Shown here: positions 1-64,000 of the stretch, piece by piece | Position numbering within the stretch: position 1 is the first letter of the stretch | How the letters are laid out: every line of letters begins with the position of its first letter | Origin: Desulfobacterales bacterium | GTDB taxonomy: Bacteria; Desulfobacterota; Desulfobacteria; Desulfobacterales; UBA5852 | DNA length: 64,000 bases | Direction of reading: 5' to 3' | NCBI GenBank assembly: GCA_963674755.2 | Contig: CAXXVS010000003.1 | Span: forward strand, 2,336,001 to 2,400,000 | Position numbers and translations under genes: made by a program | Notes under the pieces: generated by a model | The model's input: only the letters and a program-made list of their open reading frames with translations | Told to the model about the DNA's origin: nothing | Database searches by the model: none

Positions 1-31
1 ACAAGGGGATAAGTTTATACGCGGCAGAAGC

Positions 32-100
32 CAGGTCTCAACTCTTGACAAACATCCTTCTTCAAATTCAAGGGCTGCTGTCAAAAGTTGCGACCTGACC
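32..100. repeat. Imperfect palindromic REP-like element
   Basis: CAGGTCTCAACTCTTGACA ... TGTCAAAAGTTGCGACCTG inverted arms downstream of the PTE gene. Confidence 0.35.
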
Positions 101-135
101 CCGCTTGATCCCCGGAAAACAAGTTCCTATATTTT

Positions 136-1119
136 TTATTCCCCCGCGAACAGGCGGCGGGGATTTTCCTTGATAATGGACGTGATCTGAGCGTCGGTCA
201 CACCGCCCTTTTTCAGTTCAGGAATGATGTTCTTGAACAAGTGGGAGGGATGCCAGTTGGCGACCAGGGGCAGGGCCGCTTCCGGCAGGTTCAAGGGCCT
301 GCCCAGCCAGTTGAGGATACAGTCGTGGGAGATCATCATCTTGTCGGCATATCCTTTTTTGATGAGTTCGATCATCACCGGATAGCGCTGGGCGTCCATG
401 GGGCATCCCACCAGGCCCTGAAGGCCCATGCGGTCCCAGGATACATACACGCCGTGCTTGAAGGTGTCTTCCTGGTACTCGATGTCGATGTTGTCGCTCA
501 TGTGGCCGATCTGGATTTGCTTGGGATTGGCGCCTGCGCCGATCAGGAATTCGGCCTGCTGCGGCCCCATGGTGCCTTCCTGGGTGTGGGTGATGATGGG
601 CACGCCCGTTTCCTTGGAAACCTGCGCCGCAGTGGCAAACATGATCTTTTCGTAATCCGTGATCGCGCCTTTGCTGGAACCCACTTTAAGGACGCCCGCC
701 TTGATTCCGGTGTCCATAATGCCCTTGGTCACCTCGGTCATAAACAGTTCGTAAAGTTCTCCGGTGATATCGCCCAGGCTGCCCCGGAATTTCCAATAGG
801 TGGGGGAGCCTTCTCCCTCGTAGTAATACCCGGTGGCGCAAATAATGTTCACGCCTGATTTTTCCGAGATTTCCTTGAGAATTTCCGGCATGCGGCCGCC
901 GTCCAGGGGGGTGGCGTCCACATAAGACTGAAGGCCATATTCGTCCTTGAGTTGCTTGAGGGTGGTCACGCCGTTGGCCACGATTTCTTTGCGGTTCAAA
1001 GGCGCGATGGTCCTGTCGCCTTCCCAGCCGGGATAGCCATACAGGATATGCTCATGCATAAGTGTTATGCCAAGGTCAGACGGTGCGATGGATCCTAAGA
1101 CGGTATTTACAGCAGCCAT
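136..1119 (-). CDS. Phosphotriesterase-family (PTE/PHP) amidohydrolase, possible lactonase
   Basis: GITLMHEH, GVLKVG, ITHT, IGHM and ISHD binuclear metal motifs; AGGAGG RBS upstream. Confidence 0.85.
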   Translation of the reverse strand: MAAVNTVLGSIAPSDLGITLMHEHILYGYPGWEGDRTIAPLNRKEIVANGVTTLKQLKDEYGLQSYVDATPLDGGRMPEILKEISEKSGVNIICATGYYYEGEGSPTYWKFRGSLGDITGELYELFMTEVTKGIMDTGIKAGVLKVGSSKGAITDYEKIMFATAAQVSKETGVPIITHTQEGTMGPQQAEFLIGAGANPKQIQIGHMSDNIDIEYQEDTFKHGVYVSWDRMGLQGLVGCPMDAQRYPVMIELIKKGYADKMMISHDCILNWLGRPLNLPEAALPLVANWHPSHLFKNIIPELKKGGVTDAQITSIIKENPRRLFAGE

Positions 1120-1209
1120 GGTTTCCTCCTTGAAATTTCGGGGCTTGGGCGCTTGGCCGGAATTAGCCTTTTGCCCCCCAATGGGAGCAAACGCCAGGTT
1201 GGGTTGGTT

Positions 1210-2865
1210 TTACAGGCGATCCCGCTCTTCTTCCTGGAGTTGACGCCATAATATTTTGCCAGCGCCACTCTTGGGAAGGGATTCCACGAATTCCACATGC
1301 CGGGGATATTTATATGCCGACATCTGCTCCTTGGACCAGGCAATGATTTCCTGTGGTGTAATTTTGCCTTTGTATGCCTTGTTAAGCACAATGATGGCCT
1401 TGACGGTTTCCACCCGCGCCTGGTCCGGCAGGCCGATGACGCAGGCTTCCAACACCGCGGGGTGGCGGTACAGGGTGGCTTCCACGTCCGCAGGCCATAC
1501 CTTGAATCCGGCCGCATTGATCATGCGTTTCACCCGGTCCATGATATAAAAATAGCCCTCTTCGTCCATGCGCCCGATATCGCCGGTCCTGAGGAATTGC
1601 TTGCCGTCGATTTCAAGGAAGGATTCCCTGGTGGCCTCGGGTTTGTTCCAGTATCCTTTAAGGACCTGGGGGCCGTTGACCACGATTTCGCCCTGCTCGC
1701 CCACAGGAAGCTCCTTCAGCGTGATGACATCCACAATGCGGGAATCCACGCCGAAAACCGGAATGCCAATACTGCCCATCTTGGGGCGGTCGGGCGGGTT
1801 CCAATGGGTTTGGGATATGGTTTCGGTCATGCCGTAACCTTCGGCGAATTGGAGGCCGGTCATTTTGTTGAATTTCTCGCCCACGGCCTGTGGCAGGGGC
1901 GCGCCGCCGCCCCCCACAAAACTTAGGGAGGAAATGTCGCGTTCGTTGATGTCTGGGGACGCCAGCATGTCAATGAGCATGGTGGTGATATTGGCCCACA
2001 TGGTCACCTTGTATTTTTCGATGGCGGCCAGGGCCGCGGCCCGGTCCCAACGGGTCAGGTAAATGGCAATCCCGCCATTGGCGATAGGCGCCAGAAAACT
2101 GTGGATCATGCCGGTCACATGAAAGAAAGGCAGCGCGGCTAACGCTACCATGCTGGGCGACCCGTTGCTCCAGTAAATAGACCCCATTACGTTGGACGTA
2201 ACCGTCCGATGGGTGTGCATGCATCCCTTGGGAATGCCGGTGGAGCCCGCTGTATACGGCAGCAGGCAAAGGTCATCCGGCCCCACTTCCACGGGAGGAG
2301 GTTCAGGTGCAGAAGCCAGGGCCTGCAACCAATTGAGCGTTCCATCAATGGTGGAAGGAACGCTGCCCATGAAGTCCGGCACTGGAATTTGTGGCTTTTC
2401 AGGAACATAATCCGTCAATGCACCGACGATGACATTGCTGATTTCCAGTTCCGCGCAGATTCCCTTTATACGCGGATAAAGCTCGGTGGTGGTGATAACC
2501 GTTTGGGCCTGGCAGTCCGTCAGAAGCGTACGCAATTCATTATCTACCAGCATTGGATTCAGGGGCACCACGACGCCGTTTGCTCGCATGCCTCCGAAAT
2601 AGCTGATGGCAAAGTGAGGGCAATTTTGCATGTACACGGCGACCCGATCCCCTTTTTTCACGCCCATTCCCGCCAGAACCCCGGCCAGGCGCTGGCAGGA
2701 ATCCCAAAACTCGGCATAGGTGATTTCCCGGCCATAATATATGATGCCGGGCCGGTCCGGGTAACGCCGGGCCGAGGTTTCCAGGAACTCGAACAAGGGG
2801 GTCTGGGGATACACTAACGCTTTGGGGACACGCTTTGGCCAATGGGGAAAATGGATATTGTTCAC
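1210..2865 (-). CDS. Long-chain-fatty-acid--CoA ligase (ANL adenylating family)
   Basis: YTAGSTGIPKG, EGYGMTET, LRTGDIG and LPKSGAGK motifs; GTG start with GGGAGG RBS. Confidence 0.9.
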   Translation of the reverse strand: MNNIHFPHWPKRVPKALVYPQTPLFEFLETSARRYPDRPGIIYYGREITYAEFWDSCQRLAGVLAGMGVKKGDRVAVYMQNCPHFAISYFGGMRANGVVVPLNPMLVDNELRTLLTDCQAQTVITTTELYPRIKGICAELEISNVIVGALTDYVPEKPQIPVPDFMGSVPSTIDGTLNWLQALASAPEPPPVEVGPDDLCLLPYTAGSTGIPKGCMHTHRTVTSNVMGSIYWSNGSPSMVALAALPFFHVTGMIHSFLAPIANGGIAIYLTRWDRAAALAAIEKYKVTMWANITTMLIDMLASPDINERDISSLSFVGGGGAPLPQAVGEKFNKMTGLQFAEGYGMTETISQTHWNPPDRPKMGSIGIPVFGVDSRIVDVITLKELPVGEQGEIVVNGPQVLKGYWNKPEATRESFLEIDGKQFLRTGDIGRMDEEGYFYIMDRVKRMINAAGFKVWPADVEATLYRHPAVLEACVIGLPDQARVETVKAIIVLNKAYKGKITPQEIIAWSKEQMSAYKYPRHVEFVESLPKSGAGKILWRQLQEEERDRL

Positions 2866-3088
2866 GGCTTCCTCCCTAGGGTGGTGGGTAATAGGAATGG
2901 TATAAGAGATACGTGTAAACGGGCCTGCGCGCCGCCTCCCGCAACGCTCGAAAGCCGCGGACAGTCAGTCCGCGTTTTCTGGACCCAAAGTGAAGCCCCG
3001 GCATAGTCCCGAACGGAAGAGAGAACTCCTATGGATAGGGCCGGATTCCCATGGACGTGTTTTTTCCACAGGCAAACCAAAATACTGA

Positions 3089-3100
3089 ACGAACGTTCGT
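3089..3100. promoter_or_regulatory. Candidate repressor operator (12-bp perfect palindrome) in divergent intergenic region
   Basis: ACGAACGTTCGT in an AT-rich region upstream of the CoA ligase. Confidence 0.3.
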
Positions 3101-3268
3101 ATTTATTCCTAACACCCAATGGCGCTCAGGTAAAGTTGTTTTTGTTGGATAAGTGATACGCATTCCTTTATGTTGCGAACGAAGTCCCATTTTCAGTTGA
3201 TTTTGAATGGCCCGGCGGTTTTGACGCCATCACCTGCGTCGGTGAGGCAAACATTAGATAGAGAGACG

Positions 3269-3997
3269 ATGAAGACCAAACTTGAGCACAAATCATCGAT
3301 AGATGACATCAGGCAGCGATTTGATAACGACGTCGAGCGCTTTTCCAATATCGAAACCGGACAAACCGCCACCATCGATGCACCATTGACAATGGCGCTC
3401 ATAACCGAAGCGGCCTATACGTCGACAAAGCCGATTCGCCGGGTTTTGGATATCGGATGCGGTGCGGGAAACAATACCATCAAACTGGCAAACTATGCGG
3501 CACCTTTCGACTGCGATCTTGTCGATCTCAGCCGGCCCATGCTGAAGAGGGCGGGAACCCGCATTTCCAAGGTCAACTCCGGTAAAATAACGATATTCCA
3601 GGGCGATTTCCGCTCCATCGACTTGCCGGAACAAGGCTATGATGTCATCTTGGCCGCTGCTGTTTTGCACCATTTGAGAGATGACGGGGACTGGACGTCC
3701 ACCTTCCGCAAAATTTATCGGCTGACGGCGCCGGGTGGCAGCGTATGGATTACGGATCTGGTGTCCCATGAAACCGAAGCGGTCCATTCGCTGATGTGGA
3801 AGCGCTACGGGGATTATCTCTGCTCGATCGGCGGCGAAGGTTATCGCGACAAGGTTTTTGCCTATATCGACAAGGAAGATTCGCCCCGGCCGGTCACTTT
3901 CCAACTGGACCTTTTGCGGAAGGTCGGCTTTAATCGCGTGGAACTTTTGCATAAGAATTCCTGTTTTGCCGCTTTCGGGGCCATCAAGGCCGCTTGA
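3269..3997 (+). CDS. Class I SAM-dependent methyltransferase
   Basis: VLDIGCGAG motif I, VDLS, YDVILAAAVLHHL; start trimmed to ATG 3269 (MKTKLEH). Confidence 0.85.
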   Translation: MKTKLEHKSSIDDIRQRFDNDVERFSNIETGQTATIDAPLTMALITEAAYTSTKPIRRVLDIGCGAGNNTIKLANYAAPFDCDLVDLSRPMLKRAGTRISKVNSGKITIFQGDFRSIDLPEQGYDVILAAAVLHHLRDDGDWTSTFRKIYRLTAPGGSVWITDLVSHETEAVHSLMWKRYGDYLCSIGGEGYRDKVFAYIDKEDSPRPVTFQLDLLRKVGFNRVELLHKNSCFAAFGAIKAA

Positions 3998-4121
3998 GGG
4001 CCTACATGGCTTTACGACCAAAAATGCGTAAAGTGCCCGGCAATCGGTGAAAAATCAGGTTCCCCTTGAATAGAGGGCTCGACCCTTTCCACCCCGCATT
4101 GAACTGAAAGTGTTAAACGTC

Positions 4122-4709
4122 ATGGAAAATGTATTGGAAACAGCAAAACAAATGCGGGCGGAAGCCTGGTCTGCCATTGAAGAGACCGATGTCATCAACC
4201 ATTGGGTTTCTATTGGGGCAACCGTCAATCTGGTCGGCTCACTTAAAACAGGCTTGCTGATAAAAAATCGCGACATCGATTTTCATATCTATACGAACCC
4301 GTTCAAGCTTTCCGACAGCTTTTTGGCGGTATCCCGACTGGCTGAAAACAGGCGCATTAAAACCGTTAGCTACGCAAACCTGCTCGAAGCTGAAGACAAG
4401 TGCATCGAGTGGCATGCTTCCTATGACGATGACAATGGGAATGCATGGCAAATCGACATGATTCATATTTTAAACGAATCACCTTATGCCGGCTATTTTG
4501 AAAACGTTGCGGAACGTATTGCCACAGTTTTAACGCCGGAGACGCGCGAGGCCATTCTCAGGATAAAAAACGCTATTCCGGTTGAAGAAAAAGTTGGATC
4601 CATTCAAATCTATCAAGCGGTAATCCGGGATGGAATTCGCGATCTGGATGCGTTTTTCCGATGGAAGCAGCAGAATCCGGACGACGGCATCATTACCTGG
4701 GTGCCCTGA
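4122..4709 (+). CDS. Hypothetical protein with nucleotidyltransferase-like motif
   Basis: LVGSLKTGLL...RDIDFHIY (GS-x-DxD) plus a third acidic residue in WQIDMI. Confidence 0.55.
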   Translation: MENVLETAKQMRAEAWSAIEETDVINHWVSIGATVNLVGSLKTGLLIKNRDIDFHIYTNPFKLSDSFLAVSRLAENRRIKTVSYANLLEAEDKCIEWHASYDDDNGNAWQIDMIHILNESPYAGYFENVAERIATVLTPETREAILRIKNAIPVEEKVGSIQIYQAVIRDGIRDLDAFFRWKQQNPDDGIITWVP

Positions 4710-4741
4710 ATGGGTAACGGAACGAGGCGTTTGCAGACAGC

Positions 4742-5059
4742 ATGAAATCGCTTTTTGACAACATCCCCGCCGAACTGCCGGATGAACTCTTCGAAACGCT
4801 GGTGGCAGCCGACCGGGTGAGGATCGAACGCATCGTTTCCCGGGGCCAGGCCTCGCCCGAGGGGTTCTGGTACGACCAGGAGGAGAATGAATTCGTGCTG
4901 GTCCTTCGGGGAAGCGCGGGGCTGCGGATGGAGAGCGAGGATGCCCCGCTCGTCTTGAGACCGGGCGACTACGTCGACATCCCGGCCCATGTCCGGCATC
5001 GGGTGGAATGGACCGATCCCTCCGGCGCGACGATCTGGCTGGCCGTACACTACCGTTGA
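4742..5059 (+). CDS. Cupin domain protein
   Basis: WYDQEENEFVLVLRG ... PGDYVDIPAHVRHRV cupin motifs. Confidence 0.85.
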   Translation: MKSLFDNIPAELPDELFETLVAADRVRIERIVSRGQASPEGFWYDQEENEFVLVLRGSAGLRMESEDAPLVLRPGDYVDIPAHVRHRVEWTDPSGATIWLAVHYR

Positions 5060-5191
5060 TCGACGACGGACTGGCCGATCTGATGGGCGGCGATCTTTGG
5101 GCTTCCAGCGGGAAATCGGCCGCGTTGCCGGTAAATTCAAGCTACACGCGTTCCACAAGACCTGCAGGCCAGCCTTTTTGCAACTCAGCGG

Positions 5192-6313
5192 TTATCGAAA
5201 AAGAAAACGCGTCAGGTCGAGGTTGTGCTGAAAAAGGGCTTCGTCGGGCAGCGCTCCGGCCTGGTTCCAAACGAGCAGGGGCAGGCGCATTTCATGGAGG
5301 GAGCCATGGGCCCGGTAGGTTGACGGCAGCAATTCATGCGCCGTGTCCATTTCACCGAACATGGTGTCCTTGTCGCCGGTCACGATGAGATCGCCGATGT
5401 GCTGCGGGGTGAGGTTGAAACGGGCGGCGGCCGCCTCCCGGGTCATGACCTCTTCCACGCCGGGCAATTCGTTTAAAACCGCAATCGTCCGGCGGAGGTC
5501 GGCCGCCCGTTGGAGCCAGATCCAGGAACAGCCGGTGAAGTTGCGGTGATGGGCGATGTAGTAATCCCTCTCGGGCGAGAGAACGAAGCGCGGGGGCAGC
5601 CCCTTCTCCGTCAGGACCCGTTTCAAATCCCAGCACTGCTTTTTGTAATTCATGCCGTGGTCGGCGGTGGCCAGGAAGGCGGCGTCCGGAGCGGTTTCGA
5701 TCGCCTGGCCGATGAGCCGGTCGAGGTTTTCCAGGTGCTCCCGCGATTCCTCCTGCTCCGGTCCCCAGGCGTGCATGGGATAATCTGTGATATGAACGTA
5801 TAGTAAGTTGATATCGGTCCGCTCCCGCAGAATCGCGATGGCCACCTGCCACAGCCAGTAGTTGATTTCCCGGGAGTAGATATCCGCCGGAGGACCGTAT
5901 TGGGTGACCACCGCTTCGGAGGGGGTCTCGGCCGCAATCCCGATTTCCACGTCCTGGTGGAAGAGCTCCAGCGTTTTGCGCTTGGACGTCAGCAGGGCGG
6001 ATTTCATCCCTTTCTGCTTGGCGCGCCGGAAAATAGTCGGGCAGGTGATCAACTCGGCCGCGTTCATGTATTCGGGGCGGCCGGAGGCCTGGTCGAAATA
6101 GGAATTGGCGCTGATGCCATGCTCCATGGGCCAGGCCCCGCAGGCGATCGAAACATTGTTCACGTTGGTCACGCTGGGGAACACCCCGGCGACTTCCTTG
6201 AAAAAGCCGTCGCGGATCATGCGGTTCAGATGGGGCATGGGGATGTGGTCGAGGTAGGCCATGTCCAGGCCGTCCATCATGGCGATGATGACCCGCTGGT
6301 TTTCTCCGATCAT
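5192..6313 (-). CDS. Phosphonoacetate hydrolase (PhnA)-like alkaline phosphatase superfamily protein, copy 2
   Basis: MDG, FPSVTNVNN (Thr nucleophile), TDYPMH, TADHGM, YRAHG; start trimmed to MIGENQ with AGGAG RBS. Confidence 0.8.
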   Translation of the reverse strand: MIGENQRVIIAMMDGLDMAYLDHIPMPHLNRMIRDGFFKEVAGVFPSVTNVNNVSIACGAWPMEHGISANSYFDQASGRPEYMNAAELITCPTIFRRAKQKGMKSALLTSKRKTLELFHQDVEIGIAAETPSEAVVTQYGPPADIYSREINYWLWQVAIAILRERTDINLLYVHITDYPMHAWGPEQEESREHLENLDRLIGQAIETAPDAAFLATADHGMNYKKQCWDLKRVLTEKGLPPRFVLSPERDYYIAHHRNFTGCSWIWLQRAADLRRTIAVLNELPGVEEVMTREAAAARFNLTPQHIGDLIVTGDKDTMFGEMDTAHELLPSTYRAHGSLHEMRLPLLVWNQAGALPDEALFQHNLDLTRFLFR

Positions 6314-6350
6314 GTCTTCTCCTTCGGTTAGGGACTGCAAGTTCGCTTCG

Positions 6351-6437
6351 TTTTGATCCAAACCCGCCACACAAACCCCTTTTTAGCCTCCTCCGAGGCG
6401 GCGCTTTGGAGCCTTGCGCTTTGCAGGCGAAGCCTCA
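6351..6437. repeat. Truncated copy of intergenic repeat family R1
   Basis: Begins TTTTGATCCAAACCCGCCAC like the copies at 27067 and 30933; degenerate 3' end. Confidence 0.4.
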
Positions 6438-6485
6438 TAATTGGGGGTTGCTTCGCGTGGATGACCGTTCCTGCCGCCGGCGGTT

Positions 6486-7619
6486 TCAGTCTAAAAAGTC
6501 AAAAAGGTATCGGGTGATGTCCAGGTTGTAGTTGATATCCCGATACCGCGGGCCGGCCTTGTCGGCATTGTAGACGAGCAACGGAATTTCCATTTCATAG
6601 AGGGAGCCGTGGCTGCGGTAGTCGGGGGGCAGAACGGCGCTCTCTTCGGGCAGATCGCCGAACACGGTGTCACGATCCGGCAGGACCACCAGATCGCCGA
6701 TGCGCGCTGTCGCCAGGCTGAAGCGGCGTGCGGCCGTGGCGTTGTCCAGGACGGCTTCGACCCCTTCCAAACCCAGAAGTGTTTCGGCCGCGCGGGTTTG
6801 GTCGGCCGGTGTATCGAGGTGGACATAGGAGACCCCCCCGAAGCCGCCGTGGTGCTTCAGAAGGCGGTCGGCCACCGGCGATACGGCAAACTTGAGGGGC
6901 ATATCGCGGTTCCGGCAGGCCTTGGCCAGGTCCCAGCAGCGCTTTTTAGCGTTCATGCCGTGGTCGGCCGTCACGGCGATGGCAAAATCCGGCGCCAGGT
7001 TATGGAAGCGGCCCAGATAGGTGTCGATGGTGCGCATGTGGGCTTGGGACTCAGGCGCTTCCGGCGGCCACATGTGCATGGGATAGTCCGTGGTATGCAC
7101 GTAGATGAACTTCAGATCGGGGCGGGTCTTAACCAGGTCCAAAGCGATATCCATGAGCCAGTAGTTGATCTCCGCCGAATACATCGGGGGCGGTGTGCCA
7201 TAGCGGTAGCAGATATCCTCCGGCGGCTCTTCGGCGGCGATGGCCAAGGTGGCGTCCTTTCCAAGGATCTTCGTGGTTTTCGATTTGCAGGTCAAAAGGG
7301 CCGACCCGATTCCCGCCCGGGCGGCCCGTTCGAACAGGGTGGGGGTCTTCAAAAAAGAAGCATCTTCCAGGAACCGGGCTTGGCCGGAAACCTTGTCGAA
7401 ATAGCAATTGGTGGTGACGCCATGTTGGTCCGGCCAACTGCCGCAGGCGATGGAAATGTTGTTGGCATTGGTCAGGGAAGGGAAGATGCAGCTGCCCGTC
7501 TTGAAAAAGCCCTGGCGGGCCATGTGGTTCATGACCGGCATTTCGGATCCGTAGTAGTAGTCGATGTCGAATCCGTCGATCATGAATACGGCCACCCCTG
7601 GAAAGATCGTTTCAGACAT
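6486..7619 (-). CDS. Phosphonoacetate hydrolase (PhnA)-like alkaline phosphatase superfamily protein, copy 1
   Basis: IDG, FPSLTNANN, TTDYPMH, TADHGM, YRSHG motifs. Confidence 0.8.
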   Translation of the reverse strand: MSETIFPGVAVFMIDGFDIDYYYGSEMPVMNHMARQGFFKTGSCIFPSLTNANNISIACGSWPDQHGVTTNCYFDKVSGQARFLEDASFLKTPTLFERAARAGIGSALLTCKSKTTKILGKDATLAIAAEEPPEDICYRYGTPPPMYSAEINYWLMDIALDLVKTRPDLKFIYVHTTDYPMHMWPPEAPESQAHMRTIDTYLGRFHNLAPDFAIAVTADHGMNAKKRCWDLAKACRNRDMPLKFAVSPVADRLLKHHGGFGGVSYVHLDTPADQTRAAETLLGLEGVEAVLDNATAARRFSLATARIGDLVVLPDRDTVFGDLPEESAVLPPDYRSHGSLYEMEIPLLVYNADKAGPRYRDINYNLDITRYLFDFLD

Positions 7620-7655
7620 TACGGCTCCTGATGGGAAAGGATTGCAGGTTACATC

Positions 7656-7844
7656 GTGTTCATCCAGAGGTGGTAGATTTTGGTTTTGGTCAAGGCCGCA
7701 GCGATTTGTCCCGCGCTGCGGGACTTCCCGTCTGATCCAACCCCGCTGGGGGTGGAAACCGCAGGCGTAGCTGAGCTACGTCGAGGATTTCCAAAGAACG
7801 AGAACGCCGGCCGGGGCCAAAAGATGCCATTTCGGGATGAACAC
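7656..7844. repeat. MITE-like palindromic element, family R2
   Basis: Perfect terminal inverted repeats GTGTTCATCC/GGATGAACAC, core GCGTAGCTGAGCTACGTCGAGG; homologous to 22137-22281. Confidence 0.75.
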
Positions 7845-8659
7845 TACATAAATTTCCGGCGGGCAAGGGTGCTGAACTGCTCCACCACGATCACCAGAAA
7901 GAAAATGCACAAAATGATGGTGGCGGCCTCCTGGTACTGGAACATGTCCATGGCCACCTTGAGTTCGATGCCGATGCCGCCCGCCCCCACCAGCCCCAAG
8001 ACCACCGAAGAGCGCACCGCCTTCTCCAGGGCAAAGAGCGACGAGTTGACAAAGGACGGCATGGCGGCCGGCACGATGGATGCCAGCACGATGTCCAGGC
8101 GGCGGCCTCCGATGACCCGCAGCGCTTCCTCGGGGCCCGGATCCACCTCTTCCATGGCCTCGGCGAAGAAGCGCCCGCAAAAGCCCACCGTATCGACGAT
8201 GATGGTCAGGGTTCCCGCAAAAACACCCAGCCCCACCGAGGCTACGAACATCACCGCCCAGACCAGATCGGGCACGGACCGACAGAAGGCGATGATAAAT
8301 CGTGTGACGACATATACCAGCGGGTGAGGGGTGTTGCGCCGGGAGGCCAGCACCGCCAAGACGAAGCTGATGGCGATCCCGACAACCGCGCCCACCAGGC
8401 CCATCTGGAAGGTTTGCAGGAGGGCTTTGGAAATGCTTGCCATCCGGCCGAGATCCGGCGGGGACATCTCCCGCAGCAAGCGCGCCATATTGGGGATGCC
8501 CCGCATCAGATCCGTCAGAGAAAGCCCGCTGCCCTTGAGTGACCACAGGAAAAAGGCCAGTCCTAAAACGTAGAGCAGAAATTGCCACGCCGGCGGCCGT
8601 TCAAAGCGGCCGGGGAGATGGGCGTGGGGCATCGGACGGCTTTCAGTGATAGATGGCAT
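7844..8659 (-). CDS. phnE: Phosphonate ABC transporter permease
   Basis: RSVPDLVWA, EEVDPGPEEAL (EAA loop), VRSSVVLGLVGAGGIG. Confidence 0.9.
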   Translation of the reverse strand: MPSITESRPMPHAHLPGRFERPPAWQFLLYVLGLAFFLWSLKGSGLSLTDLMRGIPNMARLLREMSPPDLGRMASISKALLQTFQMGLVGAVVGIAISFVLAVLASRRNTPHPLVYVVTRFIIAFCRSVPDLVWAVMFVASVGLGVFAGTLTIIVDTVGFCGRFFAEAMEEVDPGPEEALRVIGGRRLDIVLASIVPAAMPSFVNSSLFALEKAVRSSVVLGLVGAGGIGIELKVAMDMFQYQEAATIILCIFFLVIVVEQFSTLARRKFM

Positions 8660-9434
8660 TCAAGTCCCCTTTGGAAAAGTCTTGGGTGGGGCCGTTGATG
8701 ACCAGCTGCCCCCGGCGCAGAGCGAGGAGGCGGTTCGAGTACTGCAAGGCATGCTCCAGATCGTGGGAAATATAGAGCAGGGTGATGTTTTCTTCACGGA
8801 TGAGATCGACGAAGAGTTCCATCACCTCCCGGCCCACCTTGGGATCCAGGCTGGCCACAGGTTCGTCGGCCATGATGAAGTCCGGCTGCTGCATCAAGGC
8901 GCGGGCAATGGCGATCCGCTGGGACTCTCCTCCCGAGAGCTGATCGGCCCGGCTGGCCGCCAAGTGGGACAGCCCGACTTTGGCCAGGCAGGCCATGGCC
9001 TCTTCCCGCAGCGCCTGGGGCGCCATACAATGGCGCCAGGTGCGCATCCCCCCCTTGCGTCCCATGGCCCCATGGACCACATTGGTCAGCACCGACAAGC
9101 GGGGAACCAGGTTGTGGCGCTGAAAAATCAGGCCCACCCGGGAGCGGACCCGCCGCAGCTGGGGTTCGCTCAGGGAAGCGATGCTTTGGCGCAGGAAGAA
9201 GATCTCGCCTTCGTCCGGTTCGACCAGGCCCAGGCAGCAGCGCAACAGGGTGGATTTGCCGCTGCCGTTGCCTCCGATGAGGGCCACGGCTTCGCTCCGG
9301 GCAACGCTGAACGTCACGTCCGCCAGCACCGCGCCGCGCCCATGGTAGGATTTACCCAGGGAATCGACCTTGAGGTGGATGTTCTCTTCCCCGGCCGGGG
9401 ATTCCCGGCGGTGGGGTTCCGGATGGACCAGCAT
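8643..9434 (-). CDS. phnC: Phosphonate ABC transporter ATP-binding protein
   Basis: GGNGSGKS, LSGGESQRIAIARAL, ADEPVASLDP. Confidence 0.9.
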   Translation of the reverse strand: MLVHPEPHRRESPAGEENIHLKVDSLGKSYHGRGAVLADVTFSVARSEAVALIGGNGSGKSTLLRCCLGLVEPDEGEIFFLRQSIASLSEPQLRRVRSRVGLIFQRHNLVPRLSVLTNVVHGAMGRKGGMRTWRHCMAPQALREEAMACLAKVGLSHLAASRADQLSGGESQRIAIARALMQQPDFIMADEPVASLDPKVGREVMELFVDLIREENITLLYISHDLEHALQYSNRLLALRRGQLVINGPTQDFSKGDLNAIYH

Positions 9435-9442
9435 GGCGCCTC

Positions 9443-10333
9443 CTATTCCACGAAGCCGGCGAACTGGGAATAGCCGATGGTGCGGTACATGGCGCGCACG
9501 TAGGTGTAGTCCGCGTCTTTGACCGTCGGAATGAATTTCATGCCGGCATATTTCTTGTTGTCTTCGCCTTCCAGGATGGCCTGGACCAATTCGGCGGAAT
9601 TCTGGGTGAAGACCTGTTTCACCTTGGCGACCGTCTGGGGATCCACATGCCGGCCGGCCAGCAATACGTCGTTGGGCAGGTCCGGCCCGCGCGCGATCAC
9701 CTTGAAGGCCCCGGGTTCCATGTCTTTTTCCTTCCCGCGCAGTTTCAGAAACTTGTCGGTGGTCATGCCCCAGGCGGCCACATCACCGCGTTTGAGGGAC
9801 AGCCAGCCCAGGTCGACGCTGGTATGGATCACCTCCACATCCTTTAGCGGGTCCAGCCCATTGTCGGCCAGGATCTGCATCGGGGCCAGATGCTTGGATG
9901 TGGAGCCCACGGCACCGATGGCGACCTTGCGGCCCTTGAGATCGGCAACGCTGTTGATGCCGCTGTCCGCCAGCACGATCAGCGAGCAGTAATAATCCGG
10001 CCGGGAAAAGCCGATAATCGGCTCCGCATTGGTCAGCTGTTTGAACACCACATATTCCGCCGGGCCGGTGAGCACGAAGTCGACATTGTGGGATTTGACC
10101 GCTTCCACCGCGGCCGTTCGGTTGGGCACCGGGTAGAATTCGACCGCCATGCCCAGCTTGGCCGCCAGCAGATCGCGGAAAGCGCCGAATTCGCGCTGCA
10201 GCATTTCCAACCCTTCGATGTCCGTAACGGCGATACGCAAGGTTTCCGTAGCTGCGATGCCGTGGTGTGGAACCCCTGCCCATGTGGCGGCAAGGACAAG
10301 CAGAACGAAGATCATCGTGGTTGCTCTTTTCAT
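9443..10333 (-). CDS. phnD: Phosphate/phosphite/phosphonate ABC transporter substrate-binding protein
   Basis: Signal peptide, GSTSKHLAP (STS anion-binding motif), GPAEYV. Confidence 0.85.
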   Translation of the reverse strand: MKRATTMIFVLLVLAATWAGVPHHGIAATETLRIAVTDIEGLEMLQREFGAFRDLLAAKLGMAVEFYPVPNRTAAVEAVKSHNVDFVLTGPAEYVVFKQLTNAEPIIGFSRPDYYCSLIVLADSGINSVADLKGRKVAIGAVGSTSKHLAPMQILADNGLDPLKDVEVIHTSVDLGWLSLKRGDVAAWGMTTDKFLKLRGKEKDMEPGAFKVIARGPDLPNDVLLAGRHVDPQTVAKVKQVFTQNSAELVQAILEGEDNKKYAGMKFIPTVKDADYTYVRAMYRTIGYSQFAGFVE

Positions 10334-10501
10334 CTGTGTCTCTCCTTATGGGATGTCTGTTGGGGGATGCACCGGGAGGCGCTAGGACGGTAATGATCAA
10401 CTCCCGGCCGATGGCTACCGAGACTGCCGCGCCCCTGTTAATCGAACATGAGCCTAACGTTAGCTTCATATCTGCTTAACTGATTTATTTTTATAAGGTT
10501 T

Positions 10502-10516
10502 ATAAAGAATTCTTAT
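10502..10516. promoter_or_regulatory. Candidate LysR recognition box
   Basis: ATAA-N7-TTAT containing T-N11-A, in the AT-rich divergent region just upstream of the LysR gene. Confidence 0.5.
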
Positions 10517-10535
10517 ATGCGGAGGCGCGACCGGC

Positions 10536-11429
10536 GTGGACTTTACCTTGAAACAGCTTCAGGTGTTCGTGGCCGTGGTGACCCATGGCAGCACCCTGGC
10601 CGCATCACGAACGCTGCACCTCTCCCAGCCCGCGGTCAGTGCGGCGTTGGCGGAATTGGAGAACCATCTCGGCTCGGCCCTTTTCGACCGTTGGAAAAAA
10701 CGGCTGGTGCTCAACGAAAGGGGCCGCGCCCTGCTTCCCATGGCCCGGCTCCTGCTGGCCAATGCCCACGATCTGGGCCAGATGTTCGGGAGCGGAGACC
10801 ATCAGGTAGGCGGGGTTCTACGCCTGGGCGCCAGCCTTACGATGGCCAGCTACATCCTGCCGGATGTCCTGTCCGCCTATACGGCGGCGCATCCCTCGGT
10901 GAAGGTGGAGGTGGTCTGCCGCAACAAGGTTGGAATTCTGGCCCAGGTGGAGGATTTTTCCATCGACATCGGTTTGGTTGCGGGCACCGGCAACACCGCC
11001 CAACTGGAAAGCCGCCCCTGGCGGACGGATGAGCTGTGTGTGTTTGCAGACGCGGGCCATCCATTGGCCGCAAAACCGCGCGTGACAGCGGCCGATTTGG
11101 CGCAAAGCCAGTGGATATTGAGGGAGGAGGGTTCCGGTACGCTGGAAGTCTTCCGGAACGCATTGCCGCCCGGAGGCCTGCCGATCAGGCCCGTTATGGA
11201 ATTTGACAATCCCGAATCCATCAAACGGGCGGTTGAAGGCGGCCGTGCGCTTAGCTGTCTTTCCCGTGCGGCCGTGACGCGCGAGGTCGAGGCCGGGCGG
11301 TTGGCGATCCTGCCCACGCCCTATCTCGATTTGCGCCGCGCCTATTTTCTGCTGGTCCACCAGCGGCGATTTCAGAGTCCGCTACTGGAGTCCTTTTTAA
11401 GCTTTTGCTGCGCCCTCGCGTCCATATAG
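10536..11429 (+). CDS. LysR-family regulator (YeiE/CysL-like)
   Basis: HTH TLKQLQVF...GST...LSQPAVSAALAELE, WILREEGSGT. Confidence 0.85.
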   Translation: MDFTLKQLQVFVAVVTHGSTLAASRTLHLSQPAVSAALAELENHLGSALFDRWKKRLVLNERGRALLPMARLLLANAHDLGQMFGSGDHQVGGVLRLGASLTMASYILPDVLSAYTAAHPSVKVEVVCRNKVGILAQVEDFSIDIGLVAGTGNTAQLESRPWRTDELCVFADAGHPLAAKPRVTAADLAQSQWILREEGSGTLEVFRNALPPGGLPIRPVMEFDNPESIKRAVEGGRALSCLSRAAVTREVEAGRLAILPTPYLDLRRAYFLLVHQRRFQSPLLESFLSFCCALASI

Positions 11430-11596
11430 AAGATGGGATGCGCGGCTGCCATCCGGCAGTTGAAAACGCTAAAGACGCATTGATTCCGACTGCATTGTGG
11501 TTACGTTCTATAAATAGCGAGCATATTGCGAATTTCTTTGCCGCTAGGCTCACCAAATGGATTTCACAAGGTCGTCCGTATTAGGAGCAACTGGCC

Positions 11597-12145
11597 ATGT
11601 CGAGGGATGATATCAAGGTTAAGGACCGCGACGTCCTCCTGTGGGACAACACTACCACCCATCTTAGCCGGTTCTGGCAGGAAGGCCCCTTGGTGCTGGT
11701 TTTCCTGCGGCACTACGGGTGACCATTCTGCCGCGAGCAGGCGGTGCAGTTGCGCCGCAAGGCCAAGGCGTTTCGGGAACTCGGGGCCCAGGTGGTCCTG
11801 GTGGGGCTTGGCACGCCCGAGGAGACGGCCGCGTTCAGGAAGCGCTATGCGATTCCCTTCCCCATGATTGCCGATCCGGAAAAGGCGCTCTACAAGGCCT
11901 TCCATCTTAAACAAGCCTCGGCCGCTGCTTTTCTGTCGCCGGGCATGGCCGTCAAAGGGGTGTCGGCCCTGCTGCGGGGCTACGGCATCGGTTTGCCCAC
12001 CGGGGATGTGCGGCAGCTACCCGGGGTGTTCATCATCGACACGCACGGTGTTATCCGCTACCGCTATTTTGCCGAAGGGCCGGCCGATCACCCGGCACCC
12101 GATGTGCTTCTGGAGAAGATCCGGGCCGATCTGACGACGGCCTGA
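11597..12145 (+). CDS. Peroxiredoxin-like (AhpC/TSA) selenoprotein; TGA 11720-11722 read as Sec (UPFC)
   Basis: AGGAG RBS, ATG 11597, continuous frame VLVFLRHYG-TGA-PFCREQ into the 11744-12145 ORF; downstream hairpin GCGGTGC-AGTT-GCGCCGC. Confidence 0.85.
11741..11758 (+). promoter_or_regulatory. Putative bacterial SECIS element
   Basis: 7-bp stem GCGGUGC/GCGCCGC with AGUU loop ~25 nt after the UGA; G at loop position 2. Confidence 0.6.
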
Positions 12146-12239
12146 AATTGCAGCCGCCATCAAGGCGGTGTCTCCCGTGTACGCTGATAGCGCTCCCCGG
12201 CGTGATGAATTCGCAATACGTCTTTGAGAGCGTTGTTAT

Positions 12240-12309
12240 GTCATCTTCGCGTGGGCGGGGATTCCGGCATTTCAGTTTTTTTCGGTCTCCCGCCTTCGCG
12301 GGAGCGACG
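12240..12309. repeat. REP-like inverted repeat pair (family R3)
   Basis: GTCATCTTCGCGTGGGCGGGGATTC ... TCTCCCGCCTTCGCGGGAGCGAC; similar to 19016-19083. Confidence 0.55.
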
Positions 12310-12712
12310 GTGGGGCGGCTCTTTGCGACATCATCCTCCGATGTCTTTGTTCCGTAATTCGTTGCAGGATCGATGCCGACCGTATACCTGCCCTGGCGGT
12401 CTTCCAAAATCGACCGTATCCATTTGAAATTATTTTTAAAAATGTCATTTTTGTCGTTTTCGTCGCAATCGGCGGCGCGCGGCCTGGGGAGAGCGAATTT
12501 CTTCCCGATCGGGACAAAATTGGGGATAGACAATTAACATATTGAAAATATTATAGAAAATATTTTTCTTCCATCTATATTTTTGCTTGCAATCGGTAAG
12601 AAAAAGTCTATATTCGCGCAAACAGACCGGATGCAAATGCGGTCTGAAAAGCCGGTTTCCCCCGGCGGGCGCCGGATTTCCCAAACTTTTCTATAAAAGG
12701 ACGAACCGAACA

Positions 12713-14026
12713 ATGAGCGTGATACGCAAGCGCAAAGAGCAGCTGATGACCACCCCGGTCCAGGCTGCCCAGGAAGGGGAAGACGACCCTCCCGATCCCA
12801 ACCCGTGTCTGGCCAATGGCATTCCCTTGACCATTGCCAAGCCCGCCGGACGCATCGTCCGGTTCCCCGCCCCGCAGCGTGCCGTGGTTCCGAACCCGGC
12901 CACCCGATCCTTTCGCAAAAAGCATTTCGCCCACGTACCGACCAAACTCTGGAATGACTGGCAGTGGCAAACCAGCCACCGCATCCGCTCCCTGGCCCAG
13001 CTGGAGACGATGATCGTCCTGTCGGACGAGGAACGGGCCGCCTTTGCACGACCGGACACGGCCCTGCCCCTGGGGATCACGCCCTACTACATGAGCCTGG
13101 TCTCCCCGGACGATCCCCATCAGCCCGTCCGGCGCAGTGTCATTCCCACCGTGTACGAGACGGTGCGCTCCGCCGGGGAAGCCGACGACCCGCTGGGGGA
13201 AGAGGCCATGAGTCCGGTTCCCGGTCTGGTGCACCGCTACCCGGACCGTGTGCTGCTGCTGCTCTCGGACTTCTGCTCCACCTACTGCCGCTACTGCACC
13301 CGCTCCCGCGTGGTGGGCCATGGGGCCATCCATCCCAGCCGCAGCCGGTTGGAGCGGGCCTTGGCTTACATCGAGCAGACCCCGGCCGTGCGCGACGTGC
13401 TGCTCTCCGGCGGCGACCCCCTCATGCTGGGCGATGACAAGCTGGCCTGGATCCTGTCCCGGCTGCGCCAGATTCCCCATGTGGAGATCGTGCGTATCGG
13501 CACCAAGGTGCCGGTCGTGCTGCCCCAGCGCATCACCCCGCAGCTGGTGCGCATGCTGCGCCGCTATCACCCCCTGTGGATGAGCCTGCATTTCACCCAT
13601 CCGGATGAAGCCACTCCCGAAACCCACCGCGCCTGCGCCATGCTGGCCGATGCCGGCATTCCGCTGGGATCCCAGACCGTGCTGCTGCAGGGCATCAACG
13701 ACAACCTGGATACCATGCGCGCCCTTGTTCACAACCTGCTCAAGATGCGGGTCCGACCCTATTACCTGTACCAGTGCGACCCGATTTCCGGCTCGGCCCA
13801 TTTCCGCACGCCCATTGCCAAGGGATTGGAGATCATTCGCGGCCTGCGGGGATTCACCAGCGGTTACGCCGTACCCACCTACGTGGTGGACGCCCCTGGC
13901 GGCGGCGGCAAGATCCCCCTGATGCCCGATTACGTGGTGGGCCGGGAAGAAGACGCCCTGGTCCTGCGCAATTACGAAAACAACCATTACCGTTATCCGG
14001 AAGCCTGCCCAAGCGGGAACACCTAA
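12713..14026 (+). CDS. kamA: KamA-family radical SAM/PLP enzyme, lysine 2,3-aminomutase-like
   Basis: HRYPDRVLL, CSTYCRYCTR, LSGGDP, YLYQCD, VVDAPGGGGKIP; start uncertain (12713 or 12746). Confidence 0.85.
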   Translation: MSVIRKRKEQLMTTPVQAAQEGEDDPPDPNPCLANGIPLTIAKPAGRIVRFPAPQRAVVPNPATRSFRKKHFAHVPTKLWNDWQWQTSHRIRSLAQLETMIVLSDEERAAFARPDTALPLGITPYYMSLVSPDDPHQPVRRSVIPTVYETVRSAGEADDPLGEEAMSPVPGLVHRYPDRVLLLLSDFCSTYCRYCTRSRVVGHGAIHPSRSRLERALAYIEQTPAVRDVLLSGGDPLMLGDDKLAWILSRLRQIPHVEIVRIGTKVPVVLPQRITPQLVRMLRRYHPLWMSLHFTHPDEATPETHRACAMLADAGIPLGSQTVLLQGINDNLDTMRALVHNLLKMRVRPYYLYQCDPISGSAHFRTPIAKGLEIIRGLRGFTSGYAVPTYVVDAPGGGGKIPLMPDYVVGREEDALVLRNYENNHYRYPEACPSGNT

Positions 14027-14115
14027 TAACACGCCTACAGCCTGGATGATCGGGGGAGACCCATGGGGGCGGAACGTCCGCCAGGGGTCCGCTCCCGTTC
14101 CGGGAGGAGACCATC

Positions 14116-14637
14116 ATGACCGTTATTCGGCCGACCTTGTGCGCCCGTTGCGCCCGGCAGGGCAAGACCTGCTGCCAGGGTCGGGAAATCTATCTTACCC
14201 CCGGCGATCGGGAGCGCATTCGTTCCATCACGGGCACGCTCGATTTTGTCGAATGGACCGCCGCGGCGGATCCGTCCTATCGGGACCAGGATGACGATCC
14301 CCTGTGGCAGCGCCACGTCTTCGACGACGACGGACGGCGCCGGATCTTAAAGCGCCGCCCCGACGGGAACTGCTTTTTTCTGGACGCCCAGGGCTGCCGG
14401 CTGCCCATGGAGGTGCGTCCCCTGTTGTGCCGGCTGCACCCCCTGACCTACACGGCCGACCGCATCGATGCCGAAGCGGACGGCGAGTGCCCGCGGCACC
14501 TCCTGTTCGCCGACGAGTCGGTATGGGAGGCCGTTCACATCACCATGGATCTGGCGTGCCAGTGGCACCGCCAGCTCTACGAGGAGATCATGACCGATGT
14601 GCATGACGATTGGATTGACCTACGACCTTCGCTCTGA
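14116..14637 (+). CDS. YkgJ-family cysteine-cluster protein
   Basis: CARC..KTCC, GNCFFL..GC, RPLLCRLHP. Confidence 0.8.
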   Translation: MTVIRPTLCARCARQGKTCCQGREIYLTPGDRERIRSITGTLDFVEWTAAADPSYRDQDDDPLWQRHVFDDDGRRRILKRRPDGNCFFLDAQGCRLPMEVRPLLCRLHPLTYTADRIDAEADGECPRHLLFADESVWEAVHITMDLACQWHRQLYEEIMTDVHDDWIDLRPSL

Positions 14638-15613
14638 GTATCTGGCGGAGGGGTTTACGGAAGAAGAAACCGCCGAGTTCGACCGCGACGACACCGTGGC
14701 CGCCATCGAACTGGCCCTGCATTCCCTGGGGCACCGCATCGAGCGCATCGGGCACGCCCGCCAGCTGGCGGCGGCCCTGGTGGCCGGACGGCGCTGGGAC
14801 CTGGTCTTCAATATCGCCGAAGGGATGGACGGCATCGGCCGGGAGGCCCAGGTGCCGGCCCTCCTGGATCTTTACCGGATTCCCTACACCTTTTCGGATC
14901 CCCTGGTCATGAGCCTGACCCTGCACAAGGGCATGACCAAGCACGTGGTCCGGGATGCCGGCGTGCCCACCGCCGATTTTCGGGTGGCCGCAACCCCGGA
15001 CGACGCCCGGAGCGTGGCCTTTGCGCCGCCCTATTTCGTCAAGCCGGTGGCCGAGGGCACGGGCAAGGGGGTGACCCCGGAATCCATCGTGCGCCGGAAG
15101 CGTGATCTTGTGCCGGTCTGCCGACAGTTGATCGCGACCTTCCACCAGCCGGTGATCATCGAACCCTACCTGCCCGGCCGGGAATTCACCACGGGCATCG
15201 TGGGCACCGGCGCGGACGCCCGGGCCCTGGGCACCATCGAGGTGATCCTTCTGGAGACGGCCGAGCAAGGGGTCTACTCCTACGTGAACAAGGAGGAATG
15301 CGACACCCGGGTCGTCTACCGGCTGATGCGCCCGGAAGACGATCCGGTGGTGGCCGAGGCCGAAGCCGTGGCCCTGGCGGCCTGGCGGGCCCTGGGATGC
15401 CGGGACGCGGGGCGCCTGGATCTGCGCTGCGACAAAAAGGGACGCCCGATGTTCATGGAGGTCAACCCCTTGGCGGGCATCCATCCCGAGCATTCGGACC
15501 TGCCCATCATCTGCAACCACCTGGGGGTGCCCTACCGCGAGCTCATCGGCTGGATCGTGGCCTCGGCCGCCGTCCGCATTCCGGGGCTGACACGTCTGCA
15601 GGAGGCGGCCTGA
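14603..15613 (+). CDS. ATP-grasp ligase (D-Ala-D-Ala ligase-like) 1
   Basis: VFNIAEG, VKPVAEGTGKG, YLPGREFT, RLDLR, FMEVNPLAG. Confidence 0.85.
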   Translation: MTIGLTYDLRSEYLAEGFTEEETAEFDRDDTVAAIELALHSLGHRIERIGHARQLAAALVAGRRWDLVFNIAEGMDGIGREAQVPALLDLYRIPYTFSDPLVMSLTLHKGMTKHVVRDAGVPTADFRVAATPDDARSVAFAPPYFVKPVAEGTGKGVTPESIVRRKRDLVPVCRQLIATFHQPVIIEPYLPGREFTTGIVGTGADARALGTIEVILLETAEQGVYSYVNKEECDTRVVYRLMRPEDDPVVAEAEAVALAAWRALGCRDAGRLDLRCDKKGRPMFMEVNPLAGIHPEHSDLPIICNHLGVPYRELIGWIVASAAVRIPGLTRLQEAA

Positions 15614-16677
15614 TGAAGATCGCCATCCTGCACGACACCGTTGCCGCCGCCGCCGCTCCCGACGCCCAGGACACGATGGTCCAGGTCGAGGCCGTGGCCC
15701 AGGCGCTCAAAGCGCTGGGCCATAAAGCGGCCCACCTGCCCTGCACCCTGAACCTGGCCGCCCTGCAGGCTACCCTGCGCCGGGGGAAGATCGAGGGCGT
15801 CTTCAACCTGGTGGAATCCATCGACGGCCAGGGCCGCCTGATCCACCTGCCGCTCTTCTGCCTGGACGCCATGGGCATGCCCTACAGCGGCGCCCGGGCC
15901 GAGAGCATGCTGCTGACCTCCAATAAAATCCTGGCCAAGCAGGGGATGGCTGCGGCCGGCATTTCGACCCCGTCCTGGGTCGGCCCCTGGCCGGGGACCG
16001 CACCGGCCCCTGCCAGCGCGTCATCGCCGCGCGGGACCTGGATTATCAAGTCGGTCTGGGAGCACGCCTCCATCGGCCTGGGACCCCACAGCCTGATCGA
16101 AGACGTTACGGCCAATGCGGTTTTTTCCCTGCTCAAGTCCCGCGCGGACGGGCTGGGGGGCGTATGCTTCGCCGAGCGCTTCGTCGCGGGCCGCGAGTTC
16201 AACCTCTCGCTGCTGGCCGGGCCCGCAGGGCCCGAAGTGCTGCCCCCGGCGGAGATCATTTTCGAGGGGTTCCGTGACGACATGCCCCGTATCGTGGACT
16301 ACCGGGCCAAGTGGGATGCCACGGCCTTCGCATACCACCACACGCCCCGGCGGTTTGACTTCGCCACCGCCGATGACGATCTTCTGAAACGTCTGAAGGC
16401 CCTGGCGCGGCAGTGTTGGGACCATTTCGACCTGCGGGGCTATGCCCGGGTGGATTTTCGGGTGGACGACGCCGGCCGGCTCTGGGTGTTGGAAGTCAAT
16501 GCCAACCCCTGCCTGGCGCCCGACGCCGGTTTTGCCGCGGCGCTGGAGCGGGCCGCAATTCCTTACAACGCAGCCATCGAACGGATCGTGGCCGACGGGT
16601 TGGCTGCGATCGGATGCGATGTCCCGGGCCGACGGAGCATCCATGGGATCGGGGCACAGGCAAGCCAGGCCGCTTGA
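15613..16677 (+). CDS. ATP-grasp ligase (D-Ala-D-Ala ligase-like) 2
   Basis: VFNLVES, IKSVWEHASIG, FVAGREFN, YARVDFR, LEVNANP; TGATG coupling to the previous gene. Confidence 0.85.
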   Translation: MKIAILHDTVAAAAAPDAQDTMVQVEAVAQALKALGHKAAHLPCTLNLAALQATLRRGKIEGVFNLVESIDGQGRLIHLPLFCLDAMGMPYSGARAESMLLTSNKILAKQGMAAAGISTPSWVGPWPGTAPAPASASSPRGTWIIKSVWEHASIGLGPHSLIEDVTANAVFSLLKSRADGLGGVCFAERFVAGREFNLSLLAGPAGPEVLPPAEIIFEGFRDDMPRIVDYRAKWDATAFAYHHTPRRFDFATADDDLLKRLKALARQCWDHFDLRGYARVDFRVDDAGRLWVLEVNANPCLAPDAGFAAALERAAIPYNAAIERIVADGLAAIGCDVPGRRSIHGIGAQASQAA

Positions 16678-16722
16678 CCGCCCTTGTTGACTGATCTGCC
16701 TGGATCATGATGGGGAACCGCG

Positions 16723-18030
16723 ATGGGTTTCGATGCCTTGATAACCGTGGTCGTTTTTCTGGCGGTCTATGTGTGTATCGCCTTTGAGTGGCTGAACAAG
16801 GCCATTGCCGCCCTGCTGGGGGTGATGGCCCTGCTCATTATGGGAGTGATCGACGATCACACCGCGGCCAGCTATATCGACTTCGAGACCATCATGCTGC
16901 TGATCGGCATGATGGGAATCGTGGCCGTTTTGAAAAAAACCGGCTTTTTCGCCATGACGGCCGTGCGCATCGCCAAATTGACCGGCGGGCAGCCCCTGCG
17001 GATCCTGGTGCTCTTCTGCGCGGCCACGGCGGTCATATCGGCCTTTCTGGACAACGTCACCACGGTTCTGATCATGGTGCCCATCATCATCGAACTGACC
17101 CGCGGCATGGGCCTGGATCCCAAGACCTACGTGGTGGCTCTGGCCATGGCCTCCAACCTGGGCGGAACGGCCACCCTGGTGGGCGATCCGCCCAACATCA
17201 TTATCGGGTCCATGGTGGGGCTGACCTTCAATCAGTTCATCGTCTATCTGATCGTCCCCGTGATGTTGGCCACCGTTGTCGTGATCGCCTATTTCCATGC
17301 GCGCAATCGCGAAAGCTTCCTGCCCATCGACAATGACCTGACCAAACTCTTCTCCGTGCAACTCCTCATCGAGAAGATCGAATTCGATTTCCGGACGGTC
17401 AAAATCGACCGCGTCTTCCTGACCAAGAGCCTGGCCTGTCTGGGGGTGGCCATTCTGCTGTTTGTCAGCCAGACCGTGACCGGTCTTTCACCGGGCGTGG
17501 TGGCCTTGACCGTGGCGCTGGTGCTGTTCATCATCACCCGGACGGAAATCGAAGAGATCCTGCTGGAGATCGAGTGGAGCACGCTGCTGTTTTTTGCCGG
17601 TCTTTTCATCCTGGTGGGCGCCATGGAACATAAGGGCGTCATCGCCTGGCTGGCCAACAACATTTTCCTGCGGGTCGGCGACAATCCTTATGTCATGACC
17701 CTGATGGTGCTGTGGGTGTCCGGCATCGTGTCGGGTTTCATGGACAACATCCCGTTTACGATCACCATGATACCCATCGTCCAAACCATGCTGGCGGCCC
17801 ATCCCGTGCCTCACCATATTCTGTGGTGGGCGCTTTCCCTGGGCGCCTGTCTGGGGGGCAACCTGACCCTGATCGGGGCCTCGGCCAACATCATTTCCGC
17901 GGGCATGCTCAAGAAGTACGGGTACGACATCTCCTTCGGCGCCTACACCCGCAAGAGTGCCCCCGGGGCCCTTCTTTCCCTGTTCATCAGTTCCATTGTT
18001 TTGATGGTCTATCTCTGGATCTTCCAATGA
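16723..18030 (+). CDS. ArsB/NhaD/SLC13-family permease
   Basis: SAFLDNVTTVL, SNLGGTATLVGDPPN, GGNLTLIGASAN. Confidence 0.85.
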   Translation: MGFDALITVVVFLAVYVCIAFEWLNKAIAALLGVMALLIMGVIDDHTAASYIDFETIMLLIGMMGIVAVLKKTGFFAMTAVRIAKLTGGQPLRILVLFCAATAVISAFLDNVTTVLIMVPIIIELTRGMGLDPKTYVVALAMASNLGGTATLVGDPPNIIIGSMVGLTFNQFIVYLIVPVMLATVVVIAYFHARNRESFLPIDNDLTKLFSVQLLIEKIEFDFRTVKIDRVFLTKSLACLGVAILLFVSQTVTGLSPGVVALTVALVLFIITRTEIEEILLEIEWSTLLFFAGLFILVGAMEHKGVIAWLANNIFLRVGDNPYVMTLMVLWVSGIVSGFMDNIPFTITMIPIVQTMLAAHPVPHHILWWALSLGACLGGNLTLIGASANIISAGMLKKYGYDISFGAYTRKSAPGALLSLFISSIVLMVYLWIFQ

Positions 18031-18926
18031 GCAGCCAAGACAACCAAAATCTTTATGACCTGATCCGGTCGTATATGGCCGAAATGGGGACATCCCGAAC
18101 CACGGAGGTGGCGCTCAAATCCTATATTGACGCCGTGGGACGTCTCAAATGCGATGCCGCCGACTTCAAACCCATGCTGACCAGGCTCAACGAGGTCATT
18201 AAAAACACCGAGCCCCGGGTGATCCCGCTGGTGCATCTGGTGGAGACGTTCGAAGCCGAAATGGCCGCCGGAACCGATCTTCCCCTGGAGGCGGCCAAGC
18301 AGCGGGCGATGGATCTGCTGAACCGGATACGCGTCCAATTCCAAGACGCTACCGCCCGGGTGACCGCCAACTGCCTCACCTGCATCGCGCCGGGGGATCT
18401 GATCATCGCGCATCTGCTCCCTCCCTATATCCGCGAAGCCCTCGTGCGGGCCCGGACGGAACTGGGGCATGCCTTCAAGGTCCTGGTGGTCAAACAGGAT
18501 TTCGTGCGGACGCGCGAATTGGTGGACGATCTGAAGACGCATCATATCGATCATCTTCTGATTCCCGAATACAACCTCAGCCATTACCTGAAAGGGTCGG
18601 CCAAATTCTTTACCGGCGCGGTATCGGTGACGCCGGACAACCAGGCCGTAACGCCTGTCGGTACGGCGAACATGGTCGGTCTGTGCCACTGGTATCGCGT
18701 GCCCGTCTATCTCTTTATCGAATCCATCAAATTTGCGCACAAGCCCCTGGCGGATCAGCGCATCTACAGCGAAGCCCAGGTGAAAACCGAAGCCGACGTA
18801 ACCTTTCACATGGCGACCTTCTCCCACGACTTCATCGATCTGGCGATGATCGATCACATTTTCACGGAGAAGGGGGAAATTGCCGGCCGGAGCGGCGCGC
18901 CGGGCTCCCCGGAGCAGGGGGGCTGA
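18027..18926 (+). CDS. eIF-2B/MtnA/R15P-isomerase-fold protein
   Basis: C-terminal GAVSV...VGT...VPVYLFIESIKF...DFIDLAMIDHIFTEKG; ATGA overlap with the permease. Confidence 0.7.
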   Translation: MSSQDNQNLYDLIRSYMAEMGTSRTTEVALKSYIDAVGRLKCDAADFKPMLTRLNEVIKNTEPRVIPLVHLVETFEAEMAAGTDLPLEAAKQRAMDLLNRIRVQFQDATARVTANCLTCIAPGDLIIAHLLPPYIREALVRARTELGHAFKVLVVKQDFVRTRELVDDLKTHHIDHLLIPEYNLSHYLKGSAKFFTGAVSVTPDNQAVTPVGTANMVGLCHWYRVPVYLFIESIKFAHKPLADQRIYSEAQVKTEADVTFHMATFSHDFIDLAMIDHIFTEKGEIAGRSGAPGSPEQGG

Positions 18927-19015
18927 TCTTCACATCTGAGGATTGTCATCCCGCATTTTTTCTTTCCTGTGAAAGAAAAAATGAACATGTAAAAATTTCT
19001 GAAAACAATATTCTA

Positions 19016-19083
19016 TCATTCCCGCGCAGGCGGGGATCCTTTTTTTTAATGGGTATGGGACTCCAGCCTTCGCGGGAGTGACG
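19016..19083. repeat. REP-like inverted repeat pair (family R3)
   Basis: TCATTCCCGCGCAGGCGGGGATCC ... GGACTCCAGCCTTCGCGGGAGTGAC. Confidence 0.6.
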
Positions 19084-19172
19084 GCATGGGGGCTTACGAA
19101 TTCGTCAAGAAAACGGACGCCAAAGAAAACACCTGTGCCCCGCGTGGTGACCATTGAGGAGCTTCCTGACGC

Positions 19173-21425
19173 ATGCTTCGCATCCGACGCATCTATGACA
19201 ACGTCCTGCCGGTGAACAAAAGCACCCTCGGCCAGGTCCAGGACATCCTGCGCAGCCGCTTTTCGGCCGTACCCGAGGAAGAAATCACCGCCATCGGCGA
19301 GAAACTGCGCAACCCCTTCAAACAGCGCTTGCGCACCATTCTCTTCGTGGCCGAAAGCATACGGGGCAAGGTGCGCGGCTTTGCCATGCTGCTCCACGAA
19401 CCCGACCTGCGGTTCGCTTACCTGGACTGGATCGCCTCGGCTTCGGATCGTTCCGGGGCCGGCATCGGGGCGGCGCTCTATGACCGCATCCGGCGGGAGG
19501 CCATGGGGCTGAAGGTGAAGGGCATTTTTTTCGAATGCCTCCCCGACGATGCCGAAGACTGCCCCGATCCGGAAGAGCGCAAGCAGAATCGGGCGCGCCT
19601 GCGTTTCTACGAGCGTTACGGCGCGCGGCCCATCGTCGATACCGCCTACGAATCCCCGGTCAAGCCTGAAGACGTCTGCATGCCCCATCTGGTCTATGAC
19701 GATCTGGGCACCGGGCGGCCGTTGAAGAAGCGCTTTGCCCAAAAGGTGGTGCGGGCGGTCCTGGAGCGCAAATATGCCGATTACTGCCCGGCGGATTATG
19801 TCGATCGCGTGGTGAAGAGTTTCAAGGACGATCCCGTGCGGCTGCGCCCCCTGCGCTACGTCAAACCCGAAGCAGTGGTGGCGGCGGTGGAAAGCCGCTC
19901 CGCCGAGCAGATCGCCCTCATCGTCAACGACCGGCACGACATCCACCATGTCCACGAGCGGGGTTACGTGGAGTCGCCGGTGCGGGTGAAGACCATCCTC
20001 GACGCCATCATGCCCAGCGGCTTGTTCACCCCCATCAAGCCCCGGCCTTTTCCGGACAAACACTTGCATGCCGTGCACGAGGCGGGGTTCGTGGGCTATC
20101 TCAAACGGGCCTGCGCCGAAGTTCCGGCCGGAAAATCGCTCTATCCCTACATCTTCCCCATCCGCAACAAGACCCGGCCCCCCAAGGAACCCTCCGTGCT
20201 GTCCGGCTACTATTGCATCGATACCTTCACCCCCATCAACGCCAATGCCTATCCGGCCGCCCGGCGCAGTGTAGACTGCGCCCTGACCGCCGCGCGGGAG
20301 ATCCTGGATGGGCGCCGCATCGCCTACGCCCTGATCCGTCCACCGGGTCACCACGCCGAACGCGGCTCCTTCGGCGGCTTCTGCTACTTCAACAACAATG
20401 CCATCGCCGCCCAGTATTTGTGCGCCCACGGCAAGGTGGCCATCCTGGACGTGGACTACCATCACGGCAACGGCGGCCAGGACATCTTCTACCGCCGCAG
20501 CGACGTGCTGACCGTTTCCATTCATGGCCACCCGAAGTTCGCCTATCCCTATTTCTGCGGATTCGAGGATGAACGCGGCGAGGGCGAGGGCGAGGGGTTC
20601 AACCTCAATTTTCCCCTGGCCGAGATCGTGGACGGGGCCAAGTACCGTCAGGTGCTCGCGAAGGCCCTGCGCCGGATCGAAGAATTCCGGCCCCAGTTTC
20701 TCGTGGTGGGATTGGGTCTGGATCCGGCCAAAGGGGATCCCACCGGAACTTGGTCTCTCACAATGAAGGATTTTACCCTCAACGGCCGCCTGATCGGTGC
20801 TCTGGGGTTGCCCCTGGTGGTGATTCAGGAGGGGGGCTACCGCACGAAAACCCTGGGGAAAAACGCCCTGGCCTTCTTCCGGGGGTTGGTGGAGGGGGTC
20901 GGTCAGTGGGCGAGCAGCACACCCACGCCCCATCACCGGCTGCACGGGGTGGTCTTCCGGGATGCATTGACCCCCGGGGACGGTGAGCGGGTGCGCCGTC
21001 TGGTGGACATCACCGGCTTTTTCGATCCGGAGGAAGTGGCCGTGGCCGAGGAACTGGTCGAAGAGCGGTTGGCCCGGGGCGATGCCAGCGGGTACCATTT
21101 CATCATGGCCGAACATTACGGCCGCCTGGCCGGCTACGCCTGTTTCGGCCCCATTCCCTGCACGGCCGCCAGCTACGATCTCTACTGGATCGCCGTACAC
21201 CCCGACTTCCAGGGCCGCGGTCTGGGCGGGCGCCTGTTGACGGAAGCCGAGCGCCGCATCAAAGCCGCCGGCGGCCGGCGGATCTACGTGGACACCTCCC
21301 AGCGGGTCCAGTACGCCAGCACCCGTGCCTTCTATGAGAGCCGCGGCTACCGTCTGGAAACGGTTCTCCAAGACTTTTATGCTGTCGGGGACGGCAAGGC
21401 GATCTATTGCAAATCACTAGTTTAA
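19173..21425 (+). CDS. GNAT - histone deacetylase/acetylpolyamine amidohydrolase - GNAT fusion
   Basis: N-terminal GAGIGAALY; HDAC motifs RPPGHHA, GGFCYFNN, LDVDYHHGNG, QEGGY; C-terminal WIAVHPDFQGRGLG. Confidence 0.85.
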   Translation: MLRIRRIYDNVLPVNKSTLGQVQDILRSRFSAVPEEEITAIGEKLRNPFKQRLRTILFVAESIRGKVRGFAMLLHEPDLRFAYLDWIASASDRSGAGIGAALYDRIRREAMGLKVKGIFFECLPDDAEDCPDPEERKQNRARLRFYERYGARPIVDTAYESPVKPEDVCMPHLVYDDLGTGRPLKKRFAQKVVRAVLERKYADYCPADYVDRVVKSFKDDPVRLRPLRYVKPEAVVAAVESRSAEQIALIVNDRHDIHHVHERGYVESPVRVKTILDAIMPSGLFTPIKPRPFPDKHLHAVHEAGFVGYLKRACAEVPAGKSLYPYIFPIRNKTRPPKEPSVLSGYYCIDTFTPINANAYPAARRSVDCALTAAREILDGRRIAYALIRPPGHHAERGSFGGFCYFNNNAIAAQYLCAHGKVAILDVDYHHGNGGQDIFYRRSDVLTVSIHGHPKFAYPYFCGFEDERGEGEGEGFNLNFPLAEIVDGAKYRQVLAKALRRIEEFRPQFLVVGLGLDPAKGDPTGTWSLTMKDFTLNGRLIGALGLPLVVIQEGGYRTKTLGKNALAFFRGLVEGVGQWASSTPTPHHRLHGVVFRDALTPGDGERVRRLVDITGFFDPEEVAVAEELVEERLARGDASGYHFIMAEHYGRLAGYACFGPIPCTAASYDLYWIAVHPDFQGRGLGGRLLTEAERRIKAAGGRRIYVDTSQRVQYASTRAFYESRGYRLETVLQDFYAVGDGKAIYCKSLV

Positions 21426-21919
21426 TTTTGATCCAGGCCTACCTTCTTTTGTGGACGCTCCGGAGAGGTTCTACCGATCCGGGGTGCCTTTACATCAATT
21501 GGATCCTTCATTTTCTTCCACGTGGAAGAAAACGAAGCAATCACGCCTCGGCGTGACAGGCTTCAAACGCCCGTGTCCCGCTTACCCTGCGCGTCGTCCA
21601 ACCGGCCGATGACGCGGCGCCTCGTGCCGCCGTGCGGCGTTGTCAGGCTAACTCGGGTGCTCACAATCTGAAGATTGCTGCGCGCCTCGCTTTGCCTGAC
21701 GCCTTGCCCGGCAGCACGATGCTTGCGCCATCAACCGATTGAGGCGGCCGGAGCGCGCGGGAACCCGCTCCGCTCAGACAGTCCGCGCGCTTTAATCCGT
21801 CCACCGCGCCGATGCTCGGCGCGGGACAAAGGGGAATTCAAACCCTAAACTTCTAAAACCGTTTTCAAGCCCCCTTCGAGGAGGCATCCTGAGGCCTCTC
21901 GCTAAGCGGGAGGAGACTC
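21426..21919. repeat. Intergenic repeat family R1, longest copy, with a nested hairpin insert (~21600-21740)
   Basis: CTTCATTTTCTTCCACGTGGAAGAAAACGAAGCAA ... CTCAGACAGTCCGCGCGCTTTAATCC ... GGAGGAGACTC blocks shared with 27067, 30933 and 33123. Confidence 0.85.
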
Positions 21920-21959
21920 GAATCCCGCTGCACAGCGCGGGATTTCACGCCTGATTCTT

Positions 21960-22281
21960 AAATGCATCGGTGTTCAACAAAGCGCAGCCGACGGGCGTCC
22001 CGCCGAGCGGGACTTCCCATCGGATTGATTTTTCAACGGTGGGTGCCCACAGGGGTAGCCCAGCTACGCCGAGGACCGACAGGAGGCGTGAGCACCCCCA
22101 GAAGTCAAAAGATGCCGTTGATGGATGGCGATCGTTGGTGTCCGTCCAGAGATGGTAGATTTTGGTTTCTGGCAAGGCCGCAGCCGACAGGCGCCCACAG
22201 GCGTAGCCCGGCTACGCCGAGGACCGACAGGAGGCGAGAACGCCGCCAGGGGCCAAAAGATACCATTTCTGGACGGACACC
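21960..22281. repeat. Tandem MITE-like elements, family R2 (intact copy 22137-22281)
   Basis: TIRs GGTGTCCGTCCAGA/TCTGGACGGACACC; duplicated core GTAGCCC.GCTACGCCGAGGACCGACAGGAGGCG. Confidence 0.75.
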
Positions 22282-22426
22282 GATTGCACGCGGGCGCGAC
22301 CCATGATAAAGAGATAGCGTGCATAACAGGGCCGGCCTGGGTTCTTCCATAGCCGGCGGGCGTTTCTCCCCCGACGACAATTTACCGGCGGGATTTGTTC
22401 CCGCAGCAGACCAAAGGACATGCGCG

Positions 22427-23593
22427 ATGCGCTTCCCGCTTTCGACAGCCCTTTTGCTCCTGATGGCGACCGGCCTGGCCGCCGGATGTTCCGACACAAT
22501 CGAACCGGGCAATACTTCGCTTGGCAAAGGTCCGGCCGTCACCGTGCCGGTGATGGTGGCGGAGGAGAAGCCCCAGCCCCAGATCTACGAGGCGCTCGGC
22601 ACGGTGAGCGCCCGGGTGGCGGCCACGGTATCCAGCAAGCTCATGGGGACGGTCCTGGCCGTTGCGGTCCGGGAAGGGGACCGGGTACAACAAGGCGATC
22701 TCCTGGTGGCACTGGACGATCGCCAGGTGGCCGCTCAACTGGCCCAGGCCCAGGCGGTTCTGCAGACGGCCCGCAAAGGGGAATCCGAGGCCCTCTCCGC
22801 CCGGACGGCCGCGGCCGCCGGGGCTGAGCAGGCCCTGCTGGCCTACCGCCGCGGCCAGGCCCTCCTGGCGGGTGAGGCCATCACCCAGGCGGATTTCGAA
22901 GGGGCGCAGGCCCGCCAGCGGCAGGCCCAGGCCGCGCTGAAGCAGGCCGAAGCGGCCGTAAAGGCGGCCCAATCCCGCGTGCGGCAGGCCCGGGCCGGGG
23001 TGGACGCCGCCCGGGTGGCCCGTCAGGATGCCCGTGTCACTGCGCCATTCGAAGGCCGTGTGACGGCGAAACTGGTCGATGCCGGTGATCTTGCGGCGCC
23101 GGGCAAGCCGCTGATCGTGATGGAGCGCATCGGCGGCTACCGCGTGGACCTGGAGGTTCCCGAAAGCTATGCCCACCTTGTACGGGCCGGCCAGCCCGTG
23201 GCGGTGCGCGTGCCGTCCGCCGGGCCGGCCGTGCTGCCAGGCACGGTGGAGGTGGTGGTGCCGGCGGCCGATCCGCGTAGCCGGACGTCCGTCGTCCAGG
23301 TGGGGGTTCCCGCCAGCGAAACCCTGCGCTCGGGCATGTTCGCCCGGGCCGACCTGCCTCTGGCCGAGCGCCCCGTGATGCGCATTCCCGCGGCGGCCGT
23401 CGTTCGGAAGGGGCAGTTGACCGGGGTGTTTATCGTCGACCAGGACGATACCGCCCGTTTCCGTTTGATCCGCACCGGCCGTTCGGCCGGCGATCAGGTG
23501 GATGTGATTTCCGGCCTGGCACCAGGCACCCGCCTGGTTGCCGCCCCTCCGATCCAACTCGCCAACGGATCTGCCGTGGAGGCTGAAAAATGA
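22427..23593 (+). CDS. RND efflux periplasmic adaptor (MFP) lipoprotein
   Basis: Lipobox [19 protein letters not shown], coiled coil, [16 protein letters not shown]. Confidence 0.9.
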
Positions 23594-26500
23594 AGTCGTC
23601 TTTCGGCCCCGCCGGGAAGATCGCCCACTATTTCATCGCTTCCAAACTGACGCCGCTGATCGTCATGGCCTCGATCCTGCTGGGGCTGGGGGCCCTGATG
23701 GCCCTCCCCCGGGAGGAGGAGCCCCAGATCATCGTGCCCATGATCGATATTTTCGTGCAGATGCCCGGAGCCGAAACCAAGGAGGTGGAGGAACGCATCA
23801 CCCGGCCCATGGAGAGTCTGCTGTGGGAAATTCCCGGGGTGGAATACGTCTACTCCACCAGCATGCCGGGCATGTCGATGGCCATCGTGCGCTTCTATGT
23901 GGGGGAGAATGAGGAAGCGGCCATCGTCCGGCTGCAGTCCAAGCTCATGGCCAACATGGACCGGATTCCCTGCTGCGTTGCGCCGCCCCTGATCAAACCG
24001 CGCTATATCGACGACGTGCCCATTCTGGCCCTGACCTTCTGGAGCGAGGAGGTATCGCCTTATCTGCTGCGCCGGGTGGCCGCCGAGGTGGAGGACAAGG
24101 TCAAACGCGAGCCCAACGTCTCCATCACCACCCTGATCGGGGGCCAGGCCCGGCAGTTGGACGTGCAGCTCGATCCGGTGCGCCTGGCCGGCTACGGACT
24201 GGATGCGCTGACGGTGGCCCGGCAGCTGTCCGCCGCCAATCAGGCCGCGGATGCCGGCACCTATCCCACCCCCGAGGGTCAGATCATCATTCATGCCGGC
24301 GGTTTTCTGAAAAGCACCGAAGACGCGGCCCGCGTGGTGGTGGCGAGCTACAAGGGGCGTCCGGTGTATCTGGCCGATGTGGCCACCATTCGGGACGGTC
24401 CTGCCCTGGCCAGTGATTATGTCTTCTTCGGCGCCGGACCGGCCGCCGAAGAAGAGGGGATTGCCCGGGAAACGTCCCGGGGCGCGCCCTATCCGGCGGT
24501 CACCCTGACCCTGGCCAAGCGTAAGGGGACCAATGCCATCACCGTGGCCGACAATGTGCTCGAACGGGTGGCGGCCCTCAAGGGCGACATCATTCCGGAC
24601 AACGTCCACCTCACCATAACCCGGCATTACGGGAAAACGGCCAAGGAGAAGAGCGACGAGCTGCTGCTGCACATGCTGATCGCCATCGTGTCGGTGACCA
24701 TCCTCATCTGGTTCACCCTGGGGCACCGGGAATCCGGCGTGGTGGCCTTTGCCATACCGGTAACCCTGGCCCTGACGATGGCCGTTTTCTATCTCTACGG
24801 CTACACCCTGAACCGCATTACCCTGTTTGCCCTGATTTTCTCCATCGGCATCCTGGTGGACGATGCCATCGTGGTGGTGGAGAATATCGTGCGCCACAAC
24901 CGGCTGGCCAAAAACGCCGGCCGCCCCCCCAGCGAGGTGGCTGTGGAAGCCGTGGACGAGGTGGGCAATCCCACCATCCTGGCCACCTTGACGGTGATTG
25001 CCGCCATTTTGCCGATGGCCTTCGTGGGGGGCCTGATGGGGCCCTATATGCGGCCCATTCCGGTGGGGGCTTCGGCGGCCATGGTCTTCTCCATCCTGGT
25101 GGCCTTTATCGTCACCCCCTGGGCGGCCATGCTGCTTCTAAGGCACAAGGGCGGCGGCCATGGCGATGCGCACGACGCGGAGGATTGGGCCACCCGGCTC
25201 TACCGCAACGTGATGGGGCATCTGCTCCACAATCCGCTGTGGCGCTGGTCCTTTCTGATCGGTGTGATCGCCCTGTTGCTGGGGGCCTGCACCATGGTGG
25301 CCGTGGGCCTGGTGCGGGTCAAGATGCTGCCCTTCGACAACAAGAGCGAGTTCCAGGTGGTGATCGACATGCCCGATAAGGCCACCCTGGAGGACACGGC
25401 CGCGGCGGCGTTCGAGATGGGGAATTATCTGGCCACGGTCAACGAGGTGGTGGACTACCAGGTCTACGTGGGGACATCCGGGCCGATCAATTTCAACGGG
25501 CTGGTGCGCCACTACTACCTCCGCAACCTGCCTTGCCAGGGAGACATCTATGTCAACCTGGCCGAAAAAGGTCTGCGCCAGGAGCAGAGCCACGCCATTG
25601 CCAAACGGGTGCGGCCGCCCCTGGATGCCATTGCCCGGCGCTACGGGGCCCGGATCAAGATCGTCGAGGTGCCGCCGGGCCCGCCGGTGATTTCCACCCT
25701 GGTGGCGGAAATCTATGGCCCCGACTACGAGCGCCAACGGGAGCTGGCCCTCAAAATCCGGTCGATTTTCGAAGAGACGGAGGGGGTCGTGGATGTGGAC
25801 TGGATCATGGACGAGGGCCAGACCCGCTACGAGGTTGCTCCGGACCAGGAAAAGGCGGCCCTGAACGGCATCAGCGTGGCCCAGATCACGCAAACCCTCA
25901 AGACCGCCCTTTCCGGCACCCGCACCGGACTGCTGCACCTGCCGCTGGAACGGGAAGACGTCAATATCGTCCTGCAACCGCCCCTGGTCTTGCGGGCCGG
26001 GCTGCAGCGGCTCAAGGCCATCCATATCAGCGCGGCCGACGGCCGCCCGGTGCCCCTGTCGGACCTCGTGACGATACGGCAGACGCCCATGGACCAGAGC
26101 ATCTACCGCAAGAATCTCCAGCCGGTGGTCTACGTGATCGGGGATGTGGCCGGCGCCAAGGAGAGCCCGGTTTACGCGATCCTGGAGATGCGAAAAAAGA
26201 TTGCCGCCATCACGCTTCCGGAGGGCTACCAGATCGAACAGCACCTGGCCAGCATGCCCACCAGCGACCGGCGTTTTAGCATGAAGTGGGACGGTGAATG
26301 GCAGATCACCTACGAAGTCTTCCGGGACCTGGGGATCGCCTTCGCCCTGGTGCTGGTGCTGATCTTCGTACTGGTGGTGGGCTGGTTCCAGTCCTTTTCG
26401 ACACCGGTGGTCATCATGATGGCCATTCCCTTTTCCCTGATCGGCATTTTGCCGGCCCACTGGGCCCTGGGGGCCTTTTTCACCGCCACCTCCATGATCG

Positions 26501-26850
26501 GATTTATCGCCGGGGCGGGCATCGTGGTGCGCAACTCCATCATCCTGGTGGATTTTATCGAACTGCGTCTGGCCGAGGGGGCACCTCTGGATTTGGCCGT
26601 CATCGATGCCGGGGCGGTGCGCTTCCGGCCCATGATGCTCACCGCGGCCGCCGTGGTGGTGGGGGCCTCGGTGATCCTGTTCGATCCCATCTTCCAGGGG
26701 CTGGCCATCTCGCTGATGGCCGGGGAGGTGGCCTCGCTCCTTTTCTCGCGCATGACCGTGCCCATTCTCTATTTTCTGGACAAACGCTGGGAATTTGCCC
26801 ACGGCCACGGGCCGACCCATCCGGCGGAGAGTGACGCATCGAAAGCGTAG
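23590..26850 (+). CDS. RND efflux permease (AcrB/D/F family)
   Basis: 1086 aa; [33 protein letters not shown]. Confidence 0.92.
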
Positions 26851-27066
26851 CCGTTTGATCCGTATCCGCCGTCTGGCGCCGTCGCTATTGAATCGGCACC
26901 GGACACGTCCTATAGTGGGCGGCACCATCTCTCTCATGATTGCCTCATTTATTTTGGCAGGCAGTGGATAACCGACGGGATGAAAGGACAGTGCTACCCG
27001 ATGCGCAAAGAGCAGCAACCATCAGGGTTGCAGTGGCGGTTTCGGCAGGAGGTAAACATACCTTAG

Positions 27067-27337
27067 TTTTGATCTAAACCGGCCACCTCTGGTGTAGGAT
27101 CCAGAGAGATTATGTCGATCCGTGATGCTTTTTCGTAAATGGCTTCTTCATTTTCTTCCACGTGGAAGAAAACGAAGCAATCACGCCCCGGCGTGACAGG
27201 CTTCAGACGCCCATGTCCCGCTTCTTCCTGCGCGTCGTCGCGGGACAAGGGGAAATTCAAAACCTAAAATTCAAAACCATTTTCAAGCTTCCTTCGAGGG
27301 GGCTACCTGAGGTCTCCTGCCGGGCGGGAGGAGACTC
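27067..27337. repeat. Intergenic repeat family R1, internally deleted copy
   Basis: Shares 5' and 3' blocks with 21426-21919 but lacks the central CTCAGACAGTCC module. Confidence 0.8.
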
Positions 27338-27369
27338 TGGCCACATGATCCGGCGAGGAATGCCGCGCC

Positions 27370-29250
27370 ATGCATTTTCGACCTGAAAACATCGTGCCGT
27401 TCGTCGCCTGGCTGCGCCACTACGACCGCCAGCACCTGCGGGCCGATATCTTTGCCGGGCTGACCGTGGCCGTGGTATCCCTGCCCCAATCCATGGCCTA
27501 CGCCCTGATTGCGGGCCTGCCGATCCAGTACGGCCTCTATGCCTCCATCGTGCCTACGATCATCGGCGGCCTGTGGGGCAGTTCGGCCCACCTCATCACG
27601 GGGCCGGCCACGGCCGTTTCCCTGGTGGTGTTCACCACCCTGAGCGAAGTCGCCCAGCCCGGCACCGCCATCTATCTCGAGCTGGCGTTTTTCCTGGCCC
27701 TGATGATCGGGGCGATCCAGATCACCATGGGCATGGCCCGCATGGGCAATCTGCTCAATTTCGTGTCCCACTCCGTCCTGCTGGGATTTACGGCCGGGGC
27801 CGCTGTCCTGATCGTTTTTCAGCAATTGCCGGCCCTGCTGGGCATTCATCTGGAACGGGGCGGGACGTTTCTGCTGGAGCTGGTGCACCTGGCCTCCCTG
27901 CTGCACCGCGCCCATCCTCTGACCCTCCTGATCAGCATGGGGACCGTCGGCGTCATCCTGCTGTTCAAGAAACTGCTCCCCAACTGGCCCGGCACCCTGA
28001 TCGCCATGGTCCTGATGGGGCTGGCGGTCTTCCTCTTCCGTCTGGATGCCCGCGGCGTGGCGGTGGTGGGGGCCATCCCGGACAGCCTGCCGCCCTTCCG
28101 GCTTCCGGGCGCGGAAGCCTTTGCCCGGACGGGGCAGCTCGTCCCCGGAGCGCTGGCCCTGGCCATCCTGGGGCTGGTGGAGGCCGTTTCCATCGCCAAG
28201 TCGATCGCCGACCAGACCCGCCAGCGGCTCAATATCAACCGCGAGTTCGTGGCCCAGGGGCTGGCCAATCTGGGCGCCGGCTTTTTCAGCGGTTTTCCCG
28301 GGAGCGGATCCTTTACCCGTTCGGCGGTCAATTTCCGCTCCGGCGGACGGACGCCCGTCAGTGCCGTGGTATCGGCCCTGGCTATCGGGGTCATCGTTTT
28401 GACGGCCGGCCCCCTGACCGCTTCGCTGCCCATGGCCACCCTGGCGGGGGTGCTGGTGGTGGTGGCCTACCAGCTGATCCGGGTGCGGGACATCGCCCGT
28501 ACGATCCGCGCCACCCGCTCCGATGCGGCCGTTCTGGTGATCACCTTTCTGTCCACCCTGCTGTTCAACATCGAATTCGCCGTCTACATCGGGATCCTGC
28601 TTTCCATCGGCCTGCATCTGGCGCGCACCTCCCATCCCCATATCGAATCATTGGTGCCGGACAAGGCCACCGGCAAGATGGCGGTCAGCGACCACGGGGA
28701 TGCCTGCTGCCAGCTGGAGATCGTCCAGGTCGACGGCTCCCTTTTTTTCGGTTCGGCGGCCTTTGTGCTGGACGACCTCCAGCGGCGGCTGCGGACCCGG
28801 CCGGAGGTTGCCAATCTCCTGTTGCGGATGCATCATGTCAACACCATGGACGCCAGCGGAGTTCACGCGCTGGAGATTGTCATGGAGGAGATCCAGCGCC
28901 GCGGCGGCGGCCTTTATTTCGCCGGCGTGCATCACCAGGTTTTCCTGACGCTCAAAAATTCGGGCCTCTTGCGGGATGCGGGCGACACCCACGTCCACGC
29001 CGCCACCGGCCGTGCGATCCGCCAGGCCATGCGGGAGAATTTCTGCCCGGTGGTCTGCGCGGCCTGTCCGGTCGTTGTTTTCGAGGAATGCCCGCCCCTC
29101 AAGGCGGGGGACTGGTCCATCTTCGGGGCCGGTGTCCAGCCCCGCCTGTGCATGCTGCCCAAAGTGAAAAATAAGAAGCCGCAGGACACCTCCCGCGGGA
29201 AGCACAACGGAGAGGAACGCCCCTCGGCAGATCGGCTGGGACAGGATTGA
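27370..29250 (+). CDS. SulP-family anion transporter with STAS domain and Cys-rich tail
   Basis: LPQSMAYA, GSFTRSAVN, DGSLFFGS, MDASG. Confidence 0.92.
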   Translation: MHFRPENIVPFVAWLRHYDRQHLRADIFAGLTVAVVSLPQSMAYALIAGLPIQYGLYASIVPTIIGGLWGSSAHLITGPATAVSLVVFTTLSEVAQPGTAIYLELAFFLALMIGAIQITMGMARMGNLLNFVSHSVLLGFTAGAAVLIVFQQLPALLGIHLERGGTFLLELVHLASLLHRAHPLTLLISMGTVGVILLFKKLLPNWPGTLIAMVLMGLAVFLFRLDARGVAVVGAIPDSLPPFRLPGAEAFARTGQLVPGALALAILGLVEAVSIAKSIADQTRQRLNINREFVAQGLANLGAGFFSGFPGSGSFTRSAVNFRSGGRTPVSAVVSALAIGVIVLTAGPLTASLPMATLAGVLVVVAYQLIRVRDIARTIRATRSDAAVLVITFLSTLLFNIEFAVYIGILLSIGLHLARTSHPHIESLVPDKATGKMAVSDHGDACCQLEIVQVDGSLFFGSAAFVLDDLQRRLRTRPEVANLLLRMHHVNTMDASGVHALEIVMEEIQRRGGGLYFAGVHHQVFLTLKNSGLLRDAGDTHVHAATGRAIRQAMRENFCPVVCAACPVVVFEECPPLKAGDWSIFGAGVQPRLCMLPKVKNKKPQDTSRGKHNGEERPSADRLGQD

Positions 29251-30194
29251 TGATGAAACTATTGGTTTATACCGATGGCGGCCCTGCCACCGACAAGGCG
29301 CTGGCTTTCGCGGCCCATTGGGTGCGGCAGCTCCAGGCGGAATTGGCCGTTATAACGGTGCGCGGCGAAACCCATGCCATGGAGACACCGCCGCCCCTGG
29401 GCCGGGAGGTGCCCTCCTCCGAATGGGACCGGTTGCCGGGTGGGTTGCAGGCCCTGACCCGCGCCGCGGCGCAGCTCGGCCAAGAGGAGGTCCTGGTGTT
29501 GCCGGCCGGCATCATGATCCGGGAAACGCCCCATAGCCACTTTTTTACCTGTCCTGGACGGGGCGACCACAAGATCGTCTTTCACGAGTGCTTCGGTCCT
29601 TTTATCGAAGCCCTCAACCGGGAGATCGACCGCCATCGCTATGACCTCCTGATCATCGCGCCTCCGGAGCGGGGACGCGTGCGGCGCTGGCTGCTGGGGG
29701 ACACCACCCGTAAACTGGCCCTCGATCTGCACACGTCGGTTCTGGTGGTGCGGGGCGGCACCCCGGAGAGCCGCCTGATGGTTTGTGTCGACGGCTCCGC
29801 CTCGTGCAAACGCGCTTTTCCCCTGCTGCAGCACCTGCTGCCCACGATCCGCAAACCCGTGGAAATTCTCTGGGTGCGCTCTTCCCGCGCGAACGCGGAA
29901 ACGGCGGACCAGGCCGCGCATTGCCTGAGCCGGGCCGCCCAATGGCTGGAGGCCTGCGGCAAACCGAACCGGGTCAACCAGATCCAAAACGACCACCCGG
30001 CCGAGGCTATCAGCACGGCCGCCGGCGAGGATGCGCTGGTGGTGATCGGCGCCAGCCTGCGCCATGATGTTTACCGCCGGACCCTGGGGACCTTGCCCAT
30101 GCGTCTGCTGGCCCGCACGTCGGCCAGCGTCCTGCTGGCCAAGGCGCCCCCGGAGGACGATCCGGGCACCTACGGGGGGAAGTTTACCTGCTGA
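29250..30194 (+). CDS. Tandem universal stress protein
   Basis: LLVYTDGG, LLGDTTRKL..SVLVVR, VCVDGS, LGTLPMRLL. Confidence 0.75.
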   Translation: MMKLLVYTDGGPATDKALAFAAHWVRQLQAELAVITVRGETHAMETPPPLGREVPSSEWDRLPGGLQALTRAAAQLGQEEVLVLPAGIMIRETPHSHFFTCPGRGDHKIVFHECFGPFIEALNREIDRHRYDLLIIAPPERGRVRRWLLGDTTRKLALDLHTSVLVVRGGTPESRLMVCVDGSASCKRAFPLLQHLLPTIRKPVEILWVRSSRANAETADQAAHCLSRAAQWLEACGKPNRVNQIQNDHPAEAISTAAGEDALVVIGASLRHDVYRRTLGTLPMRLLARTSASVLLAKAPPEDDPGTYGGKFTC

Positions 30195-30323
30195 CCCCAT
30201 CACACGGCGACCGCGATCCAGGCCTGACCCCTGCACGCCGAACGCTTCGCCAATCGATTCCGCCGCCGGTTCTTTTGCCTGGCCGGCCGGTGTTTTACAG
30301 GGCTCCCCTTAACCGGAGAACTG

Positions 30324-30878
30324 ATGACCGTCGAATACTTTATCGCCCATTTCGGCTATGCCGCGATCTTCGTGGGCACCTTCCTGGAGGGCGAAATCAT
30401 TCTGGTGCTGGCCGGTATGGCCGCCCACCACGGCTACTTGAACCTTCCCCTGGTAATCACGGCCGCTTGTCTGGGAACCTCTTTCGGGGACCTGCTCTAT
30501 TTCTTTTTGGGGCGCTGGCACGGCGATCTGCTCCTGAAGAAAAAAGCCTCCTGGCAGCGGCGGGCCGCGCGGGTCCGCAAGTTGCTTGACCGCTACCAGA
30601 CGCTCCTGATCCTATCCTTCCGGTTTCTCTACGGACTGCGCACCGTAACCCCCTTTGTGCTCGGCATGAGCCGGGTGGCGGCCTGGAAATTTATTCTGGC
30701 CAGTTTTGTCGGCGCCCTGATGTGGGCCGCGGCCGTGGGATACGCCGGATACCTTTTCGGCAATGCGGCCGCACGCCTTCTGGGAGATGTCAAGGATTAC
30801 GAAATCATCGTGTTTGCCGCCCTGGCGGCGGTGGGGGCCGTCATGTGGGCGATCAACGTCTACCGTCGGCGAAAATAG
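30324..30878 (+). CDS. DedA-family membrane protein
   Basis: GTFLEGE, GDLLYFFLGR, RFLYGLRT. Confidence 0.9.
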   Translation: MTVEYFIAHFGYAAIFVGTFLEGEIILVLAGMAAHHGYLNLPLVITAACLGTSFGDLLYFFLGRWHGDLLLKKKASWQRRAARVRKLLDRYQTLLILSFRFLYGLRTVTPFVLGMSRVAAWKFILASFVGALMWAAAVGYAGYLFGNAAARLLGDVKDYEIIVFAALAAVGAVMWAINVYRRRK

Positions 30879-30932
30879 GATTGCCGGTCCGGGAAGGGGC
30901 ACTGGCAATGGTAACGGGGTCTATCCTGTTCG

Positions 30933-31263
30933 TTTTGATCAAAACCCGCCACCTCTGACGAGGGGGGTACGGAGCGGTTCTACCGATCCAGGGTGCCTTT
31001 ACATCAATTGGTTTCTTCATTTTCTTTCACGTGAAAGAAAACGGAAGCAAAAGAAAACGCCCGTGTCCCGCTTGATCCTGCGCGTCGTCACGGCGGCCGG
31101 AGCGCGCGGAAACTCGCTTCGCTCAGACAGTCCGCGCGCTTTAATCCGGCCACCGCGCCGATGCTCGGCGCGGGACAAAGGGAAGTTCAAACCCTAAACT
31201 TCTAAAACCGTTTTCAAGCCCCCTTCGATGGGGCTTCCTGAGGACTCCCGCCATGCGGAAGGA
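30933..31263. repeat. Intergenic repeat family R1
   Basis: Near-identical blocks to 21426-21919 without the nested inserts. Confidence 0.85.
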
Positions 31264-31289
31264 ACTGCACCGGGCGGAAAGGAGGCGCT

Positions 31290-31797
31290 TTGAACGGCGT
31301 TCAGGTGATATTGGGTCTTGTCATTTTGTTATTCGGCCGGAAGCTCTTCTGGCTGTTCGTCGGCATCCTGGGCTTTCTGGCCGGAAGCCAGCTGGCGGCG
31401 ATCTGGTTAGCCGGCTACCCGGCTTGGGCTGTTCTCGCGACAAGTCTTCTGCTGGGGCTGGGCGGCGCTCTGCTGGCGGTTTTTTTTTGAACGGCTGGCC
31501 TTCGCGCTGGCCGGCTTCTATTGCGGGGTTTTCCTGGTGGCGGGCCTCGCCATGGAGACAGGCCTTTTCCCGCAATCGGTCCTCCTGCTTCTGGCCGGAG
31601 GTCTGGTGGGGGCGGTCCTGGCCGCCCTGGTCATGGACTGGGCCCTGGCCGCCCTGTCGGCCCTGGCTGGTGCGGGGGCCGTTGTCATGGCCTTGCCCCT
31701 GACCCCCGTGCTCAAAGCGGTCCTCTGGCTGGGATTGGCTCTGGCGGGCTATTTCTTCCAGATGGGCCGGTGGGGGCACAGCAACCGGCCGGAATAA
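31290..31797 (+). pseudogene. DUF4203-like membrane protein, frameshifted at a T9 run (31480-31488)
   Basis: GRKLFWLFVG N-half ends FF-TGA; removing one T reads AVFFERLAFALAGFYCG into the 31537-31797 ORF. Confidence 0.7.
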
Positions 31798-31847
31798 ATC
31801 ACGGCATGGGGCGACGGCGTCCCGGCCCTTTTTTTCAGGAGAGGCCC

Positions 31848-33122
31848 ATGCGAACCCTGCTCATTTCGGCCAATACCGAAAAGATCAACATGCCCACGCT
31901 TCCCATGGGGCTGGGATGCGTGGCGGCGGCCGTCATGGCCGCCGGGCACGACATGCGCTTTCTTGACCTGATGGCCGTGGACGACTGGCGGTCGCTGCTG
32001 AAGGACACCCTGACCGCCTTCGCACCCGAGGTCATCGGGATTTCCATCCGCAACATCGACGACCAGGACAGCCGCAACCCGAGGTTTCTATTGGAGGAAG
32101 CCTGCGCCGTGGTGGCCTGCTGCAAGGCCGACCAACCTGTGCCGGTTGTCCTGGGCGGTGCCGGATACAGCATCTTCCCGGAGGAGGTGCTGGATTACAC
32201 CGGTGCGGACATGGGCATCCAGGGGGAAGGGGAGGCGGCCTTCGCTGCGCTGCTGTCATGCCTGGCGGCGGGCCACCCTCTGACCGATGTGCCGGGGCTA
32301 TACCTCCGCGGCCAAGGCCTTCAGGCGCCGCGAAGCTTCGTTCCCGAACTGGACCGGATGCCTCTTCCGGATCCCGATCTTTTCGACCGCCGTCTGGCGG
32401 ACAATCCCGCTTACGATCTGCCCGTCCAGACCCGGCGGGGCTGCCCGTTGCGCTGCAGCTACTGTTCGACTTCCTCCATCGAGGGCACCCGAATCCGTAA
32501 ACGCTCAACGGAGAAGGTCGTGGATGCCCTGACCCGTTGGGGGGCGGCCGGCTTCCGGCGGATTTTCTTTGTGGACAACGTCTTCAACCTGCCGCCCGGC
32601 TATGCCCAAGCGCTCTGCGAGCACATCACCACCGCCGGACTCGATTTGAATTGGCGCTGCATTCTCTACCCCGGCCAGGTGAGCGAGGAACTGGTGCGGG
32701 CCATGGCACGGGCCGGGTGCCGCGAGGTCTCCCTGGGGTTTGAAAGTGGATACCAGCCTTTGCTGGATGCCATGCACAAGCGCTTTCGCACCGCCGATAT
32801 TCGCGACGCCAGCCGGCGGTTGGCCGGCCACGGCATCCGCCGCACGGGATTTCTGCTGCTGGGGGGACCCGGGGAAACCCGTGCCTCGGTCGAGACGAGC
32901 CTGGCATTTGCCGATGCATTGGGGCTGGAGACGGGTAAACTCACGGTGGGGGTGCGCATCTACCCCCACACGGAATTGGCCCGCATCGCCGTGCGGGAAG
33001 GCGTCATTGGAGCGGATAACAACTTGCTCCAGCCCCGCTTTTATATCGCCCCGGACCTCGAAGCCTGGCTGCGGGAAACCGTCCGCGCCTGGTTGGCGGA
33101 ACGGCCGCATTGGGTCTTGTAG
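31848..33122 (+). CDS. Cobalamin-binding radical SAM protein
   Basis: PMGLGCVAA, GISIRNID, QTRRGCPLRCSYC, FFVDNVFN; AGGAG RBS before ATG 31848. Confidence 0.88.
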   Translation: MRTLLISANTEKINMPTLPMGLGCVAAAVMAAGHDMRFLDLMAVDDWRSLLKDTLTAFAPEVIGISIRNIDDQDSRNPRFLLEEACAVVACCKADQPVPVVLGGAGYSIFPEEVLDYTGADMGIQGEGEAAFAALLSCLAAGHPLTDVPGLYLRGQGLQAPRSFVPELDRMPLPDPDLFDRRLADNPAYDLPVQTRRGCPLRCSYCSTSSIEGTRIRKRSTEKVVDALTRWGAAGFRRIFFVDNVFNLPPGYAQALCEHITTAGLDLNWRCILYPGQVSEELVRAMARAGCREVSLGFESGYQPLLDAMHKRFRTADIRDASRRLAGHGIRRTGFLLLGGPGETRASVETSLAFADALGLETGKLTVGVRIYPHTELARIAVREGVIGADNNLLQPRFYIAPDLEAWLRETVRAWLAERPHWVL

Positions 33123-33499
33123 TTCTGATCTAAACCATCGACCCCTGGTGGAAGCACTGGATCGATTCTACTGATCCTGGGCACTTTTTAAAAATGTTTT
33201 CTTCATTTTCTTTCACGTGAAAGAAAACGGAAGCAATCACGCCTCGGCGTGACAGGCTTCAAACGCCCGTGTCCTGCTTCATCCTGCGCGTCGTCGCGGC
33301 GGCCGGAGCACGCGGAAACTCGCCCCGCCTACGCTAACGCTACGGCGGGACTCAGACAGTCCGCGCGCTTTAATCCGTCCGCCCCGCCGATGCTCGGCGC
33401 GGAACAATGGGAAATCTGAAAACAAAAGGCCAAAACTTCATTTTTGAAGCCTCCTTTTAGGAGGCTACCTGATGCCTCTCGCTATGCGGGAGGAGACTC
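33123..33499. repeat. Intergenic repeat family R1
   Basis: Same blocks, with an extra hairpin CCCGCCTACGCTAACGCTACGGCGGG inserted before CTCAGAC. Confidence 0.85.
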
Positions 33500-33536
33500 A
33501 CGCGAACCGGTAGGCGGATTGCTGGTAAATACCAAG

Positions 33537-33860
33537 TTATGATTCGGATGAGCTCTCCTCAAGTAAGGTCAGAGCTTCCATAGCCAGTTGTCTCACTTCC
33601 TGCCATTCTTCGGCAGATGACAATGCCTGGGTTTGCCAAAGATGTGATTTATCACCGCCACTCATTGTACTAAGTTTGTTGTCGAGCATTGATAGCACAT
33701 CACCAACTTCTGCTGGCAACTCAGAAGGCAAATTTACTGCATCATCAAACTCCAAACCGAGCTCATCAGCAAGTGGTGCAACTCCAAGATCCTCGATGTA
33801 TTGAATTTGATGTTCTGGATTAGATGCGAGTATCTCTAATATCCGCTTCAATTCATTCAT
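33537..33860 (-). CDS. Hypothetical acidic protein, probable polymorphic-toxin immunity protein
   Basis: AT-richer segment, 107 aa, ATGA overlap with the Rhs remnant. Confidence 0.55.
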   Translation of the reverse strand: MNELKRILEILASNPEHQIQYIEDLGVAPLADELGLEFDDAVNLPSELPAEVGDVLSMLDNKLSTMSGGDKSHLWQTQALSSAEEWQEVRQLAMEALTLLEESSSES

Positions 33861-34111
33861 CTAATAATTCTTGGCTTCGTGTTATGATTATTTACTTGCC
33901 AATATGGGTCCAATCCATGATGCCCACCTCTTGAATGCCATCTGATCACTCTTCCAGTCGGTTGCCTCCCAGCGGCCGAATCATAGTGCCGGTGGTAGTT
34001 GTAATGCAGCCCGGTTTCCTGGTCATCGTACTGGCCCGCAAACCTGAATTTAACAGCTTCAGAACCTATACTGGCATAGTCCGTCAAAAAGGCTGATCGG
34101 CCATTGGCCAT
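33857..34111 (-). pseudogene. Rhs core/toxin-tip remnant
   Basis: RFAGQYDDQETGLHYNYHRHYDSAAGR matches the Rhs-associated core; no DPxG motifs. Confidence 0.75.
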
Positions 34112-34129
34112 AAAGTTAAAGCTTTTCTC

Positions 34130-35122
34130 TTACTCCAGCTTGTGCCGCAGGCGCTCCAGCTCCTCCCGTTTGCCGATCACCACGGCCACATCCCCCCCCA
34201 CCAGCTTCTCCGTCGGCAGGGGGTTGAAGATCATCTTCCCGCTGGCTTTTTTGATGGCCACCATGATGATCCCGAAATCGCGCCGGATGTTGCTTTCCAC
34301 CAGGGTGCGGCCGTCGTATTCCGAATCGGGGCTGATGAGGGCCTCCTCGATGGCCAGGTCCAGGGAGGTGTTCATGAGGGCGGTGTCGATGAAATCGATG
34401 ACCGTGGGGGATTTAAGGACCTGGGCCATGCGGCGTCCCCCGATCTGGTAGGGCGCCACCACCCGGGTGGCCCCGGCCCGCAGGAGTTTTTTTTCGTTGC
34501 CGGTATCCGAGGTGCGGGCGAGGACGAAAATATCCGGGCACAGATCCTTGGCGGTGAGGGTGATGAACACGTTGTGGGCGTCCGAGCGCACGGCTGTCAC
34601 GACCCCCTTGGCCGTCATAATGCCGGCCTTGCGCAGGGCGTCCTCGGTGGTGGCGTCCAGGTTGAGGTAGAGATACCCGTATTTCTCCAGCTCTTCGACT
34701 TTGGCGGTGTCCTGCTCGATGACCACGAAGGGTATGCGGGCCGCGGCCAGTTCTTCACTAACGATCCGTCCGATGCGCCCGAAGCCGCACACGATGTAGT
34801 GATTCCTCAAATCGGATAGCTGTTTGCGCAATTTGCGCCTCCCTAAAAAGAATTGCAGTTCGCCTTCCACGAAGATTCGCACCAGGAGTCCCAGGGTATA
34901 GGTGCCCAGGCTGATGCCCGTCACGATAATGATGATGGTGATGACCCGTCCGGCGGGCGACAGGGGCCGGATTTCGCTGAAGCCCACCGTGCTGATGGTG
35001 ATGATGGTCATGTAGAAGGCGTCGAAGACGGGCATGTGGTCGACGGTGGCATACCCCAGGGTGCCGAAACCGATGATGCCGCAGAACAAGATGAGGGACA
35101 GTTTAAGCTTGGAATAATCCAT
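34130..35122 (-). CDS. Potassium channel with RCK (TrkA-N/TrkA-C) domains
   Basis: TISTVGF pore signature, VCGFGRIG Rossmann motif. Confidence 0.9.
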   Translation of the reverse strand: MDYSKLKLSLILFCGIIGFGTLGYATVDHMPVFDAFYMTIITISTVGFSEIRPLSPAGRVITIIIIVTGISLGTYTLGLLVRIFVEGELQFFLGRRKLRKQLSDLRNHYIVCGFGRIGRIVSEELAAARIPFVVIEQDTAKVEELEKYGYLYLNLDATTEDALRKAGIMTAKGVVTAVRSDAHNVFITLTAKDLCPDIFVLARTSDTGNEKKLLRAGATRVVAPYQIGGRRMAQVLKSPTVIDFIDTALMNTSLDLAIEEALISPDSEYDGRTLVESNIRRDFGIIMVAIKKASGKMIFNPLPTEKLVGGDVAVVIGKREELERLRHKLE

Positions 35123-35202
35123 AGGCGATGCCGCCAGTCGCGTTCGATGGGAGGTTCAGTCGGCGGGCCAACATATCGTCCAGGTTACCGTCGGCCGGTT
35201 TT

Positions 35203-35685
35203 TCATACCGATTCAGCTTTGTGCAGACGCACGCTAAGGATCGGGACCGGGCAGAGGCGGAACATCTTTTCCGCTGTGGCGCCGAGCAGGGCGCTGGCCA
35301 AGTTGGTGCGGCCCCGGGTACCCATGATGACCAGGTCCGCCTGTTCCATTTCGACGATATTGATCAGTTCCTGGAACGGCACGCCGGTTCCGATGACCGT
35401 TTTGAGAAACAGCTCCGGGCGTCCACTCTTGTGGATAAGCGCTTTCAGCTGGGTTTCGCGTTCGCCTTTGTGTTCTTGAATGAAGGTTGCAGGCGATGCC
35501 TCCTTCTGAATCAGGAAGGAGCGGTGTACGGCATGTTCGATGGCATCCACATCCCGCTGATTGATGACGTTCGTCAGGATCAGTTTGGCTCCGCTGCATT
35601 CCGCCATGGCGATGGCGTATTTCATGACCTGTTGGGTGTATTGGGACAGGTCGCAGGCCACCAGAATTTTATGGAAAGGTTTCAT
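35203..35685 (-). CDS. Universal stress protein
   Basis: KILVACDLS, ADLVIMGTRGR, LLGATAEKMFR. Confidence 0.9.
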   Translation of the reverse strand: MKPFHKILVACDLSQYTQQVMKYAIAMAECSGAKLILTNVINQRDVDAIEHAVHRSFLIQKEASPATFIQEHKGERETQLKALIHKSGRPELFLKTVIGTGVPFQELINIVEMEQADLVIMGTRGRTNLASALLGATAEKMFRLCPVPILSVRLHKAESV

Positions 35686-35973
35686 GGGCGGCTCCCGGAT
35701 GTTAATGTGCCAAGGATGAGATGCCCCTCCATTTAATGGACTTTAGAATAATTTGGCAAGCCTCAAATACAGGCGAGCCAATTGGGATGGGGTGGGGAGG
35801 TGGTTCCTCCCTGCCGCCGGAACTGGGAACTCCAGGGTCCTGTCCTCTGAGAAAGCGGAACACGGATGTCCTTTTAAACGGCCTGGCTTTCAATAAAGCG
35901 GCCGGCTTCGCCCCAAGTATGGGCTGGCCCGCTTCGTGCAGCCTTGATTCGGAGATCCAACGCACGCCCACCG

Positions 35974-36342
35974 ATGTCACCATGCAAAGGACAGGTTTCC
36001 CCATTGAGATTAAATCCATGCTCGGCCTGCGGCGCCTGCTGTGCCTTCTTCAAGGTTTCATTTCTCTCATGCGAGGTGGACGACCACGAAGGCGGCATTG
36101 TTCCGGTCGTTTTTACGGAAGGCATCAATCGGACCCACAGCGCAATGAAAGGCACCAGGGGGTTTTTCAAGCGCTGTGCGGCCCTGAAAGGGGTGATCGG
36201 GCAGCATGTGAGCTGCGCCATTTACCCGGAGCGCCCATCGACCTGTCGCGCGTTTCGCGCAACCTGGGAAAACGCCTGCCGCAACGCCACCTGCGACCGG
36301 GCCCGGTCGAGCTACGGGCTGCAGCCGTTCGATGAGTATTAA
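35974..36342 (+). CDS. YkgJ-family cysteine-cluster protein
   Basis: NPCSACGACCAFFKVSF, CAIYPERPSTCR, CDRAR; start uncertain. Confidence 0.8.
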   Translation: MSPCKGQVSPLRLNPCSACGACCAFFKVSFLSCEVDDHEGGIVPVVFTEGINRTHSAMKGTRGFFKRCAALKGVIGQHVSCAIYPERPSTCRAFRATWENACRNATCDRARSSYGLQPFDEY

Positions 36343-36856
36343 TAGAACCTGATTATCCAAAAAAACCGCCCGGCGAGGAAGAATTGCGGCTTTCTCGAAA
36401 CGGCGCCATCGCCTTCCCGGCTCCGGGCTTTTTCCGGTGCACGTGCTACCGCAAGATTCAGCATTACCTCATAGACTGCTGACCCTCAGAGCTTTCCCAC
36501 CCCCGCACGGTTGCCATTCTGAAAAGACTATCGTCGAAAGCCGCCCTGACAAACGCCGGAGGCGTGCTTATGGTCGGTTATTGTTGAGCGAACACCAGAC
36601 GGCCGCCGAATACGGGAATGGCCAGGATGCAAATACAGGCTGAACCCGATGGACGCCAGGAGCCTTTAGCGGCATGTTAAGGCACGCCGCCTTGGTGAAG
36701 CCATTTCTCTCGCCGGCAGCAGCTCCCGCAAAAGGGGGCTTCCGTATGCCGTGGCATGTAACGTGACATGTGAGGGGAATAGGCACCCTTTACGGCCGCC
36801 CACCTCAGGGGTAGCTGTGATCCCTCTAAAATTTCAACGACAGGAACCCATACGCG

Positions 36857-39541
36857 ATGGCCGACAAGCGATCCGATTCAAATCACCAGACTGACCTCAA
36901 CGACATCGAAAACCGGGAGTGGCGTGAATCCCTGGATTACGTCTATCGCCACCAGGGCCCCCGGCGGGTCGTCGAATTGCTGCGCCACTTGCAGACCCAC
37001 GCCCAGGAAAAGGGCATCCGCTTCCCCTATACGGCCAACACCCCCTATATCAATACCATCCCGGCCGATCGCCAGCCGGTGTTTCCCGGGCGGCGCGACA
37101 TCGAACGGCGCATCAAGAGCATCATCCGCTGGAACGCCATGGCCATGGTGGTGCGGGCCAACAAGCAAAGCGACGGCATCGGCGGGCACATTTCCACCTA
37201 CGCTTCCTGCGCGACCCTGTTCGAAGTGGGCTTCAACCATTTCTTCCACGCCCGCACCCCGGAGCACCCGGGCGATTCGGTCTATTTTCAGGGGCACGCC
37301 GCCCCGGGCGTTTATGCGCGGGCCTTTCTGGAAGGACGTCTGGACGAGCAGCACCTGAAGAACTTCCGGCGGGAGCGCAAGGCCGGGGGAGGACTGTCCT
37401 CCTACCCGCATCCCTACCTGATGCCGGATTTCTGGCAATTTCCCACGGTTTCCATGGGCCTGGGGCCCATCATGGCCATCTACCAGGCCCGCTTCAACCG
37501 CTATCTCGAAGACCGCGGGCTGGTGGACACCTCCCGGCAGCATGTCTGGGCTTTTTTAGGCGACGGCGAACTGGACGAGCCCGAAGCCCTGGGGGCAATC
37601 ACCCTGGCCGCCCGGGAGAAGCTGGACAATCTGACCTTCGTGATCAATTGCAATCTCCAGCGTCTGGACGGTCCGGTGCGGGGCAACGGCAAGATCATCC
37701 AGGAGCTGGAGGCCGCTTTCCGGGGGGCCGGCTGGCATGTGCTGAAGGTCATCTGGGGCGCGGACTGGGACCCGCTGCTCTCCCGGGACACCAGCGGACG
37801 GCTGGTGCAGCGTATGGACGAGGTCCCCGACGGCCAGTACCAAAAATACACCGTGGCCGGGGGCGACTACATTCGCAAGGACTTCTTCGGCAAATATCCC
37901 GAGCTGGCCGAACTGGTGGCCGGCTATACCGACGAGCAACTGGGTAAATTGCGGCGCGGCGGCCACGATCCCGAAAAAGTCTATGCCGCCTATCAAACCG
38001 CGGTGGAGCACGCGGGCGCCCCCACCGTGATTCTGGCCAAAACCATCAAGGGCTACGGCCTGGGGGAGGCTGGCGAGGGGCGCAACGTCACCCACCAGCA
38101 AAAGAAGCTCAACGAGGAGGAATTGCGCCATTTCCGCAGCCGTTTCGGCATCCCCATCCCGGATGACGAGATCGCCGAGATGCCCTTCTACCGGCCGGCC
38201 GAAAACAGCGAGGAGATGCAGTATCTGCGGGAGCGCCGGCGGGCCCTGGGCGGTCTGCTGCCCTCGCGCAGCGTGTCGGTGCCGGTGCACCGCCCGCCGC
38301 GCAAGGACATGTACATTGAGTTCATGCAGGGCTCCGGCCAGCGGGAAGTGGCCACCACCATGGCCATGGTCCACCTGCTGGGCAAGCTGCTCAAAGACCC
38401 GAACCTGGGCCGCTACATCGTGCCCATCGTGCCGGACGAAGCACGCACTTTCGGCATGGAAGCCCTCTTCCGCACGATCGGCATCTACTCTCACGTGGGG
38501 CAGAACTACGAGCCCGTGGATCGGGAAAGCCTGCTCTACTACAAGGAGGCCAAGGACGGCCAGATCCTGGAGGAGGGCATCACCGAAGCCGGCGCCATGT
38601 CGTCCTTCATCGCCGCCGGCACGGCCTACTCCACCTTCGGCATCAACATGATACCGTTCTTCTTCTTCTACTCCATGTTCGGCTTCCAGCGCGTGGGGGA
38701 CCTCATCTGGGCCTCCGGCGACGCCCAGGCCCGTGGCTTCCTGCTGGGAGCCACGGCCGGGCGAACGACCCTGGCGGGTGAGGGCCTGCAGCACCAGGAC
38801 GGCCACAGCCACGTGCTGGCCCTGGCCAACCCTTCGGTGGAGGCCTACGACCCGGCCTTTGCCTACGAGGTGGCCGTCATCGTCCGGGAGGGCCTGCGAC
38901 GGATGCTGGAAGACGGCGAGAGCGTGGTCTACTACCTGACCCTGATGAACGAGTTCTATACGATGCCGCCCGCCCCCAAGGGCGTCGAGGAGGGCATCCT
39001 TAAAGGGCTTTACAAATTCAAGGCCTCGGAGAACACGCGTGCCCGGATCAAGGCCCATCTGCTGGGCAGCGGAACGATCCTGAACGAGGCCCTGGCCGCC
39101 CAGCGCCTGTTGGAAGAAGATTTCGGGGTGGCCGCCGATGTGTGGAGCGTCACCAGCTACAAGAAGCTTTACCGGGATGCCGAGGACGCCGAGCGCTGGA
39201 ATCTGCGGCACCCGGAGGAGGAACCGCGCCGCTCGCACTTGCAGGCGCAGCTCGACGGCGAACAGGGGATCTTCGTGGCGGCCTCCGATTATCTCAAGGC
39301 CCTGCCGTCCACCATTGCCCGTTGGATGCCGGGCCCCATGTTCATTCTGGGAACGGACGGCTACGGGCGCAGTGAATCCCGGCAGGCCCTGCGGGATTTC
39401 TTCGAGGTGGATGCGCGCCACATCGCCTATACGGCCCTGTGCGGCCTGTTGCGCGCAAAACGCGTCAAGGCGGAGCTGGTGGCCGAGGCCCGCCGTAAGC
39501 TGGCGATCGATCCGGACAAACCCAACCCCATGTTCAACTGA
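36857..39541 (+). CDS. aceE: Pyruvate dehydrogenase E1 (homodimeric AceE type)
   Basis: GGHIST, WQFPTVSMGLGP, GDGELDEPE, NCNLQRLDGPVRGNGK. Confidence 0.95.
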   Translation: MADKRSDSNHQTDLNDIENREWRESLDYVYRHQGPRRVVELLRHLQTHAQEKGIRFPYTANTPYINTIPADRQPVFPGRRDIERRIKSIIRWNAMAMVVRANKQSDGIGGHISTYASCATLFEVGFNHFFHARTPEHPGDSVYFQGHAAPGVYARAFLEGRLDEQHLKNFRRERKAGGGLSSYPHPYLMPDFWQFPTVSMGLGPIMAIYQARFNRYLEDRGLVDTSRQHVWAFLGDGELDEPEALGAITLAAREKLDNLTFVINCNLQRLDGPVRGNGKIIQELEAAFRGAGWHVLKVIWGADWDPLLSRDTSGRLVQRMDEVPDGQYQKYTVAGGDYIRKDFFGKYPELAELVAGYTDEQLGKLRRGGHDPEKVYAAYQTAVEHAGAPTVILAKTIKGYGLGEAGEGRNVTHQQKKLNEEELRHFRSRFGIPIPDDEIAEMPFYRPAENSEEMQYLRERRRALGGLLPSRSVSVPVHRPPRKDMYIEFMQGSGQREVATTMAMVHLLGKLLKDPNLGRYIVPIVPDEARTFGMEALFRTIGIYSHVGQNYEPVDRESLLYYKEAKDGQILEEGITEAGAMSSFIAAGTAYSTFGINMIPFFFFYSMFGFQRVGDLIWASGDAQARGFLLGATAGRTTLAGEGLQHQDGHSHVLALANPSVEAYDPAFAYEVAVIVREGLRRMLEDGESVVYYLTLMNEFYTMPPAPKGVEEGILKGLYKFKASENTRARIKAHLLGSGTILNEALAAQRLLEEDFGVAADVWSVTSYKKLYRDAEDAERWNLRHPEEEPRRSHLQAQLDGEQGIFVAASDYLKALPSTIARWMPGPMFILGTDGYGRSESRQALRDFFEVDARHIAYTALCGLLRAKRVKAELVAEARRKLAIDPDKPNPMFN

Positions 39542-39581
39542 TGGCCTTTAGCGCCATCCCTTTGCGACCCGAGGACAAATC

Positions 39582-40970
39582 ATGCTCAAAGACGTCAGGA
39601 TTCCGGAAATCAGCGAAAATGTCACCTCCGGCAGCATCGTCGAAGTGCTGGTGGCGGTGGGTGATACCGTGGCCGTGGACGACGTGCTGGTGGAGATGGA
39701 GACCGAAAAGGCGGTGGTCGAGATCCCCTCCCCCTATGCCGGAGAGATCCGCGAGATTCTGGTCAAGGCCGGGGAGGAGAAAAACATCGGCGATGTCATC
39801 GCCCGGATCGAGGTCAGCGACGCCGAAGCTGAAGAAGATCAAAGGGACGAAGCCCCCGGGGAAGAGGATGCCGGTCAAAACGATAAGGCCGCGGAGCCCG
39901 TGGAAGACCGCCGGGTAGCAGCGGAAAATGCGGACAGTGCCCGGCCTTCAGACGAGGAAAGCGGCACGGCCGAATCATCGGTCAAGACGGAATCCCCGGC
40001 ACCCCAAAGGAAAGCGGAAGCCGCAGCGTCCGCGCCCCGGGATGACGACGCCGCGCCTCCTGCTCCGGCGGCGCCCTCCGTGCGGCGCATGGCCCGCGAG
40101 CTGGGAGTCGACATCCATGATGTGCGCGGCAGCGGTCTCGACGGACGGATCAGCCAGGAGGATGTGCATGCCTATGTCAAGCAGCGCCTTGCGGGAGCGC
40201 CCGCCGGAAGGGGTAGCGCCGGGTCAACCGGGTCAGCCTTTGATCAGCCGGCCCTGCCTGATTTCAGCCGTTGGGGCACGGTCCGTAGGGAAAAACTGGC
40301 TACGGTGCGGCGGTTGACGGCGGAGCACACCAGCGCTTCCTGGCGCATGGTACCCCAGGTGACCCAGTTCGACGAGGCCGACATCGGCGAGGTGCAGGCC
40401 TTTCTCGACCGGCACGGCCGGGAGGCGGAGAAGAAAGGCGGCAAGCTGACCCTCACCGCGGTCCTGATGAGGGTCTGTGCCGTCGCGCTGCAGCGCTACC
40501 CGGGCTTCAATGCCAGCATCGATCCGGCCAACGACCAGATGATCTTCAAGGATTACGTGCATATCGGCATGGCCGTGGACACGCCCCGGGGACTGCTGGT
40601 GCCAGTAATCAGGGACGTCCAGGACAAAGGGATCATCGACCTGGCGGTGGAGATCGTGGATACGGCCCAGCGGGCCCGCAGCAAAAAGATCAAACCGGAA
40701 GAATTCGAGGGGGCCAGCTTCACGATTTCCAACCAGGGCGGCATCGGGGGGACGGGTTTTACGCCGGTGGTGGTCTGGCCCCAGGCCGCCATTCTGGGTA
40801 TCAGCCGTGCGCAGAGGAGACTGGTGGAGCGGGACGAGGATATCGTGAGCCGTACGATTCTGCCGTTGTGCGTCTCCTACGATCACCGGATTGTGGATGG
40901 GGCCGATGCGGCGCGGTTTTTGGACTTTATTTGCAGGAGTCTGGAGCAGGGGCTGACGCTATTGCTTTAG
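39582..40970 (+). CDS. aceF: Dihydrolipoamide acyltransferase E2 (single lipoyl domain)
   Basis: ETEKAVVEIPSP lipoyl site, AAPSVRRMAREL, SYDHRIVDGAD. Confidence 0.9.
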   Translation: MLKDVRIPEISENVTSGSIVEVLVAVGDTVAVDDVLVEMETEKAVVEIPSPYAGEIREILVKAGEEKNIGDVIARIEVSDAEAEEDQRDEAPGEEDAGQNDKAAEPVEDRRVAAENADSARPSDEESGTAESSVKTESPAPQRKAEAAASAPRDDDAAPPAPAAPSVRRMARELGVDIHDVRGSGLDGRISQEDVHAYVKQRLAGAPAGRGSAGSTGSAFDQPALPDFSRWGTVRREKLATVRRLTAEHTSASWRMVPQVTQFDEADIGEVQAFLDRHGREAEKKGGKLTLTAVLMRVCAVALQRYPGFNASIDPANDQMIFKDYVHIGMAVDTPRGLLVPVIRDVQDKGIIDLAVEIVDTAQRARSKKIKPEEFEGASFTISNQGGIGGTGFTPVVVWPQAAILGISRAQRRLVERDEDIVSRTILPLCVSYDHRIVDGADAARFLDFICRSLEQGLTLLL

Positions 40971-41136
40971 GGTTTCCTGATAAAGGGCATCTTGCGGCCC
41001 AGCTCGGCGTTCTCGCATTTTAGCAATCCTCGACGTAGTACTACTACGCAAGCTTACGCTTTAACGACTGCGCCGTCGGTTGCTAAAATACTGCGGCCTT
41101 GATCTGAACCACAATATACCCTTTATCAGAAAACCC
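40970..41136. repeat. MITE-like palindromic element (R2-related core)
   Basis: 17/18-bp TIR GGGTTTCCTGATAAAGGG/CCCTTTATCAGAAAACCC; core CCTCGACGTAGTACTACTACGC. Confidence 0.75.
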
Positions 41137-41236
41137 GCTCCAGGTTCATTTGTGTTTTTGGAACATTACGTTTACCCCTTACAACCAATTGCTAACCATC
41201 TGATGGTGTGGCGGACGGCAAAAGGAGAAAGACTAT

Positions 41237-42667
41237 ATGGGTGACCAATCGACGCAGCTGGCGGTGATCGGGGCCGGGCCGGGAGGGTATGCGGCGGCGT
41301 TTTTGGCGGCGGACCTGGGGCTGCAGGTGACGCTCATCGATCCGGAGGCCAATCCGGGGGGCGTTTGCCTCTACCGGGGCTGCATTCCGTCCAAGACCCT
41401 GCTGCATGCCGCCCAGATGGTGCAGGAGGCCCGTAACGGCGATCAGTGGGGGCTGATGTTCACAGGCCTTTCGGTGGATGTCGATATACTGCGGCGGAAG
41501 AAAGACTCGGTGGTGACCCAGTTTACCGAGGGGCTCGGGCAGCTGGTCAAGCGCCGCAAAATCGAGCATATCCGAGGCCATGCCGTCTTTGCGGACGAGA
41601 AGACGTTGACCGTCGAGGATCTGGACGGCCGGACGCACCGTCTGGCTTTCGAGCAGGCCATCATCGCCACGGGGTCCCGGGCCGTGACCCTGCCCTTGTT
41701 CGCCGATGCCGGCGACCAGGTGCTCGACGCCACGGCGGCCCTGGAACTGGAAGATATTCCCGAGCGGCTCCTGGTGGTGGGCGGGGGCTACATCGGGCTC
41801 GAGCTGGGCAGCGTCTATGCCGGCCTGGGGTCCAGGGTGAGCGTGGTGGAAATGACACCGGAGCTGTTGCCCGGCGTCGACCGGGACCTGGTGCGGTTTC
41901 TCCACAAACGCCTGAAAAATTTGTTCGAGGAAATCCAGCTCGAAACGGCTGTGACGGCCGCCAAGGCACAAAAGAACGGCGTCATGGTCAGCATCAAACA
42001 TAAAGATGGAGAGGCGCAGAACCGCCTGTTCGACAAGGTCCTGGTGGCCGTGGGCCGCCGCCCCCGGAGCGACGGTCTGGGGCTTGAAAAGATCGGGGTC
42101 GCCACGGACGAGCAGGGGTTCATTCGCGTGGACCCCCAACGCCGCACCCATCTTTCGCACATCTTTGCCATCGGGGATGTGGCCGGCCAGCCCATGCTGG
42201 CCCACAAGGCTTCCCACGAGGGGCGCGTGGCCGCAGAGGCGATTGCCGGGCAGAAATCGGCCTTCGATCCCCTGGCCATTCCGGCGGTGGTCTTCACCGA
42301 ACCGGAGATCGCCTGGGCCGGCCTGACCGAAACCCAGGCCAAGACCAAGGGGATCAAATACGAGGTGGCCCGCTTTCCCTGGGGCGCCTCCAGCCGGGCC
42401 GCCACCCTGGGCGCCCCCGACGGCCTCACCAAATTGCTCGTGCACCCGGGAAGCGAGCGCATCCTCGGCGTCGGCCTGGTGGGCAGCGGGGCCGGCGAAC
42501 TCATCGCCGAAGGCACCCTGGCCATCGAAATGGGGGCCAATGTCACCGACCTGGGTTTGACCATCCATCCCCACCCCACCCTCAGCGAAACCCTGATGGA
42601 AGCCGCCCACGTGTTTCACGGCACGGCGGCCCACTATTACAATCCCCGGCGCAAAAAGCGCCGCTAG
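41237..42667 (+). CDS. lpdA: Dihydrolipoyl dehydrogenase E3
   Basis: GAGPGGY, GGVCLYRGCIPSK, GGGYIGLE, HPHPTLSE. Confidence 0.95.
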   Translation: MGDQSTQLAVIGAGPGGYAAAFLAADLGLQVTLIDPEANPGGVCLYRGCIPSKTLLHAAQMVQEARNGDQWGLMFTGLSVDVDILRRKKDSVVTQFTEGLGQLVKRRKIEHIRGHAVFADEKTLTVEDLDGRTHRLAFEQAIIATGSRAVTLPLFADAGDQVLDATAALELEDIPERLLVVGGGYIGLELGSVYAGLGSRVSVVEMTPELLPGVDRDLVRFLHKRLKNLFEEIQLETAVTAAKAQKNGVMVSIKHKDGEAQNRLFDKVLVAVGRRPRSDGLGLEKIGVATDEQGFIRVDPQRRTHLSHIFAIGDVAGQPMLAHKASHEGRVAAEAIAGQKSAFDPLAIPAVVFTEPEIAWAGLTETQAKTKGIKYEVARFPWGASSRAATLGAPDGLTKLLVHPGSERILGVGLVGSGAGELIAEGTLAIEMGANVTDLGLTIHPHPTLSETLMEAAHVFHGTAAHYYNPRRKKRR

Positions 42668-42732
42668 GGATATCCCTGCCGACCGATCTGAAATGCCATG
42701 GCCGCCATCGGCAGCCGGCAGCCGGGTCGGGC

Positions 42733-42773
42733 TTGACATTTTAGAGCATCATTTGATATGCAACAAATGATGC
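42733..42773 (+). promoter_or_regulatory. Sigma70 -35 box and overlapping TetR-type operator
   Basis: TTGACA 42733-42738; perfect inverted repeat GCATCATTTG-N8-CAAATGATGC at 42746-42773. Confidence 0.6.
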
Positions 42774-42828
42774 ATAACATATGATTTCTATCCGGAAAAC
42801 CGACCACGCCTTTAGCGGAGGAATTTTC

Positions 42829-43407
42829 ATGCCCCCCAAATTCAAATTCACCCGGGAGGAAATTGTTGCAGCGGCGCTCACGATCGTGCGGCAGGGCGGC
42901 TGGCCGGCCCTGACCACCCGATCCCTGGCCGAAGCGCTCAACGCCTCGGCCCGGCCCATTTACTCTTTCTTCGGATCCATGGCCGAGGTCGAAGAAGAGG
43001 TGGTCAAAAAGACCGTCGATCTGCTCTACCGGCGCATGCTCCGGAAAGAAACCGGCGATCCCTGGCACGATCACGGCATCGGCTATGTCCTTTTCGCCAG
43101 GGAAGAAAAGGCCCTCTTCCGGGCCGTCAACGATGAACACCATATTGCCCTTTTCAAAAGGTACGGCGATATGATCTGGGAGACCCTGACGACGGCGCTG
43201 TCCGACTACCCGCTTTTTAAGGAACTGACCCCGGAACAGGTCGACCGGATCCAGCTCCATCGCTGGCTCTTCGCCCATGGGATGGCCTTTTCGGCCAGCA
43301 ACCCTCCCCCGCAAACATGGACCCGCAAAAAGATCGTGACGGCTATGCAGGAGGGCAGCCAGGCCATTTATCATGGGTTGCGGCAGCAATTTCAATCGCC
43401 ACCATAA
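42829..43407 (+). CDS. TetR/AcrR-family regulator
   Basis: MPPKFKFTREEIVAAA..LTTRSLAEALNASARPIYSFF. Confidence 0.88.
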   Translation: MPPKFKFTREEIVAAALTIVRQGGWPALTTRSLAEALNASARPIYSFFGSMAEVEEEVVKKTVDLLYRRMLRKETGDPWHDHGIGYVLFAREEKALFRAVNDEHHIALFKRYGDMIWETLTTALSDYPLFKELTPEQVDRIQLHRWLFAHGMAFSASNPPPQTWTRKKIVTAMQEGSQAIYHGLRQQFQSPP

Positions 43408-43423
43408 CCAGAAGGAGGAGACC

Positions 43424-44296
43424 ATGGCAGCAAGCGATCCCCGAAAAATGGCGTTGCAGATCGCCGGCCTGCGGGCCAATGAAACCCACTTGCCGGAGAA
43501 TGAACGGGTGTTCGAAGATCCCTATGCGGAATGGTTCTTTCCCGAGGATGTCCGGAAAATGTTCCAGGACCCGGATTTGGTCAAAGCCGAACGGGCCAAG
43601 TATGAAAGCGTCATGCCCGGGGTCAACGGGGCCATCGTGGCCCGCATCCGCTACATCGATGAATGCCTTCTCGGATTGTTGGGGGAAGGCCTGCAGCAAT
43701 TGGTCATCATCGGCGCCGGCTACGACACCCGGGCTTATCGTATTCCCGGCGTGGGGGAAGCCCTCAAGGTGTTTGAAGTGGACCATCCCCTGACCCAGGA
43801 AACCAAAATCGAAACCATCCGGAAGATATTCGGGGCGTTGCCGGACCACGTGGTTTTCGTACCGCTGGTCTTCGGGGCGGACCGGCTGGACCACAGGCTG
43901 GTGGCGCATGGTTATGATTCAAGTCGCAAAACGCTCTTCATCATAGAGGGGCTGCTCATGTATATTCCCGAACCGGCCGTGGAGGCGCTCTTGACGTTTG
44001 TTGCCGGCAACTCCGGTTCGGGGAGCGCCCTCGTCGGGGATTATTTCGACCACACCGTCATCGAAGGCGCCAGCCCGCTGCCGGAAGCCCGGGCGCTGAA
44101 AGCGTTTGTCGAGCAGGAAGGGTCGGCCCTGCGGTTTGGCTTCGAGGAAGGGCAGGTCGGGGCTTACCTCAGAGACCGCGGCTTCGCGGAGGTGGTGACC
44201 GTCAATGCCCTGGCGTGCAAAGCCAGATACTTCCCTGCCGCCGGCCCTGAACGACGGGTGTCGTCCATGTTCAATTTTGTCAGGGCGGTGGTCTGA
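43424..44296 (+). CDS. SAM-dependent methyltransferase (leucine carboxyl methyltransferase-like)
   Basis: DPYA, QLVIIGAGYDTRAYR, FEVDHP, IEGLLMY. Confidence 0.88.
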   Translation: MAASDPRKMALQIAGLRANETHLPENERVFEDPYAEWFFPEDVRKMFQDPDLVKAERAKYESVMPGVNGAIVARIRYIDECLLGLLGEGLQQLVIIGAGYDTRAYRIPGVGEALKVFEVDHPLTQETKIETIRKIFGALPDHVVFVPLVFGADRLDHRLVAHGYDSSRKTLFIIEGLLMYIPEPAVEALLTFVAGNSGSGSALVGDYFDHTVIEGASPLPEARALKAFVEQEGSALRFGFEEGQVGAYLRDRGFAEVVTVNALACKARYFPAAGPERRVSSMFNFVRAVV

Positions 44297-44430
44297 GAAA
44301 CACGTGTTTGCGAATGTGATATGCTTTTGTTGCGTGGCCCATGAGGGCTGGGCGGGGCGCCGATGTATGAAAATGGGGCAATAAACGACTTGACAAAAAA
44401 AGAGAAATCGATATGAAAGACGGACATAAT

Positions 44431-44591
44431 GATCAGGCGCTCAAAATGAGCTGAAAAGGGAACCCCGTTAAAATCGGGGACGGGCCCGCCGCTGTGATCG
44501 GGGACGAAATCCGCTCAATGCCACTGCCTGCATGAAGGACGGGAAGGCGCGGAAACTAGGACGAACCGAAAGTCAGAAGACCTGCCTGATC
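44431..44591 (+). ncRNA. Cobalamin (B12) riboswitch
   Basis: AAAGGGAA..CCGTTAAAATCGG..GCCCGCCGCTGTGA, GCCACTG..GGGAAGGC, B12 box AGTCAGAAGACCTGCC; upstream of cbiK. Confidence 0.93.
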
Positions 44592-44651
44592 TTTGGAGCG
44601 CTGTCATCGCGGACAAAGGTGCGCTCAAGCCGATTCTGTGGAAAAAGGGAC

Positions 44652-44690
44652 TTCCCGGGTCGATCATCGATCGAACCGGGATTTTTTTTC
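44652..44690 (+). terminator. Intrinsic terminator (riboswitch expression platform)
   Basis: TCCCGGGTCGATC-ATC-GATCGAACCGGGA followed by a T run. Confidence 0.7.
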
Positions 44691-44803
44691 GATTAGTGCC
44701 GGTCAGGACTGTTACGCAGCACTCCCCACAGGATTGCGACGGTCACAATACGGCCATGATTTTTGCGGTCCACCGCGGGACCTTTTTTTCCGGAGCCTAT
44801 GCC

Positions 44804-45607
44804 ATGACGAATCATACCCCCATTGTGCTGGCCGCCTTCGGCACCTCCAGCTGGGCCATGGATACCTACCGTATGATGGGCGCGGCCGTCAAAGCCGCTT
44901 TTCCGCTTCATCACGTTGTTTGGGCGTATACTTCCCGGATCATCCGCTCGCAGATGCGCAAGCACGGTCATGCCGACCTGAAAAGCCCCGCGCAGGTCCT
45001 GGCCGAACTGGGGCAAACAGGCCATGAATGGGCCGTGGTCCAATCGCTGCACCTTATTTGCGGCCATGAGTTCTACCGGCTGGTGGACGAGGTCAACGAC
45101 AGCGCCATCCGTACCAGTATGGGGCTGCCGTTGTTGACCGCACCGGAGGACTACCGGGATGTCGCCGCGGCAATTCTCGCAACGCATCCGAATGTCGGTG
45201 GCACGGCTGTGGTCCTGGTGGGCCACGGGACGGATCATCCGGCCTGGACCGCCTATCCGGCCCTGGCGCAGATCATCGGGGCCGCCGGCGGCACACATGT
45301 CCACATGGCCACCATCGAGGGGGCGTCGTCAATGGACGAAACCGTCGCTGATGTTCTCCGGTCGGGCGCTCGGCACGTCCTTTTGATTCCCCTGATGCTG
45401 GTGGCCGGCGTGCACCTCCAGGAGGATATCGCCGGGGACGACGGCTCCTGGAAACAGGCCTTTTTAGAAGCCGGCCTGTCCGTAACCGTTGGGAGCAAGG
45501 GGTTGGGCCGGCACCCGGCCGTCATCGACATTTTCATCCGCCATATCCGGGATGCGCTCGCGACGATTCCGGACAGGGCGCCGGCCCGCGATCGAAGAGA
45601 TTGCTGA
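44804..45607 (+). CDS. cbiK: Sirohydrochlorin cobaltochelatase (cytoplasmic CbiK)
   Basis: IVLAAFGTS, QSLHLICGHEF, VGHGT, PLMLVAGVH; B12 riboswitch upstream. Confidence 0.88.
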   Translation: MTNHTPIVLAAFGTSSWAMDTYRMMGAAVKAAFPLHHVVWAYTSRIIRSQMRKHGHADLKSPAQVLAELGQTGHEWAVVQSLHLICGHEFYRLVDEVNDSAIRTSMGLPLLTAPEDYRDVAAAILATHPNVGGTAVVLVGHGTDHPAWTAYPALAQIIGAAGGTHVHMATIEGASSMDETVADVLRSGARHVLLIPLMLVAGVHLQEDIAGDDGSWKQAFLEAGLSVTVGSKGLGRHPAVIDIFIRHIRDALATIPDRAPARDRRDC

Positions 45608-45614
45608 GCCCCTT

Positions 45615-45878
45615 TCATTCATGGGGATGGTCGTGGGGCTCCTTTTCATGACCCGGATGGTCGTGCTCGTGGGGACCGTGCTCGCCGGTATGTTCGTGAT
45701 CGTGCACATGATCGTCGGCCCCATGATGATGTTCATGGCTGTGTTCGTGGTGATGGGGATGGTGGTGGGTGTGGCCGTGCTCATGGCTGTGCGCCTGCCC
45801 GTCGTGGGTGTGTTCGTGTGAGTGGGTGTGCTCGTGTTCATGCTCGTGGTCATGCTGATGGGGGTGTTTGCCTTCCAT
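45615..45878 (-). CDS. Histidine-rich metal-binding protein (38 His in 87 aa)
   Basis: MEGKHPHQHDHEHEHEHTHSH...; AAGGAG RBS; directly downstream of the nik operon. Confidence 0.8.
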   Translation of the reverse strand: MEGKHPHQHDHEHEHEHTHSHEHTHDGQAHSHEHGHTHHHPHHHEHSHEHHHGADDHVHDHEHTGEHGPHEHDHPGHEKEPHDHPHE

Positions 45879-46047
45879 TGCGTGGTTCTCCTTTTCGTGT
45901 TCGGGGGGTGTGGTGGCGTTCACCGCTAGTGGTGAATCCTACTGCTGTCCTCATGATGTTCACGTCATGATCTCCACCTCCGGTAGCGAAGGACCCGGAG
46001 CGGTCCTGCCGAACCGGGGTGTATTTCCAAGAAAGGGATGATGTCGG

Positions 46048-46851
46048 TCAGCCTGTCATGCATTGGGCCGGAGGCATGGCAGGGAGCATGGCAGCGGCCA
46101 GTTGTCCCAGAGATCCTGTCATTTGGGCCTGGCGATCGTGCCGGTGGTCAAATGCCACCAGAACGCCATCCTCCATGGCAACGGCATGGTCGCAAAAGCG
46201 TTTCACCAAGCGCAAATCGTGGGTGATGAATAAATAGGCCACACCTTCTTCCGAGCGTAAGTCATCCAGCAGATCGAGAATTTTGGCCTGTACAAGCATG
46301 TCCTGGCTAGATACGGCTTCGTCTAGAATAATGCAGCGTGGCTTGGCGGCAAGGGCTCGCGCAATCGAGATGCGCTGAAGCTGCCCCCCGCTAAACTGCG
46401 ATGGGTGTTTGGTCGCATCGTCTCTACGCAAGCCCACCTTTATCAGCAGATCCGCCACCCGTTCATCGAGGGCCCTGCCGCGCAACCGCTCGAAATTGCG
46501 CAAAGGCTCGGCAATGATGCTTTTCGCCGTGAGCCTTGGGTTTAGAGAGCCCACGGCATCCTGAAATACCACCTGCAAAGCACGCCGCTGATCACGATCA
46601 ATGTGCACACGGTTGCCAACCACCGTGGGTCTGCCTAGGATGCGCACTTCTCCATCCGTGGGAGCTTCGAGGCCCAGCATGATGCGCCCCAGCGTGCTTT
46701 TTCCTGATCCGCTACGGCCCACAAGCCCCACACATTCTCCCTCGGCGACGGAAAGGTTGACGCCCTTGAGGACGGGAACACGTTTAGCCCTGCTGAAAAA
46801 TCCACCGCACCTATAGGTTTTGGTCACCCCGTGCGCCTCGATGATGTTCAT
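46048..46851 (-). CDS. nikE: Nickel ABC transporter ATP-binding subunit
   Basis: GRSGSGKS, FSGGQLQRI, ILDEAVS; position in the operon. Confidence 0.85.
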   Translation of the reverse strand: MNIIEAHGVTKTYRCGGFFSRAKRVPVLKGVNLSVAEGECVGLVGRSGSGKSTLGRIMLGLEAPTDGEVRILGRPTVVGNRVHIDRDQRRALQVVFQDAVGSLNPRLTAKSIIAEPLRNFERLRGRALDERVADLLIKVGLRRDDATKHPSQFSGGQLQRISIARALAAKPRCIILDEAVSSQDMLVQAKILDLLDDLRSEEGVAYLFITHDLRLVKRFCDHAVAMEDGVLVAFDHRHDRQAQMTGSLGQLAAAMLPAMPPAQCMTG

Positions 46852-46864
46852 ACAGGACCTCCTG

Positions 46865-47695
46865 TCAGTTGCACCTGGCTTCCATGTCGATGCCGTACAG
46901 TCGATAATGGGCTTCCAGTAGAGAGATGGTATAGGGATGGCGCGGCTTATTGAAAACGGCCTGCACATTTCCGCGTTCTAATATCGCTCCTTCGCGCATC
47001 ACCAGCACTTCATCGGCCAGGTGTGCAATCACTGAAAGATCGTGGGTTACGAGAAGCACCCCAAGGTCCCGGTCGCGGACCAACGACGCCATAAGATCCA
47101 GGACACGCCTCTGGGACACCGCATCGAGATCGGTGGTGGCCTCGTCGGCCAGCAGGAAGTCGACATCGAGTGCCAAGGCCAACGCAATCATGACGCGCTG
47201 GAGCATTCCGCCGCTCATCTGAAAAGGATAGAGCGGCAGAATGGCTTCCGGCTCATCAAAGCCTACTTTGGCGAGCGAAGAACACCATTGCGGTTTGGTG
47301 TTGTCAAAACGGGACGCATGATGCGCCGCCAATGTCTCCCGAAAGTGGGTTTTAATGGTGCATACGGGATTAAAACAGCTTATCGGATTCTGGAGGATCA
47401 TGGCGATGCGACTGCCGCGCGATTCACGGGCCAGCGCGGCCTTCCGGGGCGCCAGGGGCATGCTGATCCCGTCCAGCAACACGGTACCCGCAACGAACAG
47501 TCCCCTGGGCGGCAGACCCATAATGGTCTGGCATGTGAGCGACTTCCCGCTGCCGCTTTCCCCCACCAGCCCGGTCACGCATCCCTTTTCCGCCGTAAAA
47601 CTCAACCCATTGACCAACGCCCTGTCGCCGGCATGGATGCTTAGATCGCGAACATTCAGATAGGCCCGGGAGCGGGCAAGCGCCGATGCTGTCAT
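46865..47695 (-). CDS. nikD: Nickel ABC transporter ATP-binding subunit
   Basis: [30 protein letters not shown]. Confidence 0.85.
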
Positions 47696-48593
47696 TGATA
47701 GGCCTCCTGAAGACTTTCGGAAGATGCCGCGGCCGCGCGGGGGGCGTTGTCCGCGACTTGCTGTTCCAGAGCCTGTGGGTCCAGCGCATCGCGCAGGGCG
47801 TCGCCAAGCAGGTTGAAGGCCATGACCGTGACGAAAATGGCCAAGCCCGGAACCATAATCAGCTCCGGATGTGTCCAGACATATTGACGCGCGTCCGCGA
47901 TCATGACGCCCCATTCCGGGGTCGGCGGTCTGACGCCCAGCCCAGAAAGGAAAGGCCCGAGACATGCATCATCATATGGCCGATATCAAGGGTGGCCAGG
48001 ATGGCCAACTGGGCGAAAACCGGGGGCAGAACGTGCCGCACCATCGTCATGAACCTTCCCGTGCCCGAAACCCTTGCCGCGAGTACATGCTTCCGATTTT
48101 TCAAGGCCAATACCAGACTGCGGATGATGCGTGCGTACCAGGCCCAATGGGTCAGGGACACGGCCAGAATGACATTGACGATTCCTGTCCCCAGCACCCC
48201 GATCATGAACATGGCCAGGATGAAGGTGGGGAAGGTGAGAAATACATCGCAAATGCGCATTAGGGTCGAATCAAAGGCCCCGCCCGCGTATCCCGCCGTG
48301 GCCCCTACGGCAAACCCAAACAACAGGATAACGCCCGCAATGATCGCCACAGCGCCCAGCGAGGTGCGGGCGCCGTAAAGAAGCCGCGACAGCACGTCCC
48401 GTCCGAGGTGATCGCAGCCCAGCGGATGAGCGCGGCTTGGTTCCGCAAACTTATCCGCCAGAGCGATTTCGGTGGGATCATGCGCTGTCAGAAACGGCGC
48501 GCACAGGGCGGACAAGGTCAGGATGAGCACGGCAACAATGGAAAAGGCCACAAGGCCCCGGCGCAGATACCGTTTTAACCCGTTGGGCGTCAT
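47692..48593 (-). pseudogene. nikC: Nickel ABC permease NikC with a 1-nt frameshift at 47941-47943 (possibly an assembly error)
   Basis: LGCDHLGRD, THWAWYAR; adding one G restores [24 protein letters not shown]. Confidence 0.85.
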
Positions 48594-49531
48594 TGGCCGC
48601 CTCCTTCATAGCGAATCCGCGGATCGAGCCAGGCGTAGCAGATATCGACAACCAGATTCATGGTGACAAAGATCGTGGTCATGATGAGAATAAAGCATTG
48701 CATGATCGGATAGTCGCGATTGTAAATGGCAGACACCGCATAGCGGCCCACTCCCGGCCAGGCAAAAATCGACTCGGCGATGACCGCCCCGCCGAAAAGC
48801 TCGCCCACATGCATGCCCACGGCCGTAATGACCGGGATGAGCGAGTTGACCAGCACATGTCGTCCCACCACCACGGACTCCGGCAATCCCCGGGCCCTGG
48901 CGTAGAGAACGTACCGCGAGTGCATGTTATCGAGCATATTGGCACGGATCAGCCGGGTGTTGATGCCCAGCGACATGAGGGACATGGTCAGCACGGGCAT
49001 CACCATGTAGGCGGGGCCGCCCTTGCCCATGGGCGGCAGCCAGCCAAGTTTGATCGAAAACAGCCAGACAAGAAGGAAACCGAACCAGAAGTTCGGCATG
49101 GATACACCGAAAAAACTTAGTCCCCGGGTGAGGTGGTCTGGCAGTTGGTCCTTTTTCAGCGCCGCAACCATGCCCAGGGGCACGCTTAGCACCAAGGTGA
49201 GCAGCAATGAAGCCGCGGCCAGGATAAGCGTGTTGGGAAGGTAGTAGAGAATTTCATCTAGCACCGGATTCTTGGTCACGTAGGAGCGGCCGAAGTCCCC
49301 CCGCACAGCCCGGCCAAGCCAATCCAGATATTGCACGTGCAGCGGGCGGTCCAATCCAAGCTCGGCACGCGCAACGGCCAGGGCCTGATCCGTAGGGGGG
49401 ATGTTGGACATCCGCAGATAGGACATGGCCGGATCCCCTTCGCCGAGGCGCAGAATGCCGAAGACTACCAGAGACACCGCCAGGAGGATGAGGGGCAGCA
49501 ACGCCAATCGCTTGAGAATGTATCGTAACAT
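48590..49531 (-). CDS. nikB: Nickel ABC transporter permease
   Basis: GDPAMSYLRMS, SMPNFW, YARARGL, IYNRDYP. Confidence 0.9.
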   Translation of the reverse strand: MLRYILKRLALLPLILLAVSLVVFGILRLGEGDPAMSYLRMSNIPPTDQALAVARAELGLDRPLHVQYLDWLGRAVRGDFGRSYVTKNPVLDEILYYLPNTLILAAASLLLTLVLSVPLGMVAALKKDQLPDHLTRGLSFFGVSMPNFWFGFLLVWLFSIKLGWLPPMGKGGPAYMVMPVLTMSLMSLGINTRLIRANMLDNMHSRYVLYARARGLPESVVVGRHVLVNSLIPVITAVGMHVGELFGGAVIAESIFAWPGVGRYAVSAIYNRDYPIMQCFILIMTTIFVTMNLVVDICYAWLDPRIRYEGGGQ

Positions 49532-49539
49532 GGCGGCGC

Positions 49540-51171
49540 CTATTGCTTTCGCATGGATTCAAAAGGGATCTCATGTTTGGTGGCGCCGAAACCGGTCCCC
49601 TCAAGATTTTCTCGGTGAACCATGATGGCCGTCATATACGAAAGTGGAAGATAGACGGCCTGCTCATGCAGTGTGGTCAGGATGTCGGCATACAGGCGGC
49701 GGCGTTCATCTTCGTTCACGGTCACAAGAACCTTACCGATTTCGGTATCGATAGCGGCCTTCATGGGCAATCCAAGCTGGGCCTGGTAGTCGGCATGGGA
49801 CGGTATGCGCATGGAACTGCAGAAGGAATGCGGATCGTAGGGCGTGCCCCAGGTGTCGCCAAAAATCAGGCCGAATTCACCGCTTTTTTGGCGGCTGTAA
49901 AAAGAGTCGCTTTCCTCTCCGATGAGATTTGCTTTCACCCCGATCTTCTTCAGGTAGCCCTGGAGCACTTCGGCCACTGATTTTTGCAAGGCGTCGTTGC
50001 CTACGAAACACAGATCTATGGCCAGTTCCTTGCCGTCCTTGGCGCGATAGACAGAACCCTTGGACAGAATCCAGCCCGCCCCGTCAAGTAGTCCGGCGGC
50101 TCCTGCCGGGTCATAGGCGAAAGGCGGAAGATCCAGATTGCAGTAGGGCATCGAAGGGGCGAAAATGGCATCGGCTTTTTCCTCCACGCCCAAGAAAATG
50201 TGATCCACCAACGCCTTTTTATCCACTGCGTGCAGGATCGCTTTGCGCACGGCGATTTCATTCGTGGGAAAACGGTTGGTGTTGAGGGCCAGGGCGCGAG
50301 TGGCCAGCGGCTGGGAGACAGCCGTGACAATGTCCTTCATCTCCCGGTAGCGTTCGAAGGTGTCCAGACCGATCTGTCCCGCACCGTGCCCGCCCGATCC
50401 GTAGATAAGATCGATTTCCCCTGTGTCGAAAGCCACTGCCCTGGCATTGGCATCCGGGATGACCTTGACGACGAGATGCTTCATCTTGGGTTTCTCACCC
50501 CAATAACGGTCATTGCGTTCGAAGACGTCGTACTCGCCCTTCACCATCTCGGTGACCTTCCAGGGGCCGGTGCCAATGGGAGCCTTGATGCCCTTGCTCG
50601 TGTCACCGTCGTCAGGGAAGGCCGCGGGGGCTAGGAAGCGGACCGGACGAACCAACGCGAGTTCTTGCAGAATGGGGTAATACGCATCCTTCAATGTCAA
50701 TTTCACGGTGTATTCATCGATGATGCGCACGGCCTCCCCCCCTGCAGCATCAACCGCATGAAGCTGATTGACAAGCTCCAACCAGTGGTGCCTTTCGTGG
50801 TTCTTGAGAACCGCGTCGAAATTCAACTTTACGGCCTGGGCGTTAAACGGCGTTCCGTCGGAAAAGGTTACACCTTTGCGAAGGTTGAAATTGTACTCCC
50901 GGCCATCCTCGCTGACGGTCCAGGACGCGGCAAGCCAGGGTGCCACTGAGCCGTCGGCCTGGTATTTTACCAGTGGTTCGTAAACCAAGGCTTGGGCGAA
51001 CATCTGGCTCGGGGAATAGAGATGGGGGTTAAGGGGTCCTACATTGCTCGACCAGGAGTAGACGAGAACCTGATCACTCTCAGGCGGCGCCGCAAGCGTA
51101 TTGGAGAGAGACAGAGAAACCGAGCAAAAAACCAGAACAAGGCCCAATATAACAAACCGGATATGCTTCAT
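49540..51171 (-). CDS. nikA: Nickel ABC transporter substrate-binding protein
   Basis: NVGPLNPHLYSP.QMFAQ, RHHWLEL, TWGTPYDPH, SMRIPSHADYQAQ (NikA signature). Confidence 0.92.
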   Translation of the reverse strand: MKHIRFVILGLVLVFCSVSLSLSNTLAAPPESDQVLVYSWSSNVGPLNPHLYSPSQMFAQALVYEPLVKYQADGSVAPWLAASWTVSEDGREYNFNLRKGVTFSDGTPFNAQAVKLNFDAVLKNHERHHWLELVNQLHAVDAAGGEAVRIIDEYTVKLTLKDAYYPILQELALVRPVRFLAPAAFPDDGDTSKGIKAPIGTGPWKVTEMVKGEYDVFERNDRYWGEKPKMKHLVVKVIPDANARAVAFDTGEIDLIYGSGGHGAGQIGLDTFERYREMKDIVTAVSQPLATRALALNTNRFPTNEIAVRKAILHAVDKKALVDHIFLGVEEKADAIFAPSMPYCNLDLPPFAYDPAGAAGLLDGAGWILSKGSVYRAKDGKELAIDLCFVGNDALQKSVAEVLQGYLKKIGVKANLIGEESDSFYSRQKSGEFGLIFGDTWGTPYDPHSFCSSMRIPSHADYQAQLGLPMKAAIDTEIGKVLVTVNEDERRRLYADILTTLHEQAVYLPLSYMTAIMVHRENLEGTGFGATKHEIPFESMRKQ

Positions 51172-51227
51172 CTTACACCCCTCTTTTGTTAGGACGCATT
51201 CGTGCAAGAAGGATTCGCTTCGCGGGC

Positions 51228-51282
51228 AAAAAAAAAACCACGAAGGTCATCCCCATTTGGGTTTGGTGGACCTTCGTGGCCT
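51228..51282 (-). promoter_or_regulatory. Leader attenuator with GCCACGAAGG motif (copy 1, nikA)
   Basis: GCCACGAAGGUC...GACCUUCGUGGU stem followed by a U run; motif at 51271-51280. Confidence 0.75.
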
Positions 51283-51397
51283 TGGCTGCTATAAATTTTA
51301 CCCGTTGCTAATCGGTAGCAAAGGCAGGTGATCGACAAATCTTGGTTTTAAAACTGAGTGCAAAACCACCGGCTTCAGCCGTATTTAGATCGCTGTT

Positions 51398-51425
51398 ATT
51401 AAACGAAGACCTCATTCGATGTCAA
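51398..51425 (-). promoter_or_regulatory. Candidate sigma70 promoter for the nik operon
   Basis: TTGACA-N16-TTTAAT on the minus strand. Confidence 0.45.
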
Positions 51426-51549
51426 TCTTTTTATAGGGATGCCATCCAAGCTGAAGGCCCCCTTATGATGAGGACAATCGCGCCCTCTTTGGGAGGCTAT
51501 CTGATGTTGTCCCCTGTGCGGAAGCGCCGCTCTTACAGCCGGCACGTCA

Positions 51550-52095
51550 TCAAGGACCTTCCAGATCCCGGTGGATTTGCAGGAGCCAGTCCGGGAAGCG
51601 TGGATTCTCCACACCGTGATAGGACTCGACATAGGGCTTGATATCGATCAGGGGACTGCCGTCCACCGCCTCCAGCCCTTTTACTTTGAGGATATGCCCT
51701 TCCCGCGCCAGCAGGGGCACGGTGGACACCAGGACCGGGTTGGGCCGGGCCGGACTGCGGGTGGCGAAGATGCCCTGGAGGGGCAGGTCCTTGCGTCCCA
51801 TGGGATGCACCTGGCGCAGATTCCTGCGTTCAGGGTCGATCAGGTGGGGCCAATAGAGCACCAGGATGTGGGAAAAGGCTTCGATGCCGTCCAGCAATTC
51901 GCGCCAGGGCTCGAAGATCACCAGCTCGCTGGCCGTGTTCTTGACCTGTTGGTGGTGTTCGCGAATCTTGTCCAGGCGTTCCCGAAGTTCGATATCCGAT
52001 TCACCGGCCTGCAACATGGGCGCTTTGATGGGACTGCGCACCTTCCCCACGGGGGTGAGCTGCAGGGGCAATGGCTTGTCTGACATATCGTTCAT
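51550..52095 (-). CDS. tsaA: TsaA/TrmO-family SAM-binding methyltransferase
   Basis: FSHILVLYW, GIFATRSPARPNP, DGSPLIDIKPY. Confidence 0.88.
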   Translation of the reverse strand: MNDMSDKPLPLQLTPVGKVRSPIKAPMLQAGESDIELRERLDKIREHHQQVKNTASELVIFEPWRELLDGIEAFSHILVLYWPHLIDPERRNLRQVHPMGRKDLPLQGIFATRSPARPNPVLVSTVPLLAREGHILKVKGLEAVDGSPLIDIKPYVESYHGVENPRFPDWLLQIHRDLEGP

Positions 52096-52910
52096 TGGCC
52101 CTGTGCCCCCCTCTCTTTACGCTTCCCGGTCAGCAGCGCATCGGAAATTCCCTCAAGCGCTGCGGATGCCGGTGCGACACTTACCGATCTCCCCTCGAGA
52201 CCGGCCGCCTGGATGGTCTCCTGATACCCGACCGCGCCGATTACCCGGACATCATGGTCGCACAGGCGCTCCACGACCTTTTGCTTCTGCGTGTCCGAAG
52301 TGATTTTGTTGAGGACCGCCCCGGCAAAGGCCGCGCCCGAAGATTGCGTCAGATCCATCACTTTCTCCGCCAGCGTGATGGATTCCAGGGACGGCTCGAC
52401 CACACAGATGACCCCGTCCACACTGGTTTCAACCCCCCGGCCGAAATGCTCGAGACCGGCCTCCATGTCCACGAGCATGACTTCCCCGGCCGCCAGTTCG
52501 AATTTTTTCAGAAATTCGCGCGTCACGGTGCCCATGGGACAGGCGCAGCCCTCCAGGGCCTGATGGATTTTGCCCGTCGAAATCAGTTTCAATCCATCCC
52601 GGACGGCCATGTAGTCGGACGGCATGGAGCGGCTGGTGATTTTTTCGGTTTCCCAGATAGACATGGACGGTTCATCATCCCCCTTGGAGAAGCGGGCGAT
52701 CATTTTCTTCTGGACCGCCTTCTTGCCGCCAATGAAATCCATCAGGGGCTGAGGAGATTCTTCAAAACCGAGCATCCAGGCCAGACTGGTATTCGATTCG
52801 TCGGAATCCAGGACGATGACCTCCCGGCCCCGGTCCTTGAACATTTGTGCAAGCATGCACACAACCGTGCTTTTCCCGCTGCCGCCTTTGCCGCAAACGC
52901 ATAGTTTCAT
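52092..52910 (-). CDS. cooC: CooC-like nickel-insertion ATPase
   Basis: GKGGSGKS deviant Walker A, EGCACP, VDMEAGLEHFGRG. Confidence 0.85.
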   Translation of the reverse strand: MKLCVCGKGGSGKSTVVCMLAQMFKDRGREVIVLDSDESNTSLAWMLGFEESPQPLMDFIGGKKAVQKKMIARFSKGDDEPSMSIWETEKITSRSMPSDYMAVRDGLKLISTGKIHQALEGCACPMGTVTREFLKKFELAAGEVMLVDMEAGLEHFGRGVETSVDGVICVVEPSLESITLAEKVMDLTQSSGAAFAGAVLNKITSDTQKQKVVERLCDHDVRVIGAVGYQETIQAAGLEGRSVSVAPASAALEGISDALLTGKRKERGAQGQ

Positions 52911-52966
52911 CGTTTCTCCCTTGTTGAAGTTAAATCGTGTCGATAACGCCGCTTGTCAGTAGCATT

Positions 52967-53158
52967 TCAATCGGTTTCGAAGATGATTTTGTGATCTCCC
53001 AGATTCAATGCTTTGATGCGGCCCCTGAGCATTTTCTGGTCGCCGAAGATGCCGACTATCCGCCAATGTTCGTCATCCTGCGGTTCCAGAATATCCACGG
53101 ACGCCATGATGAGTTCTTCCCGCCCATCGTTGATCCGGTATACGTCAGCTTCACACAT
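52967..53158 (-). CDS. cooT: CooT-family nickel-binding protein
   Basis: MCEADVY..IMASVD..IFGDQK..HKII. Confidence 0.88.
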   Translation of the reverse strand: MCEADVYRINDGREELIMASVDILEPQDDEHWRIVGIFGDQKMLRGRIKALNLGDHKIIFETD

Positions 53159-53570
53159 TTTCGATGGCCTCCCTTGTCATTTGGATAGATGTTTCCATCA
53201 TTTGTTGGAAGGATTCGTTTGCCAAACCAAGGATAAAGACGTTTTCCTGGGCCAGCGGAAGAAGGATTTTCCTGGCGGTACTGGCCATGACGGCTTCCGC
53301 CATTTGGGGGGCGATCTCTCCCATCATGGCATTGGCCCAGGTGATGCCAACAGGGCCGATGATGCAATCCGCCTGGGAAACGGTTCGACAGATCGCCTCC
53401 TCACCGGACACTACCTTGTTGGCGCCCGCCTTATGCATCTGGGCCGTGGCAATGGCATTGGCACCCAAACCGATAAGTTCGATGCTTTCGCCGTAAATGG
53501 CTTTCAAACTCTTGATCATGGCCGCACCGATACCGCCGCCCTGGCCGTCGATCACGCAAACACATTTCAA
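53151..53570 (-). CDS. DUF3842-family protein
   Basis: VIDGQGGGIG, GANAIATAQM, MGEIAP; TTG start with GGAGG RBS. Confidence 0.8.
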   Translation of the reverse strand: MKCVCVIDGQGGGIGAAMIKSLKAIYGESIELIGLGANAIATAQMHKAGANKVVSGEEAICRTVSQADCIIGPVGITWANAMMGEIAPQMAEAVMASTARKILLPLAQENVFILGLANESFQQMMETSIQMTREAIENV

Positions 53571-53600
53571 GCGTCCGTCCTCCCTCCATTCTCAACTCAG

Positions 53601-53679
53601 AAAATAAAAAAGCCACGCGCTTCTGGGATTCCTATAGGGAACCATCAGCCTTCGTGGCTTAATCTGCCTTTTGCGGCAG
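53601..53679 (-). promoter_or_regulatory. Leader attenuator with GCCACGAAGG motif (copy 2, DUF3842-cooT-cooC-tsaA)
   Basis: AAGCCACG...CGUGGCUU stem + UUUUAUUUU; motif at 53649-53658; upstream hairpin CUGCC-GCAAAA-GGCAG. Confidence 0.75.
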
Positions 53680-53693
53680 TAAATTATACGTCA

Positions 53694-53722
53694 ACTTTAT
53701 CGACTTGGTTTCCTTTTGTCAA
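53694..53722 (-). promoter_or_regulatory. Sigma70 promoter
   Basis: TTGACA-N17-TAAAGT on the minus strand. Confidence 0.6.
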
Positions 53723-54008
53723 TCCGTCTCCTATCGAGGTTTTCCGTCTGACGGCAACACTTCGTCCCATCGAATGGGATGCATTCCGGTTTTGTTAATG
53801 AGATATCCAAAAAATTGGAAGATTTCGGTTGAACATTGTCCGATAGTGCGTTATCTATCGATCCTAACAGGCGAGGACGAATCTGCCCGCTTTTTTCTGA
53901 CTTTTTCCAGAAGTAAAAACCTCCGTCGGATCGAAATCCGAGATTTTCCGCTTTTTCTAGTTTTACCGCCTGGTATCCATTTTGTTACCATTGGTTTGAT
54001 CATAAACC

Positions 54009-54066
54009 GGCCACGAAGGCTTTGGCGCTTGCCCACAGACGGACAGGCGGTCGAGGCCTTTTTTTA
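54009..54066 (+). promoter_or_regulatory. Leader attenuator with GCCACGAAGG motif (copy 3, DUF4198 operon)
   Basis: Motif at 54010-54019; AAGGCUUUGGC/GUCGAGGCCUU stem + U run. Confidence 0.7.
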
Positions 54067-54124
54067 TGTGGAGTTTCATCTGTTATCTCTTTTTCATAGG
54101 GGAACGTCTGAAAGGAGCAAGATC

Positions 54125-54898
54125 ATGCAGAGAAAAATGATTGTTTTGATGATTGCGGTATTGGCTGTGGGCATGGCGGTGCAGGTGACCTGGGCCCACG
54201 AATTCATCGTCCAACCTGTTCAACTGGCCGCTTCGGTTGGTCACAAGCTTCCATTGAGTGTCGTTTCGGCGCATGTTTTCGTGGTCAGCGAAGAAATGGA
54301 ACCCATAGAGCAGGTCGATTTGGCCCTGGTTAAAGGCGACACCCGGGAGAAGGTTTCCCTGGTGCCCAATGAAATGCTGCTGACCCTTGACGGCGCTGTC
54401 GAATTGAAACAGCAAGGTACCTATGTCCTGGCCGGACATCGCAAGGGCATCCTTTGGACTCATACCACCAAAGGCTGGCAACAGGCCGGGAAAAAGGGGC
54501 TGCAGGGCGTCATCTCGAGCGGGAAGTACGAAAAATTTTGTAAAACCCTGGTCGTCTCGGGTCAAGCCGACGATGGCTACAAGAAGGTGGTGGGAGACCG
54601 CCTGGAAATCGTGCCGATCGATGACCCCCAAAAGGTGGCGGTGGGTCAAGATCTTAACGTTCAGATTTTATTCGATGGCAAGCCGATGCCAACCGAGGTC
54701 TATGCCACCTACGACGGTTTTACCACGGTACCGAACACCTATGCCTATTTCACGGAGACCGATGAAAACGGCCGAGCCCGTATCCGGCTTACCCATGACG
54801 GTACTTGGATGGTGCGTGTCCAACACAAAGTGAACGAAGCGACGGATGACTATGACCAGTATATATTGCGGGCCGTGCTTGTTTTCGGTGTGCGCTGA
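54125..54898 (+). CDS. DUF4198 periplasmic protein (Ni/Co uptake-associated)
   Basis: Signal peptide ending TWA-HEF (N-terminal His), LEIVP, LFDGKP, TDENG. Confidence 0.8.
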   Translation: MQRKMIVLMIAVLAVGMAVQVTWAHEFIVQPVQLAASVGHKLPLSVVSAHVFVVSEEMEPIEQVDLALVKGDTREKVSLVPNEMLLTLDGAVELKQQGTYVLAGHRKGILWTHTTKGWQQAGKKGLQGVISSGKYEKFCKTLVVSGQADDGYKKVVGDRLEIVPIDDPQKVAVGQDLNVQILFDGKPMPTEVYATYDGFTTVPNTYAYFTETDENGRARIRLTHDGTWMVRVQHKVNEATDDYDQYILRAVLVFGVR

Positions 54899-55383
54899 TG
54901 ACGTTTGACATCCGATTCGCCTGTCTGTCGGCCGTGTTCGGGATTCTTCTTGGCGGATCATCCGCTTGTTGGGGGCACGGTACCGGCTACCGCCTTTTGG
55001 AAAACACGGCCGATGTGGCCATGGAGTTCCGCTATTCTTCGGGGGAACCCATGGCCTATGCCGAGGTGTTAATCTGGCACCCTGAGGACACGAAAATAGA
55101 ATATCAAAACGGACGTACGGACAGGCTCGGGCGATTCGCTTTTTTGCCGAATGCTCCGGGTAACTGGAAAGTAGTCGTCAAGGATGGCATGGGACATCAG
55201 GTCACCGCTAACTGCCCGGTCGATACGGCTTCGCCGGCGGGACCTTCACCGGAATCCCGCGCAACGGGGGCGCCGCCGCCGAGAGTCCCGGGTGCACTTT
55301 TAGGACTCAGCCTATTGGCGAATATGACTTTCTGTATCGCGATCGTGCGCCGTTTCCGGAAACTACGCACCCGCAAAGCGTAA
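54898..55383 (+). CDS. Ni/Co transport accessory membrane protein (NikL/CbiL-like)
   Basis: Signal peptide + HG, YSSGEPMAYAEV, GRTDRLGRFAF, DGMGH, C-terminal TM helix. Confidence 0.65.
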   Translation: MTFDIRFACLSAVFGILLGGSSACWGHGTGYRLLENTADVAMEFRYSSGEPMAYAEVLIWHPEDTKIEYQNGRTDRLGRFAFLPNAPGNWKVVVKDGMGHQVTANCPVDTASPAGPSPESRATGAPPPRVPGALLGLSLLANMTFCIAIVRRFRKLRTRKA

Positions 55384-55482
55384 TTCCCCATACCGCCGGT
55401 TGACATGAAAACCGGCGGTATCTCTATCTTCAAGACAATCAGGGAAGAGAGTGACCATTGCCCGGGAAGTGGCGCAATGATG

Positions 55483-56262
55483 TCATGCCTCGGTCAATTT
55501 TTCTGCCATAGGACGCAAAACCGTTTCCAAAGTTTGCGAGATGCGTTTGGCCTCGGCCTCCGATCCGGCAAATCCGATCCAGCAGTCCCAAATCTCGTCT
55601 TCGTCTTGCCAGCATTGACCGTTGGGCTTTAAGCGATCCGGGTGCCCGCAGTTTTCCAGCACGCGGTAGAACAGCATGATCTTCCGGACGAGATCGTCTT
55701 CGGTATCCTCGCCGCCCTTTTCTTGGTAGATGGGCAGCATGCCGTCTTCCAAACTCGGTAGCACCGTTCGCCTGAAATCGAACAGCAGGCGGGGCAGAGC
55801 CGCGTTGACCCAGTCGCTGTTGCGGCTTGCCAGATCCCGGCAATAGCTGCTTTGGCATTCCGCGTACACCCGATCGAGCTTGGCGGCCAGTGCTTCCTGT
55901 TCGGTGCCGCTGTTTTCAAGATTCCCCAGGAAGCCGTCGCGCCATTGGCGAAAATCGGCGATGATGGCTTTGGCGGCCGCCGCATCTTTCACTTGGCGGA
56001 CAAAGGCTTTCTCATCCAGATCGAGGGTATACGACAACGCCACCGTTATTTCCTGGCGTTGATACGAAGCGCCGCCGCCCGGTGCCACGAGAAACGCACA
56101 CTGCATCTTTACATGCTGCGCGGCGTTGACAAGCAGCCGGAATCCACCGTTGACGGAGACCAGCGGACGGCTATTAAACCGACCGCGATCGTTCAGATCG
56201 AACACACTGGGTGTTTTGTATTTGGGCTGATGCAACACATAGAATCCTTTCGGTACCTGCAT
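55483..56262 (-). CDS. Hypothetical protein
   Basis: 259-aa ORF with AAGGAG RBS; last gene of the hyd-TBDR-FmdE run. Confidence 0.65.
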   Translation of the reverse strand: MQVPKGFYVLHQPKYKTPSVFDLNDRGRFNSRPLVSVNGGFRLLVNAAQHVKMQCAFLVAPGGGASYQRQEITVALSYTLDLDEKAFVRQVKDAAAAKAIIADFRQWRDGFLGNLENSGTEQEALAAKLDRVYAECQSSYCRDLASRNSDWVNAALPRLLFDFRRTVLPSLEDGMLPIYQEKGGEDTEDDLVRKIMLFYRVLENCGHPDRLKPNGQCWQDEDEIWDCWIGFAGSEAEAKRISQTLETVLRPMAEKLTEA

Positions 56263-56330
56263 GGGTTTTTTCTCCTTTTTGCAAACAAGTGATATTTGGC
56301 ATCTGGCCGCCGACCGGTGCCGACCGGCAT

Positions 56331-57296
56331 TCAATGCAAACGATACCGCCGACCGTCGGTTTTGAGCTGTTGAAAACACGGGGTACAATAGGCCTTGCGG
56401 TCATATTCGACGGCATGCGACTGTAACATCTGCTCGCGGCAGGCCGCGCATTGACGGTAGATGCCGGCTGCTTCGGCATGGGGCGGAAACGGAGCAACGG
56501 GTTGCACGGTATAGAGTTCTTCCGGTTTTCGGGAGAGCAAAAAGGCCACGCGATGGTCCAGGAGATGCTGAAATTGCACAACCTCCTCCATCACAGGCCG
56601 CTCTTCCGCAATGCTGACGGCCAGACGGTGGTATTCGTCCGCATCGTCAAAGGTCTGAGGCCGCAGGGAAAACCGTAAAGCAAGGTCGGCGCCTGTGACG
56701 ACCAGCGTATAGACATGCTTGCCATAATCCACGATCCGCAAGCGTTGGTTGCCCATGGTCGCGCCGAGCAGGATCTGAATGGCGTCCAGGGCGGATGTGC
56801 TGTTTTCGGCCACGATCGACAGGCTCCGGTCAAGCGTTCCGGCTTTTGAAAGGAGACGGTGGGCGTACTCGCAAAATTTGCCGCCGATGACCAGATCCGG
56901 ACAGATGTGACCGTGGAAGTCCACCACACGCTTGAATGTCATGTTAACCAGCATTTTCCGGTCCTCCCGATACCATGTCATCAGTTCGTGATCGTGCCAT
57001 ATCCGAAACCCCAACACCCAGAATCCCTTGGGCCGCGGCGGTGAAGGGGGCATCTCGCAAAACTGGAAATACAGGAAATAGAGTTCGCCTTCGGTATCGA
57101 CAATCAGGTACGCATTAAGGGGCTGCTTCCGGCCCGTTCGGAAGCGGCCTACAACGCGCGTCACTCGGTGCGTCGTGTCCTTGAAACGGAAGGAAAGCGG
57201 CTGCTGTCGCAGGATGTCGAAGTGCACCGCTATCTTTTCCTGAATAGGATCGAGCAGCTCGTCGTAGATCGAACGCAATGCTTCCGCAGGTGTCAC
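56331..57296 (-). CDS. FmdE-family protein with N-terminal extra domain and C-terminal zinc finger
   Basis: DFHGHICPDLVIG, DAIQILLGATMGN, CAACRE...YCTPC. Confidence 0.85.
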   Translation of the reverse strand: MTPAEALRSIYDELLDPIQEKIAVHFDILRQQPLSFRFKDTTHRVTRVVGRFRTGRKQPLNAYLIVDTEGELYFLYFQFCEMPPSPPRPKGFWVLGFRIWHDHELMTWYREDRKMLVNMTFKRVVDFHGHICPDLVIGGKFCEYAHRLLSKAGTLDRSLSIVAENSTSALDAIQILLGATMGNQRLRIVDYGKHVYTLVVTGADLALRFSLRPQTFDDADEYHRLAVSIAEERPVMEEVVQFQHLLDHRVAFLLSRKPEELYTVQPVAPFPPHAEAAGIYRQCAACREQMLQSHAVEYDRKAYCTPCFQQLKTDGRRYRLH

Positions 57297-57312
57297 GGAT
57301 GCCGGTCTCCTT

Positions 57313-59448
57313 TCAAAAGACGATTTTCCAGAGACATGCCAATGATCGTCCTGGTTCGCTCAATTCGACCCCCCGTGATGTGGAGAGGAAATTGACATAG
57401 TCTTCATCCAGCAGGTTTTTCGCGGCCAGGGCAATTTCCTGACGGAGACCGGCAATTTCGAAGCGATATCCGGCATACAAATTGACAGTCTGCCAGCTTT
57501 GACCCTCGGTGACATCGTCCGGCACGTCGTGCTGGGCCGCGGCCCAATCCATTGCGAGATCGGCCCAGAAACCGGTATCACCGGCGGCTTGGTAGCGCAG
57601 CCCCAGGCAGCCGTTCAAGGGGGCGATAAAGGGCAGCGGTTCATCGGTGGTGCGATTGCGTCCCTGGGTCCAGGCCACATTGCCATAAAGTTCCCAGGTT
57701 GTTGCCAGGAACCATTGGGCCTCAAGTTCGACGCCATAAATGACAGCGCGGTCCACATTGGCCATTTGGCGCGCGGCCGGACGGAGTTCTTTTTCCGTAA
57801 TGAGGTCTTTGAGAAAATTGGCATAGGCGGCGGCGGAAACATGCAGCGGTGTCGTGTCATAATGCAGGCCGCCTTCGAAAAAGAAAGACCGTTCGGGATC
57901 GAGCTCGGGATTACCGTACAGCTCGATCCCGCCGCCAAGGTTGATGTATTTGAAGCGGTCCATGAGATCCGGCGCGCGATAGCTGGAGGCGGCGATCAGC
58001 GTTGCCGCCCAGGGCGCGGCAACATGCCAGGTCAGCCCCAGATGCGCCTGCCAGCTGACATCGCTCTGGGTCTGCCCTTCACGCTTGAGGATCGGCGTCA
58101 GGGCCGGGTTGGGCGGATCGATCCAGTCGTAGAGGTCGTCGCTGCGGGATTCGATATAATCGATCCGCCCGCCGATATTCAGATTCAGCGTTTCAGTGGC
58201 CTGCCAGTCGTCTTCCATAAAAAGGCCGCCGGTGTCCTGGGAAACGTTCCCCAGGGAACTGTCGATGCCGGTCAGGCCGTTTTTGAAATTCCGGACCCGC
58301 TCGGTGTTGTCAATGCCCCAATAGCCGTAATCAAGACCAACGACGGTGGTGTTGTGTGCCCATTGCAAGCGGTTGGACCATTTCAGGCCCAGGGTCTGGT
58401 GATCGGCCCCCGGCTTCAGCGATTGCAACGGTGACGACGCCGGAAACGCATCCAGCAAAACTTGCCGCTGGATCTCCTGGAAATAGAGTTTGAGCTGGGA
58501 TTCCGTGATCACGGAACCGGTTGGCTCCACGGTATGGGTCAGGGCACACAGGGTGCGGTTGATGCGGGAATAGGTGGCGTCCGGTCCCTCCGGCAGCGAG
58601 AGGCCCTTGCCGGGAATGCCGATATCGTTCCCCTGGGCATACTGGACATCGAGTTCCGTCTGGTGGTGTGCGTTCCACTGATAGGCCCCGCTGAGATGGC
58701 CGTGTTCGTCGCGGTACTGGCTGTTGGGCACTTCCTGGTGGTCGGCCCCTTCCCGATCACCGTAATCACGGTAGCTGCCCGAGCCGAAGATCCAATAGCG
58801 CTCGGATGCCACGGCGGCGTTGGCATAGATGCCGGCCCCCGAGGGATTGTCGCCGTAGTGGGCGATAGCTTCACCCGTGCCTTCCGCCTCTGGAGCGAAA
58901 CGGCCTTTTTTGGTGATCACGTTCACCACCCCACCGATGGAGCCGGACCCGTAAAGGGCGCTGATGGGTCCCTTGAGCACCTCGATGCGCTCGATATCGT
59001 AAGGGTTGACCAGCCCGAACTGGGCGTTGATATCCGTCGCCGTATTGACACGGCAGCCGTCAATCAAAAAGACGACGCTGTTGCGGCCCATCCCCCGGAT
59101 GTTGATACCGGCCCCCCAGGGCGAATCCGAAGCTTTCTCCACCCCGGGGATGCGCCGGGTGATATCCGTGATGGTTTCGGGCTGGACCTCCTCGATTTCT
59201 TCCGCCGTGACCACTCCGATACCGCCCGGTGTAAGGGAAATCGGTATCGCTGTGCCGCGGGCGGTGACCACCATGGGCGCGAGATCGACTTGGGGCTCCG
59301 CCGGCGTCTGCGCATCGGCCTGGCTGTGGCAGGCCGGCCACAGCAGGAGCATTCCCGCCATGCCAAGGCTTCCCAGACGGCGCGCAAGGCCCTTGATTCC
59401 ATACAGAAACTGCGGTCTGCCGTGCCCAAGCCGATAACGCCCGATCAT
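57313..59448 (-). CDS. TonB-dependent outer-membrane receptor
   Basis: MVVTARG TonB box, IERIEVLKGPISALYGSGSIGGVVNVITK, GNPELDPE, C-terminal Phe. Confidence 0.92.
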   Translation of the reverse strand: MIGRYRLGHGRPQFLYGIKGLARRLGSLGMAGMLLLWPACHSQADAQTPAEPQVDLAPMVVTARGTAIPISLTPGGIGVVTAEEIEEVQPETITDITRRIPGVEKASDSPWGAGINIRGMGRNSVVFLIDGCRVNTATDINAQFGLVNPYDIERIEVLKGPISALYGSGSIGGVVNVITKKGRFAPEAEGTGEAIAHYGDNPSGAGIYANAAVASERYWIFGSGSYRDYGDREGADHQEVPNSQYRDEHGHLSGAYQWNAHHQTELDVQYAQGNDIGIPGKGLSLPEGPDATYSRINRTLCALTHTVEPTGSVITESQLKLYFQEIQRQVLLDAFPASSPLQSLKPGADHQTLGLKWSNRLQWAHNTTVVGLDYGYWGIDNTERVRNFKNGLTGIDSSLGNVSQDTGGLFMEDDWQATETLNLNIGGRIDYIESRSDDLYDWIDPPNPALTPILKREGQTQSDVSWQAHLGLTWHVAAPWAATLIAASSYRAPDLMDRFKYINLGGGIELYGNPELDPERSFFFEGGLHYDTTPLHVSAAAYANFLKDLITEKELRPAARQMANVDRAVIYGVELEAQWFLATTWELYGNVAWTQGRNRTTDEPLPFIAPLNGCLGLRYQAAGDTGFWADLAMDWAAAQHDVPDDVTEGQSWQTVNLYAGYRFEIAGLRQEIALAAKNLLDEDYVNFLSTSRGVELSEPGRSLACLWKIVF

Positions 59449-59469
59449 GCGGTCGTTTCCTTTCCCATA

Positions 59470-59712
59470 TTATAACAAGCCGGTTTTAATGCGCACTTCG
59501 GGCAGGGAGCCCAACTGTCCCGCCAGGGCGCCCACCTCGTCGGTGGTGGCCTCGATGGCCAGGGTGATTAGCGTCAGGTTTTGCGCCTGTAAGGGAACGG
59601 CCATGCGCCCGATGATCAAGCGTTCATGGAGCGCTAATGTCTTCTGCAGTTCGGGCAGGTGGCGCATCGGGTGGCGCACCAGGAGACCGATGAAGCCGAT
59701 TCTTTTCTCCAT
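59470..59712 (-). CDS. TM1266-family iron-only hydrogenase system putative regulator
   Basis: MEKRIGFIGLLV..IIGRMAVP..TTDEVGALAGQLGSLPEVRIK. Confidence 0.85.
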   Translation of the reverse strand: MEKRIGFIGLLVRHPMRHLPELQKTLALHERLIIGRMAVPLQAQNLTLITLAIEATTDEVGALAGQLGSLPEVRIKTGLL

Positions 59713-59912
59713 GGGACGTTCTACTTTCCACAGGGTCGAACGTATCCGCACGTCCGGCTTGCGCTGTCCGCTGGCGCCGGCGGCGGGCATAACAATACGA
59801 ACGCGCCGCATAGGGATGACCGGCGCGTATTGAAAGCTCCGGCCCTGAGGTTCAGAAGAACTCCTTCCCGCAGGCCAGAGGGGGTGATGAAACGATGGAT
59901 GGAGGAAATGAT

Positions 59913-60257
59913 CTATACGGCCAGTTCGACCCCCTTGGATTTCAGGTTCTGAATGCTGGCACTGCGATCGACATAGTGGGTATGGAGCAGGTGGTGCGAC
60001 ATGTGGCCGCAGGGCCCGTCATGCAGGAAGCCGTCCTTATCATCATAGAGTTTCTGGACCATGGGATTGTCCTGGGATTTGCGGATTTTGTAGACATTGG
60101 CGTCGGCCTTATAGACGGACTCCTGGCGCTGTCCCACGAAATCGGGTTCATCGGCCAGAACCGGCCGGGCCAGGGGAAAACCGACCGCCGCATATCCGGC
60201 TGCGATGCCAGCCGCTTTGATGAAGCCGCGGCGTGATAGTAACAATTGTTCGCTCAT
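59913..60257 (-). CDS. hydB: Periplasmic [FeFe]-hydrogenase small subunit
   Basis: Tat motif SRRGFIK, RKSQDNPMVQKLY, SHHLLHTHYVDRS. Confidence 0.92.
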   Translation of the reverse strand: MSEQLLLSRRGFIKAAGIAAGYAAVGFPLARPVLADEPDFVGQRQESVYKADANVYKIRKSQDNPMVQKLYDDKDGFLHDGPCGHMSHHLLHTHYVDRSASIQNLKSKGVELAV

Positions 60258-60271
60258 AAGGTTCCTCCCTT

Positions 60272-61525
60272 TCATCCTGCGTGGCGCATGGTTAGCCGTT
60301 TGTTTATCGCCAGGACCCCGTTGCGGAGCAGTGACGCCGAGCGTACATTGGGATCGAGCGGCTGCCCGCCGCCATTGACGCAGCCCCCCGGGCAGGCCAT
60401 GATTTCAATGAAGTGATAAGGGGATTTGCCTGTGCGCACCTCGTTGCAGAGCTGGGCGGCATTCGCGAGGCCGCTGGCCACCGCCACCTTGACGGTGCCG
60501 AAGCCCGGAACCGGGATGTCGGTGGCGTTGATGCCCTCATGGGTGCGTACCACCTTGATGTCGGGGTCGGACAGTTTTTGCTTGGAGAGAACTTCATAGG
60601 CCAGACGCAGGGCGGCTTCCATAACCCCGCCGCTGTTGCCGAAAATGGTGGCGGCGCCCGTGGACATGCCCAGGGCGGGGTCCGGTTCTCGCTTGGGCAG
60701 GGCCTGGAAGTCGATGCCGGCCGTCTTGATCATGTAAGCCAGTTCGCGGGTATTAATAGTGGCATCGATGTCCTGGAAACCACTGTCCGCCATTTCCGGC
60801 CGCAGCCCTTCGTATTTTTTGGCGATACAGGGCATGATCGAGACGGTGTAGATCTTCTGGGCCGGAATCTCGGTCACTTCGGCACCATAGGTTTTGGCCA
60901 GGGGCCCCAGCATGCCGATGGGCGATTTGCAGGTGGATACATGGGGCAACAGGTCGGGGTAGAAGGATTCCACAAACTTGATCCAGCCCGGACAGCAGGA
61001 TGTGAACTGCGGCAGGGGTTTGGCCTTGTCGGGGTGGCTGATCCGTTCGATCAGTTCGGTGCCTTCCTCCATGATGGTGACATCGGCCGTGAACTCGTTG
61101 TCCCATACATAATCGAACCCCAGCGCTTTCAGGGCGGCATGCATTTGGCCGCCAGCATAGGTGCCGACATCGTATCCGAAGCATTCGGCCAATCCATAGC
61201 GCACGGCCGGGGCTGGCATGGAAACGACGATCGTATTGGGATCCTTCAGTTTGGCGAAGATTTCATCCACATAGCTGACGCCCTCGTAGATCGCTCCATA
61301 GGGGCAGTGGATCAGACATTGGCCGCAGTTCATGCAGGCCGACGGGTTGATCACCTGGCGCGTGCCGTTTTCGTTGATGGGCTGGATAGCGCCGGTGGCA
61401 CAGTGGTTCTCGCATTCCCCGCAGGCTTCACACTTGGTGGCGTCGACCTGGACAAAGAAAATATGATCCGGATCGACTTGCCGCGGCGCATTGGTCGCGT
61501 ACATCACCTTTTCCATTTCTCGCAT
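60272..61525 (-). CDS. hydA: [FeFe]-hydrogenase large subunit (group A)
   Basis: Two CxxCxxCxxxC motifs; H-cluster motifs TSCCPGW, MPCIAKKYE, EIMACPGGCVNGGGQP. Confidence 0.95.
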   Translation of the reverse strand: MREMEKVMYATNAPRQVDPDHIFFVQVDATKCEACGECENHCATGAIQPINENGTRQVINPSACMNCGQCLIHCPYGAIYEGVSYVDEIFAKLKDPNTIVVSMPAPAVRYGLAECFGYDVGTYAGGQMHAALKALGFDYVWDNEFTADVTIMEEGTELIERISHPDKAKPLPQFTSCCPGWIKFVESFYPDLLPHVSTCKSPIGMLGPLAKTYGAEVTEIPAQKIYTVSIMPCIAKKYEGLRPEMADSGFQDIDATINTRELAYMIKTAGIDFQALPKREPDPALGMSTGAATIFGNSGGVMEAALRLAYEVLSKQKLSDPDIKVVRTHEGINATDIPVPGFGTVKVAVASGLANAAQLCNEVRTGKSPYHFIEIMACPGGCVNGGGQPLDPNVRSASLLRNGVLAINKRLTMRHAG

Positions 61526-61597
61526 TCCACATTCCTCCTTTGAGGGGGTTGATGAGTCATCAGGCACAAAGCGTGCCCACATGCTGGCGGTCTCTCT

Positions 61598-62179
61598 TTA
61601 AACCGTCCGGCAACCGTAACGTTTTTCCCAAAGAGTGCTTTCATCCGTCATGATGGGGCGGCAGCTCACGATCCAAAGTGCTTGGCGCAGCAGTCCTTTC
61701 AGGTTGGGGGGGCCGGTAAGCACCTTGCGTGCCGTTTCGAGATGATCCCAAGGATCCAGGACCATCTCGATCTGATCGCACACGCATTTTTTAAGCACGA
61801 CCGCCGCCTCGCCCGGAAGACGGAAGATATTTCCGGCTTCGGTCGCACCGTTGGCGGCATTGACCAACCGGACCTCAATGGGGATCGATTGGTCACCTGC
61901 GCCTAGTTCATCTTGCGGGGCCGGCCTGAGTTCAGGCAGATTGAGCCACCAATTGTAATGGGATGCACTCCATCCGGCGCCGAGGTTGCATAGGAAGAAG
62001 AGAACGCGGTCTTCCACATACACGCCAAACGTCACCCTGCCGTGCCTCAGCGCTGCCACTTCGGCCTCAGCGGGCCGGATGGCCGCTTTGATCAGGGTGT
62101 GCCCCAAGCGCGTATAATTATAATGGGTTCCCGGCTTCAATTCCGTCAGGCCGCTGATGCGGCATTGGCCCTGTGGCAT
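61598..62179 (-). CDS. Hypothetical protein, first gene of the hydAB unit
   Basis: 193-aa ORF with AGGTGG RBS, 73 bp before hydA. Confidence 0.65.
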   Translation of the reverse strand: MPQGQCRISGLTELKPGTHYNYTRLGHTLIKAAIRPAEAEVAALRHGRVTFGVYVEDRVLFFLCNLGAGWSASHYNWWLNLPELRPAPQDELGAGDQSIPIEVRLVNAANGATEAGNIFRLPGEAAVVLKKCVCDQIEMVLDPWDHLETARKVLTGPPNLKGLLRQALWIVSCRPIMTDESTLWEKRYGCRTV

Positions 62180-62242
62180 AAAACCACCTATGCAATGTCA
62201 ACAACGGTTAAAAAGGCGCCTGGAACGCAGGCTTGAGCAGAA

Positions 62243-62297
62243 ATGCAAAAGCCACGTCGGCCCGGCACTCAAAAAAACGTGCGGCCTTCGTGGCCTT
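62243..62297 (-). promoter_or_regulatory. Leader attenuator with GCCACGAAGG motif (copy 4, hydAB unit)
   Basis: AGGCCACG-AA-GGCCGCAC...GUGC-CG-GGCC-GA-CGUGGCUU + UUGCAUUU; motif at 62285-62294. Confidence 0.7.
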
Positions 62298-62443
62298 TCT
62301 AGATGAAGAGGGAGTAAAACAGGGTTACGAATGAAAGTACCACCATTTCTCTATGGTGGTTGATGTCTTCTACCTGAAAATACTGCTCTTGTAAAGAATT
62401 TCCTTTATAATATTCGCTCTTTTTTGCCGCTGACCGGTGCTCG

Positions 62444-63400
62444 TTATGGTCCGTCGCTGCTGGATGTCCGGTCGAACGGTTCGTCCTCGGGATTGATCTC
62501 GATGGTCAGATGGCTCAAGTGGTGAATCTTACCAAGTCGTTGGCGCAATTGTACGGGGTTTGTGCCGTTCCAGGCGCTTAAGGCCACGATGGCGCTGTAG
62601 GCGCCGGGCCCGACCTGCCAGACATGCAGATCCAGCAGGGCGGCCCCCTCCATGGTAGTCACCACGCGCCGGATTTCTTTCTCGACGTTGCTGGGGCCGC
62701 TGTAATCCAGCAGTATCTTGCCGGTCTCCCGTATGAGGCCGTAGGACCAGCGGCTGATGACGGCGGCCCCCACGATGCCCATGAGCGGGTCCAGAAACGA
62801 CCAGCCCCAGAGCTTGCCGAAGAGCAAAGCCGCGATGGCCAGAATCGACGTCAGGGCGTCGGCCAGGACGTGAATATAGGCGGCCCGCAGGTTGTGGTCG
62901 TGGTGATGATGGTGCTCGTGGCCTTCCGAGGTGTGGCCGTGTCCGTGATCCTCCTTGAGCACCAGGGCGCTGGCCACGTTCACCACCAGGCCGACCACCG
63001 CCACCAGGATGGCTTCGTCGAAGTGGATGGCCACCGGAGCCAGCAGCCGCCGGATAGAGGCGTAGATCATGGAAAGGGCCACCACAGCCAGCAGCAGGGC
63101 GCTGCTGAAGCCGGCCAGCTCCCCGATCTTGCCCGTACCGAAGGAGAAATTGGCGTTGCGGCGGTGCTTGCGGGCCAGGTAATAAGCCAGGGCCGTGATG
63201 CCCAGGGCCGAAGCATGGCTGGCCATGTGCCAGCCGTCGGCCAAAAGGGCCATGGAGCCGAAGATCATCCCGGAGGCGATCTCCACGGTCATGGTGGCCA
63301 GGGTGAGAACGATCACGATCCAGGTGCGCCGTTCGTTGCGGTGCTGGTGTGAGGAAAGGAAATTGTGGTCGTGGGGATAGTTCAGGGGCTCGTTGTGCAT
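62444..63400 (-). CDS. dmeF: CDF-family Co(II)/Ni(II) efflux transporter
   Basis: GSMALLADGWHM, His-rich loop HEHHHHHDHNLRAAYIHVLADALTS. Confidence 0.9.
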   Translation of the reverse strand: MHNEPLNYPHDHNFLSSHQHRNERRTWIVIVLTLATMTVEIASGMIFGSMALLADGWHMASHASALGITALAYYLARKHRRNANFSFGTGKIGELAGFSSALLLAVVALSMIYASIRRLLAPVAIHFDEAILVAVVGLVVNVASALVLKEDHGHGHTSEGHEHHHHHDHNLRAAYIHVLADALTSILAIAALLFGKLWGWSFLDPLMGIVGAAVISRWSYGLIRETGKILLDYSGPSNVEKEIRRVVTTMEGAALLDLHVWQVGPGAYSAIVALSAWNGTNPVQLRQRLGKIHHLSHLTIEINPEDEPFDRTSSSDGP

Positions 63401-63405
63401 TTGTT

Positions 63406-63993
63406 TTATACAACCCCTGTTTCCAACTGCGTTGTCAACTGTTTGGCCAGCAGGGCGCTGGTCATGGCCAGGCTCTCAGGATCCAGGTAATACTCTGCCT
63501 GACGCCAAAACAAAACCGTGCTGTAAGGGGGAAAATCATCATCTCCGTCGTTGAATAAGAGAAGCAAGGCTATGCGGGGCAGCGCCTGGAACTGCATGAC
63601 CAGGTCATAGGACAGCGTTGAATCACCGCAAACGCCGCCTAGGCGGCGTGCGGCCCGGGATAAGGCCTGCAGGTTGCCGGAAAAAGCCTGGGCTATTTTC
63701 TGCTCCGTGTCACTGGCGAAATAATTGACGTTCGTAAAGTGGGATTCGCGCTTGAAATCCTTGAAAGCGGCCCACTGGGGGTCCTGATGCTCTCGTGCGG
63801 GACAGCGGGCCAGATATTTGGCCATGATGACGAAGGTCGTGTAGCTGGGCGGCTGACGATGCTCATCCCAAATACCCTGGTGGGAAATGGTATAGCGGTG
63901 ATCGAAAAGCGACAGGGTATACTCCTCAGCGTGTGATTCCAGACCCAGGATGGGTGCGATCCGTTCGAGATCGAGCACCGCCAGGCTGTTCAT
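63406..63993 (-). CDS. DUF3786-domain protein
   Basis: WAAFKDF, QALPRIALLLLFNDGDDDFP, YLDPESL. Confidence 0.75.
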   Translation of the reverse strand: MNSLAVLDLERIAPILGLESHAEEYTLSLFDHRYTISHQGIWDEHRQPPSYTTFVIMAKYLARCPAREHQDPQWAAFKDFKRESHFTNVNYFASDTEQKIAQAFSGNLQALSRAARRLGGVCGDSTLSYDLVMQFQALPRIALLLLFNDGDDDFPPYSTVLFWRQAEYYLDPESLAMTSALLAKQLTTQLETGVV

Positions 63994-64000
63994 ATACTCC

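Follow-up and report, generated by a model that had tools for sequence, protein, structure and literature searches.

Riboswitches of the NiCo (czcD) class, RF02683, control exporters. In the accessible text of PMC11672702, the RNA of the NiCo riboswitch forms a four-way junction and binds metal directly, and nickel importers are the targets of the NikR regulon, the same target class as that considered here. A different solution is found in the leaders read by ANTAR proteins (the targets of EutV, NasR and AmiR), where two short hairpins stand a variable distance apart, the second of them shares sequence with an intrinsic terminator, the default state is OFF, and the information lies in loops of six bases with A1 and G4, according to the part of PMC3369931 available to us. 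In the HMP-PP (thiS) riboswitch, conserved bases lie inside the terminator stem itself (PMC6478431, in part).

Our analysis of a 64,000-nt stretch of DNA from a Desulfobacterales bacterium (the window) supports the existence of a widespread RNA element that would act as a stop-or-go switch before nickel/cobalt import genes of anaerobes, mostly in genomes without NikR. Its core is a short hairpin embedded in a terminator (P2), often with a second hairpin upstream (P1). The element is like the ANTAR leaders in layout, predicted default and short stems, and unlike them in its P2 loop of five bases, ANGAA, with G at position 3 (a difference already drawn in the preliminary description, which stands), in its P1 loop of four to six bases ending in GAA, in its Ni/Co uptake targets, and in a signal that we infer turns read-through off. 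Like NiCo riboswitches, it would control Ni/Co transport genes of anaerobes at the RNA level, but it heads importers and has no four-way junction. It resembles the HMP-PP riboswitch in the placement of its conserved bases, and differs from it in sequence and genes, in its repeated GAA-loop hairpins and in its co-occurrence with proteins.

Results

A hairpin shared by four leaders

The 10-mer GCCACGAAGG lies at 51271-51280 (-), 53649-53658 (-), 54010-54019 (+) and 62285-62294 (-); an exact-word search of the window returned no fifth site, and each copy is in sense orientation 5' of a named transcription unit (Table 1), both as claimed beforehand. One-mismatch versions number ten in the window, and the one at 51237-51246 (+) is the 3' arm of copy 1.

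Table 1. Positions of the leader elements, upstream hairpins and genes within the window.
Feature	Positions	Strand	Remarks
Copy 1, P2 GGCC-ACGAA-GGUC (51281-51269)	51228..51281	-	heads nikABCDE
Copy 2, P2 AGCC-ACGAA-GGCU (53659-53647)	53601..53659	-	heads DUF3842-cooT-cooC-trmO; in training set
Copy 3, P2 GGCC-ACGAA-GGCU (54009-54021)	54009..54065	+	heads DUF4198 and NikL-like gene
Copy 4, P2 GGCC-ACGAA-GGCC (62295-62283)	62241..62295	-	heads hypothetical-hydAB([FeFe])-TM1266-TonB receptor-FmdE-hypothetical
Second short hairpin and U5, 3' of copy 4	62213..62232	-	
Sigma70-like promoter TTGACA-17-TAAAGT before copy 2	53694..53722	-	10/12 consensus match alone
P1 of copy 1, CGGC-UGAA-GCCG	51370..51381	-	
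P1 of copy 2, CUGCC-GCAAAA-GGCAG	53664..53679	-	loop ends AAA, not GAA
P1 of copy 3, UCGGAU-CGAA-AUCCGA	53926..53941	+	
P1 of copy 4, ACCACCAU-AGAGAA-AUGGUGGU	62339..62360	-	
nikABCDE nickel ABC importer, unit 1	46048..51207	-	NikA, NikB over NCBIfam cut-offs
DUF3842 gene, 139 aa, unit 2	53151..53570	-	candidate reader/partner
cooT, 62 aa, unit 2	52973..53161	-	PF10133; Cys2 conserved; candidate nickel sensor; overlaps DUF3842 end
cooC-like MinD/ParA-type ATPase and trmO/tsaA-like gene, rest of unit 2	51550..52910	-	
DUF4198 protein and NikL-like ECF subunit, unit 3	54125..55383	+	NikL-like match below cut-off
193-aa hypothetical, [FeFe] hydrogenase large and small subunits, TM1266 regulator, TonB-dependent receptor, FmdE-domain protein, 301-aa hypothetical, unit 4	55483..62179	-	

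In copy 1, P2 is the 5' arm of a terminator whose 3' arm is fully complementary and is followed by U10 (51237-51228). Copy 2 has an interrupted terminator with the tract U6-A-U4, and in copy 3 the 3' half of P2 (GGCU) alone enters and starts a shifted terminator stem, followed by U7. Copy 4 forms a long stem with the weak U-tract UUUUGCAUUU, which qualifies the large stem and U-rich tract proposed for every copy. The second short hairpin downstream of copy 4 is possibly a back-up terminator. A simple terminator scanner missed copies 1-3, which have long stems with interruptions. The promoter reported ahead of copy 2 was recovered and ends 35 nt before it. A covariance model scored copies 1 and 4, both members of its training set, at 46.9 and 34.7 bits, and copy 3, from outside that set, at 19.4 bits (E 0.036).

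Folding gave -22.7 to -26.6 kcal/mol for the terminator forms of the four copies and -12.2 to -17.6 kcal/mol when the small RGCC-ACGAA-GGYY hairpin was enforced, and this constrained folding bears out the mutual exclusion of the two structures. Since the terminator wins unaided, favoured by about 7-15 kcal/mol over the P2-folded form, the default state is predicted to be OFF. All four copies fold into hairpins with no junction. No leader peptide common to the copies was found overlapping the element. A palindrome with arms of 6-7 bp and a gap of 10-19 was not found between copies 2 and 3, which argues against a NikR-type operator there.

Among the downstream genes, NikC appears frameshifted, and the cooC label is that of the preliminary description, the families matched being CbiA/MinD/ParA. 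The description of the units as nickel/hydrogenase units needs amending, since hydAB encodes an [FeFe] hydrogenase (TIGR02512 over cut-off), not a nickel hydrogenase. A NiFe hydrogenase is also encoded in this genome. Searches with the 193-aa gene after copy 4 matched hypothetical clusters only.

Rfam 15 cmscan found no match over the element, the sole match in the window being a cobalamin riboswitch at 44418-44603; in 20 outside loci, weak miRNA hairpin matches far below gathering appeared in 3. The element is thus without an existing Rfam match in these searches, as anticipated. For RF02683, the window held no match reaching the gathering score, a looser search of 50000-64000 (E<=10) was empty, and so was one of the 20 loci (E<=1); a genome-wide search was blank, as were its controls. 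Together with the junction-free fold, the results for the window and the 20 loci agree with the earlier remark that the element does not look like the NiCo riboswitch.

The signal is the hairpin coupled to a terminator

The bare 10-mer is at chance level, with 43 exact matches genome-wide against 32-41 expected under Markov models; the signal is the 10-mer coupled to a terminator. This combination occurs in 6-7 copies in the 6.7 Mb genome, all sense to metal-related units, a distribution that is neither function-blind nor orientation-blind, as a REP scatter would be. ACGAA ranks first for terminator coupling among the loops of 43,774 RCC-N5-GGY words, accounting for 5 of the 56 terminator-coupled words (p 3.7e-6 before correction for 1024 loops, with a loop that had been picked from the window). 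A separate palindromic repeat family of this genome contains CCACGAAGG.

The extra small hairpin described upstream of copies 1-3 is present, and copy 4 has one too. Of the six ACGAA copies that this genome has, 5 carry an upstream hairpin with a loop ending in GAA, and in the sixth the loop ends in AAA. P1 was not part of the search pattern that collected the leaders, and a GAA-ended P1 is nevertheless present in 76 of 118 in sense orientation, against 7 antisense and 5.05 after shuffling; the strict C-N1,2GAA-G form occurs in 56 of 118 (3.4 shuffled), and the inner terminator loop takes this form in 18 of 120 (1.1 expected). P1 loops run from four to six bases, and the commonest are AGAA, AAGAA, UGAA and AUGAA. 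No upstream GAA hairpin lies within 130 nt in 42 of the 118 leaders. The P1-P2 distance is usually 40-70 nt, and P2 has the general form RCC-ANGAA-GGY, lying with its terminator and U-tract just 5' of the ribosome-binding site.

Compensatory changes occur in both alternative structures among 65 matches, including 20 loci that had been chosen by eye for their complementarity and 30 that the model had selected. Loop base 2 pairs with its terminator partner as C-G (41), U-A (14), U-G (5), G-C (4) or A-U (1), and the outer P2 pair is A-U in all 14 copies that start with A, never A-C. A 3' arm that pairs without any mismatch was seen in only 7 of 120 loci, which indicates that the 5' arm is under a constraint of its own.

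Gene context across phyla

A GTDB scan placed the element at no fewer than 119 outside loci, spread over Desulfobacterota, Nitrospirota, Clostridia and Actinomycetota. The first downstream gene was of metal-uptake type in 46 of 77, a nickel-handling gene (CooT, DUF3842, FmdE or TrmO) in 6, of another kind in 14 and without a family in 11; for variant elements, 21 of 31 were uptake-type. Neither a hydrogenase nor thiS was found among these 77 and 31 annotated genes, although one ECF S-component had a weak, below-cut-off ThiW match. Of the earlier expectation that the element would be confined to Ni/Co/hydrogenase leaders, the Ni/Co uptake context is upheld by about 100 outside loci, and the hydrogenase link was not seen among the outside genes annotated. 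Cobalt is also a possible signal, because CbiM, cbiK and tetrapyrrole methylase genes occur as neighbours of elements. By coordinates, elements often lie directly after cooT and before uptake genes, and the order regulator-attenuator-target appears to recur in outside genomes as it does in the window.

In some leaders a -10-like box precedes the element so closely, by just a few bases, that P1 would hardly fit (L022 and L047, by eye), and a few elements read as terminators on both strands (L039). A four-base AGAA-loop pattern run on 151 Clostridia collected mostly ordinary terminators, with DUF3842 in 10 of 28 carriers, the base rate.

These data bear on the reading in which the copies share a word by descent or chance and are no more than ordinary terminators, REP-like repeats or a DNA operator. 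The chance frequency of the bare 10-mer, the repeat family with CCACGAAGG and two-strand terminators such as L039 would fit such an origin. It is nonetheless very improbable and already largely refuted by the siting of the element in leaders of metal-uptake genes across several phyla, the sense bias of the upstream GAA hairpins (76 vs 7), the compensatory pairs in two exclusive structures, and a spacing too variable for a DNA operator.

Co-occurrence with DUF3842 and CooT

In 201 genomes of the phylum Desulfobacterota, carriers of the canonical element encoded DUF3842 in 34 of 36 cases, CooT in 36 of 36 and NikR in 4 of 36. NikR, a DNA-binding repressor, is largely mutually exclusive with DUF3842 and the element: DUF3842 was found in 76 of the 201 genomes, NikR in 99 and both in 10 (~37 expected), NikR being missing from 102; where NikR and DUF3842 did occur together, the element was present all the same in 7 of 8 genomes. 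Across 150 genomes, the covariance model matched in 46 of 58 with DUF3842 (thus not in 12) and in 6 of 92 without it, and in 4 of 33 that were CooT-positive and DUF3842-negative. Related genomes are not independent, so Fisher p-values overstate the significance of these co-occurrences. In Clostridia, all 5 non-seed element carriers had DUF3842 against a base rate of 53/150, and 2 of the 5 had CooT; 48 of the 53 clostridial genomes with DUF3842 had no pattern match. Carriers without a DUF3842 match were G059, G136, G169, G201 and G203.

By coordinates, cooT follows DUF3842 within ~400 nt in 71 of 76 genomes; inspection by eye of 35 loci, most of them clostridial, showed no other shared neighbour. 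The element lies directly upstream of 6 of 43 DUF3842 genes examined and not of the other 37. The genome studied here, 97% complete, has no NikR_C match (controls matched) and three DUF3842 copies, two of them under the element; the window copy is without the EPLPH motif that both others have. The ANTAR domain PF03861 had no match in this genome, nor in 14 controls.

The predicted fold of DUF3842 is a generic small alpha/beta Rossmann/flavodoxin-like domain (pLDDT 68.8, best Z 7.0). Fold searches gave no clear match to an RNA-binding fold, a PDB sequence search gave weak Rossmann matches and Atlas nothing usable. The protein has no ANTAR match, is about neutral (mean net charge -0.2), and has a glycine-rich DGQGGGIG loop resembling a nucleotide-binding enzyme site. 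CooT is acidic (net charge -4.0), matches 6fan (Z 11.7, rmsd 1.3) and has an invariant Cys2 in 43 sequences; as described in the accessible text of PMC6006190, CooT binds one Ni per dimer through Cys2 with a Kd of 9 nM. JGI labels CooT a 'predicted RNA-binding protein'. An Sm/Hfq-like assignment was considered for CooT, and structure comparison with Hfq (Z 2.7-2.9) was too weak either way. In the literature text searched, DUF3842 appeared in a single unrelated paper.

Discussion

The proposal of an RNA-level attenuation regulon on Ni/Co genes is upheld by strand-specific GAA hairpins, compensatory changes, gene context and the lack of an Rfam match. Our best reading, to which we assign a probability of about 0.55, is an ANTAR-like dual-hairpin antitermination regulon that replaces NikR and is read or gated by DUF3842-CooT. 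The switch is probably flipped by this small protein pair and not by nickel binding the RNA; nickel would be the signal and a protein the reader. A dimeric or oligomeric protein could bind the nascent RNA at the GAA loops of both hairpins and keep P2 folded, so that polymerase reads through. Because the targets are importers, read-through is expected when nickel is scarce. CooT would be the nickel sensor through its Cys2 site and DUF3842 the reader or an essential partner, with nickel-loaded CooT switching antitermination off; this assignment of the pair to the element is correlational and is the weakest step. The arrangement would parallel NasS-NasT, in which, in the accessible part of PMC3795266, a ligand-sensing protein gates an RNA-binding partner. 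There, the partner that nitrate releases, NasT, belongs to the ANTAR proteins, whereas RNA binding by DUF3842, which has no ANTAR match, is a prediction only.

The same attenuator might be read by a different RNA-binding protein, with DUF3842 and CooT merely co-inherited members of a nickel pathway. This seems unlikely, but it would account for the lack of an RNA-binding fold or basic charge in both proteins, the five carriers without a DUF3842 match, the enzyme-like DGQGGGIG loop and the position of two of the genome's three DUF3842 copies under the element. A pathway protein, however, should occur under NikR too, and the DUF3842-NikR overlap is well below expectation (10/201 vs ~37); most DUF3842 genes examined (37/43) are not under the element, and elements often sit between cooT and uptake genes.

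Less probable still is direct binding of Ni2+, Co2+ or a metal complex by the RNA, which would then be a very small riboswitch embedded in the terminator. The location of conserved bases within the terminator 5' arm, as in HMP-PP (PMC6478431, in part), the lack of room for P1 in L022 and L047 and the missing GAA hairpin in 42 of 118 leaders are compatible with it. Yet with only ~9 conserved bases, a free 40-70 nt spacer and several loops of one kind, the element looks more like the target of a multimeric protein than like a ligand pocket, and its distribution over genomes follows that of DUF3842. At importer genes, moreover, a ligand would need to promote termination, and termination is the default already, by about 12 kcal/mol.

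No description of a leader of this type was found in the literature searched, which included accessible text of PMC11672702, PMC6006190 and PMC11247825, supplements and most subscription papers lying outside its scope; nor was a paper found on nickel-dependent switching to [FeFe] hydrogenase. The terms 'antiterminat' and 'CooT' are absent from the accessible portion of a review published in 2024 on how bacteria sense metals, and a metal-gated protein antiterminator would therefore be a new sensor class. Tentatively, and at somewhat less than even odds, DUF3842-CooT may be such a sensor, a nickel-gated antiterminator that reads GAA-loop hairpins and stands in for NikR in a large part of Desulfobacterota and in some Nitrospirota, Bacillota and Actinomycetota. 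If so, CooT, whose role is unclear and which has so far been viewed as a chaperone for CO dehydrogenase, would gain a regulatory function.

The element also marks DUF4198, DUF3450, MetA-like and OprB-like outer-membrane proteins, FmdE and SAM methyltransferases as probable nickel-acquisition genes. In this genome, nickel shortage would, through copy 4, also switch on the nickel-free [FeFe] hydrogenase together with the TonB receptor. The anaerobes whose sampled genomes lack NikR (102/201 in the phylum) depend on nickel enzymes, and the element with DUF3842-CooT, which would do NikR's job, offers a testable account of how nickel uptake may be controlled in many of them.

Results

A word search found four exact copies of the 10-mer GCCACGAAGG in the window, at the sites named in the preliminary description and nowhere else, and all four lie upstream of, and in sense with, a gene unit. 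The description of these units as nickel/hydrogenase units needs correction: the hydAB genes behind copy 4 encode a group A [FeFe] hydrogenase, not a nickel enzyme. The word alone is uninformative, since its 43 occurrences in the 6.7-Mb genome are near the 32-41 expected. The terminator form accompanies six of these 43, and ACGAA was the top terminator-coupled loop among 43,774 RCC-N5-GGY words (5/56, p 3.7e-6, uncorrected). A seventh copy, about 20 kb past the window end, carries the loop GAGAA and a 3' arm changed to match; the gene behind it resembles, by eye, the DUF3450/ExbB operons (TonB/ExbB-type) behind other copies. The covariance model missed this copy, and it gave no match at E<=5 at six one-mismatch words of the window (34722 and 36083, +; 19342, 25019, 39270 and 43632, -). 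A separate palindromic family combines CCACGAAGG with another CACGAAG behind it and a complementary arm that is doubled; it resembles a REP or the end of an insertion sequence and can mimic the element.

Copies of the element and other features of the window (plain coordinates), of contigs C1-C3 of the same genome, and of one outside locus
Feature	Position (strand)	Context
Copy 1		nikABCDE
Copy 2		DUF3842-cooT-ATPase-trmO
Copy 3		DUF4198-nikL-like
Copy 4		hypothetical-hydAB-TM1266-TonB receptor-FmdE
Further copy	C1:65735	heads DUF4198-cbiM-nikL-cbiQ-cbiK-cbiO (names by eye except DUF4198)
Further copy	C1:782030	heads another DUF3842-cooT pair
GAGAA copy	C3:2420534 (-)	
CCACGAAGG repeats	C1:250439, C1:265458, C2:521320, C3:2704672, C3:1587341, C3:1403937	
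Cobalamin riboswitch (113.7 bits)	44418-44603 (+)	before cobaltochelatase gene
CbiK-type cobaltochelatase	44696-45607	
Very histidine-rich 102-aa protein	45615-45923 (-)	directly after nikE, unit 1
Apparent nikC frameshift	about 47900-48000 (-)	frame spans positions 8-215 of 277-position NikC profile, then unrelated residues
DUF3842 paralog	53151-53570 (-)	no C-terminal EPLPH motif
TM1266-family putative iron-only hydrogenase regulator	59470-59811 (-)	between hydB and TonB receptor
DmeF Co/Ni efflux transporter (over cut-off)	62444-63400 (-)	directly upstream of copy 4; no element heads it
Lone cooT	C2:2447628 region	after parA-parB; some 2 kb downstream, a regulator that by eye is DtxR/MntR-like
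Outside locus L183	G226:C25:17099 (+)	atypical target: glycyl-radical enzyme and activase, then DUF3842

In their sense strand, the leaders of metal-uptake genes carry two hairpins with similar loops, and a stronger terminator excludes the second. This second hairpin, P2 (RCC-ANGAA-GGY), also supplies the 5' arm of the terminator, a long stem with interruptions; the 3' arm is fully complementary in just 7 of 120 distinct elements. On folding, the terminator form beats the P2-enforced form by 11.7 kcal/mol on average over the distinct elements and by 6.8-15.2 kcal/mol in the seven genome copies. The upstream hairpin (at least 4 bp, loop ending in GAA, within 130 nt) is present in 76/118 leaders, against 7 for the antisense strand and 5.05 for shuffles, mostly 40-70 nt before the element, a region outside the search pattern for the loci. 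All of the genome's ACGAA copies except copy 2 (five of six) have it; the loop in copy 2 is GCAAAA. The inner terminator loop is of the GAA-type form in 18/120 elements (against 1.1). It is very improbable that the elements are ordinary terminators, and the element is very probably a real attenuator.

Loop base 2 pairs with its terminator partner in all 65 matches tabulated (C-G 41, U-A 14, U-G 5, G-C 4, A-U 1), and the outer P2 pair is G-C in 33, G-U in 14, A-U in 14, mismatched in 4 and A-C in none. The terminator figure is biased, because 20 loci were chosen for complementarity seen by eye, the model supplied 30 and two rows represent inner hairpins. An independent check comes from the gene context of variants of the element, with a different loop base or an outer A-U pair, which head the same gene types, uptake-type in 21/31.

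Over GTDB genomes, the strict pattern matched at least 119 loci in Desulfobacterota, Nitrospirota, Clostridia and Actinomycetota; one of them (L037) belongs to the cultured Desulfoluna butyratoxydans. A reversed-pattern control gave far fewer matches than the pattern in the Desulfobacterota sample; in Clostridia the pattern matched 6/151 genomes and the control 4. The first downstream frame, picked mechanically, was annotated at 77 loci (80 flanked, minus one duplicate and two frameless; 39 short loci were left out). Among the matches listed, it was uptake-type at 46/77 (CbiM 9, TonB receptor 9, MetA-like 6, periplasmic binding 5, DUF4198 4, DUF3450 3, FecCD 2, SBP5 2, OprB-like 2, ECF-S 2, CbiQ 1, ExbB 1), CooT, DUF3842, FmdE or TrmO at 6, of another family at 14 (8 methyltransferases) and of no family at 11. 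At L018, L040, L046 and L047, two elements stand before successive genes, separated by between a few hundred and roughly 1,200 bases.

Discussion

The element probably belongs to a known kind of regulation, protein-dependent attenuation, in a form absent from Rfam 15 and from the literature searched, where no description of it was found. The lack of an Rfam 15 match agrees with its earlier proposal as undescribed; the NiCo riboswitch, the thiS riboswitch and any other Rfam 15 family were rejected as its identity. A direct riboswitch, with the leader itself sensing the ligand, is an improbable alternative. In ANTAR targets, a protein dimer binds the loops of both hairpins (PMC3369931). The element shares with ANTAR leaders the two-hairpin layout in which the second hairpin overlaps the terminator, but it is not classed with them because its loops fail the ANTAR loop test.

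The candidate reader is DUF3842, with CooT as the putative nickel sensor, and NasS-NasT is the model for such a pair (PMC3795266). NikR_C was not found in the window's genome by a profile search whose controls did match. Across 201 genomes of the phylum, DUF3842 occurs in 76, NikR in 99, both in 10 and CooT in 119; by coordinates, cooT lies close behind DUF3842 in 71 of the 76. Among the matches listed, the 36 carriers of the canonical element have DUF3842 in 34, CooT in 36 and NikR in 4. In 150 of the 201 genomes (presumably G000-G149, judging from the family tallies), the covariance model matched at least 46/58 with DUF3842, at least 6/92 without it (four of these six matches at E above 0.004) and at least 4/33 with CooT alone, all lower bounds, as 36 candidates were scored per genome. 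All five non-seed element carriers in Clostridia have DUF3842, compared with a base rate of 53/150, and two have CooT; two seed genomes of unknown completeness are without DUF3842. Since kin genomes are not independent, these tables describe a pattern and not a p-value.

Several observations count against this assignment. The DUF3842 fold, a small and plain alpha/beta domain, gave no RNA-binding match and the protein is about neutral in charge, CooT is acidic, and the pattern found no element in 48 of the 53 DUF3842-bearing Clostridia, a gap that a four-base-loop pattern left unfilled. The element directly precedes DUF3842 in only 6/43 cases, 40 of these loci having been chosen for a neighbouring cooT. 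A different protein might read the attenuator, which we regard as unlikely, though less so than a direct riboswitch. For the attenuator with DUF3842-CooT as reader and sensor, we estimate a probability of roughly 0.55.

The genome's two other DUF3842 copies keep the EPLPH motif, which is conserved apart from the window's paralog and whose histidine is a possible metal ligand. No element was found in the 400 nt upstream of the lone cooT. Each CooT dimer binds a single nickel through Cys2, with an affinity of 9 nM, and the protein's role is unclear (PMC6006190).

Nickel is favoured over cobalt as the signal because NikA scores over its cut-off, CooT is present, the element and NikR tend to exclude each other, and the window's cbiK has its own cobalamin riboswitch, which places cobalt use under control apart from the element. 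Nevertheless, cobalt may be the signal. The histidine-rich protein, for which no Pfam or NCBIfam family was found, is a likely nickel store or chaperone. The apparent nikC frameshift is either a true break or an assembly error.

Membership is least certain for copy 4: its U-tract is weak, and no hydrogenase was found behind the outside copies annotated. Farther down its unit stand a TonB receptor gene and an FmdE gene, both usual target types of the element. NiFe hydrogenase genes are also present in the genome, which would fit a nickel-sparing switch with the [FeFe] enzyme behind copy 4.

We propose that antitermination at low nickel is brought about by an oligomeric factor, and that DUF3842-CooT could act as its reader and sensor, much as NasS-NasT does. 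The locus contributes a regulon of seven copies, all in a single nearly closed genome without NikR, and between its targets lies the candidate pair of regulators.
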